NCBI GenBank assembly: GCA_020853615.1
Contig: JADYYO010000342.1
Span: forward strand, 3,172-67,171
Length of the DNA stretch: 64,000 nt
From: Thermomicrobiales bacterium
Lineage (GTDB): Bacteria > Chloroflexota > Chloroflexia > Thermomicrobiales > UBA6265
Direction: 5' to 3'
The stretch's first letter is position 1, and each line of letters starts with the position of its first letter. Under the pieces are notes generated by a model. The model made no database searches and was not told where the DNA came from. It saw nothing but the letters and a program-made list of their open reading frames with translations. Made by a program: the position numbers and the translations under genes. Of this stretch, positions 1 to 64,000 are shown in pieces.

Positions 1-67
1 GGGCCGGGTCCGTGGCCTGCGTGGTCAGCTCGACGATGTCGCTGCCGGCGCGCCGGGCGGTGCTCAT
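1..67 (-). CDS. hypothetical protein, 5' end only (runs off left edge)
   Basis: ATG (cat 65-67) 10 nt after stop of 78-1055 gene with GAGG upstream; N-term MSTARRAGSDIVELTTQATDP. Confidence 0.4.
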   Translation of the reverse strand, partial: MSTARRAGSDIVELTTQATDPA

Positions 68-77
68 GGGCTAGGCC

Positions 78-1055
78 TCACGGGAGCCAGTCCAGGCCCT
101 GGTAGAACCGGATGAAGTCGATGTCGAACATCGTCGCGCCACCCGCGCCGTTGTTGCACCGGGCCCAGATCGCGACCGCGTTGATGCCCGCGAGGCCCGC
201 GTTCGTGTAGGTGCCCATGTAGATCTTGCCGCCGTCGTCGATGACCCAGGCCGCGTAGTCGGTCGAGTTGAGCTTCTGGAGCGCCAGGTACCCCGAGTAG
301 AACGCATAGTCGCTCCGGTTCGTCGTCGTCGCGTTCTGCCGCGTGCCCTCGCTGTTGTTGACGATCGTCGCGCCGTTGCGCCCCCAGAACAAGGGCTTGA
401 TCACGTTCGCGACCGCGCCCTCCTGCGTGTTGTTGAGGTTGATCGTCGCGTGCTTCGCGAAGCTGAAACCCGCGCCCGTGTCCTCGAAGAACGAGAGCCC
501 GATGTCGCTGTCGGCGGCCGCGGGCGCGGTCGCATTCTTCCAGCTGAAGCGGAACCGGCACCACGCGAGCAGCGCCGCGGGCGTCGCGCCGCCGAACGCG
601 GCGCTGTCGATCCGCTGCCAGATCCCGCCGAGACCTGCGGCGGGCTGCATCCGGAGCCACGTGTTCTGCGTGAGCGCGGCCGCGCTCGAGTTGTCCGGGT
701 CGCGCAGGTTCTCCCACGACGCGCGGTTCGTGACGATCGGGTTGACGTAGGGCGCCGGCCGGGTCGTGAAGTCCAGCGCGGTGAAGCCGGTCTGGAGCCA
801 GCTCGCGCTCAGCGCGTTCGTGTTGAACTCGTCGTCCGCGGCGTGCGGCGTGATCCGGGGCGCCCAGAGCTCGTTGAGCGTCGGCACCGGCGTGAGCTGC
901 GAGACCGTGCCGCCGCCGCCCATCGCAAAGAGCTGCGCGGTGCCGTTGACGCTTTTCGCGTAGAGCTGCGCCTGGCCCGCGACGACGCCGGGGTCGGCGA
1001 CGCGCGCGATCAGCTTGCCCAGCTTCGAGCCGGCCCGACGCAGGATCGAGCTCAT
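78..1055 (-). CDS. virion fibre/receptor-binding-like beta-sandwich protein (lectin/ConA-like?)
   Basis: Real start MSSILRRAGSKLG at 1055 (ATGA overlap with upstream stop). The first 117 codons of the tracked ORF are Arg/Gly junk. Beta-rich N/T/G-rich sequence at the end of the late operon. Confidence 0.65.
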   Translation of the reverse strand: MSSILRRAGSKLGKLIARVADPGVVAGQAQLYAKSVNGTAQLFAMGGGGTVSQLTPVPTLNELWAPRITPHAADDEFNTNALSASWLQTGFTALDFTTRPAPYVNPIVTNRASWENLRDPDNSSAAALTQNTWLRMQPAAGLGGIWQRIDSAAFGGATPAALLAWCRFRFSWKNATAPAAADSDIGLSFFEDTGAGFSFAKHATINLNNTQEGAVANVIKPLFWGRNGATIVNNSEGTRQNATTTNRSDYAFYSGYLALQKLNSTDYAAWVIDDGGKIYMGTYTNAGLAGINAVAIWARCNNGAGGATMFDIDFIRFYQGLDWLP

Positions 1056-1627
1056 GCCTCGTCCTGCACTTGGAGGTACGCCTCGACGTCCGTCGTGATC
1101 GGCGCGAACGCGCCGGTCGTGGTGATCGCGATGTCGAGCAGGTCGCCGGCGGCGTAGGTGTCGATGCCCGGCGCCTGCGTCACCTGCGTACCGCTGCCCG
1201 CGACGCTGGTCGCCGCCAGCGTCCCGGGCGCGCCGTTGACCCGCACGGTCAACGTCACCGAGCCCGCTGTGATGGCCTCGGAGAACCGGCTCACCAGCCC
1301 GACGATCGACCCCGCGCGCACCGCGCGCCAGGTCGCGAACAACTGCGACACGTTGGTCTCGAGCTGCACGTCGCTCTGCGAGGCCGCGACGTCCTGCTGG
1401 GCCCACATCTCGTTGGGCGTGTACCGAGCGCCGCCCAGCGCCATCCAGTCAGTGTCGGCCGCGCCGAACTTGACGTAGACCACGCCGGCGACGTTGTCCA
1501 TCGCCAGCGAGCCCAGGTCGGCCGCGAGCCCGCCGCCGGTGTTCGGCGCGGTCGCGACGCGCCGGACGTCGGCGCCGTCGGTCTTGGACCCGACGCGCAG
1601 ATGCCCGCTCGAGGCGTAGGCGGTCAT
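1052..1627 (-). CDS. fibre-associated beta-rich virion protein
   Basis: Start MTAYASSGHLRVGSK (cat 1625-1627), ATGA overlaps at both ends; only the last 191 aa of tracked ORF 1052-2902 look genuine. Confidence 0.65.
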   Translation of the reverse strand: MTAYASSGHLRVGSKTDGADVRRVATAPNTGGGLAADLGSLAMDNVAGVVYVKFGAADTDWMALGGARYTPNEMWAQQDVAASQSDVQLETNVSQLFATWRAVRAGSIVGLVSRFSEAITAGSVTLTVRVNGAPGTLAATSVAGSGTQVTQAPGIDTYAAGDLLDIAITTTGAFAPITTDVEAYLQVQDEA

Positions 1628-2943
1628 CAGATCCCTCCCTGGTGGAACACGCGGACGAGCTGCTCGGTGTCGGTGATCGGCAGGACCGGCGAGAAGTCGG
1701 TCCACGCGAACGTCCCGGCGTTGCCCAGCGACACGTCGCCCGAGCCGCCGGTGACGTCGGTCGAGCTGTCGGTCGTGACCGAGGCGTTGCGGATGCACTC
1801 GAGGCCGTAGTCGTTGCCGGTGCCGACCACGGTCGTCATGACCACCTCGAAGGAGCCCAGCACGTAGACGCCCGAGCCGGCGTTGTTGGTGCAGCGGACG
1901 CCGGCGATCGACCACGTGCCGAACCGGCACTGGATCGCGGCGCCGGTGCCGTTGCGCACCTCGGCTTGCGTGATCTCGGCCGCGAACTGGGACGTGCCCG
2001 AGCCGCCGCCGAGCGGCGAGCATGTGTCGAGCACGACCTGGTCGACGACCGCCCGGCCGCGCGTGCTGACGATGTTGAGATCGCGCCCGGCGACCTTCTG
2101 CAAGGTCGGGAACGCGCCCTCGAAGATCAGCCCGCCGTCGCGGATGACCGAGCCGTAGACCAGCACCTGCGCGCTGCCGCCGGCGAGGTGGAGCCCGTCG
2201 AGCTGGCACATCGTGAAGTCGACCGGCTGGTGCGCCCAGACCGTGAACGCCGCCGACTTGCTGGCGGCGGTCGACGCGAACGCCAGGCCCCGGAACGACC
2301 AGTCCGCCAGCGCGGCCAGGTGGATCGCGCCGTCGAGCCCCTGGGCCGGGTCGCCGTAGGTGATCGTCGCGCCCGGCGCGTAGGCCGTCGTCGCTGCCGC
2401 GAACGTCGTCGCGCTCGCGACGTAGATCGTGTTCGGCCCGGCGCCCGAGGTGTACCCGTTCTTGACGATCGGGCCCACGCCGCCGTCGACGTCGACCAGG
2501 ATCAGGTCGTCCAGAGCGCCGGGGGTGATCGCCTCGGCGACGGTGATCGTCGTCAGGTTCGTCGCCGGATCGGCGACCTGCGACGTGACCGTGAAGGCCT
2601 GCACGGGGGTCAGGTCGGCGCGGATCTGGACCTGGCGCCGGTTCGGCAGATCGGGCACGACGGGCGCGTTGTAGGTGTTGATCGTGCCGCCAAGGTCGGT
2701 GCCGCCCAGCTGCAGCAGTTCGGCGGCCGCGATCGTCATGCCGGTGACGTCGATGATCGACGGGCGGTTGGTCGCGTAGAGCGGCACCTCGCGCAGCGCG
2801 CGCTCGAGCGTCGCGAACGCGTCGAGCGCGCTCGTGCCGCTGTTGTTGTTGTCGCCGCCCGGCCGCACGTACCACGTGAGCGCGGCCTCGCCCACGGGCC
2901 ACGTGAGCGTGATGAGGCGGTTCGTCGCGAAGTCGCCTTGCAT
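1627..2943 (-). CDS. right-handed beta-helix (pectate-lyase-like) tailspike/fibre protein
   Basis: 438 aa with periodic short G/N/T/V-rich strands (NIVSTRG, VVLDTCS, IQCRFGT, VRCTNNAGSGVYV, IRNASVTT) typical of parallel beta-helix depolymerase spikes. Confidence 0.7.
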   Translation of the reverse strand: MQGDFATNRLITLTWPVGEAALTWYVRPGGDNNNSGTSALDAFATLERALREVPLYATNRPSIIDVTGMTIAAAELLQLGGTDLGGTINTYNAPVVPDLPNRRQVQIRADLTPVQAFTVTSQVADPATNLTTITVAEAITPGALDDLILVDVDGGVGPIVKNGYTSGAGPNTIYVASATTFAAATTAYAPGATITYGDPAQGLDGAIHLAALADWSFRGLAFASTAASKSAAFTVWAHQPVDFTMCQLDGLHLAGGSAQVLVYGSVIRDGGLIFEGAFPTLQKVAGRDLNIVSTRGRAVVDQVVLDTCSPLGGGSGTSQFAAEITQAEVRNGTGAAIQCRFGTWSIAGVRCTNNAGSGVYVLGSFEVVMTTVVGTGNDYGLECIRNASVTTDSSTDVTGGSGDVSLGNAGTFAWTDFSPVLPITDTEQLVRVFHQGGI

Positions 2944-2952
2944 GGAGATCCC

Positions 2953-4839
2953 CTACGGGCCGTTGAAGACGTCGAAGGTGATCACGTCGCCCAGCATGGG
3001 CGCCGTCGTGGTCTCGACGTCGAACGAGGCCGCGATCTTGGACGCGACGGCGATGCCGAACTGCCGGACGACCACGCCCAGCATGGAGCGCACCTGGTAG
3101 GTCGCGTCCGGCTGCGCGACAGGCAGCGTGACGGTGAACGCCTGGCCCTCGACGCCGGTCGCGGTGTACGTGAACGACTGCCAGTTCGTCGGCCCGGCGC
3201 CGACCGTCGCGACGATCGTCCAGTCCGAAACGCCGTCACTGACCAGCAGGAGCGCGCCGTTGGCCGGCACCCGGACCGCGCCGGCGGCGCCGCCGATCGT
3301 GTCGGCGCCGTTCGGCGTCACCGTCGCGACGCCGCCGCCGTGCTCCGAGACCAGGACGAAGCAGCCCGGGCCCGACAGGCCCTGCGCGGCCGCGCCGATC
3401 GCCGGGAGCGGTTGCGCGATCGCGCCGCCGCTCGCGTCGAGCCGCATCCAGAGGTTGAACGTCGCCGAGACCGGCGCCACCGCCGGCGCCAGCAGGTACG
3501 GCGTCGGCACCAGCGACGGCGCGACGTCGAGCCGGGGCGCGTCGATCGTGCCCAGCCAGTTCGGGTAGACGGTGTTGACCGTCGCCAGCGAGCTCGACGC
3601 CCGCTGCAGCGTCGCGCCGACCGCGCCCACCACCGCGGCCGGCACGGCGATCGCGCTCGCGCCCTCGGTACCGATGAAGACGGTCGCGCCTGCCGGCGCG
3701 TCGATCACCGGCCCGGCGACGAGCGCGCTCGCGCCGATCTGCGACGTCTCGTAGAGCTCGAAGACGACCGTGTCGCCCGGGCCCAGCGCCGCCAGGCCGA
3801 AGAACGGCTGGCCGCCGGTGACCGTCTCGAGGACGGCCCCGTGGAGCGTCACGATGCCGCCGTTCAGCAGGTCGATCACCGCTGGCGCCGTCGTGTTGAG
3901 GTTGGTGACCTGCAGGTAGCCCTGGAAGCGGCGCAGCCCGGCGAACGACGAGCCCTCGGCCAGCTCGACGAACGCGCCGAACCCGTCGGCGCGGCCCTCC
4001 CACGTCACGCCGGTCATGTTGTACGCGCCGGCGGGCACCACCGCTGGCGAGACGAACTGGTCGTCGAACTGGATCGTGTAGCAGCCGCCGCCGCTGGCGT
4101 CGGCGCGCAAGAGGCCCAGCGCCGTGATCAGGTCCGCCCACGTGTCGAACGTGCCCGGCCCGGCGCTGCCGCCGCCCGGCTGGTAGATCAGGCAGTTCGA
4201 GATGCCGGGCGTGCCGCCGCCACCGCCGCCACCGCCGGCGTCGTTGACCGCGCCCACGGCCGCCGTCGCGGTGAACGGGATGACCGCCTTGCGGCCGCTC
4301 ACGCGGACCCGCATGAAGTTGGCCGTGACGACCGCGCTCTGCTGGCCGCCGTAGTTGGCGAACGCGACGACCGGCGCGTACGCCACGCCGTCCTCGGACG
4401 CCTCGATCGTCAGCGTCACGCCCAGGAACGAGCCTGCCGTGATGAACGTGCAGTAGGAGCCCAGCGCGCTGACGTCGACGGCCGCGCCGACGCCGTTGTT
4501 GGCCGGCATCGGCAGCGCCGCGAACTGCGCGCCGATGTCGCTAGCGCCGACGTCGGCGTTGGCGGTGAACGTGACCGCGCTCTTGCGGCCCTCGACGTTC
4601 ACGCGCATGTAGCGCGCCGCCACCTCGAGCAGCCGGCGCTGGTCGCCGTTCTGGAACGTCGTCACCGGCGCGAAGCCGGTCGCGCCGCCGGCGTCCTGCG
4701 AGATCTCGATCGTGATCGTCGCGCCGGGGAAGTCGCCGCGCACCACCACGGTCTTGTCGCGGCCCATGCCGCTCACGTCCACGGCGGCGCCCGGCCCGTT
4801 GGCGACGGGCATCGGCAGGTCGGCGAACAGGTTGGCCAT
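2953..4839 (-). CDS. large fibre/spike protein with duplicated N-terminal domain
   Basis: Start MANLFADLPMP (cat 4837-4839); two ~98-aa homologous repeats, G8 linker, ~420-aa beta-rich C-terminal domain. Confidence 0.75.
   Translation of the reverse strand: MANLFADLPMPVANGPGAAVDVSGMGRDKTVVVRGDFPGATITIEISQDAGGATGFAPVTTFQNGDQRRLLEVAARYMRVNVEGRKSAVTFTANADVGASDIGAQFAALPMPANNGVGAAVDVSALGSYCTFITAGSFLGVTLTIEASEDGVAYAPVVAFANYGGQQSAVVTANFMRVRVSGRKAVIPFTATAAVGAVNDAGGGGGGGGTPGISNCLIYQPGGGSAGPGTFDTWADLITALGLLRADASGGGCYTIQFDDQFVSPAVVPAGAYNMTGVTWEGRADGFGAFVELAEGSSFAGLRRFQGYLQVTNLNTTAPAVIDLLNGGIVTLHGAVLETVTGGQPFFGLAALGPGDTVVFELYETSQIGASALVAGPVIDAPAGATVFIGTEGASAIAVPAAVVGAVGATLQRASSSLATVNTVYPNWLGTIDAPRLDVAPSLVPTPYLLAPAVAPVSATFNLWMRLDASGGAIAQPLPAIGAAAQGLSGPGCFVLVSEHGGGVATVTPNGADTIGGAAGAVRVPANGALLLVSDGVSDWTIVATVGAGPTNWQSFTYTATGVEGQAFTVTLPVAQPDATYQVRSMLGVVVRQFGIAVASKIAASFDVETTTAPMLGDVITFDVFNGP
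4246..4836 (-). repeat. in-frame tandem duplication of a ~98-aa domain (aa 2-99 / 101-198)
   Basis: FADLPMPVANGPGAAVDVS...YMRVNVEGRKSAVTFTANADVGA versus FAALPMPANNGVGAAVDVS...FMRVRVSGRKAVIPFTATAAVGA. Confidence 0.85.
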
Positions 4840-4843
4840 CGGG

Positions 4844-5161
4844 CTATCGCTTCTTCCGGTTCCGGCGGAGGATCGCACCGCCGACGAGCAACGCGACGCC
4901 GCCGAGCACGTACGGCAGCGCCCCGCGGCAGCAGCCGCCGGCCTGCGCGGTCAGGATCGCGCGGTTCTGGATCAGGTCGCCGCGGAACTGCATCGCCATC
5001 ATCTTGGGCGTCGCGATGACGTTGCCGGACTTGTCGACCGCGCCCAGCGACGCGCACGGCCGCCCCTGGGCGCAGGGCGCGCAGCACGCGCCCAACGACT
5101 CCTCCATCTGGCCGCGGGGTCCGACGTAGAGCCGGGCGCCCGGCGCGAGCATGTACGGCAT
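4844..5161 (-). CDS. small Cys-rich tail-anchored membrane protein
   Basis: Start MPYMLAPGARLY (ATGA overlap at 5161); ends GGCCRGALPYVLGGVALLVGGAILRRNRKKR. Confidence 0.65.
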   Translation of the reverse strand: MPYMLAPGARLYVGPRGQMEESLGACCAPCAQGRPCASLGAVDKSGNVIATPKMMAMQFRGDLIQNRAILTAQAGGCCRGALPYVLGGVALLVGGAILRRNRKKR

Positions 5162-6258
5162 CAGCGTGCTCCCTTCCGGCCGCGGGGCCGCGGGTTCGAC
5201 GTCGCCGCCTCGGCGCTGACGCGCCGCAGGTCGCGCACCAGCCGGTTCAGCGTCTGCGCGGCCGCGTTGGTGATCACGCGGCGGCGGTTGAGCGACGCGA
5301 TCCGCTCCTGGATCTCGGCGAAGTCGTGCGCGCCCTTGATCGCCTCGAGCATGTGCTCGGTGAGGCCGTTGGCGAGGCCCCGCCGGTTCTGGGCGTGGAC
5401 CTCGTCCTGCATCGCCACCATCTGGGCGTTCGTGAAGCCCGCGGGGTTGGCCATCGACCGCGGCGACCAGTCGACGCGCCACGCGTCCCGATCGTCGTCG
5501 GGCGAGGCGTCCAGCCATGCCTGGAAATGGATCCGCTTGAGCGGGAACGGCTTGTGGTTGTCGGTCCACGCGACGCCGGTGCCGAGCGCCTGCATCGCGA
5601 GCGCGTGCCCGAACAGGTCCGCGAGCCGGCTGGACGGCTTGCGCCCGTCGGCCTGGGCGGCCGTGCGGAACAGATCGGCGATCGGCTTGTCGTTGGCCTG
5701 CTCGTAGAGCTCGATCAGCGCCTGGCCGGCCTCAAGCGCCGAGCGCGGCGTCTCGCCGGCGGCGTCGTTCCAGTCGCCGCCGCCCGGCGCCAGCTCGCGC
5801 TGCTGGGCCTTGGGGAGCCCCTCGACCCAGTCGGCGAACGACGTCACCCAGATCGCCCGGGCCATGCCGTCCTTGATGTCGTCGTCGAAGTCGTCGGGGT
5901 TGTGGCGGGTCATCGGCTTGTTGCCCTTCCGGCGGGGATTGTCCTCGAGACGATCGCGCTCCATCTGCGGGCGCCAGTGCTTGATGTAGGCCAGCGCCCG
6001 GTCGCCCCATCCGCGCTGGTAGGACGCCCATGCCTTGTCGGGATCAAGCCCCTCGAAGTCGCCTTGATCGGCGATCCACCGCGCCTTCGTCGCTGGCGCC
6101 TTGACGTCGTAGGTCTGATCGAGGATGTCGTCCAGGAGCTGCGCGTCGGTGTAGCCAGGATGCTCGCGGAGCGCCTCACGCACGTCGTCCATATCGAAGA
6201 CGTTTTCTGCGTCGCGGACGCCGTCCTGATAGAAATGGTGGAGCGTGAGGCGGGCCAT
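5161..6258 (-). CDS. hypothetical virion-module protein (365 aa)
   Basis: Full tracked ORF with normal composition (W/D/E/K-rich, helical); C-terminus ...ATSNPRPRGRKGAR. Confidence 0.75.
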   Translation of the reverse strand: MARLTLHHFYQDGVRDAENVFDMDDVREALREHPGYTDAQLLDDILDQTYDVKAPATKARWIADQGDFEGLDPDKAWASYQRGWGDRALAYIKHWRPQMERDRLEDNPRRKGNKPMTRHNPDDFDDDIKDGMARAIWVTSFADWVEGLPKAQQRELAPGGGDWNDAAGETPRSALEAGQALIELYEQANDKPIADLFRTAAQADGRKPSSRLADLFGHALAMQALGTGVAWTDNHKPFPLKRIHFQAWLDASPDDDRDAWRVDWSPRSMANPAGFTNAQMVAMQDEVHAQNRRGLANGLTEHMLEAIKGAHDFAEIQERIASLNRRRVITNAAAQTLNRLVRDLRRVSAEAATSNPRPRGRKGAR

Positions 6259-6262
6259 GCTG

Positions 6263-6901
6263 CTAGCGCGCGAAGACGAGCGCGCCCCCCTGCCCGACCG
6301 GGCGGATCACGTTGTTCTCGATCACCACGTGGAAGTCGCAGATGTTGCCGAGGCGCTCGCGGTAGCGCGGGTCGATCTCCCACGTGCAGCGGAACGGCGT
6401 CGACACCGACAGCCGACCGCCGACGCCGGCCGGGAAGGCCTGCGCCATCTGCGCGTGCGTCCAGCCCGGGAACGCGGGCACGAACGGGCCCGGCTCGTAC
6501 GCCATCTGCTTCTGATCGGCGGTGACCCGGAGCGCGTTGCGCTCCGCGAACTCGCGCGCGAGGCAGTGCGGGCACAGCAGGTGGAGGTACATCGGCTGAT
6601 CGGGGAGCTGGTAGACGTCGATCTCGACGATCATCTCCTGCCCGCCGATCGCGTACAGGCACTTCGGGTGCCCGGCCGCGCTCTGGTTGAGCCGGTAGCC
6701 CGGCGCGACGCCGCGCGCGCTGCCACCGGTGGGGTCGGCGGCGTCGCCGGCGACGTGGAACGTCTCCTTGTAGCTGTCGGAAGGCTGCATGCGATCGACG
6801 GTACACCCGCGGGCGGACGCACGCACGGCGACGGCCGCGAGGGCCCAGGCGCTTGCCAGGGCCAGCAGCACGATCGTCACGAGGTGCGGACGCGCGGGCA
6901 T
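6263..6901 (-). CDS. secreted protein with N-terminal signal peptide
   Basis: MPARPHLVTIVLLALASAWALAAVAVRASARGC...; CPHC motif; 4-nt gap to the upstream gene. Confidence 0.75.
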   Translation of the reverse strand: MPARPHLVTIVLLALASAWALAAVAVRASARGCTVDRMQPSDSYKETFHVAGDAADPTGGSARGVAPGYRLNQSAAGHPKCLYAIGGQEMIVEIDVYQLPDQPMYLHLLCPHCLAREFAERNALRVTADQKQMAYEPGPFVPAFPGWTHAQMAQAFPAGVGGRLSVSTPFRCTWEIDPRYRERLGNICDFHVVIENNVIRPVGQGGALVFAR

Positions 6902-6909
6902 GGACGAGC

Positions 6910-7245
6910 TCAGCGGCGGCGGCGAGCCGGGTTCTTGCGCTTGCGCAGGAGCAGCGCGCCGGCGACGACCGCGACGCCGCCGACCGCGACGGGGACCACC
7001 CAGCCCGGCATGCCGCCGCGCTGCTGCAGCGCCGCCTGCTGCTGCGCCGCGATCTGCTGGTAGGCCTGCGCCTGGCCGGCCGACTGCTGGCCGGACGAGT
7101 ACACCGAGACGGCCGCCTTCGCGCCCGACTTGATGAAATCGCCGATCTTGTCCAGCACGCCGTCCAGCCCGGTGGGCGTGGGGCCGCCGTAGCCGCGCCG
7201 GGCGATCAGCTCGGTGGGGCCGTTGGTGGGTTGGAAGTAGGACAT
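6910..7245 (-). CDS. tail-anchored membrane protein with NPARRRR terminus
   Basis: Start MSYFQPTNGP (cat 7243-7245); Gln-rich middle; ends VAVGGVAVVAGALLLRKRKNPARRRR. Confidence 0.7.
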   Translation of the reverse strand: MSYFQPTNGPTELIARRGYGGPTPTGLDGVLDKIGDFIKSGAKAAVSVYSSGQQSAGQAQAYQQIAAQQQAALQQRGGMPGWVVPVAVGGVAVVAGALLLRKRKNPARRRR

Positions 7246-7261
7246 GGCCGAGCTCCTTCGA

Positions 7262-7825
7262 TCAGCGCTTGCGCTTGGTGATGGTGCGGTACAGCACGAC
7301 GCCGCCGGCGGCGGCGCCCGCCCAGATCCACCACGGCAGCTTCTTCGGTGCCGGGGCGGCGGGTTCGGCGCTGGCCTTCGTCGGGATCTCGTCGATCTCG
7401 TCGTAGAACCCGCCGCCGCCACCGCCGCCACCGCCGCCCGAGGCGGGACGCCCGGGCTGGGGCGCGACCGTGCCCGGCGTGACGCTGGTCGACGTCGACA
7501 GCGCCGGGCGGCCGGGCTGCGCCTTGACCGGCGTCAGGGTCTGGAGCGGCGGGAGCGTCGTCAGCCGAGGCGGCTTGGGCGCCGGGAGCGCGGGCATCCC
7601 GCGCGGCCGGGGCACCGGGAACGCGACGGTCACGAGCGTCCGCGGCCCCGTGCCCGAGCCGCCGCTGGCGCCCGAGCCCGAGTCCTGGCCCGGTCCGCCC
7701 TGGTTGATCGCGCCGAGCGCGCGCCGGCCGCGCAGCATCGGCGCCGGCGCCGAACGCGGGGCGGGTGCGTGCGCGGCGATCGCGCCAGCGCCCTGGGTGC
7801 GATCGAGGAAGTAGTCCTGGCTCAT
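7262..7825 (-). CDS. Pro/Gly-rich tail-anchored membrane protein
   Basis: Start MSQDYFLDRTQ (cat 7823-7825, ATGA overlap); G10 tract; ends LPWWIWAGAAAGGVVLYRTITKRKR. Confidence 0.65.
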   Translation of the reverse strand: MSQDYFLDRTQGAGAIAAHAPAPRSAPAPMLRGRRALGAINQGGPGQDSGSGASGGSGTGPRTLVTVAFPVPRPRGMPALPAPKPPRLTTLPPLQTLTPVKAQPGRPALSTSTSVTPGTVAPQPGRPASGGGGGGGGGGFYDEIDEIPTKASAEPAAPAPKKLPWWIWAGAAAGGVVLYRTITKRKR

Positions 7826-8160
7826 GCGCTCCTCCGTCGACGGCCGCTGGCGTAGCCCAGGGCGAACAGGCCGACCACGACCGCGGCGGCGCCGACGGGC
7901 ACGACCCACGGCCGCTCCCGCACCCAGACGACGGCCTCGAGCGGCTTGACCGCCGAGCACAGCCCGATGCCCTTGGTGGGCGGCTTGGGCGGCGCCGGCG
8001 GCTGGCCCGGCCGGGCGGGCGCCTGCCCGCGCTGCTCCGCGGCGTGCAGGCGCAGCACGAGCGTCGCGACGCGATCGAGGCACGGATCGGTGACGATCGC
8101 GTTGGTCGCGCTCAGGACGTCGGCGATGCCGCTCATCGGCTGGTGGGTGACGTAGGGCAT
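7822..8160 (-). CDS. tail-anchored membrane protein
   Basis: Start MPYVTHQPMSG (cat 8158-8160); ends PWVVPVGAAAVVVGLFALGYASGRRRRSA. Confidence 0.65.
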   Translation of the reverse strand: MPYVTHQPMSGIADVLSATNAIVTDPCLDRVATLVLRLHAAEQRGQAPARPGQPPAPPKPPTKGIGLCSAVKPLEAVVWVRERPWVVPVGAAAVVVGLFALGYASGRRRRSA

Positions 8161-8288
8161 GGGCTGGTAGGCAGGGGCGCGGGCCGCTCGAGGCACCCGG
8201 CGACGATGAAGCGTTGGCAGCTCTCCCGTTCTGTTCAACGACCCGGCGTCGGCCGGTTGCCTCCAGGGGCCCCCGCGGGGGTCACGGT

Positions 8289-8978
8289 TCAGGGGAGGGC
8301 CTTCTTGGGCTTGAGCGCGCCGGTCAGGCGCTCGCGGGCGCCCAGCTTGTCCCAGACGAACCAGCCCACGGCGACGACGCCGCCGATCTTGAGCCAGAAC
8401 CCCGAGTCCGTACACTTGCCGCTCTTGATGCACTCGTAGTGCTCGCGCTCCTCGGCGGTCTGGGCGCGCGACCGGATCAGCGTCGTCAGCACGAGCGCGA
8501 TCGCGCCGACGACGATGACGGCCGGCCAGAGCCAGACGAAGCCGACGTCCTGGGGCTGCGTCGCCTCGCCGGGCAGGCGCCCGCTGATCGCGATCTGCGC
8601 CAGCTTGACCGCGGCCTCGGGATCCCGGCGGAGGTCCGGAGCCGGCAGTTGGCGGGCGTCGAAGACTTCGCCCAGGAGCTGGTAGAGGTGCTCGGCCAGC
8701 GGCTGCTCGTCGGCCATGCGCTCGCGCTGGAGCTTCGTGCGGAGCACCGGCGCCGGCGGCGCCACCGCGCCCGGCCGGCGCAGGAGCGCGTCGGGCACGG
8801 GCTGGCCGCTGGCGACGCGATCATTGATCCGCCGGTAGCGCAGCCACCGCTCGAGCCCGCGCCGCATCTGCTGGAGCTCGACGCGGGCGCGCTGCGCCTG
8901 CGCCGGCGTGACCGGGGTGGTCGCGTCGGCCGGGACGTCGAGTCCCATGGCGTAGGAGGGGGCCGCGTAGATCGACAT
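8289..8978 (-). CDS. two-TM membrane protein
   Basis: Start MSIYAAPSYAMG (cat 8976-8978); helices VGFVWLWPAVIVVGAIALVLTTLI and FWLKIGGVVAVGWFVW. Confidence 0.7.
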   Translation of the reverse strand: MSIYAAPSYAMGLDVPADATTPVTPAQAQRARVELQQMRRGLERWLRYRRINDRVASGQPVPDALLRRPGAVAPPAPVLRTKLQRERMADEQPLAEHLYQLLGEVFDARQLPAPDLRRDPEAAVKLAQIAISGRLPGEATQPQDVGFVWLWPAVIVVGAIALVLTTLIRSRAQTAEEREHYECIKSGKCTDSGFWLKIGGVVAVGWFVWDKLGARERLTGALKPKKALP

Positions 8979-9009
8979 GGCGAAGGCCTTGCTCGCGCGA
9001 ACGCGCGGG

Positions 9010-9648
9010 CTACAGGTTGACGATCTTGTAGCCGGGGAAGCCGACCCAGAGGACGCCGGCGGTGGTGGCCACCTCCTCGCCGCCGCCCGGGTTGAAGACG
9101 ATCCGCTCAAAGGTCGGCGTGAACCGCACGACCGAGTTGGGCGCGAACAGCGTCGGCACCGGCAGCGGAATCGCGTTGTCGGGCCGAGACAGGATCGGCG
9201 CGACCGGCGCGTTCTGGAACTCGCGCTGCGAGCCACCGTCGGTCACCTCGTAGCTGATGTCGATCAGGTCGGTGCCGAGCTCCTGGGTCGGCAGCGGCCA
9301 CGTCGAGACCGGCCGCCACGCGCCGAAGTTGGTCGCGTTCTCGGGCTCGGTCGGACGCCAGATCGCCATCGGGTAGTGCGTCGCGATGAACGGGCCGTCC
9401 TGCGAGATCTCGAAGCGCATCGCGGTGGCGCGCGTGCCGGCCACGTCATCGTTGAACGGGAGCACGGCGCAGAGCGTGTAGAAGATCCGCCGGCCCGGGA
9501 TCGAGTCGATCTGCTGCGTGATCGACTGGGGCTGGTTCTGCAGCGCGCTCACCAGCTCGTTGTAGCGAGCGGCGATCTGCGCCATCTGCTGCTGCTGCAC
9601 CTTCTGGCGCTGCAGCAACTGGCGGACGACAACTTCGACGTTGGCCAT
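9010..9648 (-). CDS. beta-rich virion protein, capsid candidate (N-terminal Gln-rich coiled coil)
   Basis: Start MANVEVVVRQLL (cat 9646-9648); strand-patterned sequence, no TM segment; adjacent to a second beta-rich protein. Confidence 0.75.
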   Translation of the reverse strand: MANVEVVVRQLLQRQKVQQQQMAQIAARYNELVSALQNQPQSITQQIDSIPGRRIFYTLCAVLPFNDDVAGTRATAMRFEISQDGPFIATHYPMAIWRPTEPENATNFGAWRPVSTWPLPTQELGTDLIDISYEVTDGGSQREFQNAPVAPILSRPDNAIPLPVPTLFAPNSVVRFTPTFERIVFNPGGGEEVATTAGVLWVGFPGYKIVNL

Positions 9649-9793
9649 CGGACACTCCCGGCAGGGGTTGGCAGGCGAACCTGCCCTCCGCACCGACACG
9701 GTGCGGGTGGGCGCCTGGACGCATCAGCGGCCGAGGCGCGGAAGATGGACGCCCGGGGCGTCGGCCAGATCGACCGACGCCCGGGCGGGTGCG

Positions 9794-10369
9794 CTACTGC
9801 GCGTCGCGGGTCTGCAGGCCGTCGATCAGGTACATGATGACCATCTGATCGTCGGTGGCCGCGCCGTTGATCAGGTCGAGCACGTTGGTCGTCCCGACCG
9901 CGAAGAACTCGGCGTTGACCGAGATGTTCTGGCGGACCGGGATGATGATCGGACGCGCCAGCTTGAGGATGGCGGTCTGGCTCGGGTCGCCGTTGTTGAG
10001 CACCGAGTCGGCGGCGTCGAAGCCCGCGATGCCACCGCCGGCCGGGAAGTACCAGCACGGCGCGACGAACTGCGGCTTGTCGCCGAGCGTCAGCGTGAAG
10101 TACAGCTGCGACACCGTCTGCAGGTACAGATCGCGGTGGTTGGTGCCGTCGAAGTACAGCCACGCGCGGAGCGCGAGGATGACGTAGGTCTGGTCGCTCG
10201 CGAGCTGACCGGGGACCTGGAGGTTGGTGCGGTCCAGCTGGCCGACGTTCGCGTTGCCGAACAGGCGGGTGCTGGGACCGACCGCGGGGGTGGGCGAGCC
10301 GGTGCTGCGGACCAGAGTGTCCCAGACGGGCTGGTGGCGGCGCTCGCGGACTCCGTGCAGGCGGGGCAT
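9794..10369 (-). CDS. beta-rich virion protein, capsid candidate
   Basis: Start MPRLHGVRERR (cat 10367-10369); alternating-hydrophobic strands (YVILALRAWLYFDG, LYFTLTLGDK, IIIPVRQNISVNAEFFAV). Confidence 0.75.
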   Translation of the reverse strand: MPRLHGVRERRHQPVWDTLVRSTGSPTPAVGPSTRLFGNANVGQLDRTNLQVPGQLASDQTYVILALRAWLYFDGTNHRDLYLQTVSQLYFTLTLGDKPQFVAPCWYFPAGGGIAGFDAADSVLNNGDPSQTAILKLARPIIIPVRQNISVNAEFFAVGTTNVLDLINGAATDDQMVIMYLIDGLQTRDAQ

Positions 10370-10527
10370 GACATTCTCCTCGTGACGAATCGGTGCCCGG
10401 GATGGGCGGGTGGCCCCGCACATGCGGGGCCGGTGGGCGAGGTGTCGACGAGGAGGAGCGAAGAAAGGCCGGGCGGAGCGTCACCGGCCGGCGCGCCCGG
10501 AGGCGCCGGCGGTCCGGGGGCGGCTGA

Positions 10528-11862
10528 TCAGCCGCCGAAGCCGCCGGCGAAGACGCCGCCGTACAGGTTGCGCGGGTTGTCGTAGGCGGCCGACGCGTTC
10601 GGGATCGCCTTGGTGAACGAGCGGGCCGGCACCGCCTCGAGCGCGGGCATCTGCTTGATCGGCGCGAGCAGGTTGCCCTGGCGCTGGCCGCCCAGGTACG
10701 CGTCGGCGCCCAGCTCCTCCTCGAGCCCCAGCTCCTCCTCGACCTGGCCCAGCTCCTCCTCGGCACCGACCTCGAGGTAGTCGCCCACCTCGACGTAGTC
10801 GCCCATCGTGATGTTGTCGTCGATCGGCGGCGCGCCGTTGACGCCGACGTAGTCGCCCAGGCCGTCCGCGTAGACGTCGCCCAGGCCGATCTTGGCCTTC
10901 ACCGAGGCCGGCGCGATCGCCGACAGCGCGTTGTCGAGCAGGTTGAGGCCGAGGCCGATCATCACCGAGGTGCGGTACTTGGCCAGCTTGGCCACCTTCT
11001 TGGTGGCGAAGTGACCGATCACGCCCAGGCCGATCGCCATCGCGGTGCCCTGCCACTGGCTCGGGAGCCGGTTGATGAGCGGCACGCGCGAGGCCAGCGT
11101 GTACGACGCCGCGCGGGCGCCGTACAGCGAGACCGCGATCGGCACCACCTGGGTCAGCGTGTCCATGAACACGCCGGCCGGGTTCGAGCGCATCCGGTAG
11201 CGCCGGATCGTCGCGCGGCCGAGCGCGGTCTTGTAGCGGTTGCGGATCGCCCGGCGGGCGCGGAGGATGCTCCGCTGCGTCGACGGCCGCGGGTTGCGGC
11301 GGTAGCGCCGGCGGCGGGCGTGGCTGCGCATCCGGCGCGCCGGGTTCCGCCGGCGGCGCCGGCGGGGCGCGTGGCTCGCGGCGGCGTTGTGGCGCCGGCG
11401 GCGGCGCCGGCGGGGCGCCGGGTTGGCGCGGCCCTCGGTCATCGCGACGGCGCGGCGGCGCCGGGCGCGGGTGCGGCGCGCGCGCCGGGCGTGCGGGCGG
11501 GTGCCGGGGCGGACGCGCCGGCGCGCCCGGGTGCGGGTCCGGCTGCGCCGGCGGCGCCGCTTCGGGGCGGACGTGCGGGCGGTCGCGCGCCGCTTGCGGC
11601 GGCGGCTGGTGGACGGGCGGCGCCGAGAGGCACCACGGCGCCGCTTCGTCTTGGCTCGCTTGCGGGCGTGCGCGAGAGCGGCAGCGCCATGGAGCTTCTT
11701 CCGGGCCATGTTCTTCTTCCTCCGAGGACGAGTGGGTGCGGCCGAGGTGGCCGCGCGCGACCGGCGGCCGTACCGGCCCCAGTCCTTGTGCGAGGTGGAC
11801 GCGCGCTTACCCCGTGCGTGCTTCCGGGGAGCCGGGGCGGGGTTCACGTAGGTGAGCGGCAT
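10528..11862 (-). CDS. protamine-like Arg-rich / membrane / acidic tripartite protein
   Basis: Full ORF. G/C third positions and AAG Lys codons persist through the Arg-rich half. Alternative start at 11709 (MARKKLHG, AGGAAG upstream). Confidence 0.75.
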   Translation of the reverse strand: MPLTYVNPAPAPRKHARGKRASTSHKDWGRYGRRSRAATSAAPTRPRRKKNMARKKLHGAAALAHARKRAKTKRRRGASRRRPSTSRRRKRRATARTSAPKRRRRRSRTRTRARRRVRPGTRPHARRARRTRARRRRAVAMTEGRANPAPRRRRRRRHNAAASHAPRRRRRRNPARRMRSHARRRRYRRNPRPSTQRSILRARRAIRNRYKTALGRATIRRYRMRSNPAGVFMDTLTQVVPIAVSLYGARAASYTLASRVPLINRLPSQWQGTAMAIGLGVIGHFATKKVAKLAKYRTSVMIGLGLNLLDNALSAIAPASVKAKIGLGDVYADGLGDYVGVNGAPPIDDNITMGDYVEVGDYLEVGAEEELGQVEEELGLEEELGADAYLGGQRQGNLLAPIKQMPALEAVPARSFTKAIPNASAAYDNPRNLYGGVFAGGFGG

Positions 11863-11921
11863 GGTTCTCTCTGGACCTCGAGACGCGGGTTGTCACCCGC
11901 ATCGACCGTGGGAGAGAACAC
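11863..11921 (-). promoter_or_regulatory. structured 5' leader (nested hairpins) abutting the start of the Arg-rich gene
   Basis: GTTCTCTC (11864-11871) pairs with GAGAGAAC (11912-11919); inner hairpin GCGGGT-TGTC-ACCCGC (11885-11900). Confidence 0.4.
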
Positions 11922-11981
11922 GGAGCGCGACGATGCACTGGGATGTTGATCTGATCTCCCCCAGCGTGTCAAGGCCCGCGC

Positions 11982-12215
11982 TCACGATGCGGCCAACTGC
12001 TGGATGCTGTCGCCCAGCGAGATGACCAGGCTGTCGCCGTCGTCGGCGACGTCGAGCACGATCCCGTCGTCGACGCTGTCGACCTCGGCGGCCAGCTCCT
12101 CGGCAGCCGCGCGCAGCTTGGCAGATTCGTCCATGCTCTGGCGACAGGCCTCGTCGTCGTCGTCGTAGACCGGCACGGCGGCCGGCGGTGGCGGCGGTGG
12201 CGGCAGCGGGATCAT
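11982..12215 (-). CDS. small highly acidic protein
   Basis: 77 aa with P7 then a D/E-rich sequence (VYDDDDEACRQSMDES...DVADDGDS); ATGA overlap with the upstream gene. Confidence 0.6.
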   Translation of the reverse strand: MIPLPPPPPPPAAVPVYDDDDEACRQSMDESAKLRAAAEELAAEVDSVDDGIVLDVADDGDSLVISLGDSIQQLAAS

Positions 12216-12616
12216 TCAGTGCCTCCTCGGATCTTGCGGACCAGCCCCTTGAAGGCCTCGAGCATCGCCTGCGACTGGCCCTGGAGCGCGTCGGCCTGCT
12301 GGCGCGACTGGGTGATGTGGCGCTCGAGCAGCTCCTGGTAGCGCTTGTCGTGCTTGTCCTGCTGATCGGCCAGGAGCTTGAGCGTCTCCTGGTGGCCGTC
12401 GCGAACCGCCTTGACCATCTGCGCGTGGAGATCGGCGATCTGGCGATCGTGCGCCTCTTGGCCCTTGGCCTGCGACGTCCGGTCCTCGCGCCGCTCGGCC
12501 AGGAACTGGCGCAGCCCGATGATGAGCGCCGCCAGCGCCAGCGCCGCGACGACGCCGATCGCGCCGTAGCGCTCCGCCCAGGACTCGGTCCCGGGCGGTG
12601 GAATCGTTGGGTTCAT
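12212..12616 (-). CDS. N-terminal TM + coiled-coil protein
   Basis: Start MNPTIPPPGTESW (cat 12614-12616); helix GAIGVVAALALAALIIGL followed by a Q/E/K-rich coiled coil. Confidence 0.7.
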   Translation of the reverse strand: MNPTIPPPGTESWAERYGAIGVVAALALAALIIGLRQFLAERREDRTSQAKGQEAHDRQIADLHAQMVKAVRDGHQETLKLLADQQDKHDKRYQELLERHITQSRQQADALQGQSQAMLEAFKGLVRKIRGGTE

Positions 12617-12669
12617 GGTGGCACGATCGCATGGCGTTAGGACGAGCGCGATGACCGTAGAAGGATGAG

Positions 12670-13158
12670 CTAGTGGACGATGCCGCGCCGCTCGACGCCG
12701 AGCCGGCCGCCCCAGATCAGCGCGAGCAGCCGGCGCTTGCTCTGGATGATCAGGAGCGCCTTGCCGGACGGCGTCGTGTAGAGCTCGGGCAGCGGCTCGG
12801 TGGCGCCGACCTTGCGAACGCGGCCGCCCTCGTCGCGGTACGCGAACCCCAGCGACTTGCCGAGCCACGTGAAGCTCTGCTGGCGCTGCAGCCAGCTCGG
12901 CACCGCCACCAGGTCGGCGTCGGCCGGCGGCCGCGCCTCGACGCGGTGGGCGATCACGCCGGCGCCGTGCTCGTGGATGTAGTCGATCCAGCCCTCGTCC
13001 TGGCCCGTCGTCGGGTTGAGCTTGTCCGAGCGGTAGAGCACGTGCTCGGCCGTGCCCAGCCGGATCACCTCCCGCGGGATCACCAGGTCGGCGTGGAAGT
13101 CCCCCTCGCCGCGCCAGTCGCGGGAGTGGAACGTCTTGAACATCCGGCGCGCGCTCAT
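12670..13158 (-). CDS. hypothetical protein (162 aa)
   Basis: Start MSARRMFKTFHSRDW (cat 13156-13158, ATGA overlap); only the tail of tracked 755-aa ORF 12670-14937 is genuine. Confidence 0.75.
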   Translation of the reverse strand: MSARRMFKTFHSRDWRGEGDFHADLVIPREVIRLGTAEHVLYRSDKLNPTTGQDEGWIDYIHEHGAGVIAHRVEARPPADADLVAVPSWLQRQQSFTWLGKSLGFAYRDEGGRVRKVGATEPLPELYTTPSGKALLIIQSKRRLLALIWGGRLGVERRGIVH

Positions 13159-13951
13159 CGGCGCCGCCGCCGGCGCCGGGCCGGGTTCGAGGTGGGCGCG
13201 GGCTTCTTGGGCTTCGCGAGGTAGTAGGCGGCGACGCCGAGCGCGCCCCACTTCGTCCACGTCCAGATCTTGCTGACCGTGTCGGGGATCGCGAGCACGG
13301 CCTCGCCGACCTCGACGACGACGCCGACGACCGTCCGCACGATCGCCGCGAGCTTCATGCACGCCGCCGACGCCGCCTGGAACATCGAGACGATGAACGG
13401 CTTGATGCACTCGAAGTACGCGACGGCCGTGTACCCGTTGCTGGTCGTCGTCATGCTCTCGAGCACCCACCGCCGCAGGCCGGGCGCCTCGATCACGCGG
13501 ATGTTCTTCGCCTGGGCTTCCTTGATCGCGCTCGTGTACTCGAGCGACGCGTTCATCTTCTTGTAGATCAGATCGAGGCGCCCGTAGAGGAACGTGCGCG
13601 CGTCGGCGGCGGCGCCCCGCTTGATCGACGCATCGATCGCGGCCGAGGCCCCCTTCAAGTAGGCGAACGTGGCGTCGCGCAGGCGGATCACCTCGTCGAC
13701 CGAGAACGTGTCGGGCGGGCGCCACGTCGCCGCGAGCCGGTTGGTCTCGCTGTCCAGGACGGCCGTGGCCGCCTTGGCCTTCGCCATGCACGCCTCGTCG
13801 GACGGCGCGCCGAACAGCGCGTTCGCCAGATCCTTCCACGGGTCGGTGATGAACGACAGCAACCCGTCGGTGGGCGTCGCGGTCACGAGCCCGGCGTGGG
13901 CCGGGGCCGTGTAGCGACCGCGGCTGATCGGCAACGTGCGGCGGTAGATCA
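13155..13951 (-). CDS. tail-anchored membrane protein with NPARRRRRRR terminus
   Basis: Start MIYRRTLPISRG (ATGA overlap at 13949-13951); C-terminal hydrophobic segments; ends WGALGVAAYYLAKPKKPAPTSNPARRRRRRR. Confidence 0.75.
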
Positions 13952-14275
13952 TCGCGACTTCCCTCCGAGGAGCACCTTGGCGCCGACGACGCCGGCGGCC
14001 ACCAGGAGCCCGATCTTGACCAGGCCCAGGCCGCCGCCGTCGTCGCTCGCGCCGAGCGCGCCCGCGCGATCGATCGCGACGCGCCCCTGGGCGTGAACAC
14101 CCGTGCCGACGAACCGCGCGCCGGCCGGCAGCGGCCACGCCGCCTGCTCGACGGTCGATCCGAGCGCCCGCGCGCGCAGGTGCGTCGGCTTCGGGGCGTG
14201 CGCGCCGACGTCGTCGCCGGCGGCGTCGTAGTAGTCGAACTGCCGCTGGCCGGGGTTCCAGACCGAGTAGCGCAT
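13949..14275 (-). CDS. tail-anchored membrane protein
   Basis: MRYSVWNPGQRQFDYYD...; ends GLGLVKIGLLVAAGVVGAKVLLGGKSR. Confidence 0.65.
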   Translation of the reverse strand: MRYSVWNPGQRQFDYYDAAGDDVGAHAPKPTHLRARALGSTVEQAAWPLPAGARFVGTGVHAQGRVAIDRAGALGASDDGGGLGLVKIGLLVAAGVVGAKVLLGGKSR

Positions 14276-14279
14276 CGGC

Positions 14280-14804
14280 TTAGAAGACCCAGTGGACGTG
14301 GTAGTTGACGCGATCGCGCCTGCCCCGGCCCTTGTTGCGGCGGCGCGCGAGCAGCACGAGCGCCGCCAGCCCGACCGCGCCCACGACCAGCGCCTTCTTC
14401 TCGCTGTCGCTCAGGTCGTCGACGAACCCGGCCGGGGCCTGGAAGTTGCGATCGCGGAGCGGCGGGTACGGGAGCTGGTAGGGCGAGAGCCCGCTCTCGT
14501 ACAGGTCGCCGCCCGAGAGCTCGCGCGTCTCGGCGGCCCGCTGGCCGCCGGGCACGCCGCCGGGCCAGCCGTGCCACTGGAACGGGTACGACCGCGCCTG
14601 CGCCGCGAAGCGGTAGTACGCGGTCGAGCCGGGCGGCTGACGCCGCCCGTTCGCGAGGTTGATCGCCGTGCGGATGATCGGGCCGGGTGCCGCGATGCTC
14701 CCCAGCGCAGGACGCCCTGGCGCGCAGCACGCCATCACGTGAACGACGTTGGGCGTGCGGTGGCACGCACACGGGCAGTTGTTGTAAGCAGGCGGCAACG
14801 GCAC
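14280..14804 (-). CDS. Cys-rich protein with C-proximal TM and basic tail
   Basis: GTG start at 14804 preceded by GAGGAG + 7 nt (VPLPPAYNNCPCACH...); ...ALVVGAVGLAALVLLARRRNKGRGRR... Confidence 0.6.
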   Translation of the reverse strand: MPLPPAYNNCPCACHRTPNVVHVMACCAPGRPALGSIAAPGPIIRTAINLANGRRQPPGSTAYYRFAAQARSYPFQWHGWPGGVPGGQRAAETRELSGGDLYESGLSPYQLPYPPLRDRNFQAPAGFVDDLSDSEKKALVVGAVGLAALVLLARRRNKGRGRRDRVNYHVHWVF

Positions 14805-14815
14805 GGGTGTTCTCC

Positions 14816-15523
14816 TCAGCGGCGACGGGTCCGGCGGACGCGGGTGCGGCGCGTCGGCGCGCGGCGACGCTTGCCCTTCGCCGGCGGGATCGCGAACTTG
14901 AACAGCGCGAGCCCGGCGACGCCGAGCGCGGCCGCACCCAGCGGCGACTGGAAGCCGCTTGGCAGGTACGTCAGCGCCGACACCGACGCGCTGCTCTGGA
15001 TCACCGACGGCGGCGGGTGGACGACGCCGCCCGAGCTCGAGGGCTGGGACGGCTGGCTGCTGCGCGGATCGGCGACCACCGGGTAGTTCATCTCGGCGGC
15101 GACCTGCTGGATCCGCGCGACGATCAGGTCCGCGGCCTGCGCGATCGTGTCGCACGGCTGGCCGCGGATGTTGGCCCACTGCAGGCCCATCGCCTGGGCC
15201 TCGGGCGTGATCGCCTTGCTGCCCAGCCACGCCATCGCGTCGGCGACGGCGTTCACCGTCGCGGGCCCGATCCGGCCGTCGACGGCGATCAGCTTCTTGC
15301 CGGCCTTGCTCAAGACACGGTTGGTCTGGCGCTGCAGCTCCTTGAACGTCGCGAGCGTCGCGGCGTTGGTCGGCAGGCAGATCCCCTTGAGCGGCGAGCA
15401 CGAGCCTTGCCGGTTCGCGGTGCTGCACCAGTTCGCGGCCGCGATCGACCCCAGCTCGGTGGGCGGCGCCAGCGGCGGCTCGAGGCTCACCATGTGATAG
15501 GCCATGCGGGGGACGTAGGGCAT
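14816..15523 (-). CDS. peptidoglycan-binding-domain protein, tail-anchored
   Basis: PG_binding_1-like LQRQTNRVLSKAGKKLIAVDGRIGPATVNAV; AGGAG RBS; ends GVAGLALFKFAIPPAKGKRRRAPTRRTRVRRTRRR. Confidence 0.8.
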   Translation of the reverse strand: MPYVPRMAYHMVSLEPPLAPPTELGSIAAANWCSTANRQGSCSPLKGICLPTNAATLATFKELQRQTNRVLSKAGKKLIAVDGRIGPATVNAVADAMAWLGSKAITPEAQAMGLQWANIRGQPCDTIAQAADLIVARIQQVAAEMNYPVVADPRSSQPSQPSSSGGVVHPPPSVIQSSASVSALTYLPSGFQSPLGAAALGVAGLALFKFAIPPAKGKRRRAPTRRTRVRRTRRR

Positions 15524-15535
15524 CTGGAGCTCCTG

Positions 15536-16009
15536 CTAGGACCGCTTGCGGCCCACGAAGTAGTAGAACGCGGCGCCACCCGCCAGCCACGCGAGCGGGT
15601 TGGACGCCAGGCTGATCACCGGATCGAGGACGTCGCCGGTGGCGGTGGCTCGGGCGGGCGGAAGCGTGGCCTGCGGCGCGCGCGCGACGACCTTGCCGGC
15701 CATCACGTCGCCGTAGATCTGCACCCAGGTCTTGTCCATCCACCGCGGCCCGGCGTAGACGCGCGTCGCGTCCATCGTGGCGCGGCCCATCCAGCCGTCG
15801 ACCGGCACGTGGTGGCCGCGCGCGGCGAGCATGTTCTGCAGCCCCTGGACGATCGCCTGCGTGGCCTGCGCGTACGGGTCGCAGGTCCGCGGCAGGAAGT
15901 ACATGTACGGGATCGCCATCTGGGCCAGGTACTGACCGATCCCGGCGTTGAGCACCATCTCGCGGACGTTCCACTGGTGCCCGCCGATCTGCTGGACGAG
16001 TTGGGCCAT
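15536..16009 (-). CDS. peptidoglycan-binding-like protein, tail-anchored
   Basis: Start MAQLVQQIGGH (cat 16007-16009); LQNMLAARGHHVPVDGWMGRATMDA; ends NPLAWLAGGAAFYYFVGRKRS. Confidence 0.7.
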   Translation of the reverse strand: MAQLVQQIGGHQWNVREMVLNAGIGQYLAQMAIPYMYFLPRTCDPYAQATQAIVQGLQNMLAARGHHVPVDGWMGRATMDATRVYAGPRWMDKTWVQIYGDVMAGKVVARAPQATLPPARATATGDVLDPVISLASNPLAWLAGGAAFYYFVGRKRS

Positions 16010-16013
16010 GGGA

Positions 16014-17051
16014 TCACCGCTTCTTCGTGGCGACGTAGAGGAGCCCCAGCCCGCCGACGACGGCCGCGCCGACCGCGACCGGCTTGACCCAGGTCGCGCG
16101 GGCCGGCGGCGGCGGCGGCGGCGGCATCGCGGGGAGCGCCGCCGCAGCGGCGCCACCGCCGCCACCGCGGTTGCAGACGCCCGAGGCGACGCTCGCGCCG
16201 GCGGCGCCGGCCGGGCCACCGGCGGCGGTCGCGGCCAGCTGGCCCGCGCCGGAGGTGACGACCGAGCAGGCCAGCCCGCCCAGCGCCGAGATGCCGCGGG
16301 TGACGAAGTTGCCGACCGACGAGGCCGCGCTCGAGGCCGCGCCGGCGACCGCGCCGGCCGCCGACTTGACGCCCGAGCCGATCGCCTGGCCGGCGCGCTT
16401 GACCGCCGAGACGGGGTTCAGATCGCTCAGACCGAAGCCCAGGCTCTCGAGCGCGTGGCTGGTCGCCCGGGGCACGGCGTCCGGGTAGACGCCGAGCGCG
16501 AGCTGGCCCTGCCGGCTCACCGGCTGGCGCTGGCCGCGCTGCGCGCGCCGCCCGGCCTCGACGATCTCGCGCAGCATGCCCTCGGACATGCTGGTGGCGA
16601 TCGCCTGCTGGAGCGCGTCGCGCGGGCTCGCGCCCTGGCTGCGGAGCTGCGTCGCGCGCGCCTCGACGGTCCGCCAGAGCGAGCGATCGATCGCGTCGAA
16701 CATCGCCCGGAGCGCCGCCGTCCGGTGCTCCGACGGCACGCTCCTGATCGAGTGCATGATCCACGACGCCGCCTTCTGGCCGTAGCCGGCGATCGCGTCG
16801 CCCTTGGCCGCACGCTGGGGCGCCTGCGCGCCCAGCGTGTCGTCGCCGAGCGAGCCCAGGCCCGCGTCCTTGCGGTCCAGGAGCGTCGTCCCGGCGCGCT
16901 GCGCCTGGAACTCCGGCACCAGCTCGCTGATCGTGCCGCGGGGCAGCCACGCGGTCGTGAACGTCCCCCGGCCCGGCGGCTCCGCCATGACGTAGGCCGG
17001 GATCGCGTAGCCGGGATCCCACGCGGACGGAAGGTTGTAGAAGTTCGACAT
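16014..17051 (-). CDS. Gly/Ala-rich tail-anchored virion-module protein
   Basis: Start MSNFYNLPSAWDPG (cat 17049-17051); P8 tract then VKPVAVGAAVVGGLGLLYVATKKR. Confidence 0.7.
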   Translation of the reverse strand: MSNFYNLPSAWDPGYAIPAYVMAEPPGRGTFTTAWLPRGTISELVPEFQAQRAGTTLLDRKDAGLGSLGDDTLGAQAPQRAAKGDAIAGYGQKAASWIMHSIRSVPSEHRTAALRAMFDAIDRSLWRTVEARATQLRSQGASPRDALQQAIATSMSEGMLREIVEAGRRAQRGQRQPVSRQGQLALGVYPDAVPRATSHALESLGFGLSDLNPVSAVKRAGQAIGSGVKSAAGAVAGAASSAASSVGNFVTRGISALGGLACSVVTSGAGQLAATAAGGPAGAAGASVASGVCNRGGGGGAAAAALPAMPPPPPPPARATWVKPVAVGAAVVGGLGLLYVATKKR

Positions 17052-17070
17052 GCAGGGGCTCCTTCGGGGG

Positions 17071-17673
17071 TCAGGCGATCGGCCAGATATGGGCGGCACG
17101 CACGCGGGCGAGCATCTTGGCCGCGCCCTCGGCGGCGACCGGGTCGAGCACGATCCACTGGCCGGTCAGCGGCTCGCGGACGCGCACGAAGACGTGGCTG
17201 TACTGGCGCTGGCCGCGCACGAACGCGTCCCGGAACGCGACCGTCATGATCTGGACCTCGCGGCCCAGGATCAGCAGCAGCGCCACCAGCAGCGCCGTCA
17301 TGTCGTCGCAGTCGAGCGACGGCCGCCACCGGGCGTCGCCCGCCTCGGCGACCTGGCCGGTGCGCGCGATCTCGAGCAGCTGGGCGGTGTGCCGCTCGAG
17401 CCGCGCCAGCACTTCCGCCGGCGACCGGACGAGCTCGACCGACCGCGGGTCGTTCGCGTAGCGGCAGTTCGCCAGCACCCAGTAGTGGACCGCGCCGATC
17501 TCGGACAGGTAGTCCTTCGACGGCAGCCGCCCGACGATCTCCTCCGCCAGCTCGCGGAGCGCGTAGTTCAGCTGGGCCTTGACGGCCAGCCGGCGGATGT
17601 TGTCGACGGTGTGCGGCGCGCCGCGAAAGCGCTCCGTCGTGACCCGTCGGCTTGCATCGAACTGACCGCGCAA
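17071..17673 (-). CDS. transglutaminase-like cysteine protease fold protein
   Basis: Cys-His-Asp core pattern: LDCDDMTALLVALLLILG ... YSHVFVRV ... WIVLDPV. Start is probably TTG at 17673 (uncertain). Confidence 0.7.
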   Translation of the reverse strand: MRGQFDASRRVTTERFRGAPHTVDNIRRLAVKAQLNYALRELAEEIVGRLPSKDYLSEIGAVHYWVLANCRYANDPRSVELVRSPAEVLARLERHTAQLLEIARTGQVAEAGDARWRPSLDCDDMTALLVALLLILGREVQIMTVAFRDAFVRGQRQYSHVFVRVREPLTGQWIVLDPVAAEGAAKMLARVRAAHIWPIA

Positions 17674-17712
17674 CGCATGTTCGCTTCCCGGGAGAGGGAG
17701 GCCTGTAGCGTA

Positions 17713-19629
17713 TCAGGTCTGGGCGCGAAACAGTAGCTGCGCGACCTGGCGGATCCACGTGCGGCCGTGCTGCGTCACCAGCGGGCTGGACGGCTTCTCG
17801 GCCGCGACCGCCTGCAGGAAGCGATCGATCCCCACCTCCTTGATCCACTGCACCGTCGCCGGCGGGATGAGCTTCGCCGCCGACGTCGCCACCTGCTCGG
17901 GCTTCACGCCGCGTCCGAGCGCGTTCTCGAGGTACGCGACCGCCATCGCCACCTCCTTGGACTCCGGCGGCGGCGTCGCAGGCGCGGGACCGCCCTGGGC
18001 GGCGGGCGCGGCCAGCGCGGGCGCCGGGGTGGGGGTTGGTGCGGGCGCGCCGGCGGGCGCCGCCGCACCAGCACCAGCGGCGGGCGCGCTCGGCAGATCG
18101 CGCCGGCGGCGCTGGGCCAGCTGGGGCGCGGGCGCGGCCGGAGGCGTGCCACCGGCGCCGGGCTGCGCGATCTGCTGGCGCGCCCGCTGCTTGGTCGCCG
18201 CCAGCATCTGGCGGACCTGCGCTTCCTCGTAGGGGCCCTCGAACAAGGCCTCGCCGCGGTGGATGTACCACTTGCCGTCATCGGGGTTCTTGAACGGGCG
18301 GCCGATGGGCGGCAGCATCCGCGGCTGCGGGTGCGGCGCGGGGGCCGCCGCCGGCGGCGCGTCGTCGCCGGCATCGGCATCGCCGACGTCGCCATCGCCG
18401 CCGCCGGTGAGCCGCTCGACGATCTTGATCCCCACCTCGCTGTTGCCGACCGCGTCCAGCACCTGCGCGTACCACGGCTTGTTCTCGTCGCCGCCCCCGC
18501 CGCCGCCGGTGAGCGCGTCCATCTGTTCCTTGATGGTCGCCATCTCCTTGAGCAGCTCGACCGGGGTCTTGTCCTTCTTGTCGCGCAGCGCGCCGATCTC
18601 GCCCTTGCTCTCGGCGATCTGCGCCTGGAGCCGGGCCACCTCGCCCTTGAGCGACGCGATCTGCGTCTCGTAGGCGATCTTCAGCGCGGCGCTCTCGCCG
18701 GACTGGCTGCGCTCGACGTGCTTGAGCTCGCGCTCGTGCGCCTTCGTCAGATCGGCGTTGGTCCGCTCCATCTGCTTCTGGAGATCGGCCAGCGCGCGAT
18801 CGTGGCGGTCCTCGAGCCGCTTGACGTCCTGCGCGTGCCCCTCGCGGAGCTGGCGCAGTTCGGAGGCGTGGTTGTCGCGCAGCTGATCGAGGCGCTTCTC
18901 GTAGCGATCAGCCTGGGCCTGGAGCTTGGCGTTCTCGTCGTCGACGGCCTTCGCGAGCAGCTTGTCGCGGAACTCGTCGCGCGGCGGCTGGCGCGTCGTC
19001 GCCGCCAGTAGATCCTGCTGGAGCCGCTCGTTGGTCGTGCGCATCGCGGCCAGCTCGTCGCGGAGCGGCCGCATCAGCAGATCGATCTGCGCCAGGTCGC
19101 CGAGGCCGCCCTGCTGGCGCCCCGCGGCGATCTCGCGCTCGAGCCGGTCGGCGCGCTCGCGCTCCTTGTCGGCGAACTTCGTCGCGACGCCGATCGCCGT
19201 GGCCGAGACGTTCTCGTTCTCGATCGGAATCGCCGCCGCCGGCGCCGCCTCCGTCAACGGCCGTCCGTGCATCTTCGGCTCGCCCGCGAGCCGCAACTGG
19301 CGCGCCTTGCCGTACCGCCACCCGCCCGTGTCCTTGGGGAGTTGCAGTTGGAGCTGGAACGTCCCGCCGCCCCACATGTCGCGGATGTACTCCTCGAGAT
19401 CATCGGGGACATCCTCGATCGTCTCGAGCACGCCGCCGCAGTTCTCGCCGTTGCGCCCGGTCCGGGGCGCCTTGCGATCGACGCGCACCTTGCAGGCCAG
19501 GCCGTTCGTGTTGGCGTTGAACCACTCGGCTGTCGACAGATCGTCTTCGTCGCGATCGCGGCGCAGCGCGGCCGACTCGCGGCCCTTGGTCGGGCGCTCG
19601 TCCATCGTCTCGGCGTCGGGCGTCGACAT
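17713..19629 (-). CDS. long coiled-coil protein (scaffold-like?)
   Basis: 638 aa with a ~250-aa heptad-like E/R/K/L/Q region, Pro/Ala linkers and a globular C-terminus; TAGATG junction with the upstream gene. Confidence 0.8.
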   Translation of the reverse strand: MSTPDAETMDERPTKGRESAALRRDRDEDDLSTAEWFNANTNGLACKVRVDRKAPRTGRNGENCGGVLETIEDVPDDLEEYIRDMWGGGTFQLQLQLPKDTGGWRYGKARQLRLAGEPKMHGRPLTEAAPAAAIPIENENVSATAIGVATKFADKERERADRLEREIAAGRQQGGLGDLAQIDLLMRPLRDELAAMRTTNERLQQDLLAATTRQPPRDEFRDKLLAKAVDDENAKLQAQADRYEKRLDQLRDNHASELRQLREGHAQDVKRLEDRHDRALADLQKQMERTNADLTKAHERELKHVERSQSGESAALKIAYETQIASLKGEVARLQAQIAESKGEIGALRDKKDKTPVELLKEMATIKEQMDALTGGGGGGDENKPWYAQVLDAVGNSEVGIKIVERLTGGGDGDVGDADAGDDAPPAAAPAPHPQPRMLPPIGRPFKNPDDGKWYIHRGEALFEGPYEEAQVRQMLAATKQRARQQIAQPGAGGTPPAAPAPQLAQRRRRDLPSAPAAGAGAAAPAGAPAPTPTPAPALAAPAAQGGPAPATPPPESKEVAMAVAYLENALGRGVKPEQVATSAAKLIPPATVQWIKEVGIDRFLQAVAAEKPSSPLVTQHGRTWIRQVAQLLFRAQT

Positions 19630-20196
19630 CTAGCCCTCCTGCCCGGGCGTCGCGCCGCCACCCTCGACCGGATCGACGACGGGCTCGCCCTCAGCCGGCT
19701 CGGGGCCGGCGTCGTCGTCGGGTGCCTCGGGATCACCCTCGCCGTCGAGCGTCGGGATCGCCATCACGACGTCGCGCACCGCGCTCTCGGTCGCGCGGTA
19801 GGTCCGGATCGCGTTCTGGGCGCGCTTCCGGGTGGTCTGGTCCGCCGTCTTCACGGCGGCCTCGAGCAGCTGGCAGATCACCTTGCCCTGCTCGAAGACG
19901 GCCATGATCTGGCCGATCGTCTCCTCGTGCAGAAACTCGCTGTCCTCGGCGAGCGCGTCCAGTTCCTGGGCCAGCTCGGACACCTCCTGGACGACGTCCT
20001 CCTGGACGGCTTCGGCCACGGCCTCGACGAGCGGGTAGGCGTTCATCGCCAGCTCGCGCTTGAGCCACTCGAAGACGCTCTGGACCGTCGGGACGGTCTC
20101 GCCCTCGGCGAGCGTCGCCTCGAGCGGCGTGGCGAGGATGCGCTCGCGCGCGAGCGCGGCGTCGGTCTTGGTCTGCTGCAAACGGGTGACGGTCAT
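19630..20196 (-). CDS. acidic helical protein
   Basis: 188 aa, GGAG RBS 7 nt upstream, E/D-rich, ends DPEAPDDDAGPEPAEGEP. Confidence 0.75.
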   Translation of the reverse strand: MTVTRLQQTKTDAALARERILATPLEATLAEGETVPTVQSVFEWLKRELAMNAYPLVEAVAEAVQEDVVQEVSELAQELDALAEDSEFLHEETIGQIMAVFEQGKVICQLLEAAVKTADQTTRKRAQNAIRTYRATESAVRDVVMAIPTLDGEGDPEAPDDDAGPEPAEGEPVVDPVEGGGATPGQEG

Positions 20197-20208
20197 CGGG
20201 AGAGGCTC

Positions 20209-20892
20209 CTACGGGTTGACGACGAGATCGGGGTTGTTCTCGAGGAAGGTCTCGCGGCGCTTCTGGAGCTGGCGCAGCTCCTTCGGATCGCCGGGATCCC
20301 ACTGGTTGCACTCGTAGACCAGGGTCTCGGTGAGATCGGTCTCGCAGCCGGGCTGGCGCATGCACGTGCGGACGATCTGGCGCGGCGCCTTGACGGGCTT
20401 GCCATCGGGCAGCGGGACGACCTGGTTGCCCTCGCAGACCATGCACGGCACCCATCGCGGCGCCGGCTCGTCGATGACGTGGTGGTGCGCGCCCGCGTGA
20501 TTCGCCACCAGCCGGCACGGGATCTCGCGGTGGATGCCCTGGCTCGGGCGGTAGCCGCACGCCGCGTCGTCCGACGGGGCAAGATCGGGCGTCGCCATGA
20601 CCTGGCCGCGCCCCGCGCAGTTCGGGCACGGCGCCATGTCGCGCAACCCGTGGACCGGGTCGAAGGTCTGCGCCGGGTTGCCGATGTCCAGGTGGACCTT
20701 GAGCTCGCCGTAGTAGCGACACGGGCCCCGCAGGCAGATGAACGTCTGCGGCGTCGCCTCGGGCAGCGGCGCCGGCGCGCCCACGGTCCCGGCCGCGATG
20801 CCGCCGTCGGGCGCGATCGGCGGGAGCGGGGCGCTGTCGATGTTGGCGTAGACGTCGATCGGGCTCTTGTGGCGCGGGGGGAGAGTCGGCAC
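20209..20892 (-). CDS. Cys-rich protein, first gene of late operon
   Basis: GTG at 20892 (VPTLPPRHKSPIDVY...). Several CxxC-type pairs (CPNCAGRG, CMVCEG). The upstream part of tracked ORF 20209-21231 is low-GC3 noncoding. Confidence 0.6.
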   Translation of the reverse strand: MPTLPPRHKSPIDVYANIDSAPLPPIAPDGGIAAGTVGAPAPLPEATPQTFICLRGPCRYYGELKVHLDIGNPAQTFDPVHGLRDMAPCPNCAGRGQVMATPDLAPSDDAACGYRPSQGIHREIPCRLVANHAGAHHHVIDEPAPRWVPCMVCEGNQVVPLPDGKPVKAPRQIVRTCMRQPGCETDLTETLVYECNQWDPGDPKELRQLQKRRETFLENNPDLVVNP

Positions 20893-21464
20893 GGGTGGTG
20901 ACACTACGCGATCCACCGGGCGGGTTCTAGCGCCGTTCGTGCGGCGTTTTCGCGAGCCCCGATCGCGCACGGGCGCAGCTTTCGATCGCCACCAGGCCGA
21001 GACCGTTGTGGCGTTTGGGTGCCGCTCGAGCGCGCGGGCAACGCCAAACCGCCGCGCAACTGCGCTCGGGGCCCGGTTTGGCGTTAGCGGATCCTGTTGC
21101 CAAAACGCGGATCGCGGTGCCGTTCCGGAGCGATCGATGGCGCGCAAGCGCGATCTGCGGCCTGGTACCGCGGTGGCCCCGGTCCCGCGCTGGACCGGGC
21201 GCCGGATGGCCCCGGTGCGATGCGATGCCACACCAGCCTACAGTGTAGGTGTTGCGGCCCGCAACATGGTTAAAATCCCCCGCCAACCTGTCAGGTTCCC
21301 GGACACTTTCCGGTGGATTTTCACCACGTGCCCGGTCAAGTACCCGGAAACACTGCGCCTAGAACCCGGCATGCCGGATGCTTTGACCGGGAATGCGGCC
21401 GGAATCCTCCGGCGCCCCCGGCTGGACAACCGGGGCCCGTCAACCCTCACCGACAGGATACCCG
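20893..21464. promoter_or_regulatory. 572-bp divergent control region between late (-) and early (+) operons
   Basis: Lowest-GC stretch. TTTGGCG/CGCCAAA inverted repeats (21010-21108). Palindromes CCTACAgTGTAGG (21237-21249) and GTTGCGgccCGCAAC (21251-21265). TAAAAT box at 21271-21276. CCGGA-N4/5-TCCGG palindromes at 21299-21313 and 21399-21412. Confidence 0.6.
20901..20906 (-). promoter_or_regulatory. -10-like TAGTGT, 8 nt upstream of GTG 20892 (leaderless late-operon promoter candidate)
   Basis: Minus strand reads gatcgcgTAGTGTcaccacccGTG. Confidence 0.35.
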
Positions 21465-22160
21465 ATGCTGGCGACCGAAAGCCGCGCCCATGGCGCGGTG
21501 GTACAGTGCCCGTCCTGCGCCTGGACGGGGCCGCGCACCGCGCGGGGCCCCATCCCAGCGCACAAGGTGATTCGGCTGGCGGGCCCGGGCGATCGACTCG
21601 CCTCCCGCCACCGCGGGGCCGCTCCCGTGGGACCCCGTCCCGCGTGCGCGGGCCCCATGTCCGACCGGCAGATCGCCCGGGCCATCGCCCGGACGTTCGC
21701 TGCGGTGCGCATGCCGGACCTTGCGCGACTCTCGACCACGCTTCCCCCCGATCTCTGGGCTACCAGCGCGCTGTACCGCGCGCTGGCCCCGATGCCGTGG
21801 GCCCGCTACGTGGTGCGCGTGCTGGCGCCGCTGGACCACGACGGTTCGCGCCGGACCGTGGTGCAAGCGTTCCACGTCCGGGCCCATGCGGAAGCGTGGG
21901 CCCACGCGTGCGCGCTGGCGCTGGGCCCCGCGGGGACCAGCGCGCGCACCGCGGGCTACGTGACCGTGGGTGCGCTGGACACCCGCCCCAAGCGGTGGGC
22001 CACCATGGCGAGCTACTACGGGCGGGATCTGGGGCTCGAGTCCCCGGTCACGTACACCGCGATCGATCCGGGTGGCGTGGTGTTCCGGTACACGGATCCC
22101 GCGCACTACCCCGGCCATGGCGACGCACCGTCGCGTGACGCGTGGGATCGGATCTGGTGA
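21465..22160 (+). CDS. hypothetical early protein
   Basis: ATG 21465 (MLATESRAHGAVVQCPSCAW); alternative start 21657 (MSDRQIARAIAR); the C-terminal 160 aa clearly look like protein. Confidence 0.55.
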   Translation: MLATESRAHGAVVQCPSCAWTGPRTARGPIPAHKVIRLAGPGDRLASRHRGAAPVGPRPACAGPMSDRQIARAIARTFAAVRMPDLARLSTTLPPDLWATSALYRALAPMPWARYVVRVLAPLDHDGSRRTVVQAFHVRAHAEAWAHACALALGPAGTSARTAGYVTVGALDTRPKRWATMASYYGRDLGLESPVTYTAIDPGGVVFRYTDPAHYPGHGDAPSRDAWDRIW

Positions 22161-22444
22161 TGCTGGCCCCGGCCGCATACACCGTCGCGTCCGACGCGTA
22201 CGCCCGGGGCCGCTCCGGGAAGTCTCGCGACCCGCTCCCGGGCGAACGTCCGGACGCCCCGCTCCCGGCCACGGATCCGTGGCTCGCGGGTCACTTGGAT
22301 CGGTGGCTGGAGCGTTGCGCGCCGCATGGCGCGGACGTCGCCGAGCTACGGGCCCGGATCCTCGGGTACTACGCGACCGATCCCGAGGATGCCCACCGGA
22401 GCGATTACCCGACGATCCTCCGCCGGACCGGGGGCGCGCGATGA
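22160..22444 (+). CDS. hypothetical small protein
   Basis: MLAPAAYTVASDAYARG...; TGATG junction with the upstream gene. Confidence 0.55.
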   Translation: MLAPAAYTVASDAYARGRSGKSRDPLPGERPDAPLPATDPWLAGHLDRWLERCAPHGADVAELRARILGYYATDPEDAHRSDYPTILRRTGGAR

Positions 22445-22677
22445 TGCCGTGCGCGGTCATGGTGCGCCTCCCGGGCGGCCGGCGCATCCTGGACAGCTAC
22501 CGGCCCGGACGTCCGTACTACCCCGGCCCGGGCGCCGCATGGCGCCGGGCGATCGTGATCGCGCGCGCCACGCGTGGCGTGGTGGTCACGGTCGAGACCT
22601 GCAATGGCGCGCGCCTCGCATCGATCACCCGCGCCACCGACGGCGCGATCACGATCGACACCCGGAGAACCCCATGA
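22441..22677 (+). CDS. hypothetical small protein
   Basis: ATGA overlap; MMPCAVMVRLPGGRRILDSYRPG... Confidence 0.55.
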   Translation: MMPCAVMVRLPGGRRILDSYRPGRPYYPGPGAAWRRAIVIARATRGVVVTVETCNGARLASITRATDGAITIDTRRTP

Positions 22678-23012
22678 AGATCCAAGCGTACACGAGCGGT
22701 GGCCGGTCGGAGATCGCCGCGGGCGGGTTTGATGGCCCGTGGCGGTTCGATCGGTACCACCCGGCGCCCCCGGCCGACGGGTGCCGGACGTGCGCGCGCA
22801 TCGCCCCGGCCCAGTGCAGCGACCACCGGCCCGTCATGGAGCGGTGCATGATCCTCGGGCCGGGCGATCTCAGTCTCCGGTGCGTCGGGTACAGCGGCAA
22901 CGGGCCGGCCCGGCCCGAGGATCCCGCGTGGCGCGCGTACGATCCGCGCTGCGGAAGCTGCTACCTCGGGACGCCACACACGATCGCGCGCCACGATCAC
23001 GAGACCGCGTGA
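22674..23012 (+). CDS. Cys-rich small protein
   Basis: ATGA overlap; MKIQAYTSGGRSEIAAGG...CRTCARIAP...CGSCYLG. Confidence 0.6.
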   Translation: MKIQAYTSGGRSEIAAGGFDGPWRFDRYHPAPPADGCRTCARIAPAQCSDHRPVMERCMILGPGDLSLRCVGYSGNGPARPEDPAWRAYDPRCGSCYLGTPHTIARHDHETA

Positions 23013-23091
23013 TCCGGTCGCGGGGTCCGGGCCATCGCCCGGGCCGCCTCCCGACGCTGCGAACCCTTCCCCTTCCCTCTGGAGCATCACC
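23013..23091 (+). repeat. intergenic repeat element copy A (hairpin + conserved 21-mer + SD)
   Basis: CCGGTCGCGGGG, hairpin CCGGGCcatcGCCCGG (23027-23042), core GCCTCCCGACGCTGCGAACCC (23046-23066), CT-rich tract, GGAG. Confidence 0.8.
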
Positions 23092-23460
23092 ATGATCACG
23101 TTCGATCTGTACTGGACCGAATCCGCGCGCGCCTGGCACGCGGTCATGCCCGGCGCGTGCGGAAGCGGCGCCACGCCGTGGGAAGCGCTGGCGGAAGCGT
23201 TGACCGTCTGGGATCGCCGCGGACGCCCGGAGGCCGATCCCGCGGACGTCCGGCGCGGCGGCGCGGACTGGGTGATCGATCACGTGGTCGACCGCGGCCC
23301 CGGTCACTTCTACCGCTACCACGTGCGCGGCGTGAACCTGAACCAGCGGCCCGGCGGGTACGCCCGGATCATCGACTGGGACGTTCCGAGCATCGCCGAC
23401 CCGCGTTACGAGATCCTCCCGGGCGCGTGGGGTTCCGCTTGCTGGAAGTGTGCCGCGTGA
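23092..23460 (+). CDS. hypothetical protein (122 aa)
   Basis: Full ORF MITFDLYWTESARAWHAV..., GGAG RBS. Confidence 0.7.
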   Translation: MITFDLYWTESARAWHAVMPGACGSGATPWEALAEALTVWDRRGRPEADPADVRRGGADWVIDHVVDRGPGHFYRYHVRGVNLNQRPGGYARIIDWDVPSIADPRYEILPGAWGSACWKCAA

Positions 23461-23669
23461 GCGATCCCGCGATCTACCTATCGACGTCGGATGGGCGCTG
23501 GCGCGTGATCCACCACGGCGCGCAACTGTGTGCTGATACCGATCTGGCCGGTGCGCGACGGGTCGCCGAAAAGTACCGTCTCGATCTCTCTGGAGTTCCC
23601 GTGTGGAATGGCGATCTCGGAATCTGGGAGGATCGGCCCGGCGCCCACCGTGGCGGGGGTGGGCGGTGA
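23457..23669 (+). CDS. hypothetical small protein
   Basis: GTGA overlap; VSDPAIYLSTSDGRWRVIHHGAQLCAD... Confidence 0.55.
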   Translation: MSDPAIYLSTSDGRWRVIHHGAQLCADTDLAGARRVAEKYRLDLSGVPVWNGDLGIWEDRPGAHRGGGGR

Positions 23670-24034
23670 GCATCGCGATCGGGATCCGCTGGCACGTCTA
23701 CCAGGTGCGAGACGGCGCGGCCGATAAGCACGTGGGGACCGTGGTGGCCATGGACGCGGACGGCGCGCGCCGCAAGGCGTTCCTGCGGTTCGGCTCGGGC
23801 CGTACTGCGCCGGTCGGCGACCGGCCCGGCCGCGGGTTCGCGATCGGGTTCACCCTGCGGTGCGAGCGCTGGTGCGAGGTGCGGCCCGGCGCCCACCGTA
23901 CCGCGGCGGAATGCGCGCCGACGCTGCTACCGGATCGCACGTGCGCCGTGTGCGGCGTCGCGCACGCGAACCCGTGCCCGACCTGCGGCGCCGGCGGGTT
24001 CCACGCCGACGGATGCCCGGAGATCGACGCGTAG
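23666..24034 (+). CDS. Cys-rich small protein
   Basis: GTGA overlap; VSIAIGIRWHVYQVRDG...CAVCGVAHANPCPTCGAGGFHADGC. Confidence 0.6.
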   Translation: MSIAIGIRWHVYQVRDGAADKHVGTVVAMDADGARRKAFLRFGSGRTAPVGDRPGRGFAIGFTLRCERWCEVRPGAHRTAAECAPTLLPDRTCAVCGVAHANPCPTCGAGGFHADGCPEIDA

Positions 24035-24127
24035 CCCGGTCGCGGGGCCGGTAGACGGTCCGGGGCCCAGTGCCCCGGCGCGCCTCCCGACGCTGCGAAC
24101 CCCTTCCCTTGCCCGAGGATCAGCACC
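24035..24127 (+). repeat. intergenic repeat element copy B
   Basis: CCGGTCGCGGGG, hairpin CCGGGGCccagtGCCCCGG (24060-24078), identical core GCCTCCCGACGCTGCGAACCC (24082-24102), GAGGA. Confidence 0.8.
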
Positions 24128-24799
24128 ATGCGCCAGCGCTACGCGATCACCTACGTCTCGGATCGGTCCGGGCTGCGAACCCTGCGGTTCGCGAACCAGG
24201 GCCACAACCACTATGACGATCCGAAGCATGCCGCGGCCTGGCTGCGGGCCGCGCTCAAAAACTCGCCGACCGGGCTCGGCTCGGATCGCGAAAAGATCTC
24301 GCTCGCGGTGTCCCCGGTCGAGTGTTACGACCACGGCGACGCCACGGGCGTCTACGTCGACGCCGTGCTGATGACCCTGCCGGATTGCCTCTGGCTGGAT
24401 CTGGCGTCGATCCCCGACAGCCTCGCCGGGCGCGGTTTCTGGGACGAGATCAAGCGGTACTGGCCGACGCCGACCCGGCCCCAGTTGGCCACCGCGCGCC
24501 GCGTGTGCGCGCAGCTGGCGGCGCTGGCCCGGCCGTACGCCATGATCCAAGTCGCGGAGTGCAACGGGATCCCCGAGGCGGCCCGGCCCGCCCTGGCCGA
24601 GAGCGCGCGCAAGATCGAGGATCAGGCGCGCGCGCTGATCGCGGAGCTCCCGCCGCTCACCAGCGGCAAGCGCGCGGGCGTCAAGTTCACCGGCGACCCG
24701 CGCGGGTTCACGCTGCGGGTGGTGATCCCCGACGCGCCCCACGACGGCAACACGTGGGGCCGCGATGGGGAGTTTGGGATCGATCCCGGCTACGTGTGA
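24128..24799 (+). CDS. hypothetical protein (223 aa)
   Basis: Full ORF MRQRYAITYVSDRSGLRTLRFANQGHNHYDDPKH...; normal composition. Confidence 0.75.
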   Translation: MRQRYAITYVSDRSGLRTLRFANQGHNHYDDPKHAAAWLRAALKNSPTGLGSDREKISLAVSPVECYDHGDATGVYVDAVLMTLPDCLWLDLASIPDSLAGRGFWDEIKRYWPTPTRPQLATARRVCAQLAALARPYAMIQVAECNGIPEAARPALAESARKIEDQARALIAELPPLTSGKRAGVKFTGDPRGFTLRVVIPDAPHDGNTWGRDGEFGIDPGYV

Positions 24800-24810
24800 C
24801 GGCGCCGACG

Positions 24811-24835
24811 GATGGCCCGGGATGGCCCGGGCCAT
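24811..24835 (+). repeat. 10-bp perfect tandem repeat GATGGCCCGG x2 overlapping 14-bp palindrome ATGGCCCGGGCCAT
   Basis: Read directly at 24811-24835 in the gap between the 24128-24799 and 24873-25040 genes. Confidence 0.8.
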
Positions 24836-24872
24836 GCTTCGGAATCGTTCACCTCACCTTGAAAGGATCACC

Positions 24873-25040
24873 ATGCGACTCCGCCAGTACGTTCGGGACA
24901 ACCGCGATCACCTGACCGCCTACGTGCGCCAGGCGCTCGGCCGGCCCACCGTCAAGCTCACCACGTCCGATCTGGAAGACTGGATCCGGAACGATGAATC
25001 CCTGTATCTGGCGGCAAAGCGGGCGGGGGCGAACCCGTGA
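24873..25040 (+). CDS. hypothetical small protein (55 aa)
   Basis: AAGGA RBS; MRLRQYVRDNRDHLTAYVRQALGRPTVKL... Confidence 0.55.
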   Translation: MRLRQYVRDNRDHLTAYVRQALGRPTVKLTTSDLEDWIRNDESLYLAAKRAGANP

Positions 25041-25834
25041 TGCCCCCTTCCGTGACCGACCTTCCGGCCCGGCTCGAGCCTGCGGTTCGCGCGGTGATCG
25101 CCGCGCGCGATGCCGGCGAGCCTGGGATCCTGATGATCCGGAGCCCCGGGCTCGGGGCGAGCATGCTCGCGAGCCGGATCCCGACCATGATCGATCTCAC
25201 CGAGCACCAGCGGCGCTGGATCGCCGTCGAGCATGACGCGTCGACGTGGACGTGGGAGAGCAAGAGCCCCGCGCCGACCGGCGCGCCGTTCCAGGCGCCG
25301 CACTACACGATCAGCGCGCCCGCCATGGCCGCGCGCCCGCACCGGGCGCACGACGTGCGGTGTCTGAACCCGACCACGCCGCGGTGTCTCTGCGGGCTCG
25401 CGTCCGATCGCAGCGCCGGCGGGCACGTCGTGACGAAAGCGAGCGTGTGCGAGTTGGCGCGGTTTGGCGTCCTCTTGCTGGACGAGATCGAGGAATTCCA
25501 GCGGTCGACTCTCGAGGCCGCGCGCGAGCGGCTCACCCGGATGGGGCCCACCGCGCCGTTCGTCGTCGCGGCGGCGCGGCCCTGCCCGTGCGGATACGGC
25601 GCGCCGGAACCCGCGGGCTCGGCGTACTGGCGCGATTGCCAGTGCAGCGCCGACGCGATCGCGCGCCACGTCGCGCGCGTCCAGCGGCACGCCGGCATCC
25701 TGCGGCTGGTCCGGTCCGTGGTCCTGCCGACCAACGGGATCGCCAGCCGGCCCACCGAACCGGCCGGCGGCGGGCCCCGGTGCCCCGACCTGGCGACGAT
25801 CCGCGCCGCGATGGCGGCGGAGCGCGCGGCGTGA
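25037..25834 (+). CDS. ComM/YifB (Mg-chelatase-type) AAA+ -like protein, degenerate Walker A
   Basis: IRSPGLGASMLASRIP (vs GPPGSGKTMLA), APHYTIS (PHHTxS), FGVLLLDEIEEFQRSTLEAARERL, AARPCPCGY (NPCPCGY). Confidence 0.7.
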   Translation: MMPPSVTDLPARLEPAVRAVIAARDAGEPGILMIRSPGLGASMLASRIPTMIDLTEHQRRWIAVEHDASTWTWESKSPAPTGAPFQAPHYTISAPAMAARPHRAHDVRCLNPTTPRCLCGLASDRSAGGHVVTKASVCELARFGVLLLDEIEEFQRSTLEAARERLTRMGPTAPFVVAAARPCPCGYGAPEPAGSAYWRDCQCSADAIARHVARVQRHAGILRLVRSVVLPTNGIASRPTEPAGGGPRCPDLATIRAAMAAERAA

Positions 25835-26061
25835 CCCGCCGGGACCACTGTCCGGACTGCGGCGCCGCATACGCGGCGCTCCGGGTCGGCCTGACGTTCG
25901 CGGACGTGCGCCGGGAACTTCGGGCCGAGCCGGAACGCCGACGCGTCACCCGCCACACCGTCCTGGGCCGGCTGCACGAGCACAAGATGAACCTCTGGCG
26001 CTACTGGCACGGGCCGGGGCGCTGCGTTGCCGACACCCACCACGCCCGCGAGGCCGCATGA
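25831..26061 (+). CDS. small zinc-ribbon-like protein
   Basis: GTGA overlap; VTRRDHCPDCGAAYAALRVG... Confidence 0.55.
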   Translation: MTRRDHCPDCGAAYAALRVGLTFADVRRELRAEPERRRVTRHTVLGRLHEHKMNLWRYWHGPGRCVADTHHAREAA

Positions 26062-26606
26062 CCACCGCGACCATGACCGAACCGATCACCCCCACCCTGC
26101 CGCTCCGGAAGCTCCGCGAGATCCTCGTGAGCCTCCCGGTCGATCAGCGCTGCGATCCGCTCTGCCCGGGCTGGATCGTGTCCGAGGGCAACGGCGGGTT
26201 GCGCGTCGAGCGCTGCGACGACTGCGACGGCGAGCGGCGCGCGCTGGGGATGCCCCAGATCTACGATGAGGACGTGCGCCGGTTGCCCGAGGCGCGCCGC
26301 GAGCGGCTCCGCGTCCTGGCCGGCAAGCCGCTCCGCGTCCTAGGCGTCACGTGCGCGGCGATGCACTGGACCGACGGCACCGCCAGCCAGTGGCGGGTCT
26401 ACCGGGTGCCCGTCCGCGGCTACCCGCGCCCGATCAAGGCGCTGGATCTCAACAAGGGCACCGTCATCGCCACGCCGACGATGCGCGGCGACTACACCGC
26501 CAACCAGCGCGGCCTCGCCGCGCAGTACGCCACCCAGGAATGGCCCGCGTTCGCGTGGCCGTCCGCCGACGACGAGATCGCCACCCTCGACAGGAGCAAC
26601 GCATGA
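26058..26606 (+). CDS. hypothetical protein (182 aa)
   Basis: ATGA overlap; MTTATMTEPITPTLPLRKLREILV...CDPLCPGW...CDDCDG. Confidence 0.65.
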   Translation: MTTATMTEPITPTLPLRKLREILVSLPVDQRCDPLCPGWIVSEGNGGLRVERCDDCDGERRALGMPQIYDEDVRRLPEARRERLRVLAGKPLRVLGVTCAAMHWTDGTASQWRVYRVPVRGYPRPIKALDLNKGTVIATPTMRGDYTANQRGLAAQYATQEWPAFAWPSADDEIATLDRSNA

Positions 26607-27133
26607 GCCACGCCAAGCCTTCCCGCCCCGCCCCGCCGTTCTCGGCCGCCGTCCTGGCCTCCGCCCGCGACTACGTGCCGGCGCTGATCGAGGCGTGCGG
26701 CAACCTCAACCCGATTGAGGTGCTGCTCGAGACCGCGCACTACCAGGCGGTTCTCGATCGCCTCGACATGGCCGAGTTCGTCGTGGGGTGGTTCCACGGC
26801 GTCGCCGAGGCGGCCGGCGGCGACAACGTCCGCGAGACCTATCTGCGGCTGCTCGAGGCCACGCGCCCGACCGCGCCCGCGAAGCGCACGGCGCCCGCGA
26901 AGCCCAAGGCCAAGGCCCCCGCGCCGGGGAAGCGCCAGCGCGTGGCCGTGGTGCCGCCGGCCGAGCTCGCGCCCCCCGCGGCGCCGCCCGCGCCCGCGCC
27001 CGCGCTGCCGCCGCCCCCGGCCAGCAAGCGCCAGGTGATGGCGGCGATCTACGAACCGCCGACCGTCACGCCGGCCGCCAGCCCCCGCGGCCGGCGCCAG
27101 CGGGGCACCAACCAGGCGAGCCTCGCGCTCTAG
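26603..27133 (+). CDS. hypothetical protein with Pro/Ala/Lys-rich C-terminus
   Basis: ATGA overlap; MSHAKPSRPAPPFSAAVLASARDYVPALIEACG... Confidence 0.6.
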   Translation: MSHAKPSRPAPPFSAAVLASARDYVPALIEACGNLNPIEVLLETAHYQAVLDRLDMAEFVVGWFHGVAEAAGGDNVRETYLRLLEATRPTAPAKRTAPAKPKAKAPAPGKRQRVAVVPPAELAPPAAPPAPAPALPPPPASKRQVMAAIYEPPTVTPAASPRGRRQRGTNQASLAL

Positions 27134-27142
27134 GGGGCCGCC

Positions 27143-27304
27143 ATGCTGATCTGTCCCCGCTGCAAGACGCCCGTGCGGGCCTGTCACCGCCGCGATCCCG
27201 GATGCACCCATTGCGATGGGTGCGGCTGGTGCGGCACCACCGCGAAGGAAGCGCCCATGCCGAACAAAGCGATCAAGGATGTCGCGCCCGGGGTCGCGCC
27301 GTGA
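27143..27304 (+). CDS. 53-aa zinc-ribbon protein (below ORF-track cutoff)
   Basis: MLICPRCKTPVRACHRRDPGCTHCDGCGWCG...; stop overlaps the next GTG (GTGA). Confidence 0.5.
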   Translation: MLICPRCKTPVRACHRRDPGCTHCDGCGWCGTTAKEAPMPNKAIKDVAPGVAP

Positions 27305-27696
27305 CCCGCGCGCTGGACGTGCTGCCGGAGGCGGCGCGCCGAGCGATGGCCTTGCGCGCGTCGATGGAGTTGCTCGGCGTCGATCTCGAGCGTGTGATCC
27401 TGGCGCTCTCGAGCAGCGAGACGCCCGACCACGCGCGGATCGTCGTCGCCTACTGCGCCACCGAGGGGGATCTCACGAGCGCGCGCTACGTCGCGGTCTG
27501 CGGGGACGTGCCGGTGACGTGGTCGATCGACGAGATCCCGCGCGCCTGGAACGCGCTCACCCAACCCCAGCGCGGGCTCGAGCGGCAACGGTGGGTGTCG
27601 CCCGACGCGCTGACGCTGCTCGTGCTCGATCTCCACCGCGCCGGCGTGCCGATGCCGCGGCTCCCGCCCGGGCTGACGCCCCCACCCCCGAACTAG
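27301..27696 (+). CDS. hypothetical protein (131 aa)
   Basis: VTRALDVLPEAARRAMALRASMELLGVDLERV...; followed by hairpin CCCGGCccggcGCCGGG (27705-27721). Confidence 0.6.
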   Translation: MTRALDVLPEAARRAMALRASMELLGVDLERVILALSSSETPDHARIVVAYCATEGDLTSARYVAVCGDVPVTWSIDEIPRAWNALTQPQRGLERQRWVSPDALTLLVLDLHRAGVPMPRLPPGLTPPPPN

Positions 27697-27777
27697 CGGC
27701 GAAACCCGGCCCGGCGCCGGGTCGCGCGGACCACGCCCCACCGCGCCTGATGAGCCAGGGCACCCCAGGAGACCACC

Positions 27778-28365
27778 ATGATCGTGATCCACCCCGACCA
27801 CAGCCTGACCGACCTGCAAGGCACGCTGCACCGCTGCGCCACCCGGCGCGTGGCCGAGCTCGCCGCCGCGACCAGCGCGCTCCGCGCGGCCGGCTGGACG
27901 GTGCGCGGCCCCGACACGCGCGCCGGCTGGCGCCGCCCGCTGCTGCTCGCGGGCGAGCGGTGCGGTGAGCCGCTGGACGGCGCGCGGAGCGACGAGCGCT
28001 GCCAGGGGCTGGTGATCTTCCGTGGCGGCGGCGTCGACGCGACGTCGCCCGACGCGCTCGTGATCGACGCCTGCGCGGGCCTGCCGCTCGCGGTGATCGA
28101 GGATCGTGGCGTCACGACGGCCGCCCGCGCGATCGTCGCGCTCTACCTCGGGCCGCTGCCCGGCGAGCCCATCCTGTACACCACGCACGGAGACGTTCGC
28201 GGCCCCTGTGGCCACGCTCACAAGTCGATCGAGGCCGCGGTGCGGTGCTTGCGCTCCGATCTGCGCACGAATTCGGACCGCAATGTAATGCGGCTGATCA
28301 ACGGGGGGCGTCAGCCGCTCACGCTCGACGAGGCTCGACTGGTGGATCACTTGGTGGAGGCGTAG
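27778..28365 (+). CDS. hypothetical protein (195 aa)
   Basis: AGGAGA RBS; MIVIHPDHSLTDLQGTLHRC... Confidence 0.75.
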   Translation: MIVIHPDHSLTDLQGTLHRCATRRVAELAAATSALRAAGWTVRGPDTRAGWRRPLLLAGERCGEPLDGARSDERCQGLVIFRGGGVDATSPDALVIDACAGLPLAVIEDRGVTTAARAIVALYLGPLPGEPILYTTHGDVRGPCGHAHKSIEAAVRCLRSDLRTNSDRNVMRLINGGRQPLTLDEARLVDHLVEA

Positions 28366-28368
28366 CCC

Positions 28369-29037
28369 GTGCCCAAGCCTATTCGCCCGCCGGTCTTTTC
28401 ACGCCGCTCGCCGCTCGCGCCCGGGCGCGTCCAGAACGCGGCGGCCCGCTGGTCCGACGCCATGCGCTACCCGCGCGAGCTCACCGACGACGCCGCGACC
28501 GGCGCCGCCGACGCGTACGCCGCCGAGCACGCCGCGCCCGTCATGCCGACGCGCGAGGCGTTCGTGGCGGCGGCCGGCCGCGCGCGCCTTGCGATCGCCG
28601 CGCTGGCGCTGGTGGCGGGCTGCGCTGGCCCCGCGCCCGAGCCCGGCCCGGACGGCGGCGCCGACGCCGGCGCCGACGCCGCGGACGGCGGCGCGTGCGC
28701 CGATCAGTGCCTGCCGCCCGACGCCGGCGACGCCGGCGCGGGCCTGCCGATCAACGCGGCGTGCGAGCCGACGCTCGACGAGTGCGCGCCCGGCCTGACG
28801 TGCCGGATCGCGTCCGCGCACGTCGGCACGTGCCGGCCGATCGGCACGCTCGCGGCCGGCGCGATCTGCACGGCGAGCGATCAGTGCGGCGCCGCCCAGG
28901 CGTGCCTGCCGGCGGAGGCACCCAACCGGCTGCGCTGCCAGGTCGTCTGCGCGATCGCGCGCCCGCTCGAGCGCTGCCAGGCCGGCGAGACCTGCGCCCC
29001 CCAGTGGGGTGCGGACACCGGCGTCTGCATCCCCTGA
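28369..29037 (+). CDS. Cys-rich lipoprotein
   Basis: Lipobox LALVAGC then a D/G/A linker and a 12-Cys domain (CADQC, CEPTLDEC, CTASDQC). Start is GTG 28369, or more likely ATG 28543. Confidence 0.7.
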   Translation: MPKPIRPPVFSRRSPLAPGRVQNAAARWSDAMRYPRELTDDAATGAADAYAAEHAAPVMPTREAFVAAAGRARLAIAALALVAGCAGPAPEPGPDGGADAGADAADGGACADQCLPPDAGDAGAGLPINAACEPTLDECAPGLTCRIASAHVGTCRPIGTLAAGAICTASDQCGAAQACLPAEAPNRLRCQVVCAIARPLERCQAGETCAPQWGADTGVCIP

Positions 29038-29052
29038 TTCCCCAGGAGTCCC

Positions 29053-29853
29053 ATGGAGATCCAACACTTCCCATACGCCCACCTGCGCGTCGCCGCGTGC
29101 AACCCGCGCGTCCAGATCGATCCCGCCGAGCTGCGCCAGCTGGCGCTGCACGTCGCGCGCGACGGCCTCTTGACGCCGCTCCGGGTGACGCCCGGCGGCG
29201 ACATCCTGGCCGGCCAGCGGCGCTGGCGCGCGATCGGGCTCGTGATCGCGTGGCGCGAGCATTTGGTCGACGGCGAGGATGGCGCGCAGCCCGACGAGCA
29301 TGCGCTGTTCGACATGCGGGCCCAAGCGCTGATCGGCGCGGTGCCGTGCGTCGTCGACGACGCCGGCGCCGCCCAGGCGCCGGTCCGCGCGCTCGCCGAG
29401 AACCTGCACCACGAGCCGATGAGCAGCTACGACACGGCCATGGCCTACGCCGCGCTGGCGGGCCCCGTCAACGAGCCGCGCCGGACGATGACCGAGCTTG
29501 CCCGCGAGACCGGGCGCAGCAAGAGCACCGTCTCGCGCATGCTGACCGCGTGGCGTCAGGCCGGCCCCGAGCTCCACGCCGCGTGGCAGGCGGGCCTGGC
29601 GTTCGAGCGCGTGCTCGCGCTGGCGGCGCTGCCGCTCGAGGCGCAGCGCGACGCGCTCGCTGGCGGTCACAAGAGTCACGGCCGGCCTGGGATCGAGGCC
29701 ACCAAGGCGGTGCTGCGCGAACTGCGCGAGACGCATGGCGACAGCCACCCGTACTCTGACGGCGCGATCGCCGCGCTGCGGTTCGTCGCCGGCGAGTTGC
29801 CGATGGACCAGTTCATCTCGACCATCAAGGCGGAAGTCGACGTCTCGCCATGA
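29053..29853 (+). CDS. ParB/Srx-fold N-terminal domain + HTH protein (ParB-like)
   Basis: LLTPLRVTPGGDILAGQRRWRA (GxRRxxA box), ENLHHEPMSSYDTA, HTH MTELARETGRSKSTVSRML; AGGAG RBS. Confidence 0.75.
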   Translation: MEIQHFPYAHLRVAACNPRVQIDPAELRQLALHVARDGLLTPLRVTPGGDILAGQRRWRAIGLVIAWREHLVDGEDGAQPDEHALFDMRAQALIGAVPCVVDDAGAAQAPVRALAENLHHEPMSSYDTAMAYAALAGPVNEPRRTMTELARETGRSKSTVSRMLTAWRQAGPELHAAWQAGLAFERVLALAALPLEAQRDALAGGHKSHGRPGIEATKAVLRELRETHGDSHPYSDGAIAALRFVAGELPMDQFISTIKAEVDVSP

Positions 29854-29892
29854 CGTCCGCGACCGCGATCACCCCCAGCACGGAGAATCCCT

Positions 29893-30105
29893 GTGACCAC
29901 TGAGAACCGCCCCGAGTGGAAACCCCACCGCGCAATCATCGCCGACCTGACGCCGAACCGCGCCACCGTCGTGCGCGTGCTGCCGCGCGGCGCGAAGGAC
30001 GCCGAGCACCGCCCTGACCAGCGGATGGTCGCCTCCGATGAGCCGATGTTCGTCGGTGATAGAGTGTGGATAACCGGACCCCAGGCCGTTGATATCGTGG
30101 GCTGA
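29893..30105 (+). CDS. hypothetical small protein
   Basis: GTG start with GGAGA RBS; TTENRPEWKPHRAIIADL... Confidence 0.55.
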   Translation: MTTENRPEWKPHRAIIADLTPNRATVVRVLPRGAKDAEHRPDQRMVASDEPMFVGDRVWITGPQAVDIVG

Positions 30106-30119
30106 ACAAGGAGATCGTC

Positions 30120-30590
30120 ATGGGTAATACCACCGCATTGATCTGTGGCCGCGGCACCGCACCGGCAGGCCTCCAAGCTGTCGTCGCGCAGGCAGACGCG
30201 CGCTGCGTCGTCATCGACCACCGCGATCCCGACGGGCAACGCAGCTGGTGGATCGATGGGCCGAATCGCGGTGAGCCGTTCGACGGCCAGTTGCAGCGCC
30301 GAATCTGCGCCGCCGCCAAGGCGCAGGGGATTGCCGGGTTCGTCGACGAGAGCGAGGCGACGGTGCCGGTCGCGCCCGCGCCGCGGCGGCGGGGCGGCGT
30401 CCACCGCCACCGCCCCAAGCACACCGACGAGCGCGTGTACATGGGCGAGCACCCCGCCGGCGCCGCCTACGCCAAGGTCCAGTCCGCCCAAGGTGGCGTC
30501 GCCATCCGCGACACGTGCAGCTGCGGCGCGACTCGCCTGACGCTCGCCAATGGCGCCCACGTCGCCCGCGGCAGTTGGACCTCGCCGTGA
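30120..30590 (+). CDS. hypothetical protein (156 aa)
   Basis: AAGGAG RBS; MGNTTALICGRGTAPAGLQAVV... Confidence 0.7.
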   Translation: MGNTTALICGRGTAPAGLQAVVAQADARCVVIDHRDPDGQRSWWIDGPNRGEPFDGQLQRRICAAAKAQGIAGFVDESEATVPVAPAPRRRGGVHRHRPKHTDERVYMGEHPAGAAYAKVQSAQGGVAIRDTCSCGATRLTLANGAHVARGSWTSP

Positions 30591-30799
30591 GATTCTACCG
30601 CGTTCACTTCAAGGCCTTCGACGTCGGATCGGCTGGCTTCGAGTTCTTCACCAATGAAGCCGCCGCCCGGAAGGCGCTGCGGCGCGACGCGCGGATGGAG
30701 CACGACCCGAGCTCGCTCGAGGTGATCGACGTCGAGCCTACCAAGGCGGGGATCTTGCGCGCCCTGCAACGCTACGCGAGCCACCCGGACAACGGGTAG
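30587..30799 (+). CDS. hypothetical small protein
   Basis: GTGA overlap; VRFYRVHFKAFDVGSAGFEFFTNEAAARKAL... Confidence 0.6.
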   Translation: MRFYRVHFKAFDVGSAGFEFFTNEAAARKALRRDARMEHDPSSLEVIDVEPTKAGILRALQRYASHPDNG

Positions 30800-30802
30800 A
30801 CT
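30797..30802 (+). promoter_or_regulatory. TAGACT box, 7 nt upstream of ATG 30810
   Basis: gGTAGACTGgcgcggATG; the TAG is also the stop of the upstream gene. Confidence 0.45.
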
Positions 30803-30809
30803 GGCGCGG

Positions 30810-30929
30810 ATGCTAACGGTCATGCGGGTTTGTTTCGGGATTGCCTTGTTGGCGTTCATCATCTACGCGACGCTGGCTGTGGTCGCAGGCGTCCGCCTGC
30901 TTTGGTGGCGCCTTCATCGCCGTCGGTAG
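30810..30929 (+). CDS. 39-aa single-TM protein (not in ORF track)
   Basis: MLTVMRVCFGIALLAFIIYATLAVVAGVRLLWWRLHRRR; sits just upstream of the lysis genes. Confidence 0.45.
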   Translation: MLTVMRVCFGIALLAFIIYATLAVVAGVRLLWWRLHRRR

Positions 30930-30945
30930 TGGTAGCGTCGCTGGC

Positions 30946-31191
30946 ATGGGATCGCTCTTGCGGCGCTGCGCGCCGTTCGTCGCCGTGCTGGCCTCGCTCC
31001 TGATCGCCTGCGCCACCCACGGCTGGACGCCGTGGTGCTGGGCCTGCGCGTGCGTCTGGACGGGCGACGCCCCGGCCACCCGGGCCAACGTCGACGGGGC
31101 GCTCTGCGCCTACCACGAGGCGCACGACGACGACGCGATCGTGCCGACGTGCCAGCGGTGCCTGATCGAGCGGGGGCTGGTCGCGATCTGA
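30946..31191 (+). CDS. small Cys-rich membrane/secreted protein
   Basis: MGSLLRRCAPFVAVLASLLIACATHGW...; the upstream part of tracked ORF 30841-31191 overlaps the 39-aa gene in another frame. Confidence 0.5.
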   Translation: MGSLLRRCAPFVAVLASLLIACATHGWTPWCWACACVWTGDAPATRANVDGALCAYHEAHDDDAIVPTCQRCLIERGLVAI

Positions 31192-31197
31192 TAGGAT
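31192..31197 (+). promoter_or_regulatory. TAGGAT box, 7 nt upstream of ATG 31205
   Basis: ctgaTAGGATggcggccATG. Confidence 0.4.
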
Positions 31198-31204
31198 GGC
31201 GGCC

Positions 31205-31771
31205 ATGCGTTTCTTCCGCCCGTCCCTGTTGTTCCTGACCCTCTGTTGCTTTGCGCTGCTCACGATGCTCTCGGTGCCGTGGGCGCTGGCCCAGGTCGCG
31301 CCCGCGACGCCGACCGCGTCCGACGGTGGGATGTTCTGGCAGGTCACCGACGGCGTGCTCAGGATCGTCGGGCCGGCGCTGGCGATCGTCCTGACCGCCC
31401 TGGCTGCGTTGCTGGTCCGGACGTTCCAGCAGAAGACGCACGCGACCGTCACCGATCGGCAGATGGCGATGATTGACACGTGGGTGGACGAGGCGGTGCG
31501 CTGGGTGGAGGAGCAGGTCCACAAGCGCGCCAAGGCCGGCGCCGGCAAGCCCGGCCCCGAGAGCAAGCTCGAGATGGGCGTGCGCTACGTGCTCGACCTG
31601 GTGGAAGCGGCTGGCATCCCCGGGTGGACCGCCCAGAAGGTCCAGCAGAAGATCGAGGCGGCGCTCCAGCACGAGCGGGTGGTGAACCGATCGCGCAGCT
31701 CGCTTGCGGAGGCGTTCGGCATGGGTCCGGACGCGATCAAGCCGCCGCCCAGCACCGGCGACGCGCCGTGA
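31205..31771 (+). CDS. holin, LL-H-like family
   Basis: N-terminal hydrophobic segments, then WVDEAVRWVEEQVHKRAKAGAGKPGPESKLEMGVRYVLDLVEAAGIP...KIEAAL, matching the LL-H holin pattern. Alternative ATG at 31196. Confidence 0.6.
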   Translation: MRFFRPSLLFLTLCCFALLTMLSVPWALAQVAPATPTASDGGMFWQVTDGVLRIVGPALAIVLTALAALLVRTFQQKTHATVTDRQMAMIDTWVDEAVRWVEEQVHKRAKAGAGKPGPESKLEMGVRYVLDLVEAAGIPGWTAQKVQQKIEAALQHERVVNRSRSSLAEAFGMGPDAIKPPPSTGDAP

Positions 31772-32280
31772 GCATCGCGATCGGCCTCGCCGCGCTGGCG
31801 GTGATCGGGAGCCTGGTGGCGCTCGCGTTCTACGCGCTGCGCCAGGCGTTCAAGCGCACCGACCAGGCGCTCGAGGGGTGGGTGTCGGCGCTCAAGCACG
31901 CCGACCGCGCGCTCGCGCTCCAGGACCGCGTTGACGTGCTGGGGCGGGAGGTGGAGAGTCGAGATCATGCCCTGGCCGACGTCAACCGCGAGATCACCCA
32001 GCACCGAAGCGCCCTCGAAGTCGTCCGCCGCCAGCGCGACGCCGCGCGCGACGGGCTCCAGGATATCCTCGCGCGCGTCACCGCCGGCGGCGATCTCGCC
32101 GGGCCGGCGGCTGCGCCTCGCGTGGCTCAGCTGGTGCGCGCTCAGCTTGACCGCCTGCAAGCTCTGGGGGGGCGGAGCGCCAGCGGCACGTTGCCCGGAG
32201 CCCCTGCCCCCGCTGCCGGCGCCGCCGCCGACGCTCCAGGTAGTGGAGCGGACGTGCGCGGGCCCGGACCTGCCGGCTGA
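31768..32280 (+). CDS. i-spanin-like protein (N-terminal TM + coiled coil)
   Basis: GTGA overlap; VSIAIGLAALAVIGSLVALAFYAL followed by a R/E/D/L-rich coiled coil. Confidence 0.6.
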   Translation: MSIAIGLAALAVIGSLVALAFYALRQAFKRTDQALEGWVSALKHADRALALQDRVDVLGREVESRDHALADVNREITQHRSALEVVRRQRDAARDGLQDILARVTAGGDLAGPAAAPRVAQLVRAQLDRLQALGGRSASGTLPGAPAPAAGAAADAPGSGADVRGPGPAG

Positions 32281-32461
32281 CGCGCTGGCCTTCCTGGCGC
32301 GCGACTGGCCCGAGCCCGATGCCCAGGGCGGCACCTATCTCTCCCCGCTCGCGACGATCAAGTTCGTGACCGCGCTGACCGCGCTGAACGACTACATCGA
32401 GGACGACCATGCCCAGTGCCACGCGCCGGCGCCCGCCCCAGCCGCAGCCCCAGACCCGTAG
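31967..32461 (+). CDS. o-spanin-like lipoprotein overlapping the i-spanin gene in another frame (start unresolved)
   Basis: RLRLAWLSWCALSLTAC (lipobox Cys codon 32156-32158) then Pro-rich CPEPLPPLPAPPP. No ATG/GTG lies close upstream (CTG at 32111; first ATG at 31967). Confidence 0.4.
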   Translation: MPWPTSTARSPSTEAPSKSSAASATPRATGSRISSRASPPAAISPGRRLRLAWLSWCALSLTACKLWGGGAPAARCPEPLPPLPAPPPTLQVVERTCAGPDLPADALAFLARDWPEPDAQGGTYLSPLATIKFVTALTALNDYIEDDHAQCHAPAPAPAAAPDP

Positions 32462-32999
32462 GTGCCGGTTCGAGGGCCGCCACGGCCGCTGCACCAGCAT
32501 CGCCACCAGCGACGGTTTTTGCGGTCGCCATCTCGAGGAGATCGCCGCCGACGTCGCGACGCCGACCCTGGGCGAGTCGATCCTGAACCTGTTTGCCGGC
32601 ACGCCGCGCCAGCAGCGCAAGGCCCAGGAGCACGTCGTGGCGGGGCTCGGCCAGTTCTTCCAGCAGACGATCGATCGGCGCTTCCCGCCGCCCGGCGCGC
32701 CGCCGGCTGGTGGCCAGGTCGGGCCCGGCCCGGCGGGGCCGGCGCGGCCACGCGTCTCGCCCGAGGCGATCGAGCGGCGCAAGCGGCAGATCGCGGCGCG
32801 CGCGACGATCGGGTTCGAGCCCGACGAGCCGCTGACCGTCGACGCGATCCGCAAGCGCCGCCATGAGCTCATGCGGGTCTGGCACACCGACAAGGCGGCC
32901 GGCGCGCCGGACCCGACGCGCGAGAAGATGGTCCGCCAGATCAACGCCGCCACCGAGTTCCTGCTGGCGCACGTCGCGCCCCCTCCGCCCCAACCGTAG
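32409..32999 (+). CDS. J-domain-like protein (HTD instead of HPD) with N-terminal Cys/His cluster
   Basis: LTVDAIRKRRHELMRVWHTDKAAG...REKMVRQINAATEFLL; N-terminal CRFEGRHGRCTSIATSDGFCGRH. Confidence 0.65.
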   Translation: MPSATRRRPPQPQPQTRRCRFEGRHGRCTSIATSDGFCGRHLEEIAADVATPTLGESILNLFAGTPRQQRKAQEHVVAGLGQFFQQTIDRRFPPPGAPPAGGQVGPGPAGPARPRVSPEAIERRKRQIAARATIGFEPDEPLTVDAIRKRRHELMRVWHTDKAAGAPDPTREKMVRQINAATEFLLAHVAPPPPQP

Positions 33000-33017
33000 C
33001 GGCGCCCCCCGGGGCGG

Positions 33018-33026
33018 TGGTAGCAT
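33018..33026 (+). promoter_or_regulatory. extended -10-like TGGTAGCAT upstream of the SLT gene
   Basis: Identical 9-mer to 40208-40216. Confidence 0.3.
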
Positions 33027-33058
33027 GACCCCCAGCTTTCCCAGGCTGGGGCCCCGCG

Positions 33059-33679
33059 TTGCTGCCCACGACCTACGATCCGCTGTTCCGCCGCTACGCG
33101 GGTTCGATCCCGGTCGCCTACCTGCGCGCGCTCACGCAGCGCGAGAGCGGCTTCAACCCCCGCGCCAACGCCGGCAAGGCGGCCGCGCAGGGCCTGCTGC
33201 AGATCACGACCGTGGCGCGCGACGCCTTCAACCGCGCCCAGGGCACGAGCTACACGCGGGACGACACGCTCGATCCCGAGGTGAACATCCGGATCGCGAC
33301 CAACCTGCTCCAGCGCATCATCGCCAGCTACCGCGCGCACCCGAGCGCCAACATGCGCGAGGACTGGAGCAACCCGGCGTTCGTCCAACTGCTGACCGCC
33401 GGCTGGAACGCCGGCTACTCCGAGGGCGGCGGCGTCGGCAAGGTCGCGCGCTACCTCGAGCAGCGCAACCTGCCGGTCACGCCCGCCACGGTCTACCAGC
33501 ACGCCGGCGCGGCCGGCGCGGTCGCGTTCTTGTCCGATCCGGCCCGGGCCCGCTGGCACCAGTCGGTGGCCGAGCTCTACCTGGCGCAGCCCGATCGCGC
33601 CTCCGCCGCCACGCCGGCGCTGGGCCTGCTGGCCATGGCGCTGCTCGCGTGGGGCGGCTACACCCTGCTGACGAGGTGA
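33059..33679 (+). CDS. lytic transglycosylase (SLT domain) with C-terminal TM anchor; endolysin candidate
   Basis: LTQRESGFNPRANAGKAAAQGLLQIT (catalytic-Glu motif ES-GLLQI); TTG start; ends LGLLAMALLAWGGYTLLTR. Confidence 0.75.
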   Translation: MLPTTYDPLFRRYAGSIPVAYLRALTQRESGFNPRANAGKAAAQGLLQITTVARDAFNRAQGTSYTRDDTLDPEVNIRIATNLLQRIIASYRAHPSANMREDWSNPAFVQLLTAGWNAGYSEGGGVGKVARYLEQRNLPVTPATVYQHAGAAGAVAFLSDPARARWHQSVAELYLAQPDRASAATPALGLLAMALLAWGGYTLLTR

Positions 33680-33683
33680 TCCG

Positions 33684-34310
33684 ATGGCCCCCAGCCTGCG
33701 CAACCTGACCCTGGGGCTGCCCCAGCAATTCGTGGAGACGGTCGCCGACCGGCTCCGCCAGACCGGCGGCCGGATGTCGCCCGAGGTGGCGCGCGCGCTG
33801 CCGAACGGGCCTGCCGGCGCCGACGCCAAGGATCTGCAGCGGTGGCGGACCGAGATGTCGGTCATCTTCACGACGCAGCTCGGCGTCTCGCAGCAGTTCT
33901 ACCAGGCCGAGCAGTGGCAGATCGTCCAGGTCATGCTCGAGACCGCGGGCCCGGTCGCGATCTCGACGCGGACCGACGTGCTGCCGGTGCTGTCGGGCAA
34001 GGGCCGGCTGCTCACGACGAACATCAACTACAAGTTCGTGCTGCCGCGGGGCGCGCGCCTCTACTACGCCGCCGAGTCGGTCAACCGGATCGCGTTCTCG
34101 GTGGAGCCGATCCCGTGGCTCGAGCAGCTCGCGATGGAGATCCGCCGCGTCAGCGCGGGCGGACTCGCGGGCGCGAAGGAGATCGTCAAGGCCGTCCTGC
34201 GCGGCCAGCCGGCGCGCGACGAGCTGCCCGCGATGCCCGAGCCGCCGCCGCCGGCGAGCGCGCCGCCGCCGCTCCGCCAGCTCAAGCGCCTCCCCAACTT
34301 CCGCGGATAG
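33684..34310 (+). CDS. hypothetical beta-rich protein (208 aa)
   Basis: Full ORF; WQIVQVMLETAGPVAISTRTDVLPVL...YKFVLPRGARLYYAAESVNRIAFSVEP. Confidence 0.7.
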   Translation: MAPSLRNLTLGLPQQFVETVADRLRQTGGRMSPEVARALPNGPAGADAKDLQRWRTEMSVIFTTQLGVSQQFYQAEQWQIVQVMLETAGPVAISTRTDVLPVLSGKGRLLTTNINYKFVLPRGARLYYAAESVNRIAFSVEPIPWLEQLAMEIRRVSAGGLAGAKEIVKAVLRGQPARDELPAMPEPPPPASAPPPLRQLKRLPNFRG

Positions 34311-34319
34311 CGAGCCCCC

Positions 34320-35237
34320 ATGACCCTGCCCAACCAGCCCAGCTCCGTCGACGCGGTCCTCGCCAACCAGGACTTCTTCCGGATCTTCCAGCCCGTCACG
34401 AGCCCCGGGGACATCTGGGAGATCGACAACGGCGCGCACGCGGTCTACATCGGCCCCAACAGCGATCTCGCGAAGGTCCGGCTGGCCTACTACCAGCGCG
34501 CGGCCGCGCTGAACCAGCAGGAGATCGCCGACGTCTCGGTCAACGGCCCGTTCGCGACGCGGATCGACGCGCTCAACGTCACGCCCTACCAGGGCCTGGG
34601 CGGCCAGAAGGGGCGGATCCTCGCCTACCCCGACGACATCGTGGATCTGGCCTACGAGCGCCCGACGTCGGCGCTCTCGGTGCCGCAGCGGCGCTACAAC
34701 GTCGTCCCGCGGATCGACCTGATCACCGCGCTCAAGCAGATCCCGGACATCCCGCAGGTCCGCGCCGATCGGACGCTCCGCTTCCCGCGGGTGCCGTTCC
34801 AGAACCTGGGCGAGACCGACACCAACGGCTCGACCGACATCGTGATTCCGATCTACGGCCGCCGCATGGTGACCGTCCAGATCGTCACGCCGGCGCTGGT
34901 CGCGCACGAGACCTCGTTCTTCCTGGCCGCGCTGCAGCCGGGCACGACGCAGCCGTTCGCCAAGTTCCTGGGCTCGGTGCTCAAGCCAGCGATCGCGGTC
35001 CAGGACACCGACTCCGTCGTCTACCGCGCCTCCGACCAGGTCAGCCAGATCACCGGCACTGGCACCACCGACGCGCCGTCGACGTTCGACTACACGCAGG
35101 AGTCGCAGCCGCTGCCGAGCGCCAAGGGCCAGGCCGACCTGCTGATCATCAACGTGCGCCCGGCGTACGGCGAGACCCCGCCGCCCGGCTACTCGATGAT
35201 CTCGCTGTTCATCCAGGTCTCCGACCGTGAGGCGTAG
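34320..35237 (+). CDS. hypothetical beta-rich virion-like protein (305 aa)
   Basis: Full ORF with normal composition, ends ADLLIINVRPAYGETPPPGYSMISLFIQVSDREA. Confidence 0.75.
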   Translation: MTLPNQPSSVDAVLANQDFFRIFQPVTSPGDIWEIDNGAHAVYIGPNSDLAKVRLAYYQRAAALNQQEIADVSVNGPFATRIDALNVTPYQGLGGQKGRILAYPDDIVDLAYERPTSALSVPQRRYNVVPRIDLITALKQIPDIPQVRADRTLRFPRVPFQNLGETDTNGSTDIVIPIYGRRMVTVQIVTPALVAHETSFFLAALQPGTTQPFAKFLGSVLKPAIAVQDTDSVVYRASDQVSQITGTGTTDAPSTFDYTQESQPLPSAKGQADLLIINVRPAYGETPPPGYSMISLFIQVSDREA

Positions 35238-35621
35238 ATGACGACCCCCGCGACCACCATCCAAGAGGCGATCGACCTGGCCGCCGACAACATCGCGGAG
35301 CTGTCCTACGACGGCGTCGTGTCGCTGGCCAGCCGGATGAACGACTGGGTCGACGGCATGTTCGTCGCCCCGGCCGGGATCTACATCGACGTCGACAGCA
35401 CGTCCCAGCGCCGGGTGCTGGACTGGTTCGGGCCGACGCGCCGGGCGCAGGCCGAGATCGAGGGCCCGAACCCCGGCGACAGCGGGCTGATCGGCACGTC
35501 GGCGGTGATCGACGCCGTCACGCGCGCGCTCTGCGCGGTGCGCGACTCGGCGCTGGCCGGCGCGATCACGGCGACGCAGGAGACCGACACGGTGACGCTG
35601 TTCAACACGGCGTGGACCTGA
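35238..35621 (+). CDS. hypothetical protein (127 aa)
   Basis: TAGATG junction; MTTPATTIQEAIDLAADNIAEL... Confidence 0.7.
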   Translation: MTTPATTIQEAIDLAADNIAELSYDGVVSLASRMNDWVDGMFVAPAGIYIDVDSTSQRRVLDWFGPTRRAQAEIEGPNPGDSGLIGTSAVIDAVTRALCAVRDSALAGAITATQETDTVTLFNTAWT

Positions 35622-35623
35622 CG

Positions 35624-35878
35624 ATGAAGATCGTCGACGCCCGCTCGGGCAAGGCCGTCCAGATCGGCCAGACGATCAAGTACCCGTGGACCCCGGAGTT
35701 CCAACCCCACGGGCCAGAGTGGATCAGGCTGGTCGACGTCCGTCCCGGCATCTGGAGCGCGAGCGCCATCATCCAGCGCGGCAACGGGGTGCGGTCCGAG
35801 ACCCTCGAGATCCCGCTGGTCGTGCGCTGGACGCACCCGAGCTACTTTCTGCAGCACGTCGCGTTTCTGCCGACGTAG
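35624..35878 (+). CDS. hypothetical small protein (84 aa)
   Basis: MKIVDARSGKAVQIGQTIKYPWTPEF... Confidence 0.65.
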   Translation: MKIVDARSGKAVQIGQTIKYPWTPEFQPHGPEWIRLVDVRPGIWSASAIIQRGNGVRSETLEIPLVVRWTHPSYFLQHVAFLPT

Positions 35879-35881
35879 ACT
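35876..35881 (+). promoter_or_regulatory. TAGACT box, 7 nt upstream of ATG 35889
   Basis: cGTAGACTGcggcgcATG; the TAG is the stop of the upstream gene. Confidence 0.45.
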
Positions 35882-35888
35882 GCGGCGC

Positions 35889-36452
35889 ATGCGCTCTCCC
35901 ACGAACCTCGAACGCCGCCCGATCAACCGCTGGGACTCCTTCGCCACCGACGAGTTTCGCCACCGCGCCTACCTGTTCGGGAGCGGGAACATCGGACGCA
36001 TGGACCACTGCAACATGGACGTGCCGGGCTCGCTGTCGCCGGACCTGACGACGGTGATCGAGCACGTCTACGCGCGGACCGAGGCGGCCCCGCGCGATCT
36101 GGTGGCGACCCTCGATCTCCATCGGTGGGCCAGCCACGCGGTCGTCCGCTTGCTCGTCGGCGACAAGCCGCGCCGCGTGTTCGCCCTGGCGGATCTGCTG
36201 CAGGAACGTCCGTGGGAGCCGGCGGCCATCGCGATCGCGCGCGAGATGGAGGCCGGCGAGCCCGCGGCGGCAGGAGTGGTCGCGGCCTACAAGGAGCGTC
36301 TCGGACAGCGGCGCGGCGACGGGCCGCCGGGGGTGGAGGTGCCGGTGCGCCAGTACGTCGCCGTCGACATCGATGCTCCGGACTGGCCGCCCGGGCCGCC
36401 GACCCGGATCTGGATCCATCTCGAGGGCTTCCAGGTCTGGCCGCAGTGCTGA
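35889..36452 (+). CDS. hypothetical protein (187 aa)
   Basis: Full ORF MRSPTNLERRPINRWDSFATDEFRHRAYLFG... Confidence 0.7.
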   Translation: MRSPTNLERRPINRWDSFATDEFRHRAYLFGSGNIGRMDHCNMDVPGSLSPDLTTVIEHVYARTEAAPRDLVATLDLHRWASHAVVRLLVGDKPRRVFALADLLQERPWEPAAIAIAREMEAGEPAAAGVVAAYKERLGQRRGDGPPGVEVPVRQYVAVDIDAPDWPPGPPTRIWIHLEGFQVWPQC

Positions 36453-36643
36453 TCGGCTTCGACCGCACGAGCGGCGAGATCCTGATCGACCGTCACGGTC
36501 GCCGCATCACCGATGTTGGTCTCGCGGCGTTGTGGTTGCGCTGGGACGCTGGCACGCCACCCGAGACGCGGGTTGCCGAGACGCTCGTGATCGACAACTA
36601 CACCCGGGGGCGCGACGACGGGATCCCGAGTGCCTTCGGGTAA
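36446..36643 (+). CDS. hypothetical small protein (65 aa)
   Basis: GTG overlapping the upstream stop (GTGCTGA); VLIGFDRTSGEILIDRHGRRITDVGLAALW... Confidence 0.5.
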   Translation: MLIGFDRTSGEILIDRHGRRITDVGLAALWLRWDAGTPPETRVAETLVIDNYTRGRDDGIPSAFG

Positions 36644-36653
36644 GGGCTACGTG

Positions 36654-36659
36654 TAGACT
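36654..36659 (+). promoter_or_regulatory. TAGACT box, 7 nt upstream of ATG 36667
   Basis: gtGTAGACTGcggcccATG. Confidence 0.45.
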
Positions 36660-36666
36660 GCGGCCC

Positions 36667-37687
36667 ATGAAGCTCTCCGTCATCACTCCGACCTGTCGCT
36701 CCAACCCGCGGTTCGCGGAGATGGCGGCGACGCTCCTGCAGTCGTTCATGCGCGCGCCGGCGACGACGCTGCTCGAGTGGCTCATCGTCGACGAGGTGCT
36801 CTGGCGCGATCCGCCCGAGGAGCGCCTGGCGCCGATCACCGAGGCGCTCGCGACACTGCCGCTCGAGGTGCGCCAGCGGATCCACGTCGATCACTTCGCG
36901 CCGCCGCCCGGCCAGCACCGCGGCCCCGACATCGCCGACCCGCTGCCCGCCCACAACACCGCGCGCAACGCCGGCCTGGCCGCGGTCGCGCCGGACAGCC
37001 GCTACGTCATCATCCTGTCGGACTGCTCGCTCGTCACGTCCGACTGGGTCACCGTCGCGTGCGAGCTGGCGCAGCAGCACGTGGGCTGGAAGTGCCGGCT
37101 GGCGCAGGTCCACGACATGGTCGTGCCCCACCACCAGCCGCTCCGCTACCAGGACGCGTGGGACACGTTCCACCCGGTCGCAGCGACGACGGTGGCCGGG
37201 CCGTGCTGGGGCGCGCCGCTCGACGCGTTCCTCGCGGTGGGCGGCTTCGACGCCGACTACGACGGCGAGGACGACTACTACGACCACGAGATCCTGCTGC
37301 GCCTCAGCCGCGTCGGGATCCAGTTCCACACCACCAAGCGCGCCGGCGTCGTCCGGCTCCGCCGCACCCTCGTCAAGCACGAGGTGACCAACCACCGCGA
37401 GGTGCTCCATGCGAAGCGCAACGTCGCCTTCTACCGCGCCCTGGCCGCCGACCGCGATCGTCTCCTGCCGGGTGGCAACGCCACCGGAGGTGCCCAGCTT
37501 GGCCGAGGCGCCCCCCACCAGCCGCCGCGTCCCGCTCCGGCTCCGGCTCCGGCTCGCGTGGCGCCGCCTGTGGCGGCCGGAACGCGTCGGGTTCCGGGCG
37601 CTGGCGTTCCGCCGGCGCGACCTGCACCGGCGCGTCCTGCGGCTGCACCTGCTGCAGACCACCGGCTCGCGGTGGGATCCGCCGTGA
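36667..37687 (+). CDS. family-2 (GT-A) glycosyltransferase; reading frame switches +1 near 37450-37500
   Basis: MKLSVITPTCRSNPRF..., GGFDADYDGEDDYYDHEILLRL. GC3 collapses in the starting frame after ~37455 while the +1 frame has high GC3 and stops at 37685-37687. Confidence 0.6.
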
Positions 37688-39309
37688 CGGCCGCGCCGCC
37701 GGTCGCGCGCAGGAACGATCCCCTGACGCCGGCGGCGCACGCGAGCGAGATCTGCGGCTACGTCCACGACGGCACCGCCTGCAAGCTGGTCACCGGCCAC
37801 GCCGGCGCGCACGTCTTCGGGACGCCCGAGTGGGTGTTCGGCGTCGACCCGGCGACGTACGTGCCGCGGTACCGGGAGCTCGAGGCCGCGATGGCCGAGC
37901 GCCGCCTCGCGATCGCCGATCCCCAGACGCCGGCCGAGCGGATCGAGCCGCTCAAGGCGGAGATCGCGGGGCTGGCCGACGAGCAGTCCGATCTCTGGTA
38001 TGCGCTCAGCCCGGCGCAGAAGGACGAGGTGGACCCCGAGGGCGCGCAGGCGCGCGCCTACGCCCGCGAGGCGGGCTCGATCCCGCAGGAGGCCCCGCTG
38101 TCGCTCCACGAGCGCGCCCAGCAGGCGAAGGCGGCCAAGGCGGCCCGGGTGGCGGCCGAGCAGGCCGGGACCGCGCCACCGCTGGCGGACGACGAGCGCT
38201 GCCCGTACACGCCCACCCAGGGGAGCTACGCCGGCATGCGTTGCCGCCACCGCGCGCGCCACGGCGGGCCGCACGCCTACATCGGCCAGACGCCGGCGGC
38301 GCCGGCGGCGCCCGCGGCCAAGAAGCCCGCGCCCACCGTGCCCCGCACGCCGCCGCAGCCCACCGCGGCGATCCAGCAGACGATGACCGCGCTGGCGGAC
38401 CACGGCCAGGTCGTGGTCGGCGAGCTCGCGCTCCTGCCCAAGAACCGCGCCCGGATCGCGGTGGCGATGGCGGTCGCGCTCCGCCAAGACGGGCTGCTCA
38501 CGCTCGAGGCCGACTACCGGCAGTTGCTGACCGAGATCGCCGCGGTCGAGTTCGGGCCGGCCGGCAACGCGCGGTCGGCTCTCGACGAGACGCCCGAGGG
38601 CTGGCTCGCCCAGCGGATGTCGACCTACGCCGGCGCCGAGCTCGACGCCGACCTGGCCGGCGTGGCCGAGATCTGCCAGATGCTCCCGGCGATCCCGGTC
38701 TCGCAGGTCGCGTTCCGCGCGCTCCACGACCACGCGCTGCAGGTCGACCGCTGGCGGGCCGCGAGCGGGCTGTCGCCCCGGGCCGAGATGAAGCTGATCG
38801 ATCGCGCCTACGCCTGCGCCGCCGACCACGGGATCGCGCTGACGCCGCCCGACGACTTTGGGGACTACGCGCTCGACGAGCTGGCCGAGCTCGAGCGCGC
38901 CAACGCCGAGGTGGGCCAGGACGAGATCGCGTCGGTCGAGCCGCTCTCGGCGGCGGCCGCCGCGTGGGAGGCGATGGGCCCGGTCCGGGCGATCGTCCAC
39001 ACCGACGCCTACCTGCAGGCGATCGCGCACGCCAACGGCATCACCGTCGACGAGGCGCAGCGCCGGCGGGACCAGCCGGTGACGCCCGCCGATCAGCCGC
39101 ACGACGACTACGCGACGATCGTGCGCTGGGTGGCGCCTGCCGACGTCACCGGGTTGCTGGCGAAGAACTGGGTGCTGGTCAACGAGGACGACCAGGATCA
39201 GCTCCGCACCTGCTGGCCGCTGCCGGAGCCCGAGTGGCCCGAGGAGCGCCAGCTGGCGTGGGTGCCCGACGCCGACGCGGTCGCGATGCTGACGCTCGAT
39301 CCGCTGTAG
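37684..39309 (+). CDS. hypothetical protein (541 aa) with two Cys/His motifs
   Basis: GTG 37684 in a GTGA overlap with the +1-frame stop; CGYVHDGTACKLVTGHAGAHVF and CPYTPTQGSYAGMRCRHRARHGGPHAY; GC3 high again from here. Confidence 0.6.
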   Translation: MTAAPPVARRNDPLTPAAHASEICGYVHDGTACKLVTGHAGAHVFGTPEWVFGVDPATYVPRYRELEAAMAERRLAIADPQTPAERIEPLKAEIAGLADEQSDLWYALSPAQKDEVDPEGAQARAYAREAGSIPQEAPLSLHERAQQAKAAKAARVAAEQAGTAPPLADDERCPYTPTQGSYAGMRCRHRARHGGPHAYIGQTPAAPAAPAAKKPAPTVPRTPPQPTAAIQQTMTALADHGQVVVGELALLPKNRARIAVAMAVALRQDGLLTLEADYRQLLTEIAAVEFGPAGNARSALDETPEGWLAQRMSTYAGAELDADLAGVAEICQMLPAIPVSQVAFRALHDHALQVDRWRAASGLSPRAEMKLIDRAYACAADHGIALTPPDDFGDYALDELAELERANAEVGQDEIASVEPLSAAAAAWEAMGPVRAIVHTDAYLQAIAHANGITVDEAQRRRDQPVTPADQPHDDYATIVRWVAPADVTGLLAKNWVLVNEDDQDQLRTCWPLPEPEWPEERQLAWVPDADAVAMLTLDPL

Positions 39310-39312
39310 ACT
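39307..39312 (+). promoter_or_regulatory. TAGACT box, 7 nt upstream of ATG 39320
   Basis: ctGTAGACTGgagcgcATG; the TAG is the stop of the upstream gene. Confidence 0.45.
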
Positions 39313-39319
39313 GGAGCGC

Positions 39320-39937
39320 ATGGCGCTCGACCTCGGCTTCCGGAAGCCCGTCCCCGACAACGTCTTTGCCGAGGTGATGAGCGGGTGGGGCCGGCCGCGC
39401 GCCGGCGGCAAGGAGCACTCGGGGCTCGACATCCTCCTGCCGATCGGCAAGCCGGTCGTGGCGATGGCGGACGGGCAGGTGATCCGCGTCCAGGCCACCG
39501 ACGACGGCGGCTCGGCCGGCATCTTCCTCGTGATCCGCCACCCGTCGGGGATCTCGAGCCGCTACATCCACCTGGGCCGGGCCGACGTGCGGCTCAACCA
39601 GCAGGTCGCCAAGGGCCAGGTGATCGGCGCGTCGGGCAACACCGCGATCAAGAACAGCCCGCCGCACATGCACGTCGACATCAAGGTGCCGGCGGCGCTC
39701 TTGCCGCAGATCGAGGCGGCCGCCGGCAAGCCGCCGGGCGGGTGGCACCCGCTGGTCAACCCCTGGGGCTACGGCGTGCCGGCCGAGCCGTGGATCCCGG
39801 TCGACCGCTACTCGGCCCGGACGCTCGAGGACGCGCAGCGCAACGGGATCCCGCTCTACCGGGGCGGGGCCGCGAAGGCGGTCGGGCTCGCCGCGCTGCT
39901 GCTCTTGGGCTGGGGGCTCTACCGCCTGACGCGCTAG
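39320..39937 (+). CDS. M23/LytM metallopeptidase with C-terminal TM anchor
   Basis: HSGLDILLPIGKPVVAMADGQV, RYIHLGRADVRLNQQVAKGQVIGASGNT, PPHMHVDI; ends AVGLAALLLLGWGLYRLTR. Confidence 0.8.
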   Translation: MALDLGFRKPVPDNVFAEVMSGWGRPRAGGKEHSGLDILLPIGKPVVAMADGQVIRVQATDDGGSAGIFLVIRHPSGISSRYIHLGRADVRLNQQVAKGQVIGASGNTAIKNSPPHMHVDIKVPAALLPQIEAAAGKPPGGWHPLVNPWGYGVPAEPWIPVDRYSARTLEDAQRNGIPLYRGGAAKAVGLAALLLLGWGLYRLTR

Positions 39938-40200
39938 ATGCGCTCGCGGATCTGCTGCGGCTGGGCCGGCCCGTCGATGCGGGGTTGCGCCGGGGCCAAC
40001 GGGAAGTCGCGCAGGGCCTCGGCGCGCGCCGCGTCGTTCATGCGGAGGAGCTCGTCGTTGTGCGCCTTGCACAACCGCGGCTCGAGGCCCTCGGCAAAGA
40101 CGCCCAGGGCGATGTCGTAGAGGACGGTGTACTCGGCCGGGCTCGCGCACCGGCAGCACGTGGCCGGCGCGGGTGGTTCGACAACGTCGGTGTTCGGCAT
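39934..40200 (-). CDS. hypothetical small protein (88 aa)
   Basis: Full ORF MPNTDVVEPPAPATCCRCASPAEYTVLYDIALGVF...; convergent overlap with the M23 gene stop. Confidence 0.65.
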   Translation of the reverse strand: MPNTDVVEPPAPATCCRCASPAEYTVLYDIALGVFAEGLEPRLCKAHNDELLRMNDAARAEALRDFPLAPAQPRIDGPAQPQQIRERI

Positions 40201-40206
40201 CCGACG

Positions 40207-40216
40207 ATGGTAGCAT
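40207..40216. promoter_or_regulatory. overlapping divergent -10 boxes in a 23-bp intergenic gap
   Basis: Plus strand TAGCAT (40211-40216) + 7 nt + ATG 40224. Minus strand TACCAT (40212-40207) + 6 nt + ATG 40200. Confidence 0.45.
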
Positions 40217-40223
40217 CGGCCCC

Positions 40224-40571
40224 ATGTACGCGTGGCCCGACGATGCCCCCCGGATCAGCCCCACCCCCGCGCTCGAGGCGCACTACCGCGCGGCGATCGC
40301 CGCGTCGGTCGCGTGGCTCGAGGCCAACGCCGCGCCGGCGCCGACGTGGAGCGGCGGCCACCACGCCAGCCCGGCGGATCCCGCCGCGCAGGCGCACCAC
40401 GCCGCGATCGTGGCGGCGATCGCGGCGCAGCCCGGGCCGACGCCGCAGGGCCTCGCGCTCCGGACGATCGTCACCGTCGCGGCGCGCTGCGCGTTCGTCG
40501 CGCGCGCCGGCGGCTTTGGCGAGGCGGGCTGGGCCAAGGTGCGGGCGACCTTCCAGAGCCCGCGGTCGTAG
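40224..40571 (+). CDS. hypothetical Ala-rich protein (115 aa)
   Basis: MYAWPDDAPRISPTPALEAHYRAAIAASVAWLEAN... Confidence 0.6.
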   Translation: MYAWPDDAPRISPTPALEAHYRAAIAASVAWLEANAAPAPTWSGGHHASPADPAAQAHHAAIVAAIAAQPGPTPQGLALRTIVTVAARCAFVARAGGFGEAGWAKVRATFQSPRS

Positions 40572-40573
40572 CC

Positions 40574-41188
40574 GTGCCGATCCGCGGCCAGCGCGTCGTG
40601 ATCGTCGGGGACAGCCTGTCGGCCGGGCCGCACACGCCCGGCCAGGTGCTGGCCGATCGGCTCGCCGCCGCCGGCGCCGACGTTCGCGTGAACGCGCGCG
40701 TCGGGCGCAGCGCCAACAACTTCTACGGCCGCGAGGACTGGCGGGGCCAGCTGCAGCAGATCGCGGCGACGCACCCCGACGTCGCGATCGTCGTGCTCGG
40801 CACCAACGACATCGGCCTGTCGATGACCGTCGACGCCCAGCGCATGACGCAGCTCCGCGACGCGCTCGCCGGCGCCGGCGCCGACGTCTACGCGTTCGGG
40901 CCGCCGACGTTCCCGCCCGGCACCCGGCTGGTCGCCGGCCAGCCCCAGGTCGTGCGGATGATGCGCGACGTGTTCGGCGGTGATCGCTTCATCGACCTGA
41001 CGCCGCTGACCGCCGACCTGGTGACGAGCCAGCACCGGACCGGAGACCAGGTTCACTTCACCGCCGCCGGCGGCGACGTCGCCGGGCAGCGCATGGCCGA
41101 CGCGTTCCTGCGGGCCTCGAGCGCGCCGGGCGGCGGCTGGCCGGTCGCGGTCGCGCTGCTCGTGGCCGGCTGGTTCCTGCTGCGGTAG
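40574..41188 (+). CDS. SGNH/GDSL hydrolase (esterase) with C-terminal TM anchor
   Basis: GTG start; VVIVGDSLSAG (block I), VLGTNDIG (block III), GDQVHFT (block V DxxH); ends GGWPVAVALLVAGWFLLR. Confidence 0.75.
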   Translation: MPIRGQRVVIVGDSLSAGPHTPGQVLADRLAAAGADVRVNARVGRSANNFYGREDWRGQLQQIAATHPDVAIVVLGTNDIGLSMTVDAQRMTQLRDALAGAGADVYAFGPPTFPPGTRLVAGQPQVVRMMRDVFGGDRFIDLTPLTADLVTSQHRTGDQVHFTAAGGDVAGQRMADAFLRASSAPGGGWPVAVALLVAGWFLLR

Positions 41189-42118
41189 CTACGGCTGGAG
41201 GCCGTAGGCGTAGTTCATCGGGATGCGCTGCTCGATCCCGTCGAACCAGACGTGGGCGCGGCCCGGGATCCGGACCTGCTTGCCCCAGCCCTTGGTGCCG
41301 GTGAAGACGTCGAAGTGCGCGCCGAAGATGCCGCCGCCGGTGTCGTTCACGGTCACCCAGCCGTCGTGGACGTCGCCGCCCGGCAGGCGGAGCCCGACGA
41401 GCTCGAGCACCCAGACCCGGGTGCCGGCCGGCACGACGCCGCCCAGGCTCGCGTAGCGATCGTCGTGCCGCGGCAGCCGGCCGTTGTCGGCGGCGACCGT
41501 GCGGAACGGCCGGCACTCGATCCCCTTGGCGCAGATCGGCCAGCCGCCGGGCCCGGGCCGCTTCACCGCGAACGTGCGGACCTGCGTCACCTGCTGGCCG
41601 CTGACCCGCAGCCCGGCGTACCCCGGCTTGTTGGGCAGCCAGCCGTTGCGCTGCGCCAGCGCCAGCACCGGCTTGTAGAGCGGGGCGTCGGCGCCGGCGT
41701 CGCGCCAGCCGCTCACGTTGATCAGCCGCCCGTCCGCGAGGATGCTCGAGCCCTCGAGCGAGGCCTCGACGAACGCGTGGGCGTTGACCGGCGCGAGCAC
41801 GTGCCCGTCGGCGCCGTAGAGCGGCACCTGGCCCGGGCCCCACGGCTGGACCATGCCCACGTGGTAGTAGGTCAACTGCCAGCGGCGCATCGACTGGATC
41901 TGCGCCGGCGCGCTGCGCTGCAGGGCCTGCGCGATCGGCGCGAGGACGTGGTCCGTCTTGGCGCCGAACCACCCGTCGGCCTCGCCGCACGCCGGGTAGT
42001 CGCGCTGGAAGCGCCGCAGGTCGTCGCGCCAGTTCTCGCCCTCGTAGTCGCCGTCCACCTCGCCGTCGTAGTAGCCCAGCTTCTGGAGTGCGGCCTGTGC
42101 CTCGGGGATGCTCAGCAT
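41189..42118 (-). CDS. peptidoglycan-binding domain + 3D (MltA/RlpA-like) domain muralytic protein
   Basis: LQKLGYYDGEVDGDYEGENWRDDLRRFQ...ADGWFGAKT; C-terminal VNDTGGGIFGAHFDVFTG. Confidence 0.75.
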   Translation of the reverse strand: MLSIPEAQAALQKLGYYDGEVDGDYEGENWRDDLRRFQRDYPACGEADGWFGAKTDHVLAPIAQALQRSAPAQIQSMRRWQLTYYHVGMVQPWGPGQVPLYGADGHVLAPVNAHAFVEASLEGSSILADGRLINVSGWRDAGADAPLYKPVLALAQRNGWLPNKPGYAGLRVSGQQVTQVRTFAVKRPGPGGWPICAKGIECRPFRTVAADNGRLPRHDDRYASLGGVVPAGTRVWVLELVGLRLPGGDVHDGWVTVNDTGGGIFGAHFDVFTGTKGWGKQVRIPGRAHVWFDGIEQRIPMNYAYGLQP

Positions 42119-42149
42119 GGCCGCGAGCGTACCCCGGGCCGGCCCGGCG

Positions 42150-42554
42150 TCACCAGTCGAACGGGAACGCGCCCTCGGCGTTGCCGTGGCGCTCGCGACC
42201 GCCGGCGGCGACGTAGCGCTCGACGTCGGCCGCCAGGTGCGCGGGCACGTCCGCCGGCGCGGCGCCTTGGCCGAGCTGGTAGGCCCAGACCCGCACCGCG
42301 CGCTCGTGCGCCGCGATCGCCGCCGGCGTCGGCGGGATCCACGGGATGCGCGACGCGGGCGCTGACGACCACCGCGGAAGCGCCAGTGGCACCGGCGGGG
42401 GAGGCTCGGGCCGGCGGGTCAGGGCGACGTACGCGGCGGCGCCGGCAAAGCCGCCCACGACCGCGGTGGCGATCGGGTGGCGGCGAAAGAAGCCGCCTAC
42501 GGCCCGGGCGACGTCGGGATCGTTCAAGAGCCCGAGCAACCCCGGCCCGCTCAT
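42150..42554 (-). CDS. membrane protein (134 aa)
   Basis: Start MSGPGLLGLLNDPDVARAV (ATGA overlap at 42551-42554); helix HPIATAVVGGFAGAAAYVAL. Confidence 0.6.
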   Translation of the reverse strand: MSGPGLLGLLNDPDVARAVGGFFRRHPIATAVVGGFAGAAAYVALTRRPEPPPPVPLALPRWSSAPASRIPWIPPTPAAIAAHERAVRVWAYQLGQGAAPADVPAHLAADVERYVAAGGRERHGNAEGAFPFDW

Positions 42555-42853
42555 CGCCGCTGGGCCGCCGCGGCCTGCGCGTTGGTGATGCGCGTGCTCC
42601 GCGCCTGCTGCTCGAGCGGCTCGATCCGGCGCGAGATCTCGGTCAGGAGCCGGATGTACGCGGGGATGTGCCCGACGTTCTTGTAGATCGAGCGCTCGGT
42701 CTTGCCGTTGCGGGTCCACTCGCGGAACACCGCGAACGAGTGCTTGCCGTCGACGGCGCGTTCGGTGATCACGCCCACCAGGCCATCGGGGTCGCGGATC
42801 TCGGCCACCACGATGAACGCGGGCGAGGGATCGTCGGGGAGAGCGTCGGGCAT
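42551..42853 (-). CDS. hypothetical protein (100 aa)
   Basis: Full ORF MPDALPDDPSPAFIVVAEIRDPDGLVGVITERAVDGKHSF... Confidence 0.7.
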   Translation of the reverse strand: MPDALPDDPSPAFIVVAEIRDPDGLVGVITERAVDGKHSFAVFREWTRNGKTERSIYKNVGHIPAYIRLLTEISRRIEPLEQQARSTRITNAQAAAAQRR

Positions 42854-42859
42854 GGTGGG

Positions 42860-43048
42860 CTACATCACCTTGTAGTGCGTCCAGTCGCCGTGGTTGCGCG
42901 GCTTGACCGAGAAGTTGTCGCCGCGCTTGAGCTTGCGCTTGCGCGGCATCTCCAGGTAGGCGCGCTTGGCGCCGTCCAGCGAGCGGGCGTTCACGGTGCT
43001 CATGCGGCCGTCGGGGCCGCGCACCAGGTACATCTCGACGGCCGACAT
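42860..43048 (-). CDS. small basic protein (62 aa)
   Basis: MSAVEMYLVRGPDGRMSTVNARSLDGAKRAYLEMPRKRKLKRGDNF...; first gene of a 3-gene minus-strand operon. Confidence 0.65.
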   Translation of the reverse strand: MSAVEMYLVRGPDGRMSTVNARSLDGAKRAYLEMPRKRKLKRGDNFSVKPRNHGDWTHYKVM

Positions 43049-43120
43049 CGGGCCATCATCCTACCACCACGTGGCGATTGCTGTCAGGTCGCACCTCGGG
43101 CCCGGGTACGATGCGCCCGC
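43049..43120. promoter_or_regulatory. 72-bp divergent promoter region (candidate genetic switch)
   Basis: Minus strand CTGACA-N18-TAGGAT (43063-43058) + 9 nt + ATG 43048. Plus strand TACGAT (43107-43112) + 8 nt + ATG 43121. Palindromes CCACGTGG (43067-43074) and CGGGCCCG. Confidence 0.45.
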
Positions 43121-43324
43121 ATGCTGTCTCCCTCCGCCAAGGCCTTCCGGCTCCAGCTCATCGCCGCCGCCCACTGCAAGGGCCTCGCGAGCGGCGTCCA
43201 CCTGTGGGTCGCCGACGACATCCCCGGCGGGGTGATCTGCGCCGGCTGCGTCGAGCGGCGCGCGCGGGCCGACGTGATCGCCAGCCCCAGCGACGACGAG
43301 CCGCTCGAGGCGACCGCGCCCTAG
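43121..43324 (+). CDS. small protein (67 aa) with CxxC
   Basis: MLSPSAKAFRLQLIAAAHCKGLASGVHLWVADDIPGGVICAGCVERR...; only the tail of tracked 690-aa ORF 41252-43324 is genuine. Confidence 0.6.
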   Translation: MLSPSAKAFRLQLIAAAHCKGLASGVHLWVADDIPGGVICAGCVERRARADVIASPSDDEPLEATAP

Positions 43325-43860
43325 CCCTCGTTCGCCGGCGCGGCCGCCGGCGGCGGCAGCTCCGGCGCCATCGACTCGCCGGTCAGCGCGACCGCGATGC
43401 AGTCGAGCCACGAGCCGTCGGTCAGCGCGCCGGCGGCGCGCGCCTCGGTCAGCCGGGTGTGCGCGAGCCGGTAGCCGCGGATCATCTTCTGATGATCGGC
43501 GACGATCGCCTCCTGCACGTAGCGGACGTCCTGCGAGGCCCCGCGGCCGGGGCGTTCGATCGTCAGCACCAGGTGGTTGGGCGCGCCGTCCGTCGATTCC
43601 GCGCCGCCGGCCATCGTCGAACACACGTACGAGGTGCCGTCGTCGAGCAGCATCGGGATCAGCGAGTTGCCGCGCAGCTCGCGCACCCGCTGCAGATCCT
43701 GCTGGTGCTTGGTGTGCTCGTCGGCCCGCGCCGCCTGCATCGCGTTCTTGAACCATGTCTCGAGCATCTCGGGGCCGAGGCCCCGGCGCAGGAACTCCTT
43801 GGCCCACGCGTGGTGGTCGGTGCAGTTGACGGTCCAGTCGGGAGTGGGAGAGGCAGTCAT
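43321..43860 (-). CDS. hypothetical protein (179 aa), last gene of integrase operon
   Basis: Full ORF MTASPTPDWTVNCTDHHAWAKEFLRRGLGPEMLETWFKN... Confidence 0.75.
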   Translation of the reverse strand: MTASPTPDWTVNCTDHHAWAKEFLRRGLGPEMLETWFKNAMQAARADEHTKHQQDLQRVRELRGNSLIPMLLDDGTSYVCSTMAGGAESTDGAPNHLVLTIERPGRGASQDVRYVQEAIVADHQKMIRGYRLAHTRLTEARAAGALTDGSWLDCIAVALTGESMAPELPPPAAAPANEG

Positions 43861-43979
43861 CGTGGCGTCCTTCGGTTGAGAGTCCAGTTTCGGTCACGCG
43901 GGCGTTCCTCGAGCTCGGCCAGCGCGACGGTTCCACAGGTCATCCACACCCTGTGGACAACCGCGATCATCACGTTCAT
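43857..43979 (-). CDS. 40-aa ORF coupled by ATGA overlaps on both sides (excisionase/RDF-sized)
   Basis: MNVMIAVVHRVWMTCGTVALAELEERPRDRNWTLNRRTPR; its ATG overlaps the int stop and its stop overlaps the next ATG. Confidence 0.4.
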   Translation of the reverse strand: MNVMIAVVHRVWMTCGTVALAELEERPRDRNWTLNRRTPR

Positions 43980-44833
43980 CGACGTTCCTCGACCGGCGGC
44001 TCGAACATGGATTCGGCGACCCGGTCGATCGCCTCGCCGCGGACGTGGTCGACGTACTGCATCGCCGTCGACAGGTTGGCCCACTGCATGTGCTCCATCA
44101 GCTTCGGGAGCGCCTCGGCGTCGCCGGCGTGGGCGCGCAGGAACGTCACCGCGTAGGTTCGACGCAGCCGGTGCGGGTGCAGCCCGTCGATCCCACACCG
44201 TCCTCCCAGCCGCTTGAGTTGGCGCTGGACCTTCCGGGCCGCGCTCTGCAGCCGCACCTCCTCGTCCTTGGACGTCGGAACGAGCAGGTGCGCGACGGTA
44301 TCCCAGCCGCGCTCGTGCGCGAGCAGCTCGAGCCACGGCTTGAACGTCTTGAGCACGGTGAACTCGAGGTAGCGCCGCCCCTTCGCAACGAACGAGAGCC
44401 GGCCCGTAACGAGCGCGCTGACGATCTGCGCGCGCTGCATCCTCAGCACGTCGGCGTCGCGGAACCCGCGGTATGCCATCAACCCGATCACCGCGCGCAT
44501 CGGCGGTGTAAGATCCTTCGCCGCCCGCACCTCGAGCATGAGCCGCTGCAGCGGCTGGGCGTCGACCGGCACTTTCTCTTTCGCGCGCCGGGGCGGCGGC
44601 AAGCGGAACTCGCCCAACGCCTCGCGCAGCGCAGGGTCCACGGCGTAGTCCGCCCAGCGGCGGGCGGCCGCCCGCACCAACCGGCGCGTCTTCGGCGCGC
44701 CCCGCTTGAGCCGCTCGATCCAGCCGCCGTCCTCGGTCGCGCGCTTCGCGTGGTGGACGTAGATCGCGACCGTGCCGGGCTGGAGCCCGAACCGCCCCAG
44801 GTAGGTGCGGAAGCCGTCGAGCGTGGTGGCCAT
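43976..44833 (-). CDS. int: tyrosine recombinase / phage integrase
   Basis: C-terminal catalytic motifs GLHPHRLRRTYAVTFL (HxLRHT-type) and LMEHMQWANLSTAMQYV (GH..x..T..Y); start MATTLDGFRTYL (a GTG at 44845 is also possible). Confidence 0.85.
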   Translation of the reverse strand: MATTLDGFRTYLGRFGLQPGTVAIYVHHAKRATEDGGWIERLKRGAPKTRRLVRAAARRWADYAVDPALREALGEFRLPPPRRAKEKVPVDAQPLQRLMLEVRAAKDLTPPMRAVIGLMAYRGFRDADVLRMQRAQIVSALVTGRLSFVAKGRRYLEFTVLKTFKPWLELLAHERGWDTVAHLLVPTSKDEEVRLQSAARKVQRQLKRLGGRCGIDGLHPHRLRRTYAVTFLRAHAGDAEALPKLMEHMQWANLSTAMQYVDHVRGEAIDRVAESMFEPPVEERR

Positions 44834-44845
44834 GTCCGAAAACAC

Positions 44846-45125
44846 CGTGCGCCGGTCTCCATGCGCTGGTCAAGGCGAGATCCCGGTCTTGACGCGGGGC
44901 GCGGACGTTGGCAGGATGACCGGGTAAGGACATCGGCTGGTCGCCATTGTCCCTGTCGCAACGCTGGCCCGGGATGTCCCCCCGGGCCAGCGCCCTTTTC
45001 GGGCCACCGTTGGCAGATCACTGAACACGCGCACCGTGCCGATCTCCCCGGGAGTGGCGACGGTTGCAGAGTTTCGGTCCGAAAAGGTTGCAACCCCGAC
45101 CCGGCTTCCGCAGGATGCGAGGCCG
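44846..45125. promoter_or_regulatory. int-adjacent noncoding region, attP/regulatory candidate
   Basis: IR GTCAAG-N13-CTTGAC (44869-44893). Direct repeats GTTGGCAG (44907, 45009) and GTTGCA (45063, 45087). Palindrome TTTCGGtCCGAAA (45072-45084). Confidence 0.45.
44964..45000 (+). terminator. 10-bp GC stem-loop followed by CGCCCTTTTC
   Basis: CTGGCCCGGG-atgtccc-CCCGGGCCAG then a T4 run. Its orientation does not match any upstream plus-strand gene, so the function is uncertain. Confidence 0.35.
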
Positions 45126-45353
45126 ATGACCGACTTCACGATCGAGACGTGGGTGGGCGGCCACCGTTGTCCGTGCGGCGGGACGGTGGAGATCGGCGTG
45201 CTCGCCGACGACACCCCGGTCCCGCCGGGCTGCCTACCGATCGTCGTTACCCACACTCTCCCGGCCTGCGACAAGTTCACGCAGCTCGAGGCGGCCGACT
45301 TCGTCTCGTACCTGGTGCGGCACCTGACCGCGCCAGCGCCGGTGCCGGCGTGA
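45126..45353 (+). CDS. small Cys-containing protein (75 aa)
   Basis: MTDFTIETWVGGHRCPCGGTVEIGVLADD... Confidence 0.6.
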   Translation: MTDFTIETWVGGHRCPCGGTVEIGVLADDTPVPPGCLPIVVTHTLPACDKFTQLEAADFVSYLVRHLTAPAPVPA

Positions 45354-45568
45354 GCGCGCCCCTGCGCGGCGTGCCGCTGCTCGTGTCGGTGGTGACGTCG
45401 ATGTTTGCGCCACCGCCGCTGCGCGAGGCATTGCTGCAGCGCTCGGCGTGCAAACGCCTGCAGGAGATGGCGGAGGGCAATCCTGCGCTCGTCACGCTCC
45501 TTGGCGGCGTGATCGCCGAGCATCTGGCCGCGCACCACCTCGACGAGATCGGACTGCCCCGATGGTGA
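45350..45568 (+). CDS. hypothetical small protein (72 aa)
   Basis: GTGA overlap; VSAPLRGVPLLVSVVTSMFAPPPLREALLQRS... Confidence 0.5.
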   Translation: MSAPLRGVPLLVSVVTSMFAPPPLREALLQRSACKRLQEMAEGNPALVTLLGGVIAEHLAAHHLDEIGLPRW

Positions 45569-45993
45569 ACATGAACGCGATGATGAGCGCGATGACGGTG
45601 CTTGGGATGGTTGACGGCCCCGAGTTGCTGGTGACGTACGACGGCCACCGCCCGCTCGCGGTGGTCGCGCCGCTTTGCCCGATCACGACCACGACCCGCG
45701 CGCTCTACGACCGCACGCTCTACGACCGCACGCTCGTGGTCGACGCGATCGCGCGCCCCCGGCCGCAGGTGCTGCCCACCGCCGTGCTGATGGCGGCCGC
45801 GTTGGCGTCGACGCCGACCGACATCCTGCCTCGGCGGCAGGGCGGGCTCGATCCGCACCTTGATCGCCGCCACGCGATCGAGGCGGCACGCAAGGCCGAG
45901 GCGCCGGCTCAGCCGAGCGCGCCTGGCGCCGGCGTGGGCGTCAGCGAGGCGCGCCGGCGGCGCCGGGCCGCGAAGCGCAAGAGGGGGTTCTAG
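45565..45993 (+). CDS. hypothetical protein (142 aa) with basic C-terminus
   Basis: GTGA overlap; VNMNAMMSAMTVLGMVDGPELLVTYDG...; ends EARRRRRAAKRKRGF. Confidence 0.55.
   Translation: MNMNAMMSAMTVLGMVDGPELLVTYDGHRPLAVVAPLCPITTTTRALYDRTLYDRTLVVDAIARPRPQVLPTAVLMAAALASTPTDILPRRQGGLDPHLDRRHAIEAARKAEAPAQPSAPGAGVGVSEARRRRRAAKRKRGF
45702..45735 (+). repeat. 15-bp tandem repeat GCTCTACGACCGCAC x2.3 (encodes LYDRT-LYDRT)
   Basis: Read directly at 45702-45735. Confidence 0.85.
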
Positions 45994-46301
45994 TGGAGTC
46001 GCTTGCCCAGCAGCTGCGGGACACCGTCCGCAAGGGCCTCCCCATCCACCAGCGGATCGAGCTCGAGCGCCACCTGGCCGGGCTGTCGGGCTCGCACTGC
46101 GCGCGCGCGATCGGCTGGTCGCACACGCTCTGGCAAGAGCTCGAGGCCGGCCAGCGGGAGCCCCGCCACGAGGAGCTGCCGCGGATCGCCAAGATCCTAG
46201 GGATCAGCGTCCGCCGGCTGACCGGCGGCCACGCCAAGAAGACGCCCGGCTGGAAGCCGATCGGCCGGCCCCGCACCCGCAAGGCGATCACCGCGGCATG
46301 A
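45993..46301 (+). CDS. XRE/Cro-CI-type helix-turn-helix regulator
   Basis: GTG overlapping the TAG stop; LSGSHCARAIGWSHTLWQELEAGQREPRHEELPRIAKILGISVRRL. Confidence 0.7.
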   Translation: MESLAQQLRDTVRKGLPIHQRIELERHLAGLSGSHCARAIGWSHTLWQELEAGQREPRHEELPRIAKILGISVRRLTGGHAKKTPGWKPIGRPRTRKAITAA

Positions 46302-47203
46302 GCGAAGGCAAGTACACCAAGGTGGGCACCGCGCTGTTCGCGTGGGAGCCCTACCTGGCCGTCCGGCGCGAGAGTTCGGATGCCGCGCACCTGTGGCTCG
46401 CGCTCTACGCGTCCGCGCCCGCGAAGCTGCTCATCCCCGGCCTCTGGATGGGCGGCGTGGGCACGATGGCCGACGCGAGCCGCCTGACGTTCCACGAGTG
46501 CGTCCACGCGCTCGACCTGCTGTGCGAGCGCGGTCTGGCCGAGTTCGACCCCAAGACCCAGTTGCTGCGCCTGACGGCCCTGCCCGACAAGAGCGAGGCC
46601 GCGCCCAACCAGGCCTGCCTGCTCGGCTGGTGGAGCCGCCGGCAGGGCCTGCCCGACTGCGGTGTCCGCGAACGCCACCTCGACCTGATGGCGTGGTTGA
46701 CCCTGCCGATCAAGCCCTCGAAGCGCTCCACCGGGCTCGAGATGCAGCGCGCCTGGGACAACACCTGGGGCGCGGCACTGCACGCTCGTGCAGGTCTTTC
46801 CTTCCCAGCTTCTCAGGTTCCGGTTCTGGGTGCCGCAAAACCAAACCAGCTCGACCTGTTGTCCAGCCCACCAAATCGAGACGGTGGGGGGGACCGTCAG
46901 GGGGACGGTCGGGGGGACCGTCCGGAAGAGGTAGAGGTATTGGTAGAGGAGAGAGGGAGAGGTGCAGGAGAGGGAGACCCGGACCACCGGCTCTGGGCGG
47001 CCGTCCTGGCGTCCGCCTCGGAGGGCATCACGGTCCAGAACTTCGACATGTGGCTGGCGCCGCTCCAGTGCCAGCGCGAGGACACCCAGCTCCGGGTGAT
47101 CGCCCCGTCCGAGTTCCACGCGCAGTGGGTGAAGAACAACTACCTGCGCCAGCTGCAAGCCGCCGTCGACCAGCAGGCCCCGGGCCTGCGCATCGCCATC
47201 TGA
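46298..47203 (+). CDS. replication initiator-like protein with DnaA-domain-I-like C-terminus
   Basis: ATGA overlap. C-terminus LWAAVLASASEGITVQNFDMWLAPLQCQREDTQLRVIAPSEFHAQWVKNNYLRQLQAAV matches the DnaA N-terminal domain pattern. Low-GC3 linker carries DNA repeats. Confidence 0.65.
   Translation: MSEGKYTKVGTALFAWEPYLAVRRESSDAAHLWLALYASAPAKLLIPGLWMGGVGTMADASRLTFHECVHALDLLCERGLAEFDPKTQLLRLTALPDKSEAAPNQACLLGWWSRRQGLPDCGVRERHLDLMAWLTLPIKPSKRSTGLEMQRAWDNTWGAALHARAGLSFPASQVPVLGAAKPNQLDLLSSPPNRDGGGDRQGDGRGDRPEEVEVLVEERGRGAGEGDPDHRLWAAVLASASEGITVQNFDMWLAPLQCQREDTQLRVIAPSEFHAQWVKNNYLRQLQAAVDQQAPGLRIAI
46885..46922 (+). repeat. three tandem ~12-bp iteron-like repeats GGGGG(G)ACSGTC, followed by purine-rich lower-GC tract to ~46975
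   Basis: GGGGGGGACCGTC A GGGGGACGGTC GGGGGGACCGTC, then GAAGAGGTAGAGGTATTGGTAGAGGAGAGAGGGAGAGG. Confidence 0.7.
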
Positions 47204-47225
47204 CCAGCCACGAAAGGGACATCCA

Positions 47226-48293
47226 ATGAACGAGACCGACCAGCGCCATCCCGTCAACAGCATCGTCGCGACCGACCACGAGATCCACATCCGCCTCGGC
47301 GGGCTGGCGGTGGCGATCCGCCTTGGCGCAGACGCCACCGACACCGCGGTGATCAACGAGGATCTGTACCTGCCGCTCTACAGCGTGGTTTCGCGCGAGA
47401 TCGCGAAGCGCATCAAGCTTGATGGCAAGTGGCCACAGCGCTTCCGTGAGTTCTTCGAGGCCGACCCCGAGTTCATCAGGAGCTTCGGCGGCGCCATCGA
47501 CGCCTCGATCGCCACCGCTGCCGCGAATGCGCCAGCGACCGACGATGAGCTTGCGGCGCTGTTGCGCGGCGAGAGCCTTCCGCGCGGACGGCGCGTGCTG
47601 GTGATGCAGGCGGCGCTGATCCGGCTCGAGTGGCGGCTCGGGGAGCAGTTGCCGCCGCAGATGCGCGAGATCGGGGCGCGCCTCGAGTCGCTGGAGCGCA
47701 ACATCCAGCAGCTCCGGTCGAACGTCGACGCCAACCTGACGACGCGGATCAGCAAGCTCGAGAGCGACATCACGGCGCTCAAGGTGCAGAAGGGCCACCA
47801 AGGCGACGTCAACGCCGAGCACAAAAAGGCCATCTCCGAGCTCTCGGTCGCGGTCGCCGGCCTCGATCGGGCGGCGCCGCCCGAGCTGGCGTCGCTCGTC
47901 GAGCTGGTGACCGGCCAGCAGGACCAGATCGACAAGCTGCAGGCGATGCTCGAGCCGCGCATCCCCGCCGGTGTGGTCGACGGGCGCCCGGTCGCCGGCC
48001 CGGAGATCGGGATCGCGCTCGACGGCGAGATCGCGCGGGCGATCGACCGCCAGGATCTCGCGACCCGCACGCACGTCGACGAGGCGGTCCGCAGGCTGGC
48101 CGCGACGATCCGCCAGTACGTCCGCGACCAGGTCCAGCAGGCGCTGCGCCGCCGGCCCTCGGCGCTCCGCCGCGTCTGGGACGCGCTCGCCGATCGCGGC
48201 GCGCCGTCCGCGCCCGCACCCGCGCAGGAGCCGGCGGCGGTTCCGCCGGCGATCGCCGAGCTGGCCGAGCAGGCGCTCCGGCGGGGGCGGTGA
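47226..48293 (+). CDS. coiled-coil protein (355 aa)
   Basis: Full ORF MNETDQRHPVNSIVATDHEIHIRLGG...; central heptad-like region (LESLERNIQQLRSNVDANLTTRISKLESDITALK). Confidence 0.75.
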   Translation: MNETDQRHPVNSIVATDHEIHIRLGGLAVAIRLGADATDTAVINEDLYLPLYSVVSREIAKRIKLDGKWPQRFREFFEADPEFIRSFGGAIDASIATAAANAPATDDELAALLRGESLPRGRRVLVMQAALIRLEWRLGEQLPPQMREIGARLESLERNIQQLRSNVDANLTTRISKLESDITALKVQKGHQGDVNAEHKKAISELSVAVAGLDRAAPPELASLVELVTGQQDQIDKLQAMLEPRIPAGVVDGRPVAGPEIGIALDGEIARAIDRQDLATRTHVDEAVRRLAATIRQYVRDQVQQALRRRPSALRRVWDALADRGAPSAPAPAQEPAAVPPAIAELAEQALRRGR

Positions 48294-48298
48294 CCCCG

Positions 48299-49888
48299 AT
48301 GGACGCGTTGCCCGACGGGCCGATCGACGTCGAGATCTTCTCGTGCGCCGGCGGCATGGCCGAGGGGTTCCGGCGCGCCGGGATCACGTTCCACATGGCC
48401 GTCGACATGGCCAAGGACCACTGCGACAGCTACGAGCGCAACCTCGGCCATCGGCCGGTGCAGATGGACGCCCGCGACCTGCTGCGGATGGCGCGCCTGG
48501 GCTGGCGCGTGCCCGTGCGGCTGCTCGTCGCCGATCCGCCCTGCACGCCGTGGTCGCGCGCCGGCAAGCGCCAGGGCGTCAGCGACGACCGCGACATGCT
48601 CCGGCAGACCGCCGAGATCATCGGGCTGCTCCGGCCCCGGGCCTACCTGATCGGCAACGTGCCGGGGCTCGAGGACGCCAACAACCTGGCGGTCGTGCAG
48701 GACGTGATCGGCGGGCTCGCGCGGTGGGGATACTGCGTCAGCGACTTCGCCGCGCTCGACGCGGCCGACTACGGCGTGCCCCAGCACCGCGTGCGGCCGT
48801 TCTGGTTCGGGCACCGCCACGGCCCGTGCCTGCGGTGGCCGTTGCCGACGCACGGCGACCCGTGCGACATCAAGGACACGCTGCCCGGCCTGCCGATGCC
48901 CGCGCCGTGGGTGACGTGCGGGCAGGCGCTCGGTCACCTGTCGCCGCGCGAGCTGGGGCGCATGGTCTGGCTGCGGAAGCGGCCGGCGGCGCCGGCGTCG
49001 GCGCTCCGCGCGAGCGTACCCGAGCGCCCGGCCCGGACCGTCTGCGCCTCGAGCTTGGGCGACGGGAACGTGATCAACTACAGCCGCAAGCACGCGCCGT
49101 CCGCCGGCAACCAGCCCGCCAAGACCGTGCGGACCGGCGGCCGAGGCGGCCACCAGGCCGTCGTCCTCGAGAACACCAACGACTCGGACCCGGGCCAGCC
49201 GGCCAAGACGATCGTCGCGGCCCGGCGAGGCACGCAGGCGATGACGCTGCACGACACGCCCAACCACCCGCCCGCGATGGCGTTTGGCGGCCGCGATGGC
49301 GGCGTCGACCGCACGCACCAGCAAAACAAGCCCGCGCGCGCGATCACGACGCAGACCGGCGACCATGGTGTGCTGGTGCTCGCGATCGAGGGCGCCCGGC
49401 GGCGGGTGCCGCAGTCGGAGCGCGTCGTCGCGACCGATGGCCCGGCGACGACGCTCCAGGCGCGGGAGGATCGGCAGGGCACCGGCATGGTGATGGAGTG
49501 GCCGTGGGCGCGGCCGTCGACGGCGATCATGGCCGATCCCCGGCTGGGCCAGCCGGGCCACAAGGACAAGGCCTGGAAGGGCAAGGGCGGCCAGCGCGCG
49601 CGCGCGAAGCAGCGCGGCGTGCTCTTAAGCGAGCGCGCCGGCGCGATCCTGCAGGGGTTCCCCGAGACCTGGGTGTTCTCGGGCGTCACGAAGAAGACGC
49701 GGTGGAGCCAGATCGGCCAAGCGATGCCGCCGCCCCTCGCGCACGCGGTCGCGCAGAGCATCGTCGCGCAGCTTGCCGCCACCGTCGACGACGGGCCGCC
49801 CGAGAACTACGTGGGCTGGGTGCCCCCGGTCGCGCGCACCGAGTCCGAGGCGCGCGAGCAGCTCGTGCTGGTCGGGGGATCGCCATGA
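48299..49888 (+). CDS. dcm: DNA (cytosine-5) methyltransferase-like, long repeat-containing target-recognition region
   Basis: Motif I IFSCAGGMAEGF, IV DPPCTPWSRAG, VI IGNVPGL (ENV Glu replaced by Gly), VIII QHRVRPFWFG, IX/X LQGFPETWVF...GQAMPPPLA. Confidence 0.8.
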   Translation: MDALPDGPIDVEIFSCAGGMAEGFRRAGITFHMAVDMAKDHCDSYERNLGHRPVQMDARDLLRMARLGWRVPVRLLVADPPCTPWSRAGKRQGVSDDRDMLRQTAEIIGLLRPRAYLIGNVPGLEDANNLAVVQDVIGGLARWGYCVSDFAALDAADYGVPQHRVRPFWFGHRHGPCLRWPLPTHGDPCDIKDTLPGLPMPAPWVTCGQALGHLSPRELGRMVWLRKRPAAPASALRASVPERPARTVCASSLGDGNVINYSRKHAPSAGNQPAKTVRTGGRGGHQAVVLENTNDSDPGQPAKTIVAARRGTQAMTLHDTPNHPPAMAFGGRDGGVDRTHQQNKPARAITTQTGDHGVLVLAIEGARRRVPQSERVVATDGPATTLQAREDRQGTGMVMEWPWARPSTAIMADPRLGQPGHKDKAWKGKGGQRARAKQRGVLLSERAGAILQGFPETWVFSGVTKKTRWSQIGQAMPPPLAHAVAQSIVAQLAATVDDGPPENYVGWVPPVARTESEAREQLVLVGGSP

Positions 49889-50790
49889 CCGACCTGCACA
49901 CGTGGGATCCGGCGAAGCTCGCGGCGGTGCCGCTGCTCAAGTGGGTCGGCGGCAAGAGCGCGCTCCTGCCCGAGCTCCGCAAGCGCCTCCCGACGCGGTT
50001 CGGGACGTACTACGAGCCGTTCGCCGGCGGCGCCGCCCTGTTCTTCGCGCTGGCGGCCGCGGTCGTGCGCCGGGATGCTTATCCGTGGAGCCACATCTCG
50101 GATCTGAACCCGCACCTGATCGGCGCGTACCGCCTCGTGCGCGACCATCCGTCGGAGGTGTTGGCCGCACTGGTCGACTACGAACGGCGCCACGCCACCG
50201 TGCGTCCATCGAAGCGATACCCGGCGCCCGCGCTCTACTACCAGGTCCGCGAGATCTGGAATGCCGGGGCGTTCACGACCGATCACCAGCACGCGGCCGC
50301 GTTCCTGTACCTCAACCGGACGTGCTTCAACGGCATCTGGCGGGTCAACAAGGAGGGCAAGTTCAACGTGCCGGCCGGGCGCTACAAGCGGCCGCGGATC
50401 GCGGACGAACGGCGGCTCCGGGTGTGCGCCGCCGCGCTTGCGGGCGCGCGCGTGGCGGTCGAGCGGTGGCAGGACGCGATCGAGGGCATCACCAAGAACG
50501 ATCTGGTCTACTTCGATCCGCCGTACGTGCCGCTGTCCGAGACCGCGAACTTCACGGCGTACACGCAGCAGGGCTTCGGGAAAGACGACCACGCGGAGCT
50601 GGCGGAGGCTGCGCACGCGCTCGTCCGCAAGGGCGTCCACGTGATCATCAGCAACAGCGACACGCCGGCGGTCCGCAAGCTCTACAAGGGCATGCGGATC
50701 AGCCGGGTGAAGATGGCGCGCTCGCTCTCGTGCAAGGGTGACCGGCGCCAGCCCGTGGGGGAGCTGCTGATCGTCGGAGGCCGACGGTGA
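49885..50790 (+). CDS. dam: Dam-family DNA N6-adenine methyltransferase
   Basis: ATGA overlap; LLKWVGGKSALLPEL, YYEPFAGGAALFF, CFNGIWRVN, VYFDPPYVPLS. Confidence 0.85.
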   Translation: MTDLHTWDPAKLAAVPLLKWVGGKSALLPELRKRLPTRFGTYYEPFAGGAALFFALAAAVVRRDAYPWSHISDLNPHLIGAYRLVRDHPSEVLAALVDYERRHATVRPSKRYPAPALYYQVREIWNAGAFTTDHQHAAAFLYLNRTCFNGIWRVNKEGKFNVPAGRYKRPRIADERRLRVCAAALAGARVAVERWQDAIEGITKNDLVYFDPPYVPLSETANFTAYTQQGFGKDDHAELAEAAHALVRKGVHVIISNSDTPAVRKLYKGMRISRVKMARSLSCKGDRRQPVGELLIVGGRR

Positions 50791-51419
50791 TCCTGCGAGC
50801 GGCCGCACGCGACGAGGTGCTCTCACTGTTCGAGCGGCACCATGCCTACGCGGGCATTTCACGCTCGACGACGTACCTGTTTGCTGTGGAGGAACCGTGC
50901 GGCATCGTCGCAGCGTTCGCGTGGCAGCCCCCCCCGCCCGGCGCCGCCAAGAGCGTCTGCGCCGAGGCACCTCATGGCGTGCTGGCCCTGTCCCGCATGG
51001 TCGCGGTGCCAAGGACGGATCGGGCGCTGCGGCACATCTCGAAGCCGCTTCGCCAGCAGATGCGCCGCATGATCGATCGGACGCGATGGCCTGTGCTCGT
51101 GACCTACTCCGACGAGGGACTGGGGCACACGGGCCACGTCTACAAGTGCTCTGGCTGGCAGCCGACGATCCGGAGCCAGCGACCGCAGTTCGTGGATGCT
51201 GATGGCGTTCGCCGGTCAGCTTACGCGAACGGCCGTAGCGGCCACGCTCATCTCCGGTCGATCGGCACGGCCACGATTCAGCGCTGGGAGCACTGGTCGT
51301 GCGAACGCGGTGACGCCGCCCGCTGGATGGAAGCGCATGGGTGGCAGCGCGTGGCCGTGCCCGGCAAGCAATGGCGCTCGGGCAGTCCCGCGTTCACGTG
51401 GGTGCGGAGCCTCGCATGA
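50787..51419 (+). CDS. Mom-like / GNAT-fold DNA-modification protein candidate
   Basis: GTGA overlap; ERHHAYAG, VLALSRMVAVP, VLVTYSDEGLGHTGHVYKCSGWQPT resembles the Mom-family YaD..GH.G.iY.a.gW core. Confidence 0.45.
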   Translation: MILRAAARDEVLSLFERHHAYAGISRSTTYLFAVEEPCGIVAAFAWQPPPPGAAKSVCAEAPHGVLALSRMVAVPRTDRALRHISKPLRQQMRRMIDRTRWPVLVTYSDEGLGHTGHVYKCSGWQPTIRSQRPQFVDADGVRRSAYANGRSGHAHLRSIGTATIQRWEHWSCERGDAARWMEAHGWQRVAVPGKQWRSGSPAFTWVRSLA

Positions 51420-52099
51420 GCGACGCGGTCGACGAACTGGCGATCGCGCGCAAGGCCCGGGCGGCTGCCGACGAGTTGGCGGACCTGCGCGCGCAGAACG
51501 CGCGGCTGGTCGAGCTGCTCGACGTGCTGCGGGCCCAGTCGGCCGGCATCGCCGAGACGCCGCGCCCCCACGCCGAGCAGAAGTGCTACCGCTGCGCCGC
51601 GGTCTACGTCGACAACAAGCGGCGCGTCGTCGAGTGCCAGCGGTGCGGCGCGGAGCTCGACCCGATCGAGGTGCTGCACGAGTTCGCGGTGCGCGAGCGG
51701 CGGTTCCTGGCCAGCAACGATCTGGCCAAGCGCGAGCTCGCCCGGCTGCACGCCGAGATCGAGGCGCTCAAGGGCGACCTGCAGACGGCCCGCCGGCCGC
51801 CCACGCGCGTCGAGTGCCCGCGGGGCTGCGGGAAGTTCGTCGCGGCCAGCGACGTCCACCCGCGGGGCGTGGCGCCGCACGCCTGCTACGCGGCCCGCGC
51901 CAAGCGCCACCTGGTGCCGCGCGTCATCCAGGAGCGCTGGCGCGTCGTCACCGACGCCGGCGGGGGACGGTGGACCGACATGGTGACCGCCACGCGCGCC
52001 GCCGCCGTCACCGCCGGCGCGCGCGTCGAAGAATACCTCGGCCCGATCGGCGACGCGGCCGAGCGCGCGACCGAGCGGCGCGCGCTCGAGCGGCGATGA
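51416..52099 (+). CDS. zinc-ribbon + coiled-coil protein (227 aa)
   Basis: ATGA overlap; MSDAVDELAIARKARAAADEL...CYRCAAVYVDNKRRVVECQRCGAEL. Confidence 0.7.
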   Translation: MSDAVDELAIARKARAAADELADLRAQNARLVELLDVLRAQSAGIAETPRPHAEQKCYRCAAVYVDNKRRVVECQRCGAELDPIEVLHEFAVRERRFLASNDLAKRELARLHAEIEALKGDLQTARRPPTRVECPRGCGKFVAASDVHPRGVAPHACYAARAKRHLVPRVIQERWRVVTDAGGGRWTDMVTATRAAAVTAGARVEEYLGPIGDAAERATERRALERR

Positions 52100-52621
52100 T
52101 CAGGCGGGGTCGGGGGCGTCGGGGCCGCCGACCGCGCCGGGGATGTCCTCGGCCAGCGCGACGTTCGGCTGCGGGTGGCGCGCGCAGAAGTGGTAGGTCT
52201 CGAAGGTCGGGGTCTCGGGCTCGTCGGTCTTCATCAGCAGCACCGAGACCGCGTCCATGACCGCGCCGTCCTCGACGTTGCCCTTCTTGAGCACGTCTCG
52301 GACCACCTGCAGGTCGGCGCGCAGCTTGTCGCACTCGTCATCGGCGTGGCCGATCTTGGTCATCAACTCGTCGACCAACGCGATCGCCCGCTGGCGCTCC
52401 TGCCCGTTGGCCTTGAGCATCTCGGACAGCGAGGCCCAGAGCGGCGCGATCGCCTTGCGGAGCCGGCCGCCGGCGGTGACGCCGTGGACCTCGGGCAGCT
52501 TTGCCGCCCACCACCCCTCCGGCAACTCGGCCCCGCAGAGGGCCGGCGCCTCGACCTGCTGATCGCAGGCCTGCTTGGTGGCGGGGTCGATGCCGTCGCA
52601 GAACAGGAAAGCCTTGTGCAT
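52100..52621 (-). CDS. hypothetical protein (173 aa)
   Basis: Full ORF MHKAFLFCDGIDPATKQACDQQVEAPALCG...; convergent with the upstream gene. Confidence 0.75.
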   Translation of the reverse strand: MHKAFLFCDGIDPATKQACDQQVEAPALCGAELPEGWWAAKLPEVHGVTAGGRLRKAIAPLWASLSEMLKANGQERQRAIALVDELMTKIGHADDECDKLRADLQVVRDVLKKGNVEDGAVMDAVSVLLMKTDEPETPTFETYHFCARHPQPNVALAEDIPGAVGGPDAPDPA

Positions 52622-52726
52622 GCGGGTACGATAAGCCCGCTCGGTTGACGGTCAATGGCGAGGCTGCATATACTTCCGAACACCTACGGGCGCGACCTCC
52701 CTCAGCGCACAAGTCGGAGCCCCAGC
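52622..52726. promoter_or_regulatory. back-to-back divergent promoters sharing a palindromic -35
   Basis: Plus strand TTGACG (52645-52650)-N18-TATACT (52669-52674), then GGAG + 7 nt + ATG 52727. Minus strand TTGACC-N16-TATCGT (52633-52628) + 6 nt + ATG 52621. Core TTGACgGTCAA. Confidence 0.6.
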
Positions 52727-53434
52727 ATGCCCAAGCCCGCCGCGTCGAAGTCGCCCGCCAAGCCCACCAAGACGCGCCCCGGCGCCGTGCGGCGCCGGCG
52801 GGCCCGCGCGACGGCCCGGGCGGTCATCCAGCGCAGCAACCCGGCCGGCGGCGGCTGGGGCGAGCTGGGCGCGATCGCCAAGCAGGTGGGCGCCGGCGCC
52901 GCCGGCTACGCGGGGACGCGGGTGGTCCAGCGGATCGCGTGGACGCTCACCCACAAGCGCCGGCCGACGTGGAGCAAGCACGTCCAGGCGCTGGCGGGCG
53001 TCGCGACGTTCGGCGCCGTGCTCTACGGGGCCTCCAAGATCCGGGCGCTCGACGGCTACCACGAGGCGGTCCTGGTCGGCTCGGGCGTCGCGGCGGCGCA
53101 GGGCGTCGTGCAGGCCTACGTGCCGAAGTACGCGTGGCTGCTCCAGGACCCGCGCGGCGACGCGGGGCGTGCGTTGCCGGCGGCGGCGCCCGAGGCGCCG
53201 GCCGCGCAGGGCGACGACGATCTCCTCGAGCAGCAGATCCAGCAGATGGAGCGGCTGCCGCAGCGGCCGCCGCAGCAGCGGCGCGCGCCGGTCGCGCAGG
53301 CGCTGCAGACGGCCGCCGCCGCAAGCGGCGACGGGATCGACCTCGACGAGAAGCTGCTCGAGGAGCTCGGCGACGAGGACGTCGACGACCTCTACGCCGG
53401 CACGTTCGAGAACCCCACCCTGTTCGCGAACTGA
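52727..53434 (+). CDS. paralog of the 10528-11862 protein (basic N-term / hydrophobic core / acidic C-term)
   Basis: MPKPAASKSPAKPTKTRPGAVRRRRARATARAVIQRSNPAGG...; WSKHVQALAGVATFGAVLYGASKIRALDGYHEAVLVGSGV aligns with QWQGTAMAIGLGVIGHFATKKVAKLAKYRTSVMIGLGL; ends LEELGDEDVDDLYAGTFENPTLFAN. Confidence 0.75.
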   Translation: MPKPAASKSPAKPTKTRPGAVRRRRARATARAVIQRSNPAGGGWGELGAIAKQVGAGAAGYAGTRVVQRIAWTLTHKRRPTWSKHVQALAGVATFGAVLYGASKIRALDGYHEAVLVGSGVAAAQGVVQAYVPKYAWLLQDPRGDAGRALPAAAPEAPAAQGDDDLLEQQIQQMERLPQRPPQQRRAPVAQALQTAAAASGDGIDLDEKLLEELGDEDVDDLYAGTFENPTLFAN

Positions 53435-53441
53435 GGCCCCG

Positions 53442-53735
53442 ATGCCCTACCTCGCCGCGAGCAGCCTGGGCGCCGACGAGACGACGGGATCGACCGTCGG
53501 GCTTGAGGTGCTCAACCGGGTCGACCTGCGCACCCAGCAGATCCTGGCCGGCCAGCGGCGCGCCGAGGCGCGCTGGAAGTGGCAGACGATCGCCGCGGTC
53601 GCCGGCGCCGTGTTCGCGGCGGTCCGCCTGGGCATCATCGCCGTGCCGCACGTGCGGGCGCGCCGCCAGCAGCGCCTGGGGCAGCTGGGCGAGGCCACGC
53701 CGAACCCGGCGCGCCGGCGCCGCCGGCGACGGTGA
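53442..53735 (+). CDS. small membrane protein with NPARRRRRRR terminus
   Basis: MPYLAASSLGADETTG...WQTIAAVAGAVFAAVRLGIIAV...GEATPNPARRRRRRR. Confidence 0.7.
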   Translation: MPYLAASSLGADETTGSTVGLEVLNRVDLRTQQILAGQRRAEARWKWQTIAAVAGAVFAAVRLGIIAVPHVRARRQQRLGQLGEATPNPARRRRRRR

Positions 53736-53935
53736 GCGCCACGCGGCCCCGGGCCGCCGTCGCCGCGCTCCTGGCGGTGGCCGGCCACCAGCCCAACCAC
53801 GGCTCCGTCCAGTGCGAGCGGTGCCGGCGGTGGACGCCGGCGCTCTCCGCCGAGGGGAGCTACCACTGCGCGTGCGGCGACGCCTGCTACGTCGAGCCCG
53901 CCCGCGCCGCCGATCAGTCGCGGAACTCGATGTAG
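53732..53935 (+). CDS. small zinc-ribbon-like protein (67 aa)
   Basis: GTGA overlap; ...VQCERCRRWTPALSAEGSYHCACGDAC. Confidence 0.5.
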   Translation: MSATRPRAAVAALLAVAGHQPNHGSVQCERCRRWTPALSAEGSYHCACGDACYVEPARAADQSRNSM

Positions 53936-54273
53936 AACTCGATCTCCGGGGTTGCGGCCGCGCCGTCTTCGTTGGTGACCTCGATCTGGAACGCGAGGCC
54001 GGTGCCGCTCTTGACGATGCGCAGCGGCACGGCGGTCGCCGGCGCGTCGCCGACGAAGTTCCATGTGACGCGGACCGACTCGGTCAGCGGGATCGTGTCG
54101 CCCTGGTAGGCGTACGGCTTGGGGTTGAACCCGTCGGGCAGCGCCTCGGCGCCGACGACGGTGGAGCCGAACAAACCGAACAGGCCGCTCGCAGCGGCGG
54201 CGAGCGAGAGGCCGGTGACGCGCACGCAGCGGTCGCTGATCTGGGTCTTGACGGCGGTTCCGGTGAAAGCCAT
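53914..54273 (-). CDS. small beta-sandwich-like protein (119 aa)
   Basis: GGAGA RBS + 7 nt; MAFTGTAVKTQISDRCVRVTGLSL...LAFQIEVTNEDGAAATPEIEFYIEFRD. Confidence 0.7.
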   Translation of the reverse strand: MAFTGTAVKTQISDRCVRVTGLSLAAAASGLFGLFGSTVVGAEALPDGFNPKPYAYQGDTIPLTESVRVTWNFVGDAPATAVPLRIVKSGTGLAFQIEVTNEDGAAATPEIEFYIEFRD

Positions 54274-54366
54274 GACGAAATCTCCTGCAGGGGCTGGCGG
54301 GGAGCTACCCGGCGAGGATAGGCGAAATCGGGATCGGCCGCCAGCGCGTGATACCGTGACCGGCGG

Positions 54367-55206
54367 ATGACCCTCATGATCCGCTACTTCTGCCTCGTGG
54401 CGCGAGGCGCCGCCGGCGACGCCGCCCACGCCTACCTGGTCGCCCTCGCGCAGACCGGCCGGCCGCTCCGGGCGCAGCCGATCGGCCTGGCCCAGTTCGA
54501 CTGCGAGCCCCGCTGGTGGCAGGTGACCCGGCTGTTCACGCGCCCGATGGGGACGCGCTTCGTCAACGTCGTCTGCGCCCGGCCCGGGCTGGCGCTGGGC
54601 GTGCGCCTGCCGGCGCGCGCGCTCCGCCCGCAGGGCGCGGACGACCCGCTGCGCGAGCTCGAGCGCGCGATCGGTCCGCTGCCCGACGCGCCCGACGACG
54701 TCTACCAGCCCGAGCTGGCGCTGGCCGGGCTCTACACCGTGGGCTGCCGGAACGTCGCGATCACGAGCGCGACGCCGCCGCCCAGCGACGTCGAGCTCGC
54801 CGCGCTCCACCGCTACGACCTGGTGATCGCCACCAGCCCGGACGACCGGGATCGGCTCCGGGATCTGCTGGGTCATCGTCACCCCCGCGTGGTACACGTG
54901 CCACCCGACGCCTCCCTCCTGGGCGCCTTCCTCGACGAACTATGCGGATCATCTACTTCGGCCACTACTCCGCCCTCACCGGCTACGGGCGCGCCTGCCG
55001 CGACTACTGCGCCGCCCTCCACCGCGCCGGCCACGATCTCCGGATCGTCGACTGGCAGTCGATCCCCGGCAACCAGGAGCGCGCCCTCAGCGCTCCGGAG
55101 CCGCGGTTCCGGGCGCTGGATGATCTCCTGGTGCCGTGGCCTCTGGCGCTGGGCGACGACGACGTGGCGATCGTTCACGGCACGCCGAAGCTCCTCGCGG
55201 CGGTGA
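54367..55206 (+). CDS. truncated paralog of the GT1 N-terminal half; ORF tail (after ~54945) is out-of-frame read-through of the GT1 gene
   Basis: MIRYFCLVARGAAGDAAHAYLVALAQTGRPLR parallels MRIIYFGHYSALTGYGRACRDYCAALHRAGHDLR; no stop codon until 55206. Confidence 0.5.
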   Translation: MTLMIRYFCLVARGAAGDAAHAYLVALAQTGRPLRAQPIGLAQFDCEPRWWQVTRLFTRPMGTRFVNVVCARPGLALGVRLPARALRPQGADDPLRELERAIGPLPDAPDDVYQPELALAGLYTVGCRNVAITSATPPPSDVELAALHRYDLVIATSPDDRDRLRDLLGHRHPRVVHVPPDASLLGAFLDELCGSSTSATTPPSPATGAPAATTAPPSTAPATISGSSTGSRSPATRSAPSALRSRGSGRWMISWCRGLWRWATTTWRSFTARRSSSRR

Positions 55207-56171
55207 TGGTGCAGGGCGCGCTGCCGCGCGGTGGCCGCCGCGTCGCGATGACGACGTGGGAGACCGACACGTTCCCCGGCGAGTTCATCGCTCCGCTCGG
55301 CTGCTACGACCGGATCCTCGTGCCGTCGGTGTTCTGCCGCAACGCGATCCTGGCCGCGCGTGATCGTCGCGAGGAGCCGTGGGTCGACGACGTCGTGGCG
55401 GTCGTGCCCCACACCTTCGATCCTGACTGGTGGACGCCGGCGCCGGTGTCGACGTTCCCGCCGGTCAACTTCTACAGCGTCGGCACGTGGAGCGAGCGCA
55501 AGAACCACGAGGCCGTGATCAAGGCGTACCTGCACGCGTTCACGCCTGACGATCCGGTCCACCTGACGATCATCAGCTCGGCGAGCGAGGGCCAGCGCGT
55601 CACGCACGCGTTCCAGTCGGTGCTGGGGCGCAGCGGCCTCGCGCCGGCTCAGATCCCGTCGATCGAGCTCGTCCACGCTCCGCTGGGTGACGCCGAGATG
55701 CGGGAGCTGCTGCAGCGCCAGCACGTCTACGTCAACGCCTCGCGTGGTGAGGGCTGGGGCCTGTCGGTGTTCGAGGCCGCGCTCCTGGGCCACGAGATCC
55801 TGACGCCTAACGAGGCGAGCGGCGAGGCGCAGTTCCTCGCGCGCTACGACAACCAGATGGAGATCGACAGCTGGATGACGCCGTGCTTCGCCGGCCCGGG
55901 CCTGCCGATCGTCCAGAACAACCAGGTCATGGGCGAGAAGACGCTGACCGTGCCCGGCATGAGCGCCCGCGGGATCTGGATCGACATCAACGTTCACGAT
56001 CTGGCCCACACGATGCGCGAGTCGCTCGTCTGTCGACTGTCGAAGTGCGGGCGCCACGCGAACACCCCGCGCGATGTCGCGCTTGCGGCCGAGACCCACG
56101 CGCGCCTGGTCGATCACTTCGGCTACGCGGCCGTGGCGGCGACGTTGACCGAGGCGCTGCAGCCGCTGTAG
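54942..56171 (+). CDS. family-1 (GT-B, GT4-like) glycosyltransferase
   Basis: MRIIYFGHYSALTGYG...; nucleotide-sugar half HVYVNASRGEGWGLSVFEAALLGHEILTP (E-x7-E region). Confidence 0.8.
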   Translation: MRIIYFGHYSALTGYGRACRDYCAALHRAGHDLRIVDWQSIPGNQERALSAPEPRFRALDDLLVPWPLALGDDDVAIVHGTPKLLAAVMVQGALPRGGRRVAMTTWETDTFPGEFIAPLGCYDRILVPSVFCRNAILAARDRREEPWVDDVVAVVPHTFDPDWWTPAPVSTFPPVNFYSVGTWSERKNHEAVIKAYLHAFTPDDPVHLTIISSASEGQRVTHAFQSVLGRSGLAPAQIPSIELVHAPLGDAEMRELLQRQHVYVNASRGEGWGLSVFEAALLGHEILTPNEASGEAQFLARYDNQMEIDSWMTPCFAGPGLPIVQNNQVMGEKTLTVPGMSARGIWIDINVHDLAHTMRESLVCRLSKCGRHANTPRDVALAAETHARLVDHFGYAAVAATLTEALQPL

Positions 56172-56211
56172 AAGCGGGACGTTCTCCACCCCAGCACGAG
56201 GTACATCGACC

Positions 56212-56544
56212 ATGTCCACGTTCACCGCCGCCGAATCGCTCGCCATGATGTTCCACCACGCCGTCAAGGCCGAGCCGACCCGGCCGCTCCAGATCTGCCT
56301 GCCCTACACGGGCCCCATCGGGCCCGGCATCGTCCGCGTCGCCGGCGAGGCGGTCGGCGCGGAGGGCATCTACACGATCGAGACCCAGGCCCAGATGGGC
56401 CAGGGGCCGAAGGCACGGATCCTCACGCTGCCGATCACCTTCGCCGCCGAGGATCTCGTCTGGTTCTCGACGGGCGCGGTCGAGCAGGAGCAGCCGCTGG
56501 TGGTGCCGCTCAACGGCGGCGGCCTGATCGTCCCCCGCAGCTAG
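56212..56544 (+). CDS. hypothetical protein (110 aa)
   Basis: Full ORF MSTFTAAESLAMMFHHAVKAEPTRPLQICLPYTGPIG... Confidence 0.7.
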   Translation: MSTFTAAESLAMMFHHAVKAEPTRPLQICLPYTGPIGPGIVRVAGEAVGAEGIYTIETQAQMGQGPKARILTLPITFAAEDLVWFSTGAVEQEQPLVVPLNGGGLIVPRS

Positions 56545-56576
56545 GACGCAGCCGGGGGGCGGGATCTGCCCGCGCG

Positions 56577-56623
56577 CGACAAACAGTTGACATGCGGCGG
56601 ACGTTTGTCGTAGAGGTGGGGGC
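56577..56623 (+). promoter_or_regulatory. sigma70-type promoter with flanking operator-like inverted repeat, leaderless GTG
   Basis: CGACAAAC (56577-56584) ag TTGACA (56587-56592) ... GTTTGTCG (56603-56610) TAGAGG (56611-56616) + 7 nt + GTG 56624; 18-nt spacer. Confidence 0.55.
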
Positions 56624-56815
56624 GTGCGTTGGGAACACATCGACGGCGTGGGCACGGTCTGCTTCCAGCCCGACGGATCGGTCTCGATCCTCGTGGCGGA
56701 CGGCGACGGGCTGCCCGAGACGGTCACGGACGCCATCGCGGCGACCGGGCTGTCCGCGGATGCGTTGATCCAGCGTATGCTGGATGCCGCCCATGCCCCC
56801 GACCCGCAGCGGACC
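56624..56815 (+). CDS. N-terminal segment of a split/frameshifted gene (continues in frame of 56784-57125?)
   Basis: VRWEHIDGVGTVCFQPDGSVSILVADGDGLPETVTDAIAATGLSADALIQRMLDAA is protein-like. Beyond ~56850 this frame loses GC3 and has no stop until 57241. Confidence 0.35.
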
Positions 56816-57125
56816 CCCCGTGCAACGCCCAGCGCAACGCCCGGCCACGCCGGGCCGCCCGACGCCCCGGACGGGGCCGCTGGGTGCGGTGCCGTGCCCG
56901 CACTGCGGCCACAAGCTGGACATGCGGCCGATGGCCGGCGTCGCGATGGGTGGGGTGGGGGAGGGGGACGTCGGGATCGAGGTGGGCGCGGTCTGGAGCT
57001 GCGACCACTGCCGGCAGAAGTTCAAGATCACGGCGCTGGACCGGATCGTCGTGGTGAAGGTCGCGCCGATGGCGCCGGCGGTTGCGGCGCCGCGACCGGG
57101 CGCGCCGCCGCCCCGGCGCCGCTAG
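56784..57125 (+). CDS. zinc-ribbon protein (113 aa)
   Basis: Pro-rich N-terminus then CPHCGHKL...CDHCRQKFKITALDRIVVVKV; high GC3. Confidence 0.6.
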   Translation: MPPMPPTRSGPPVQRPAQRPATPGRPTPRTGPLGAVPCPHCGHKLDMRPMAGVAMGGVGEGDVGIEVGAVWSCDHCRQKFKITALDRIVVVKVAPMAPAVAAPRPGAPPPRRR

Positions 57126-57251
57126 GTTCGCCCGCAGAGGGCTGTGACCGGGGCGGCGCCCCAACGCGACGGTGCTCGGCCGAGACGCGCCACAGGCGTG
57201 CGCGTCGTCCGTACGGCTCGGCCCCGATCGGGCGTGCATAGCGCAAGTCTC

Positions 57252-57273
57252 GGGGCCCGCTGCAGCGGGCCCC
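57252..57273 (+). terminator. 22-nt perfect GC palindrome (11-bp stem) followed by weak T tract
   Basis: GGGGCCCGCTG/CAGCGGGCCCC then ggggcggaTCTTTC; lies between two operons. Confidence 0.45.
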
Positions 57274-57311
57274 GGGGCGGATCTTTCACCACCAACCGAG
57301 GATGCTCTCCC

Positions 57312-57695
57312 ATGGGTTCTGAGTCGAAAGCCGAAGCCGCCGCCGCCCAAGCCACGCTGGCTCGCGACTTCGTGATGGCGCGCTGCGCGGCCGCTCGCGC
57401 GTCGCTGCAAGCCGCGCTCGAGTCGATCGACCAGGTGCTGCTCGCGTTCGTCGCACCCGACACCGACCCGAAGGGCAAGGATCGCACGCAGGCGCTCGAG
57501 GACGCCGACGCCGCGCTGGGCGACGCGGCCAGCTCGATCCACGCGGCGATGTCCGAGTTCGGCGAGATCGATCCCGCGGAGGGCGAGCCGGAGGCCGACG
57601 ACGACGACGACGACGACGACGAGGACGAGGACGAGGACGACGACGACGACGAGGACGACGAGGAGCAACCGCGCCGGCGCGGAGGCCGTCGGTGA
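57312..57695 (+). CDS. helical protein with extreme poly-Asp/Glu tail
   Basis: GAGGA RBS; MGSESKAEAAAAQATLARDFVMARC...EADDDDDDDDEDEDEDDDDDEDDEEQPRRRGGRR. Confidence 0.7.
   Translation: MGSESKAEAAAAQATLARDFVMARCAAARASLQAALESIDQVLLAFVAPDTDPKGKDRTQALEDADAALGDAASSIHAAMSEFGEIDPAEGEPEADDDDDDDDEDEDEDDDDDEDDEEQPRRRGGRR
57597..57665 (+). repeat. GAC/GAG trinucleotide repeat tract (23 acidic codons)
   Basis: gacgacgacgacgacgacgacgacgaggacgaggacgaggacgacgac... Confidence 0.85.
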
Positions 57696-57982
57696 GCGAA
57701 GGCCTCGTGCTCCGCGTGGAGCGCGTGGAGGCGCCGCCGATGCTCGGCGATCGGGTGATCTACACCCGCGCCCAGGGCGACGAGTACGCCGCGATCATCG
57801 TGAAGGTGGTCGTCTCCCGACCCGACGACAAGCGGGTCCAGCTCGCCGTCTTCATGCCGGGCGCGATCGCCACCGGATCGCCGGACGTGTTCGAGTCGAA
57901 GACGTGGTACTCGCGCTGGGTCGGCTTCGACGCTCACGGCGCGCAGAACACCTGGCGCTGGCGCCCGGACGGGTCGCGGTGA
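57692..57982 (+). CDS. hypothetical small protein (96 aa)
   Basis: GTGA overlap; SEGLVLRVERVEAPPMLGDRVIYTRAQGDEYAAIIVKVV... Confidence 0.65.
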   Translation: MSEGLVLRVERVEAPPMLGDRVIYTRAQGDEYAAIIVKVVVSRPDDKRVQLAVFMPGAIATGSPDVFESKTWYSRWVGFDAHGAQNTWRWRPDGSR

Positions 57983-58581
57983 GCTCCGCGCGCGTCGTCA
58001 CGCCGCCCGGCACGCGCACGTCGCGGGCCATGCCGGGGGCGTTGCCCGGGCCGCTCGTGACCGTCGAGCACGGCGAGCGCGTGGTCTGGGGCGACGACAA
58101 GGAGCTCGAGGCGGTGCTCGCGGACGCGCTGGCGTCGCGGCAGATGAGCTTCCACCCGACCGTTGGCGGCAAGCTGCTGGTGCGCGTCCAGGCCGCGACG
58201 ATCGTGCCGATGGTGCGCTGGGTGATCCAGTGGCGGACGCTGCCGCCCAGCCAGAACGAGATCATGCGGCGCTTCCGCACGCCGCAGGCGTACGACCGGC
58301 TGCTGGCCAGCTGGCGCCAGGTGTTCGGCGCGGCCGCCACCACCATTCCGAAGGCGACCGGCCGCCGGCGCCTCGAGATCACGCGGTTCGTCCGCGACAA
58401 GAACTACCGGCTGGATCGAGGGAACCTCGTCGGAGGGTGCAAGCCACTCCTCGACGCTGCGGTCCACGCCGGGTTGCTGATCGACGACAGGGAGGACCAC
58501 CTCGATGACCACTACGACCAACGGATCGACCCCGTCGAGCGGGTCCGGATCGCCATCTCCGACCTGCCCGCCAGCGGGTGA
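57979..58581 (+). CDS. rusA: RusA-like Holliday-junction resolvase
   Basis: GTGA overlap; ...PPSQNEIMRRFRTPQAY...RRRLEITRFVRDKNYRLDRGNLVGGCKPLLDAAVHAGLLIDDRE (D-x-x-N...K..lDal...g...DD pattern). Confidence 0.55.
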   Translation: MSSARVVTPPGTRTSRAMPGALPGPLVTVEHGERVVWGDDKELEAVLADALASRQMSFHPTVGGKLLVRVQAATIVPMVRWVIQWRTLPPSQNEIMRRFRTPQAYDRLLASWRQVFGAAATTIPKATGRRRLEITRFVRDKNYRLDRGNLVGGCKPLLDAAVHAGLLIDDREDHLDDHYDQRIDPVERVRIAISDLPASG

Positions 58582-58717
58582 CGCCGACCGCTGCGCCTGC
58601 GGCGCGGACGCGTGGGCGACGTCGGCGACGCTGATCGCCTGTCTCGCGTGCGGTCGGCTCTGGGGCCGCGTCAACGGCGCGTGGGTGCTCGACCCCGACA
58701 CGGTGCGTCGTGGCTGA
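58505..58717 (+). CDS. small Cys-rich protein (70 aa), 77-nt overlap with the rusA-like gene
   Basis: High GC3 downstream of 58581 (DADRCACGADAWATSATLIACLACGRLWG); the only in-frame start is ATG 58505. Confidence 0.45.
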   Translation: MTTTTNGSTPSSGSGSPSPTCPPAGDADRCACGADAWATSATLIACLACGRLWGRVNGAWVLDPDTVRRG

Positions 58718-59207
58718 TGATCTGGGCCAGGCCCGGCGCGAGAGCACGCTCACGCCCGAGCAACTGCTCGCGCAGGCGCTCAAGGACAAGGCGTTCCCGA
58801 CGCACCGCTTCCGGCTCGAGAGCCCGAAGGCGGGCGCGTCGCGGCTGCTGACGCAGAAGGCGGCCGCGCGCGCCCAGGCGCGCTACGGCGGCGACGTCGT
58901 GGAGCTCGTCACGATGAAGGACTGGCTGACCGCGACCGCGCAGTCCCTGCCGACGTGCGAGCGCGCGTCGTGCCAGGCGCCGGCGGGTCTCCCGTGCCGC
59001 GACGTTCACGGCATCCGCAAGCCGCACCCGAACCGGCTCGGCAAGCGCGAGTCGACGCGGATCGCGCTCGAGGAGTACCTGCGGTGCGAGACGTGCGGGG
59101 CGTGGCCCGGCAAGTCGTGCGTGACCGAGAGCGGCATGGTCCGGCGCGCGCACAAGGATCGGCCGATGCTGGCGCCGCCGGCGCCGGTCGCGGAGCCCGC
59201 GCCGTGA
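58710..59207 (+). CDS. hypothetical Cys-containing protein (165 aa)
   Basis: GTG start; ADDLGQARRESTLTPEQLLAQALKDKAFP...CERASCQAPAGLPCRD...CETCGAWPGKSC. Confidence 0.6.
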   Translation: MADDLGQARRESTLTPEQLLAQALKDKAFPTHRFRLESPKAGASRLLTQKAAARAQARYGGDVVELVTMKDWLTATAQSLPTCERASCQAPAGLPCRDVHGIRKPHPNRLGKRESTRIALEEYLRCETCGAWPGKSCVTESGMVRRAHKDRPMLAPPAPVAEPAP

Positions 59208-59485
59208 CCCGGACCCGCTACTTCACGCCAGCGGCGAAGGTCGCGCGGCCCGAGCACGTCCGCGAGGCGCGGCCCAGCACGATCCCGTGGTCGTCCAACC
59301 CCGCCGACTCGATCGCCGTCTTCCGCCCGGCGCGCTGCACGGTCGCGCGCTGCGCCGAGAAGCCGATGATCTGGCGGCGCTGCCGCCGCTGCCGCCAGCC
59401 GATCGCCCGCTGCTACCAGCACGAGGCGCCCGACCCGATCGCCACCGCCCACGCCACCCACGAGGCCGCATGTCCAGCACGATGA
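59204..59485 (+). CDS. small Cys-rich protein (93 aa)
   Basis: GTGA overlap; VTRTRYFTPAAKVARPEHV...CTVARCAEKPMIWRRCRRCRQPIARC. Confidence 0.5.
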   Translation: MTRTRYFTPAAKVARPEHVREARPSTIPWSSNPADSIAVFRPARCTVARCAEKPMIWRRCRRCRQPIARCYQHEAPDPIATAHATHEAACPAR

Positions 59486-60210
59486 GCACCGAGACGCGCG
59501 TCTACCTGCGCGAGCGCCGCCGCCAGCAGCGGATCGAGCGGTCGTCCGAGACCGCGGCGGCCACCGAGACCCAGATCGCCCGGCTGGCCGAGCCGGCGTT
59601 CAAGGATCACGTCTTGACCGCCGAGGGCCCGCACTGGCGGTGTGGGCGGCCGGACACCGGCGTCTACGGCTTCTGGCTCTACGCGCCGGCCGGCGCGATC
59701 ATGGTGTGGGGCGACATCGGTTCGTTCATGCTGCGCCACGGCTCCAAGGACAGCCTCGCCTGGCTAGCGGGCGCCGTCCGCAACGGCGACCCGGACTACC
59801 TGCTGGGCAAGCTCTGCGCGGCCGACGGGGCGATCAGCGAGTTCAAGCGCGGCGACGCGTTCCGGTACATCGACGAGATGGTCCGCGGGAGCGGCAACGC
59901 CGCGCGGTGGCGCGCGGTGCGCCAGCGCTTCCACGAGCGGCTGCCGCACACCTACGGCAACTCCGAGGAGGCGAACGCCTTTTACGCGGCCTGCCACGAG
60001 CATCGCGCCGATCCGTGCGGGGCGATGGGGTGGGCCAGCGGGCCGCTCTACCTCTGGCATGCGCTCCGCGTCTTCGCGCGCCTCCATCGCCGGGCGACGC
60101 ACTGCGGGGTCTGCGATCGGCAGACCACGAACCAGAACCACGCGCCGGTCGGCGCCGGGCTGCCGCCGGAGCCGACGTGCGATGCGTGCATCACCCCCAA
60201 CCAGGACTAG
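59470..60210 (+). CDS. hypothetical protein (246 aa)
   Basis: MSSTMSTETRVYLRERRRQQRIERS...GVYGFWLYAPAGAIMVWGDIGSFMLRHG... Confidence 0.7.
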   Translation: MSSTMSTETRVYLRERRRQQRIERSSETAAATETQIARLAEPAFKDHVLTAEGPHWRCGRPDTGVYGFWLYAPAGAIMVWGDIGSFMLRHGSKDSLAWLAGAVRNGDPDYLLGKLCAADGAISEFKRGDAFRYIDEMVRGSGNAARWRAVRQRFHERLPHTYGNSEEANAFYAACHEHRADPCGAMGWASGPLYLWHALRVFARLHRRATHCGVCDRQTTNQNHAPVGAGLPPEPTCDACITPNQD

Positions 60211-60214
60211 CGAC

Positions 60215-60763
60215 ATGACCAGCCGAGCCGAGTCCGATCGAGCCACGTCCGAGGGCGTGCCCCAACCGCTCCTCACCTCCCGCCCCGACGATCACACGCT
60301 CCGCGTGGGCGTCGTCGGCCAGATCGACGACGAGCCCACGTCGGACGGGATCTGCGACGACTCCTACGACGGGCCGACGACGTCCGCCAAGGCCAACCAG
60401 ACCGCGATGGTGCGGTTGCCCTCGGGGGCGACCGCGGTGGTCAAGGCCGGCCAGGTGCCGCCGGCCGGCGCGCGGACGATCACGCCCGCGCCGACGTCGC
60501 CGCGCGTGCGGCGCGACGGGCTGGGCCAGCCGATCGACCCGCGCCAGCACTACTTCATCCAGGACAGCCGGCAGTGCGTCGGCAACATGATGCTGTTCTG
60601 GGGGCCGGAGCGCAGCGGCTACCTGTGCTGCATCGACGACGCCGGGCGCTACCGCGGCGACGCCCTGCCCGGCAGTCGCGAGACCGACGTGGCGTGGCCC
60701 GTGGGCTACATCGAAGCCAAGGCGGCCCGCTACGTCGACGTCCAGCGCGTGGGGAAGCCGTGA
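60215..60763 (+). CDS. hypothetical protein (182 aa)
   Basis: MTSRAESDRATSEGVPQPLL...QHYFIQDSRQCVGNMMLFWGPERSGYLCCIDDAGRY. Confidence 0.65.
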   Translation: MTSRAESDRATSEGVPQPLLTSRPDDHTLRVGVVGQIDDEPTSDGICDDSYDGPTTSAKANQTAMVRLPSGATAVVKAGQVPPAGARTITPAPTSPRVRRDGLGQPIDPRQHYFIQDSRQCVGNMMLFWGPERSGYLCCIDDAGRYRGDALPGSRETDVAWPVGYIEAKAARYVDVQRVGKP

Positions 60764-61035
60764 CGCCCGCGCAGAAAACCATCATCGCCATCGCCGCCGG
60801 GGTGGCGTGCGGCGCGGCGTTCACGTTTGCCACCGGCTGCGAGGCTCCGCCTGAGCGCCGGGCGCGCCACCTGGTCGAGCAGGCCGGCGGCGGCCCGACG
60901 ACGTGCGTCACCGCCGACAGCGGCGAGAACGGCGACGACATCTCGTTCTGCACCAACGGCGTCACCCTGACGATCTGCGTCCAGGGTGGCGGCTGCATCA
61001 CCGTCGCCGCGCCGGCGGAAAGGCTCTCCCCATGA
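60760..61035 (+). CDS. small lipoprotein (91 aa)
   Basis: GTGA overlap; VTPAQKTIIAIAAGVACGAAFTFATGC (lipobox) then a Cys-containing domain. Confidence 0.6.
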   Translation: MTPAQKTIIAIAAGVACGAAFTFATGCEAPPERRARHLVEQAGGGPTTCVTADSGENGDDISFCTNGVTLTICVQGGGCITVAAPAERLSP

Positions 61036-62222
61036 CCTGGCACCACGACCACGATCACGCCACCGCGGCGACGACATCGCCCGCGCCCGCCGCCGGCGGC
61101 ACGCCCGGCAAGCGCACGCTCACGAGCCGCCTGCCGGCCCGCCGGGCGGCGCCGTCGCCGGCGGCAGACGACGCGAACGAGATCGAGATGACCGGCGTGC
61201 CGCTCATCGACGATGGCCTGTTCTGCGACGATCAGCCCTCGGGGACGCCGGGGTGCCCGCTCAACGGCACCGAGGCCGGCTACCTGCTGTTCGCGATCCA
61301 GACCCGCGCCCTCGAGTACGCCAGCGTCGTGATGACCCAGATCGGGCGCGTCCGGCTCGAGCTGGTGACGAAGCGGACGGCGCACTGGGACGCCTGGAGC
61401 GAGGCGATCTTCATGGCGATCACGACCGCGATGATCGGCCCGCTCGCCGGCGCGGTCGCGACGGCCGCCGCCCGGACGGCGGTGGCGGTGGCGGTCCGGG
61501 GCGCGACCAAGGCGGCGTGGACGCTGGCCTCGGTCGACCCGAAGCGGATCGCCGGCGCGCTGCAGATGGTCAGCAAGATGGTCCGCACCTCGCTGGCGCA
61601 CCGCAAGGACGCGCCGCCGACGACGCAGCAGGAGTTCCTCGACTACATGGAGACGCTGGCCGCGCCATCGGCCAGCGCGCTGCTCGACGGCATCGCCGAG
61701 CAGCAGCTCGACCAGCGCGAGATGCTCGAGTTGCTGGCCCGGCTCTCCGATCCGGCGCTGACCGGCCCGGCCGCCGTCCGCGATCGTCTGCGGACGCTGG
61801 TCGGGCAGTTCGAGCTCAACCGCGTCGGCCGGATCGGCGATCGGCGCGAGGGCATCGGCGACGAGGCGGAGCTGGCCGAGCCCGTCTGGGCGACGCTCCG
61901 CAAGCAGCGCTACCTCGTGCTCTGCGAGAGCTTCGGGGCGGCGCACCTGGGCGTCGAGCTCAACGGCGCGAACCTGCCCGATCGGACGCTGGGCGACGCC
62001 TTCACCGGCGCGCCGGCGCCGGCGCGCGAGCCGCTCGCGATGGCCAGCCGGACGTTCGTCCGGATCATCGAACCCGCGTTCCACGACCTGGTGCTGGCCG
62101 AGTACACCGCCAAGCGCAAGCGCGCGCCCGATCACGTCGACTTCAACGAGCCCGACCAGCGCCAGGCGCGTTGGTTCGCCGCCTTCTACGCCGCCACCAA
62201 GCAGCTCGCGCCCCAGGAGTAG
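61032..62222 (+). CDS. hypothetical protein (396 aa) with N-terminal PGKRTLT motif
   Basis: ATGA overlap; MTWHHDHDHATAATTSPAPAAGGTPGKRTLTSRLPARR...; internal hydrophobic segment IFMAITTAMIGPLAGAVATAAA. Confidence 0.7.
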   Translation: MTWHHDHDHATAATTSPAPAAGGTPGKRTLTSRLPARRAAPSPAADDANEIEMTGVPLIDDGLFCDDQPSGTPGCPLNGTEAGYLLFAIQTRALEYASVVMTQIGRVRLELVTKRTAHWDAWSEAIFMAITTAMIGPLAGAVATAAARTAVAVAVRGATKAAWTLASVDPKRIAGALQMVSKMVRTSLAHRKDAPPTTQQEFLDYMETLAAPSASALLDGIAEQQLDQREMLELLARLSDPALTGPAAVRDRLRTLVGQFELNRVGRIGDRREGIGDEAELAEPVWATLRKQRYLVLCESFGAAHLGVELNGANLPDRTLGDAFTGAPAPAREPLAMASRTFVRIIEPAFHDLVLAEYTAKRKRAPDHVDFNEPDQRQARWFAAFYAATKQLAPQE

Positions 62223-62226
62223 CCCG

Positions 62227-62679
62227 ATGCGCACCTCCCACCTCCGCCAGCGGATCGTCCCGCTCACCACCGGCGCCATCTTCGTCGCGGCGTTCGTGAT
62301 CGCCGTGGCGATCGCCGCCCGCGCGATCCGCGACAAGGACCGGCTCGCCCAGCGGGTCCAGGCGCTCGAGGCCTCGCGCGCCCAGGCCTGCCTGATGGTC
62401 GAAGCCCGGCTCGCGCTGGGCCGCTCGATCGCCGATCAGTGGCTGGCCGGCCGGGCACCGCACCTCGAGCCAGATCGCGTCCGGCTGCGCGAGGATCTCG
62501 TGCTGATCACCGTCCAGTCCGACCCGTGCCTCTACCCGCTCCCCGAGGCCACCACCCGGGCGCTCGACGCGATGTTCGCCGGCACGCTCGAGGACGAGGT
62601 GCTGGCCCAGGGCGTCCAGTCGCTCGACGACGCACTGATCCGGCAGGCCTACAAGGGCTGGCCGCTCCGCACCGACTGA
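62227..62679 (+). CDS. N-terminally anchored membrane protein (150 aa)
   Basis: MRTSHLRQRIVPLTTGAIFVAAFVIAVAIAARAI... Confidence 0.7.
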   Translation: MRTSHLRQRIVPLTTGAIFVAAFVIAVAIAARAIRDKDRLAQRVQALEASRAQACLMVEARLALGRSIADQWLAGRAPHLEPDRVRLREDLVLITVQSDPCLYPLPEATTRALDAMFAGTLEDEVLAQGVQSLDDALIRQAYKGWPLRTD

Positions 62680-62717
62680 CCCGAACCACCTCACCCCACT
62701 CCGAAGGACTCTCCCCG

Positions 62718-63272
62718 ATGAAGATCTACGCCGCCTCCTCGTGGCGCAACCCGTGGCAGCAGCCCGTGGTCGCGCACCTCCGCTCGCTCGGCCACGACGT
62801 CTACGACTTCCGCAACCCGCCCACCGGGAGCGGGTTTGGCTGGCGTGAGCTCGATCCGAACTGGCAGCGGTGGTCGCCCACCGAGTACCGCCAGAACCTC
62901 GAGAAGCCCCGGGCCCGCGAGGGGTTCGAGAGCGACTTCAAGGCGATGCGCGAGTGCGACGCCTGCGTGCTGATCCAGCCGTGCGGCACCAGCGCCCACC
63001 TCGAGCTGGGCTGGTGCGCCGGCGCCGGCCGCCACACCGCGGTCTACTTCCCGCTCGACACCCGGGCCGACCTGGCCAGCGTCGGGCACACGGGCTCGGC
63101 CACCGGCGGAACCACCGGGATCCCCTGCGGCGCCTGCGGCGACATGGAGGGGTGCCACCTGCCGGCCAAGCTCCACCGGATCGAGCCCGAGCTGATGGTC
63201 AAGCTGGCCGACGCGCTGCTCCTGGGCCGCGTCGAGCTCGAGGACTGGCTCAAGAAGGTCGACCGGCGGTGA
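62718..63272 (+). CDS. nucleoside 2-deoxyribosyltransferase-like (Rossmann-like) protein
   Basis: MKIYAASSWRNPWQQ..., MRECDACVLIQPCGTSAHLELGWCAGAGRHTAVYF (sD..v...p...s.G...ElG.a pattern) with a Cys-containing insertion. Confidence 0.5.
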   Translation: MKIYAASSWRNPWQQPVVAHLRSLGHDVYDFRNPPTGSGFGWRELDPNWQRWSPTEYRQNLEKPRAREGFESDFKAMRECDACVLIQPCGTSAHLELGWCAGAGRHTAVYFPLDTRADLASVGHTGSATGGTTGIPCGACGDMEGCHLPAKLHRIEPELMVKLADALLLGRVELEDWLKKVDRR

Positions 63273-63691
63273 ACTGCTGCGCGATCCACGGCGGCGACGC
63301 GGACCCGGCCACGCTGGCCCGGGTCGAGCACCCGCGTGCGGCGAAGCCGTACCGCTGTTGCGAGTGCGCCGCCGTGATCGATCGCGGCGAGCGCCACGAG
63401 CACTACACGCTGCTGTCGGAAGGCGGTTGGGACACGTACCGGACGTGCCTGTCGTGCGTCGAGATCCGGACGCACTTCGCCTGCGACGGATGGCTGTTCG
63501 GCGAGATCTGGAACGATCTGGCCGACGAGTTCCTCCCCAACCTGCGCGCCGGCGGCCCGTGTCTCGAGGGCCTGAGCCCCGCGGCCCGCGCCCGGCTGTT
63601 CGAGCTGCACCTCGCGCTCAAGGCCGAGGTGCCGCACTGGACGCGCGCCCACAAGCCCGATCCGGGCGACAAGCACTGGAGCCACCGATGA
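63269..63691 (+). CDS. Cys-rich protein (140 aa)
   Basis: GTGA overlap; VNCCAIHGGDADPATLARVEHPRAAKPYRCCECAAVIDRGERHEHY...CLSCVEIRTHFACDG. Confidence 0.6.
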   Translation: MNCCAIHGGDADPATLARVEHPRAAKPYRCCECAAVIDRGERHEHYTLLSEGGWDTYRTCLSCVEIRTHFACDGWLFGEIWNDLADEFLPNLRAGGPCLEGLSPAARARLFELHLALKAEVPHWTRAHKPDPGDKHWSHR

Positions 63692-64000
63692 CCACGCACA
63701 CGATCCCACCCCGCGATCCGCTCGCCGACGAGGCGACGATCGCCGCGCTCCGCGACCTGCACGCCGCCCTGGTCGGGCGGACCGCGCTCCTCGAGCGCAA
63801 GATCGCCGACGCCGACCAGCGGCACGTCGTCGAGCGCGCCAACGCCGAGCTCTGGGGCATCATGCGGGTGCTGCAGGCGGCCAACGCGCTGCGCACCTAC
63901 CCCGACCAGCCCGCGGGGGAGCCGCCCGGCTACAACATGGGCGTCGTCCAGTGGCAGCACCTCGCGCACGAGGGCTACGCGATGATGCGCGAGCTGCTCG
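63688..64000 (+). CDS. hypothetical protein, 5' part only (runs off right edge)
   Basis: ATGA overlap; MTTHTIPPRDPLADEATIAALRDLHAALVGRTALLERKIADADQRH...; no stop before the window end. Confidence 0.6.
   Translation, partial: MTTHTIPPRDPLADEATIAALRDLHAALVGRTALLERKIADADQRHVVERANAELWGIMRVLQAANALRTYPDQPAGEPPGYNMGVVQWQHLAHEGYAMMRELL

Follow-up and report, generated by a model that had tools for sequence, protein, structure and literature searches.

A distant paralogue of an arginine-rich protein and a small tail-anchored partner form a conserved gene pair in an uncultivated virus lineage

Results

The DNA analysed here, a 64,000-nucleotide stretch of contig JADYYO010000342.1 (assembly GCA_020853615.1) that we call the window, carries on its forward strand two adjacent genes, A (52727–53434, 235 aa) and B (53442–53735, 97 aa), which form a two-gene operon with its own σ70-type promoter. 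The coding status of both is backed by a GC3 frame plot (GC3 of 0.98 for A and 0.96 for B). A ribosome-binding site, GGAG at 52716–52719 (+), can be read in the sequence 7 nt 5′ of the A start codon (ATG at 52727), and the A homologues P0001–P0004 begin with the same MPKP. A and B are translationally coupled, with a GAGG that overlaps the A stop codon and lies 5 nt before the ATG of B. A possible third operon gene (53732–53935, +; GC3 0.99), whose start overlaps the stop codon of B, would encode a 67-aa Cys-rich protein (CxxC...HCxC); its putative status is uncertain since the match in the relative L001 is split across two frames.

The promoter of the operon, TTGACG-N18-TATACT (52645–52674, +), agrees with the consensus at 10 of 12 positions. 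It had been singled out as strong and as belonging to this locus in a first-pass annotation, and the scans bear this out. It is the sole 10/12 match in bases 1–60000 of the window, where about 0.1–0.6 are expected per scanned segment, and it is kept in two relatives, with identical hexamers in L001 and as TTGACC-N18-TATGCT in L004. Such a consensus promoter is compatible with expression of A-B by an unmodified host polymerase. Its −35 hexamer sits within a palindrome, TTGACgGTCAA (52645–52655), and this palindromic −35 is shared with a divergent promoter-like site, TTGACC-N16-TATCGT (52628–52655, −; 9/12 match), for the gene at 52100–52621 (−). The idea that the palindromic −35 is an operator was dropped, the palindrome occurring once in the whole window.

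The A protein has three parts. Its first 38 residues form a polybasic tail (12 K/R, 0 D/E) that closes with RSNPAG (aa 36–41, nt 52832–52849); a Gly/Ala-rich, three-helix core follows at aa 44–131; and an acidic tail at aa 141–235 (20 D/E against 7 K/R) has the terminus DDLYAGTFENPTLFAN, in which DDLYAGTF (nt 53384–53407, +) precedes ENPTLFAN. A further motif, YVPKYAW, is encoded within the gene at nt 53117–53137 (+). In the A family an NP motif was found in 41 of 42 sequences, its usual spacing being 18 residues N-terminal of YA(G/A)TR, and the terminal motif takes the conserved form [DE][DE]LYxGxF (the terminus of P0389 is DDLYAGVFAGGFGQ). The AlphaFold2 model of A has three confident helices (pLDDT of about 90 for aa 50–130) and flexible tails. 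Since the core helices are of only moderate hydrophobicity (Kyte-Doolittle 1.1–1.5 over 19 residues), we infer rather than observe a membrane location for the core.

On the other strand, about 42 kb from A, lies V (10528–11862, −), the Arg-rich protein with which A had been compared. The maximal ORF of V encodes 444 aa; the most likely start is at 11709 (MARKKLHG), not at 11862, giving a protein of 393 aa. V contains 95 K/R among its first 236 residues, a region with several NP-polyR units and with RSNPAG at aa 225–230 (nt 11173–11190). Beyond it come a hydrophobic core, EEELG repeats and the terminal LYGGVFAGGFGG (nt 10531–10566); the protein ends in NLYGGVFAGGFGG, with an LYGGVF end of the same LYxGxF type as in A. 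The first-pass annotation was therefore right on the shared architecture of basic N-terminus with RSNPAG, core and acidic C-terminus, on the much shorter Arg region of A and on the remoteness of the two genes. RSNPAG is identical in both proteins and stands at the matching junction of basic region and hydrophobic core. Across the V family the basic domain is protamine-like and about 100–330 aa long, as against 38 aa for the A tail, and the C-terminal features are the EEELG repeats, PVPARSFTK and YDNPxxLYGGIFxGGFG. What the A and V C-termini have in common is acidic character and LYxGxF; A is without PVPARSFTK and the EEELG repeats.

By these and the following comparisons A is a true, though distant and ancient, paralogue of V. 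BLASTP aligns the two at 27% identity over 122 aa (E 3e-4). In Smith-Waterman comparisons the full proteins gave a z of 7.7, a score reached by 0 of 2000 shuffles, and the core alone gave a z of 4.1, with 7 of 2000 shuffles as high. Alignment of the family alignments with hhalign returned a probability of 95.2% (E 2.6e-8, 105 columns), and in reciprocal hmmsearch runs the best non-self matches of each family were members of the other (1e-7 to 1e-4), the next matches being noise at 0.06–0.7. The homology runs from the basic tail through RSNPAG to the helical core. The core is thus alignable, as had been proposed, although the first motif block as it had been written needs a one-residue gap in V. 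A resemblance of mere composition, between unrelated proteins each having basic, hydrophobic and acidic parts, would fit the low complexity of both outside the core and the failure of their C-terminal parts, when aligned alone, to rise above 2000 Smith-Waterman shuffles. It is nevertheless highly improbable in the face of the profile-profile score, the specificity of the reciprocal matches, the shuffle test on the core alone, the identical hexapeptide at the same junction and the presence of LYxGxF at the extreme C-terminus of both proteins.

B is a small tail-anchored protein. It has one strong hydrophobic segment at about aa 45–71 (nt 53574–53654; Kyte-Doolittle 2.33 for aa 47–71) and a basic tail, with 11 K/R in the last 27 residues, that ends in NPARRRRRRR (nt 53703–53732). 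B is 89% identical to its counterpart in L001 and 57% identical to that in L004. The NPARRRRRRR tag reported for B is real but not specific to it: the same 10-residue end is found on a 265-aa structural-operon protein (13155–13952, −), whose C-terminus consists of a hydrophobic segment and then ...TSNPARRRRRRR (nt 13158–13187). The codons for the two tags differ at synonymous sites, so the tag is not a recent copy. By BLASTP, HMM and hhalign, B showed no significant homology to the C-terminus of the 265-aa protein, nor to the widespread B-like partners (small ORFs after A-like genes); hence we claim likeness just for architecture, position and the identical tag.

In every relative examined V is directly upstream of the gene for a 191-aa protein (9794–10369, − in the window), an ultra-conserved beta-sandwich protein that serves as the marker of the lineage and is a probable major capsid protein. 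It has 674 homologues, the top 120 of which are 72–100% identical to it. Its AlphaFold2 model is beta-rich (pLDDT 66), and Foldseek searches of PDB and BFVD gave weak matches, many of them to single-jelly-roll capsid proteins (E 0.002–0.2, TM about 0.3); because these jelly-roll-like matches are weak, the capsid assignment is tentative. With the 191-aa gene as the gene after V, a counterpart of B is absent there. The first-pass annotation had spoken of a duplicated cassette, and this part of it has to be given up: A alone has a counterpart, and the split between A and V is ancient, the A family comprising at least 250 clusters at 50% identity (311 clusters at E<1e-3). The short tail of A and its location away from the 191-aa gene mark it as a member of a separate paralogous family and not as an orthologue of V.

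Hydrophobic anchors recur among the structural genes. C-termini made of a hydrophobic segment and then a basic tail are found on at least eight proteins of the structural operon, shorter versions of NPARRRRRRR close structural-operon proteins other than the 265-aa one, and three wall-degrading enzymes (SLT, M23 and GDSL) have C-terminal hydrophobic anchors. Genes for SLT, M23 and PG-binding proteins are found at 33–42 kb, the wall-degrading enzymes being 13–20 kb from A-B. These observations bear on the possibility that A-B is a module for the timing of lysis, in which A would regulate a holin-like B that spans the membrane once and has a strongly charged C-terminus. As a small protein with one strong hydrophobic segment and a very basic C-terminus, B does fit a generic holin architecture. 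We nonetheless regard this as improbable: an anchor with a basic tail is not holin-specific, being common to the structural-operon proteins just mentioned, B matches no Pfam or PHROGs holin family, and the wall-degrading enzymes are far from A-B and bring their own anchors. The window also carries an integrase and a ParB-like gene. Neither a packaging ATPase nor a portal nor any known capsid protein could be recognised there, no Walker-A ATPase was present among its called genes, and scans for tRNAs and Rfam families found none.

An A-like gene is present on six of the eight IMG/VR contigs longer than 50 kb that carry the 191-aa gene. A-like and V/191-aa genes occur together in the window, on a 72,394-bp contig (P0002, P0009), on SRR21686404_8550 and on six IMG/VR contigs; they are on opposite strands in each of these, and the distance between them is 27–43 kb in the window and on the six from IMG/VR. 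Viruses that keep the two at these conserved relative positions are just 62–86% or so identical in the 191-aa protein. A small tail-anchored ORF follows the A-like gene at all 13 IMG/VR loci, at a distance of 12 nt or less in 12 of them. In L001, L004, L010 and L017 the A-like gene comes after an integrase/HTH/methylase module, and in L017 and L019 it is directly followed by homologues of the spike-like protein encoded at 2953–4839. Identity between the window and L004 is 54% for A, 53% for the integrase and 61% for the V core, so that A diverges as an average gene does.

Searches of wider collections placed the lineage outside described families. Of the A-family queries, A5 was too diverse for pattern scans and A1 too narrow, A6 and A7 being usable; a scan of 185,579 species genomes with the narrow A1 gave no match. 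The 191-aa alignment, run against the same genomes, matched only on MAG contigs of 5.6–84 kb, mostly 68–84 kb, and an integrated copy of the lineage was found in none of the genomes. Since the matching contigs are assigned to unrelated phyla, neither the host nor an integrated state can be deduced from them. Scans of A, B, V and their neighbours with Pfam, PHROGs, NCBIfam and PADLOC returned no meaningful match, PDB held no sequence or fold match for A-B, and DNA and protein searches of 50,697 phage genomes and of plasmid collections gave no relative. A non-exhaustive search of the full-text literature found no description of the lineage or the family. Across this uncultivated lineage of viruses with genomes of about 70–100 kb, the A-like gene with its small tail-anchored partner is part of the conserved core and keeps its syntenic place, and the window represents an uncultivated virus of about 80 kb. 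Neither A nor B falls into a described family, and a viral membrane is their probable site of action.

Discussion

Our best explanation, which we hold at somewhat less than an even chance, is that A and B are core components serving the membrane or the assembly of a virion that contains lipid. That the virion contains lipid is suggested by the many structural-operon proteins, and the three wall-degrading enzymes, that end in a hydrophobic anchor. A would insert in the viral or an assembly membrane as a helical hairpin, an arrangement that, as we propose, would put both of its tails on one side. The short polybasic tail could then bind DNA or anionic lipid, and the acidic tail would present [DE][DE]LYxGxF and might dock on the same partner as the LYGGVF end of V, this partner probably being a capsid or assembly protein. 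B would be the tail-anchored partner, its poly-Arg end being the same as that of the structural-operon protein. The separate promoter leads us to propose that A-B differs from V in timing or dose, and A-B would be core rather than accessory genes.

Several observations run counter to this explanation. With their moderate hydrophobicity, the core helices of A might instead pack as a soluble bundle. Promoters of the consensus host type are found more typically at early or lysogenic genes than at structural ones. The topology is puzzling, with large N-terminal domains without signal peptides, then anchors and then poly-Arg tails. The fold match of the 191-aa protein is weak, the window offers no recognisable packaging ATPase, portal or known capsid protein, and homology of B to the widespread B-like partners is without statistical support.

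The promoter would also suit a role in superinfection exclusion or immunity, exclusion by mimicry having been suggested in the first-pass annotation. Here A-B would be made from the host-type promoter in lysogens or early in infection and, from the cell membrane, would bar the entry of related viruses as a mimic of V, for instance if the LYxGxF end competed for the docking partner of V. In keeping with this, the promoter is conserved and is the sole strong σ70 promoter in 60 kb, the integrase makes lysogeny plausible, A is like V in its core and terminal motif, and A-B lies between regulatory/modification genes and other non-structural genes. Like holins and superinfection-exclusion proteins of temperate phages, the A-B proteins are small, have charged ends and have their own promoter, as such genes sometimes do. 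They differ from them in matching no family, in not lying beside an endolysin gene and in their distribution, which is conserved and syntenic across the lineage, exclusion genes being mostly of patchy occurrence. That A-B behaves as a conserved pair of core genes and not as a patchy accessory speaks against an exclusion moron. The average-gene rate at which A diverges, the failure to find an integrated copy among the species genomes and the absence of PADLOC matches for A, B and their neighbours point the same way, and we judge exclusion unlikely, if still worth weighing.

Another role for polybasic membrane proteins would be to anchor the viral genome early in infection. The phi29 protein p16.7, for instance, is an early, small, membrane-anchored DNA-binding protein encoded near replication genes, anchored through its N-terminus and binding DNA through a folded, dimeric domain; the polybasic tails of A-B might likewise tether replicating or segregating DNA. 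Such a role would fit the place of A-B at the end of a replication/modification module, directly after HTH, DnaA_N-like and methylase genes in the window, L001, L004, L010 and L017, as well as the host-type promoter, the polybasic tails adjoining hydrophobic segments and the ParB-like gene of the window. Unlike p16.7, to which no similarity was detected, A has its three-helix core between a polybasic tail and an acidic one. Sequence and fold comparisons link it to no DNA-binding membrane protein, and its tail, with just 12 basic residues, comes with no specific DNA-binding fold. Moreover, the paralogue V and the shared tag are both in the structural operon, and the A-like genes of L017 and L019 have spike-like structural genes as immediate neighbours. 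We therefore consider a genome anchor rather unlikely.

For virion membrane or assembly components, the closest known systems are membrane-containing phages. P7, P14, P16, P18 and P32 of PRD1, and the PM2 membrane proteins, are integral membrane proteins, some with proposed links among capsid, vertex and membrane; the genomes of these phages are 10–20 kb and encode a double-jelly-roll capsid protein and an FtsK/HerA ATPase. As in PRD1 and PM2, many small proteins with hydrophobic anchors are found among the structural genes here, together with a membrane-anchored muralytic enzyme. In contrast, the genomes of the present lineage are about 70–100 kb, neither a double-jelly-roll capsid protein nor an FtsK/HerA ATPase was recognised in the window, and there is no sequence or profile similarity in Pfam, PHROGs or NCBIfam and no sequence or fold match in PDB. 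To our knowledge, poly-Arg tails and a protamine-like basic domain of 230 aa are not features of PRD1 or PM2 proteins.

A functional analogy can be drawn with the core and cement proteins of adenovirus (pVII, Mu and pVI). In V, too, an Arg-rich region of genome-neutralising type is joined to an amphipathic or hydrophobic portion, the C-terminal peptide is conserved, and the gene adjoins the (probable) capsid gene. Short NP motifs punctuate its basic region, as protease sites do in pVII and Mu. V is not homologous to these proteins, however, and its virus has a bacterial host; a viral protease was not identified, and the basic tail of A is short. In asparagine peptide lyase-type viral proteins, such as reovirus mu1 with its Asn-Pro site, autocatalytic cleavage takes place at a conserved Asn. 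Self-cleavage of this kind is a mere possibility here. What is seen is the conserved NP dipeptide, with N or D as the residue at the C-terminal position, and no fold similarity was found.

A much bolder reading, which we offer with considerable doubt, is that these bacterial viruses of about 70–100 kb contain lipid and make up a major lineage not yet described, without a recognisable terminase, portal or known capsid gene, in which protamine-like, membrane-anchored V/A proteins and tail-anchored poly-Arg proteins, B among them, would couple the genome to a membrane of the virus. Poly-Arg peptides would then be set free by processing or self-cleavage at the invariant Asn-Pro dipeptides on the flanks of the basic runs, and the whole would be a bacterial counterpart of the adenovirus-type core proteins.

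The lineage itself is widespread, with hundreds of protein clusters and contigs of 68–104 kb from many environments, and it is dark to marker-based annotation. Within it the A/V pair is a natural experiment, the core and the docking motif being held in common and tail length, promoter and genomic position being different. If A, B and V are indeed membrane-anchored and face the genome, they would represent a new way to pack and anchor the DNA of a bacterial virus, with poly-Arg tails as opposed to naked DNA under pressure.

Relationship between A and V

A (52727-53434, + strand, 235 aa) is the first gene product of a two-gene A-B unit, and V is the Arg-rich protein encoded at 10528-11862 (− strand), next to a probable capsid gene for a 191-aa protein (9794-10369, − strand). 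Judging by the third-position G+C (GC3) profile and a close homologue (P0009), the most likely start of V is 11709 (MARKKLHG). BLASTP aligns 122 residues of the two proteins at 27% identity (E 3e-4). The first-pass annotation had proposed that they share an alignable core and the same architecture. The shared core was borne out by Smith-Waterman comparison with 2000 shuffles, which gave z 7.7 for the full proteins and z 4.1 (7/2000) for the hydrophobic cores alone. The acidic C-terminal halves, taken alone, align no better than the 2000 shuffles. When a 9-sequence alignment of A was compared by profile with a 16-sequence alignment of V, 105 columns matched at 95.2% probability (E 2.6e-8), from the end of the basic tail through RSNPAG into the helices. 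Within a local database made up of every ORF of the window and the fetched loci, the HMM of each family found the other as its best non-self match (1e-7 to 1e-4), with noise starting at 0.06-0.7. These sequence comparisons show that A is related to V over its N-terminal two thirds; that the two are not truly related is hardly credible.

The families also have an extreme C-terminal motif in common, [DE][DE]LYxGxF in A and LY[GQA]G[VI]FxGGFG in V; one distant A-family member ends DDLYAGVFAGGFGQ and V ends NLYGGVFAGGFGG. The LYGGVF motif also occurs internally (NEQLYGGVFEG) in the product of the gene that comes directly behind the A-B pair of one relative (L004, 10989-11864); this protein is 291 aa long and has hydrophobic segments.

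The A family and its predicted structure

A word-indexed search recovered only eight homologues of A. When 1.84 billion cluster representatives were searched exhaustively with an HMM, 311 clusters passed E<1e-3 and 250 passed E<1e-10; all are of about 180-280 aa. The K/R-rich tail of the family contains an NP dipeptide in 41 of 42 sequences, typically 18 residues before YA(G/A)TR. After the tail come a conserved core (…KRxPxxxKH…YHxxIVxGSGIAAxQ…YxPxxxW), then an acidic stretch of low complexity and the terminal LYxGxF motif, usually with Asn last. In alignment A5 most of the proteins end in Asn (…FAN, …FEN, …GGN); the last codon of A is 53429-53431.

An AlphaFold2 model of A, run on a 66-sequence alignment, has pLDDT values of about 90 across residues 50-130 and is of low confidence in the acidic tail. 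It predicts helices at 44-78, 80-104 and 112-131, with a basic helix (18-34) ahead of them; structure comparison found no solved structure resembling it. In the two C-terminal core helices, which are rich in Gly and Ala, hydrophobicity is moderate; this is compatible with, without proving, a membrane hairpin with both tails on one side.

Conservation and synteny

The V family has at least 144 members, and V lies directly upstream of the 191-aa gene in every relative examined, including the most distant (191-aa protein 43-44% identical). The 191-aa protein has 674 homologues, the top 120 being 72-100% identical. A-like and V/191-aa genes share a contig in the window, in a 72,394-bp contig (P0002, P0009) and in SRR21686404_8550 (L004 and L008), and six of the eight IMG/VR contigs above 50 kb with a 191-aa gene also have an A-like gene. 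On all of these contigs with both, the two lie on opposite strands; the distance is 27-43 kb in the window and six IMG/VR contigs. Compared with the L004/L008 virus, the window shows identities of 86% for the 191-aa protein, 61% for the V core, 57% for B, 54% for A and 53% for the integrase. The A-like gene comes after an integrase/HTH/replication/methylase block in the window, L001, L004, L010 and L017, and in L017 and L019 homologues of a spike-like protein (2953-4839) directly follow it. The ~200-aa N-terminal domain of the latter is common to several large spike- or fibre-like proteins and present in multiple copies per genome (window 2953-4839, − strand; L017 10636-13735; L014 10691-11266 and 13387-13938); in some relatives it directly follows the A-like or the 191-aa gene.

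The A/V duplication is thus ancient, and A is a core gene. The duplicated cassette that had been supposed is not supported, and B has no counterpart beside V. The core-gene distribution also disfavours exclusion by mimicry as the role of A-B, which we regard as rather unlikely.

The A-B unit and its promoter

The window is 72% G+C, and third-position G+C clearly shows the coding frames, including those of A and B (53442-53735, + strand, 97 aa). GGAG lies 7 nt ahead of the ATG at 52727, and A homologues have the same MPKP start; 7 nt separate the A stop from the B ATG, with GAGG overlapping the stop. One minus-strand gene borders the unit on each side (52100-52621 and 53914-54273). The latter, convergent to A-B, encodes a 119-aa beta-rich protein; in L001 and L031 its gene likewise adjoins the A-like gene, and it occurs on the L004/L008 contig (in L008), ~24 kb from the A-like gene there. 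A possible Cys-rich ORF of 67 aa (53732-53935, + strand, GC3 0.99) overlaps the stop codon of B; because the L001 match is divided between two frames, this ORF may represent a frameshifted gene or no gene at all.

The strong promoter previously ascribed to the unit was confirmed: TTGACG-N18-TATACT (52645-52674) is the sole 10/12 sigma-70-type match in window bases 1-60000, and its hexamers are identical in L001, an 81%-identical relative in which the spacer sequence differs. A divergent 9/12 partner uses the same −35 region, so that the −35 hexamers of both lie within the palindrome TTGACgGTCAA (52645-52655) of the 105-bp intergenic region. The palindrome is kept in L001 and has no second copy in the rest of the window. 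In L004 (A 54% identical) the sole two promoter-like sites in 20 kb are both just upstream of the A-like gene, and in L010, a lower-GC relative, a strong terminator hairpin follows the A unit. That A-B acts as an early DNA-membrane anchor is unlikely.

B and other anchored proteins

B contains a single strong hydrophobic segment, with a Kyte-Doolittle value of 2.33, and 11 K/R in its tail. It does end in NPARRRRRRR, as first annotated, but the tag is not B's alone: the same last ten residues end a 265-aa structural-operon protein (13155-13952; …TSNPARRRRRRR), with coding stretches that differ at synonymous sites. B is kept beside A in L001 (89% identity) and L004 (57%), where its tail reads RRERRRSR, without NP. 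A 92-145-aa ORF comes after the A-like gene in L018, L031 and each of the 13 IMG/VR loci; the gap is at most 12 nt in 12 of the 13 and 89 nt, to the first called ORF, in L041. These small ORFs combine an amphipathic helix and an SLGxD-like motif with a hydrophobic anchor at the C-terminus and a few basic residues. Homology to B was not established by HMM or hhalign, and we regard them only as positional and architectural equivalents.

A hydrophobic segment with a short K/R tail ends at least eight minus-strand structural-operon proteins (4844-5161, 6910-7245, 7822-8160, 13155-13952, 13949-14275, 14280-14555, 14816-15523 and 16014-17051), and relatives show the same pattern. Two of the eight tails contain NPARRR. 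These endings suggest a lipid-containing virion. None of the eight has a signal peptide, which poses a topology puzzle, poly-Arg tails after C-terminal anchors in such proteins being at odds with simple insertion rules. C-terminal hydrophobic anchors are also found in an SLT transglycosylase (33059-33679), an M23 peptidase (39320-39937) and a GDSL hydrolase (40574-41188), all on the plus strand. A role of A-B in lysis control is very improbable.

Nature of the element and a possible role for A-B

The window encodes an integrase, a ParB-like protein, methylases, glycosyltransferases and wall-degrading enzymes. Its large structural-operon proteins have no Pfam, PHROGs or NCBIfam match, and no Walker-A ATPase was found among the called genes. 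L004 has a 606-aa DUF87/AAA_22 P-loop ATPase (13092-14912, − strand) near its A-like gene, of which no homologue was found in the window. The 191-aa protein is modelled as a beta-sandwich (pLDDT 66) with only weak Foldseek matches, many to single-jelly-roll capsid proteins; it and the conserved 212-aa protein encoded after it (9010-9648, − strand) are likely capsid proteins of a lineage without recognisable hallmark genes. Some 500 bp between the plus-strand module and the structural module divergent from it (about 20900-21450) lack a frame-specific GC3 signal, with G+C dipping to 0.59, and may be a regulatory or origin region.

Neither 50,697 phage records nor 72,556 plasmids contained a relative. 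A scan of 185,579 species genomes gave matches only on contigs of 5.6-84 kb (four of six at 68-84 kb) from MAGs assigned to unrelated phyla. Contigs of the lineage (L011-L016; P0132 and P0186) have been binned with Gemmatimonadota, Actinomycetota (Galbitalea), Kiloniellales, 'Deltaproteobacteria', Thermomicrobiales and Kofleriaceae MAGs. Host assignment from these bins is unreliable because most are whole contigs of 68-84 kb. IMG/VR contigs of the lineage measure 75-104 kb. We conclude that the element is a virus of about 80 kb from a lineage that is uncultivated and essentially unannotated.

Paralogy, conservation, synteny, operon structure, promoter and common tag are established, and we tentatively read them together as follows. 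A membrane would be present in the virion or at the assembly site, with A as a hairpin protein that binds DNA or anionic lipid through its basic tail and offers the LYxGxF end of its acidic tail to V's own partner. B would be a tail-anchored partner, and the separate promoter would give A-B a timing or dose unlike that of the V operon. Neither family is described in any of the libraries searched, and a non-exhaustive literature search found no description of them. By kind, A and B are viral membrane or genome-associated proteins; their family and architecture are new.
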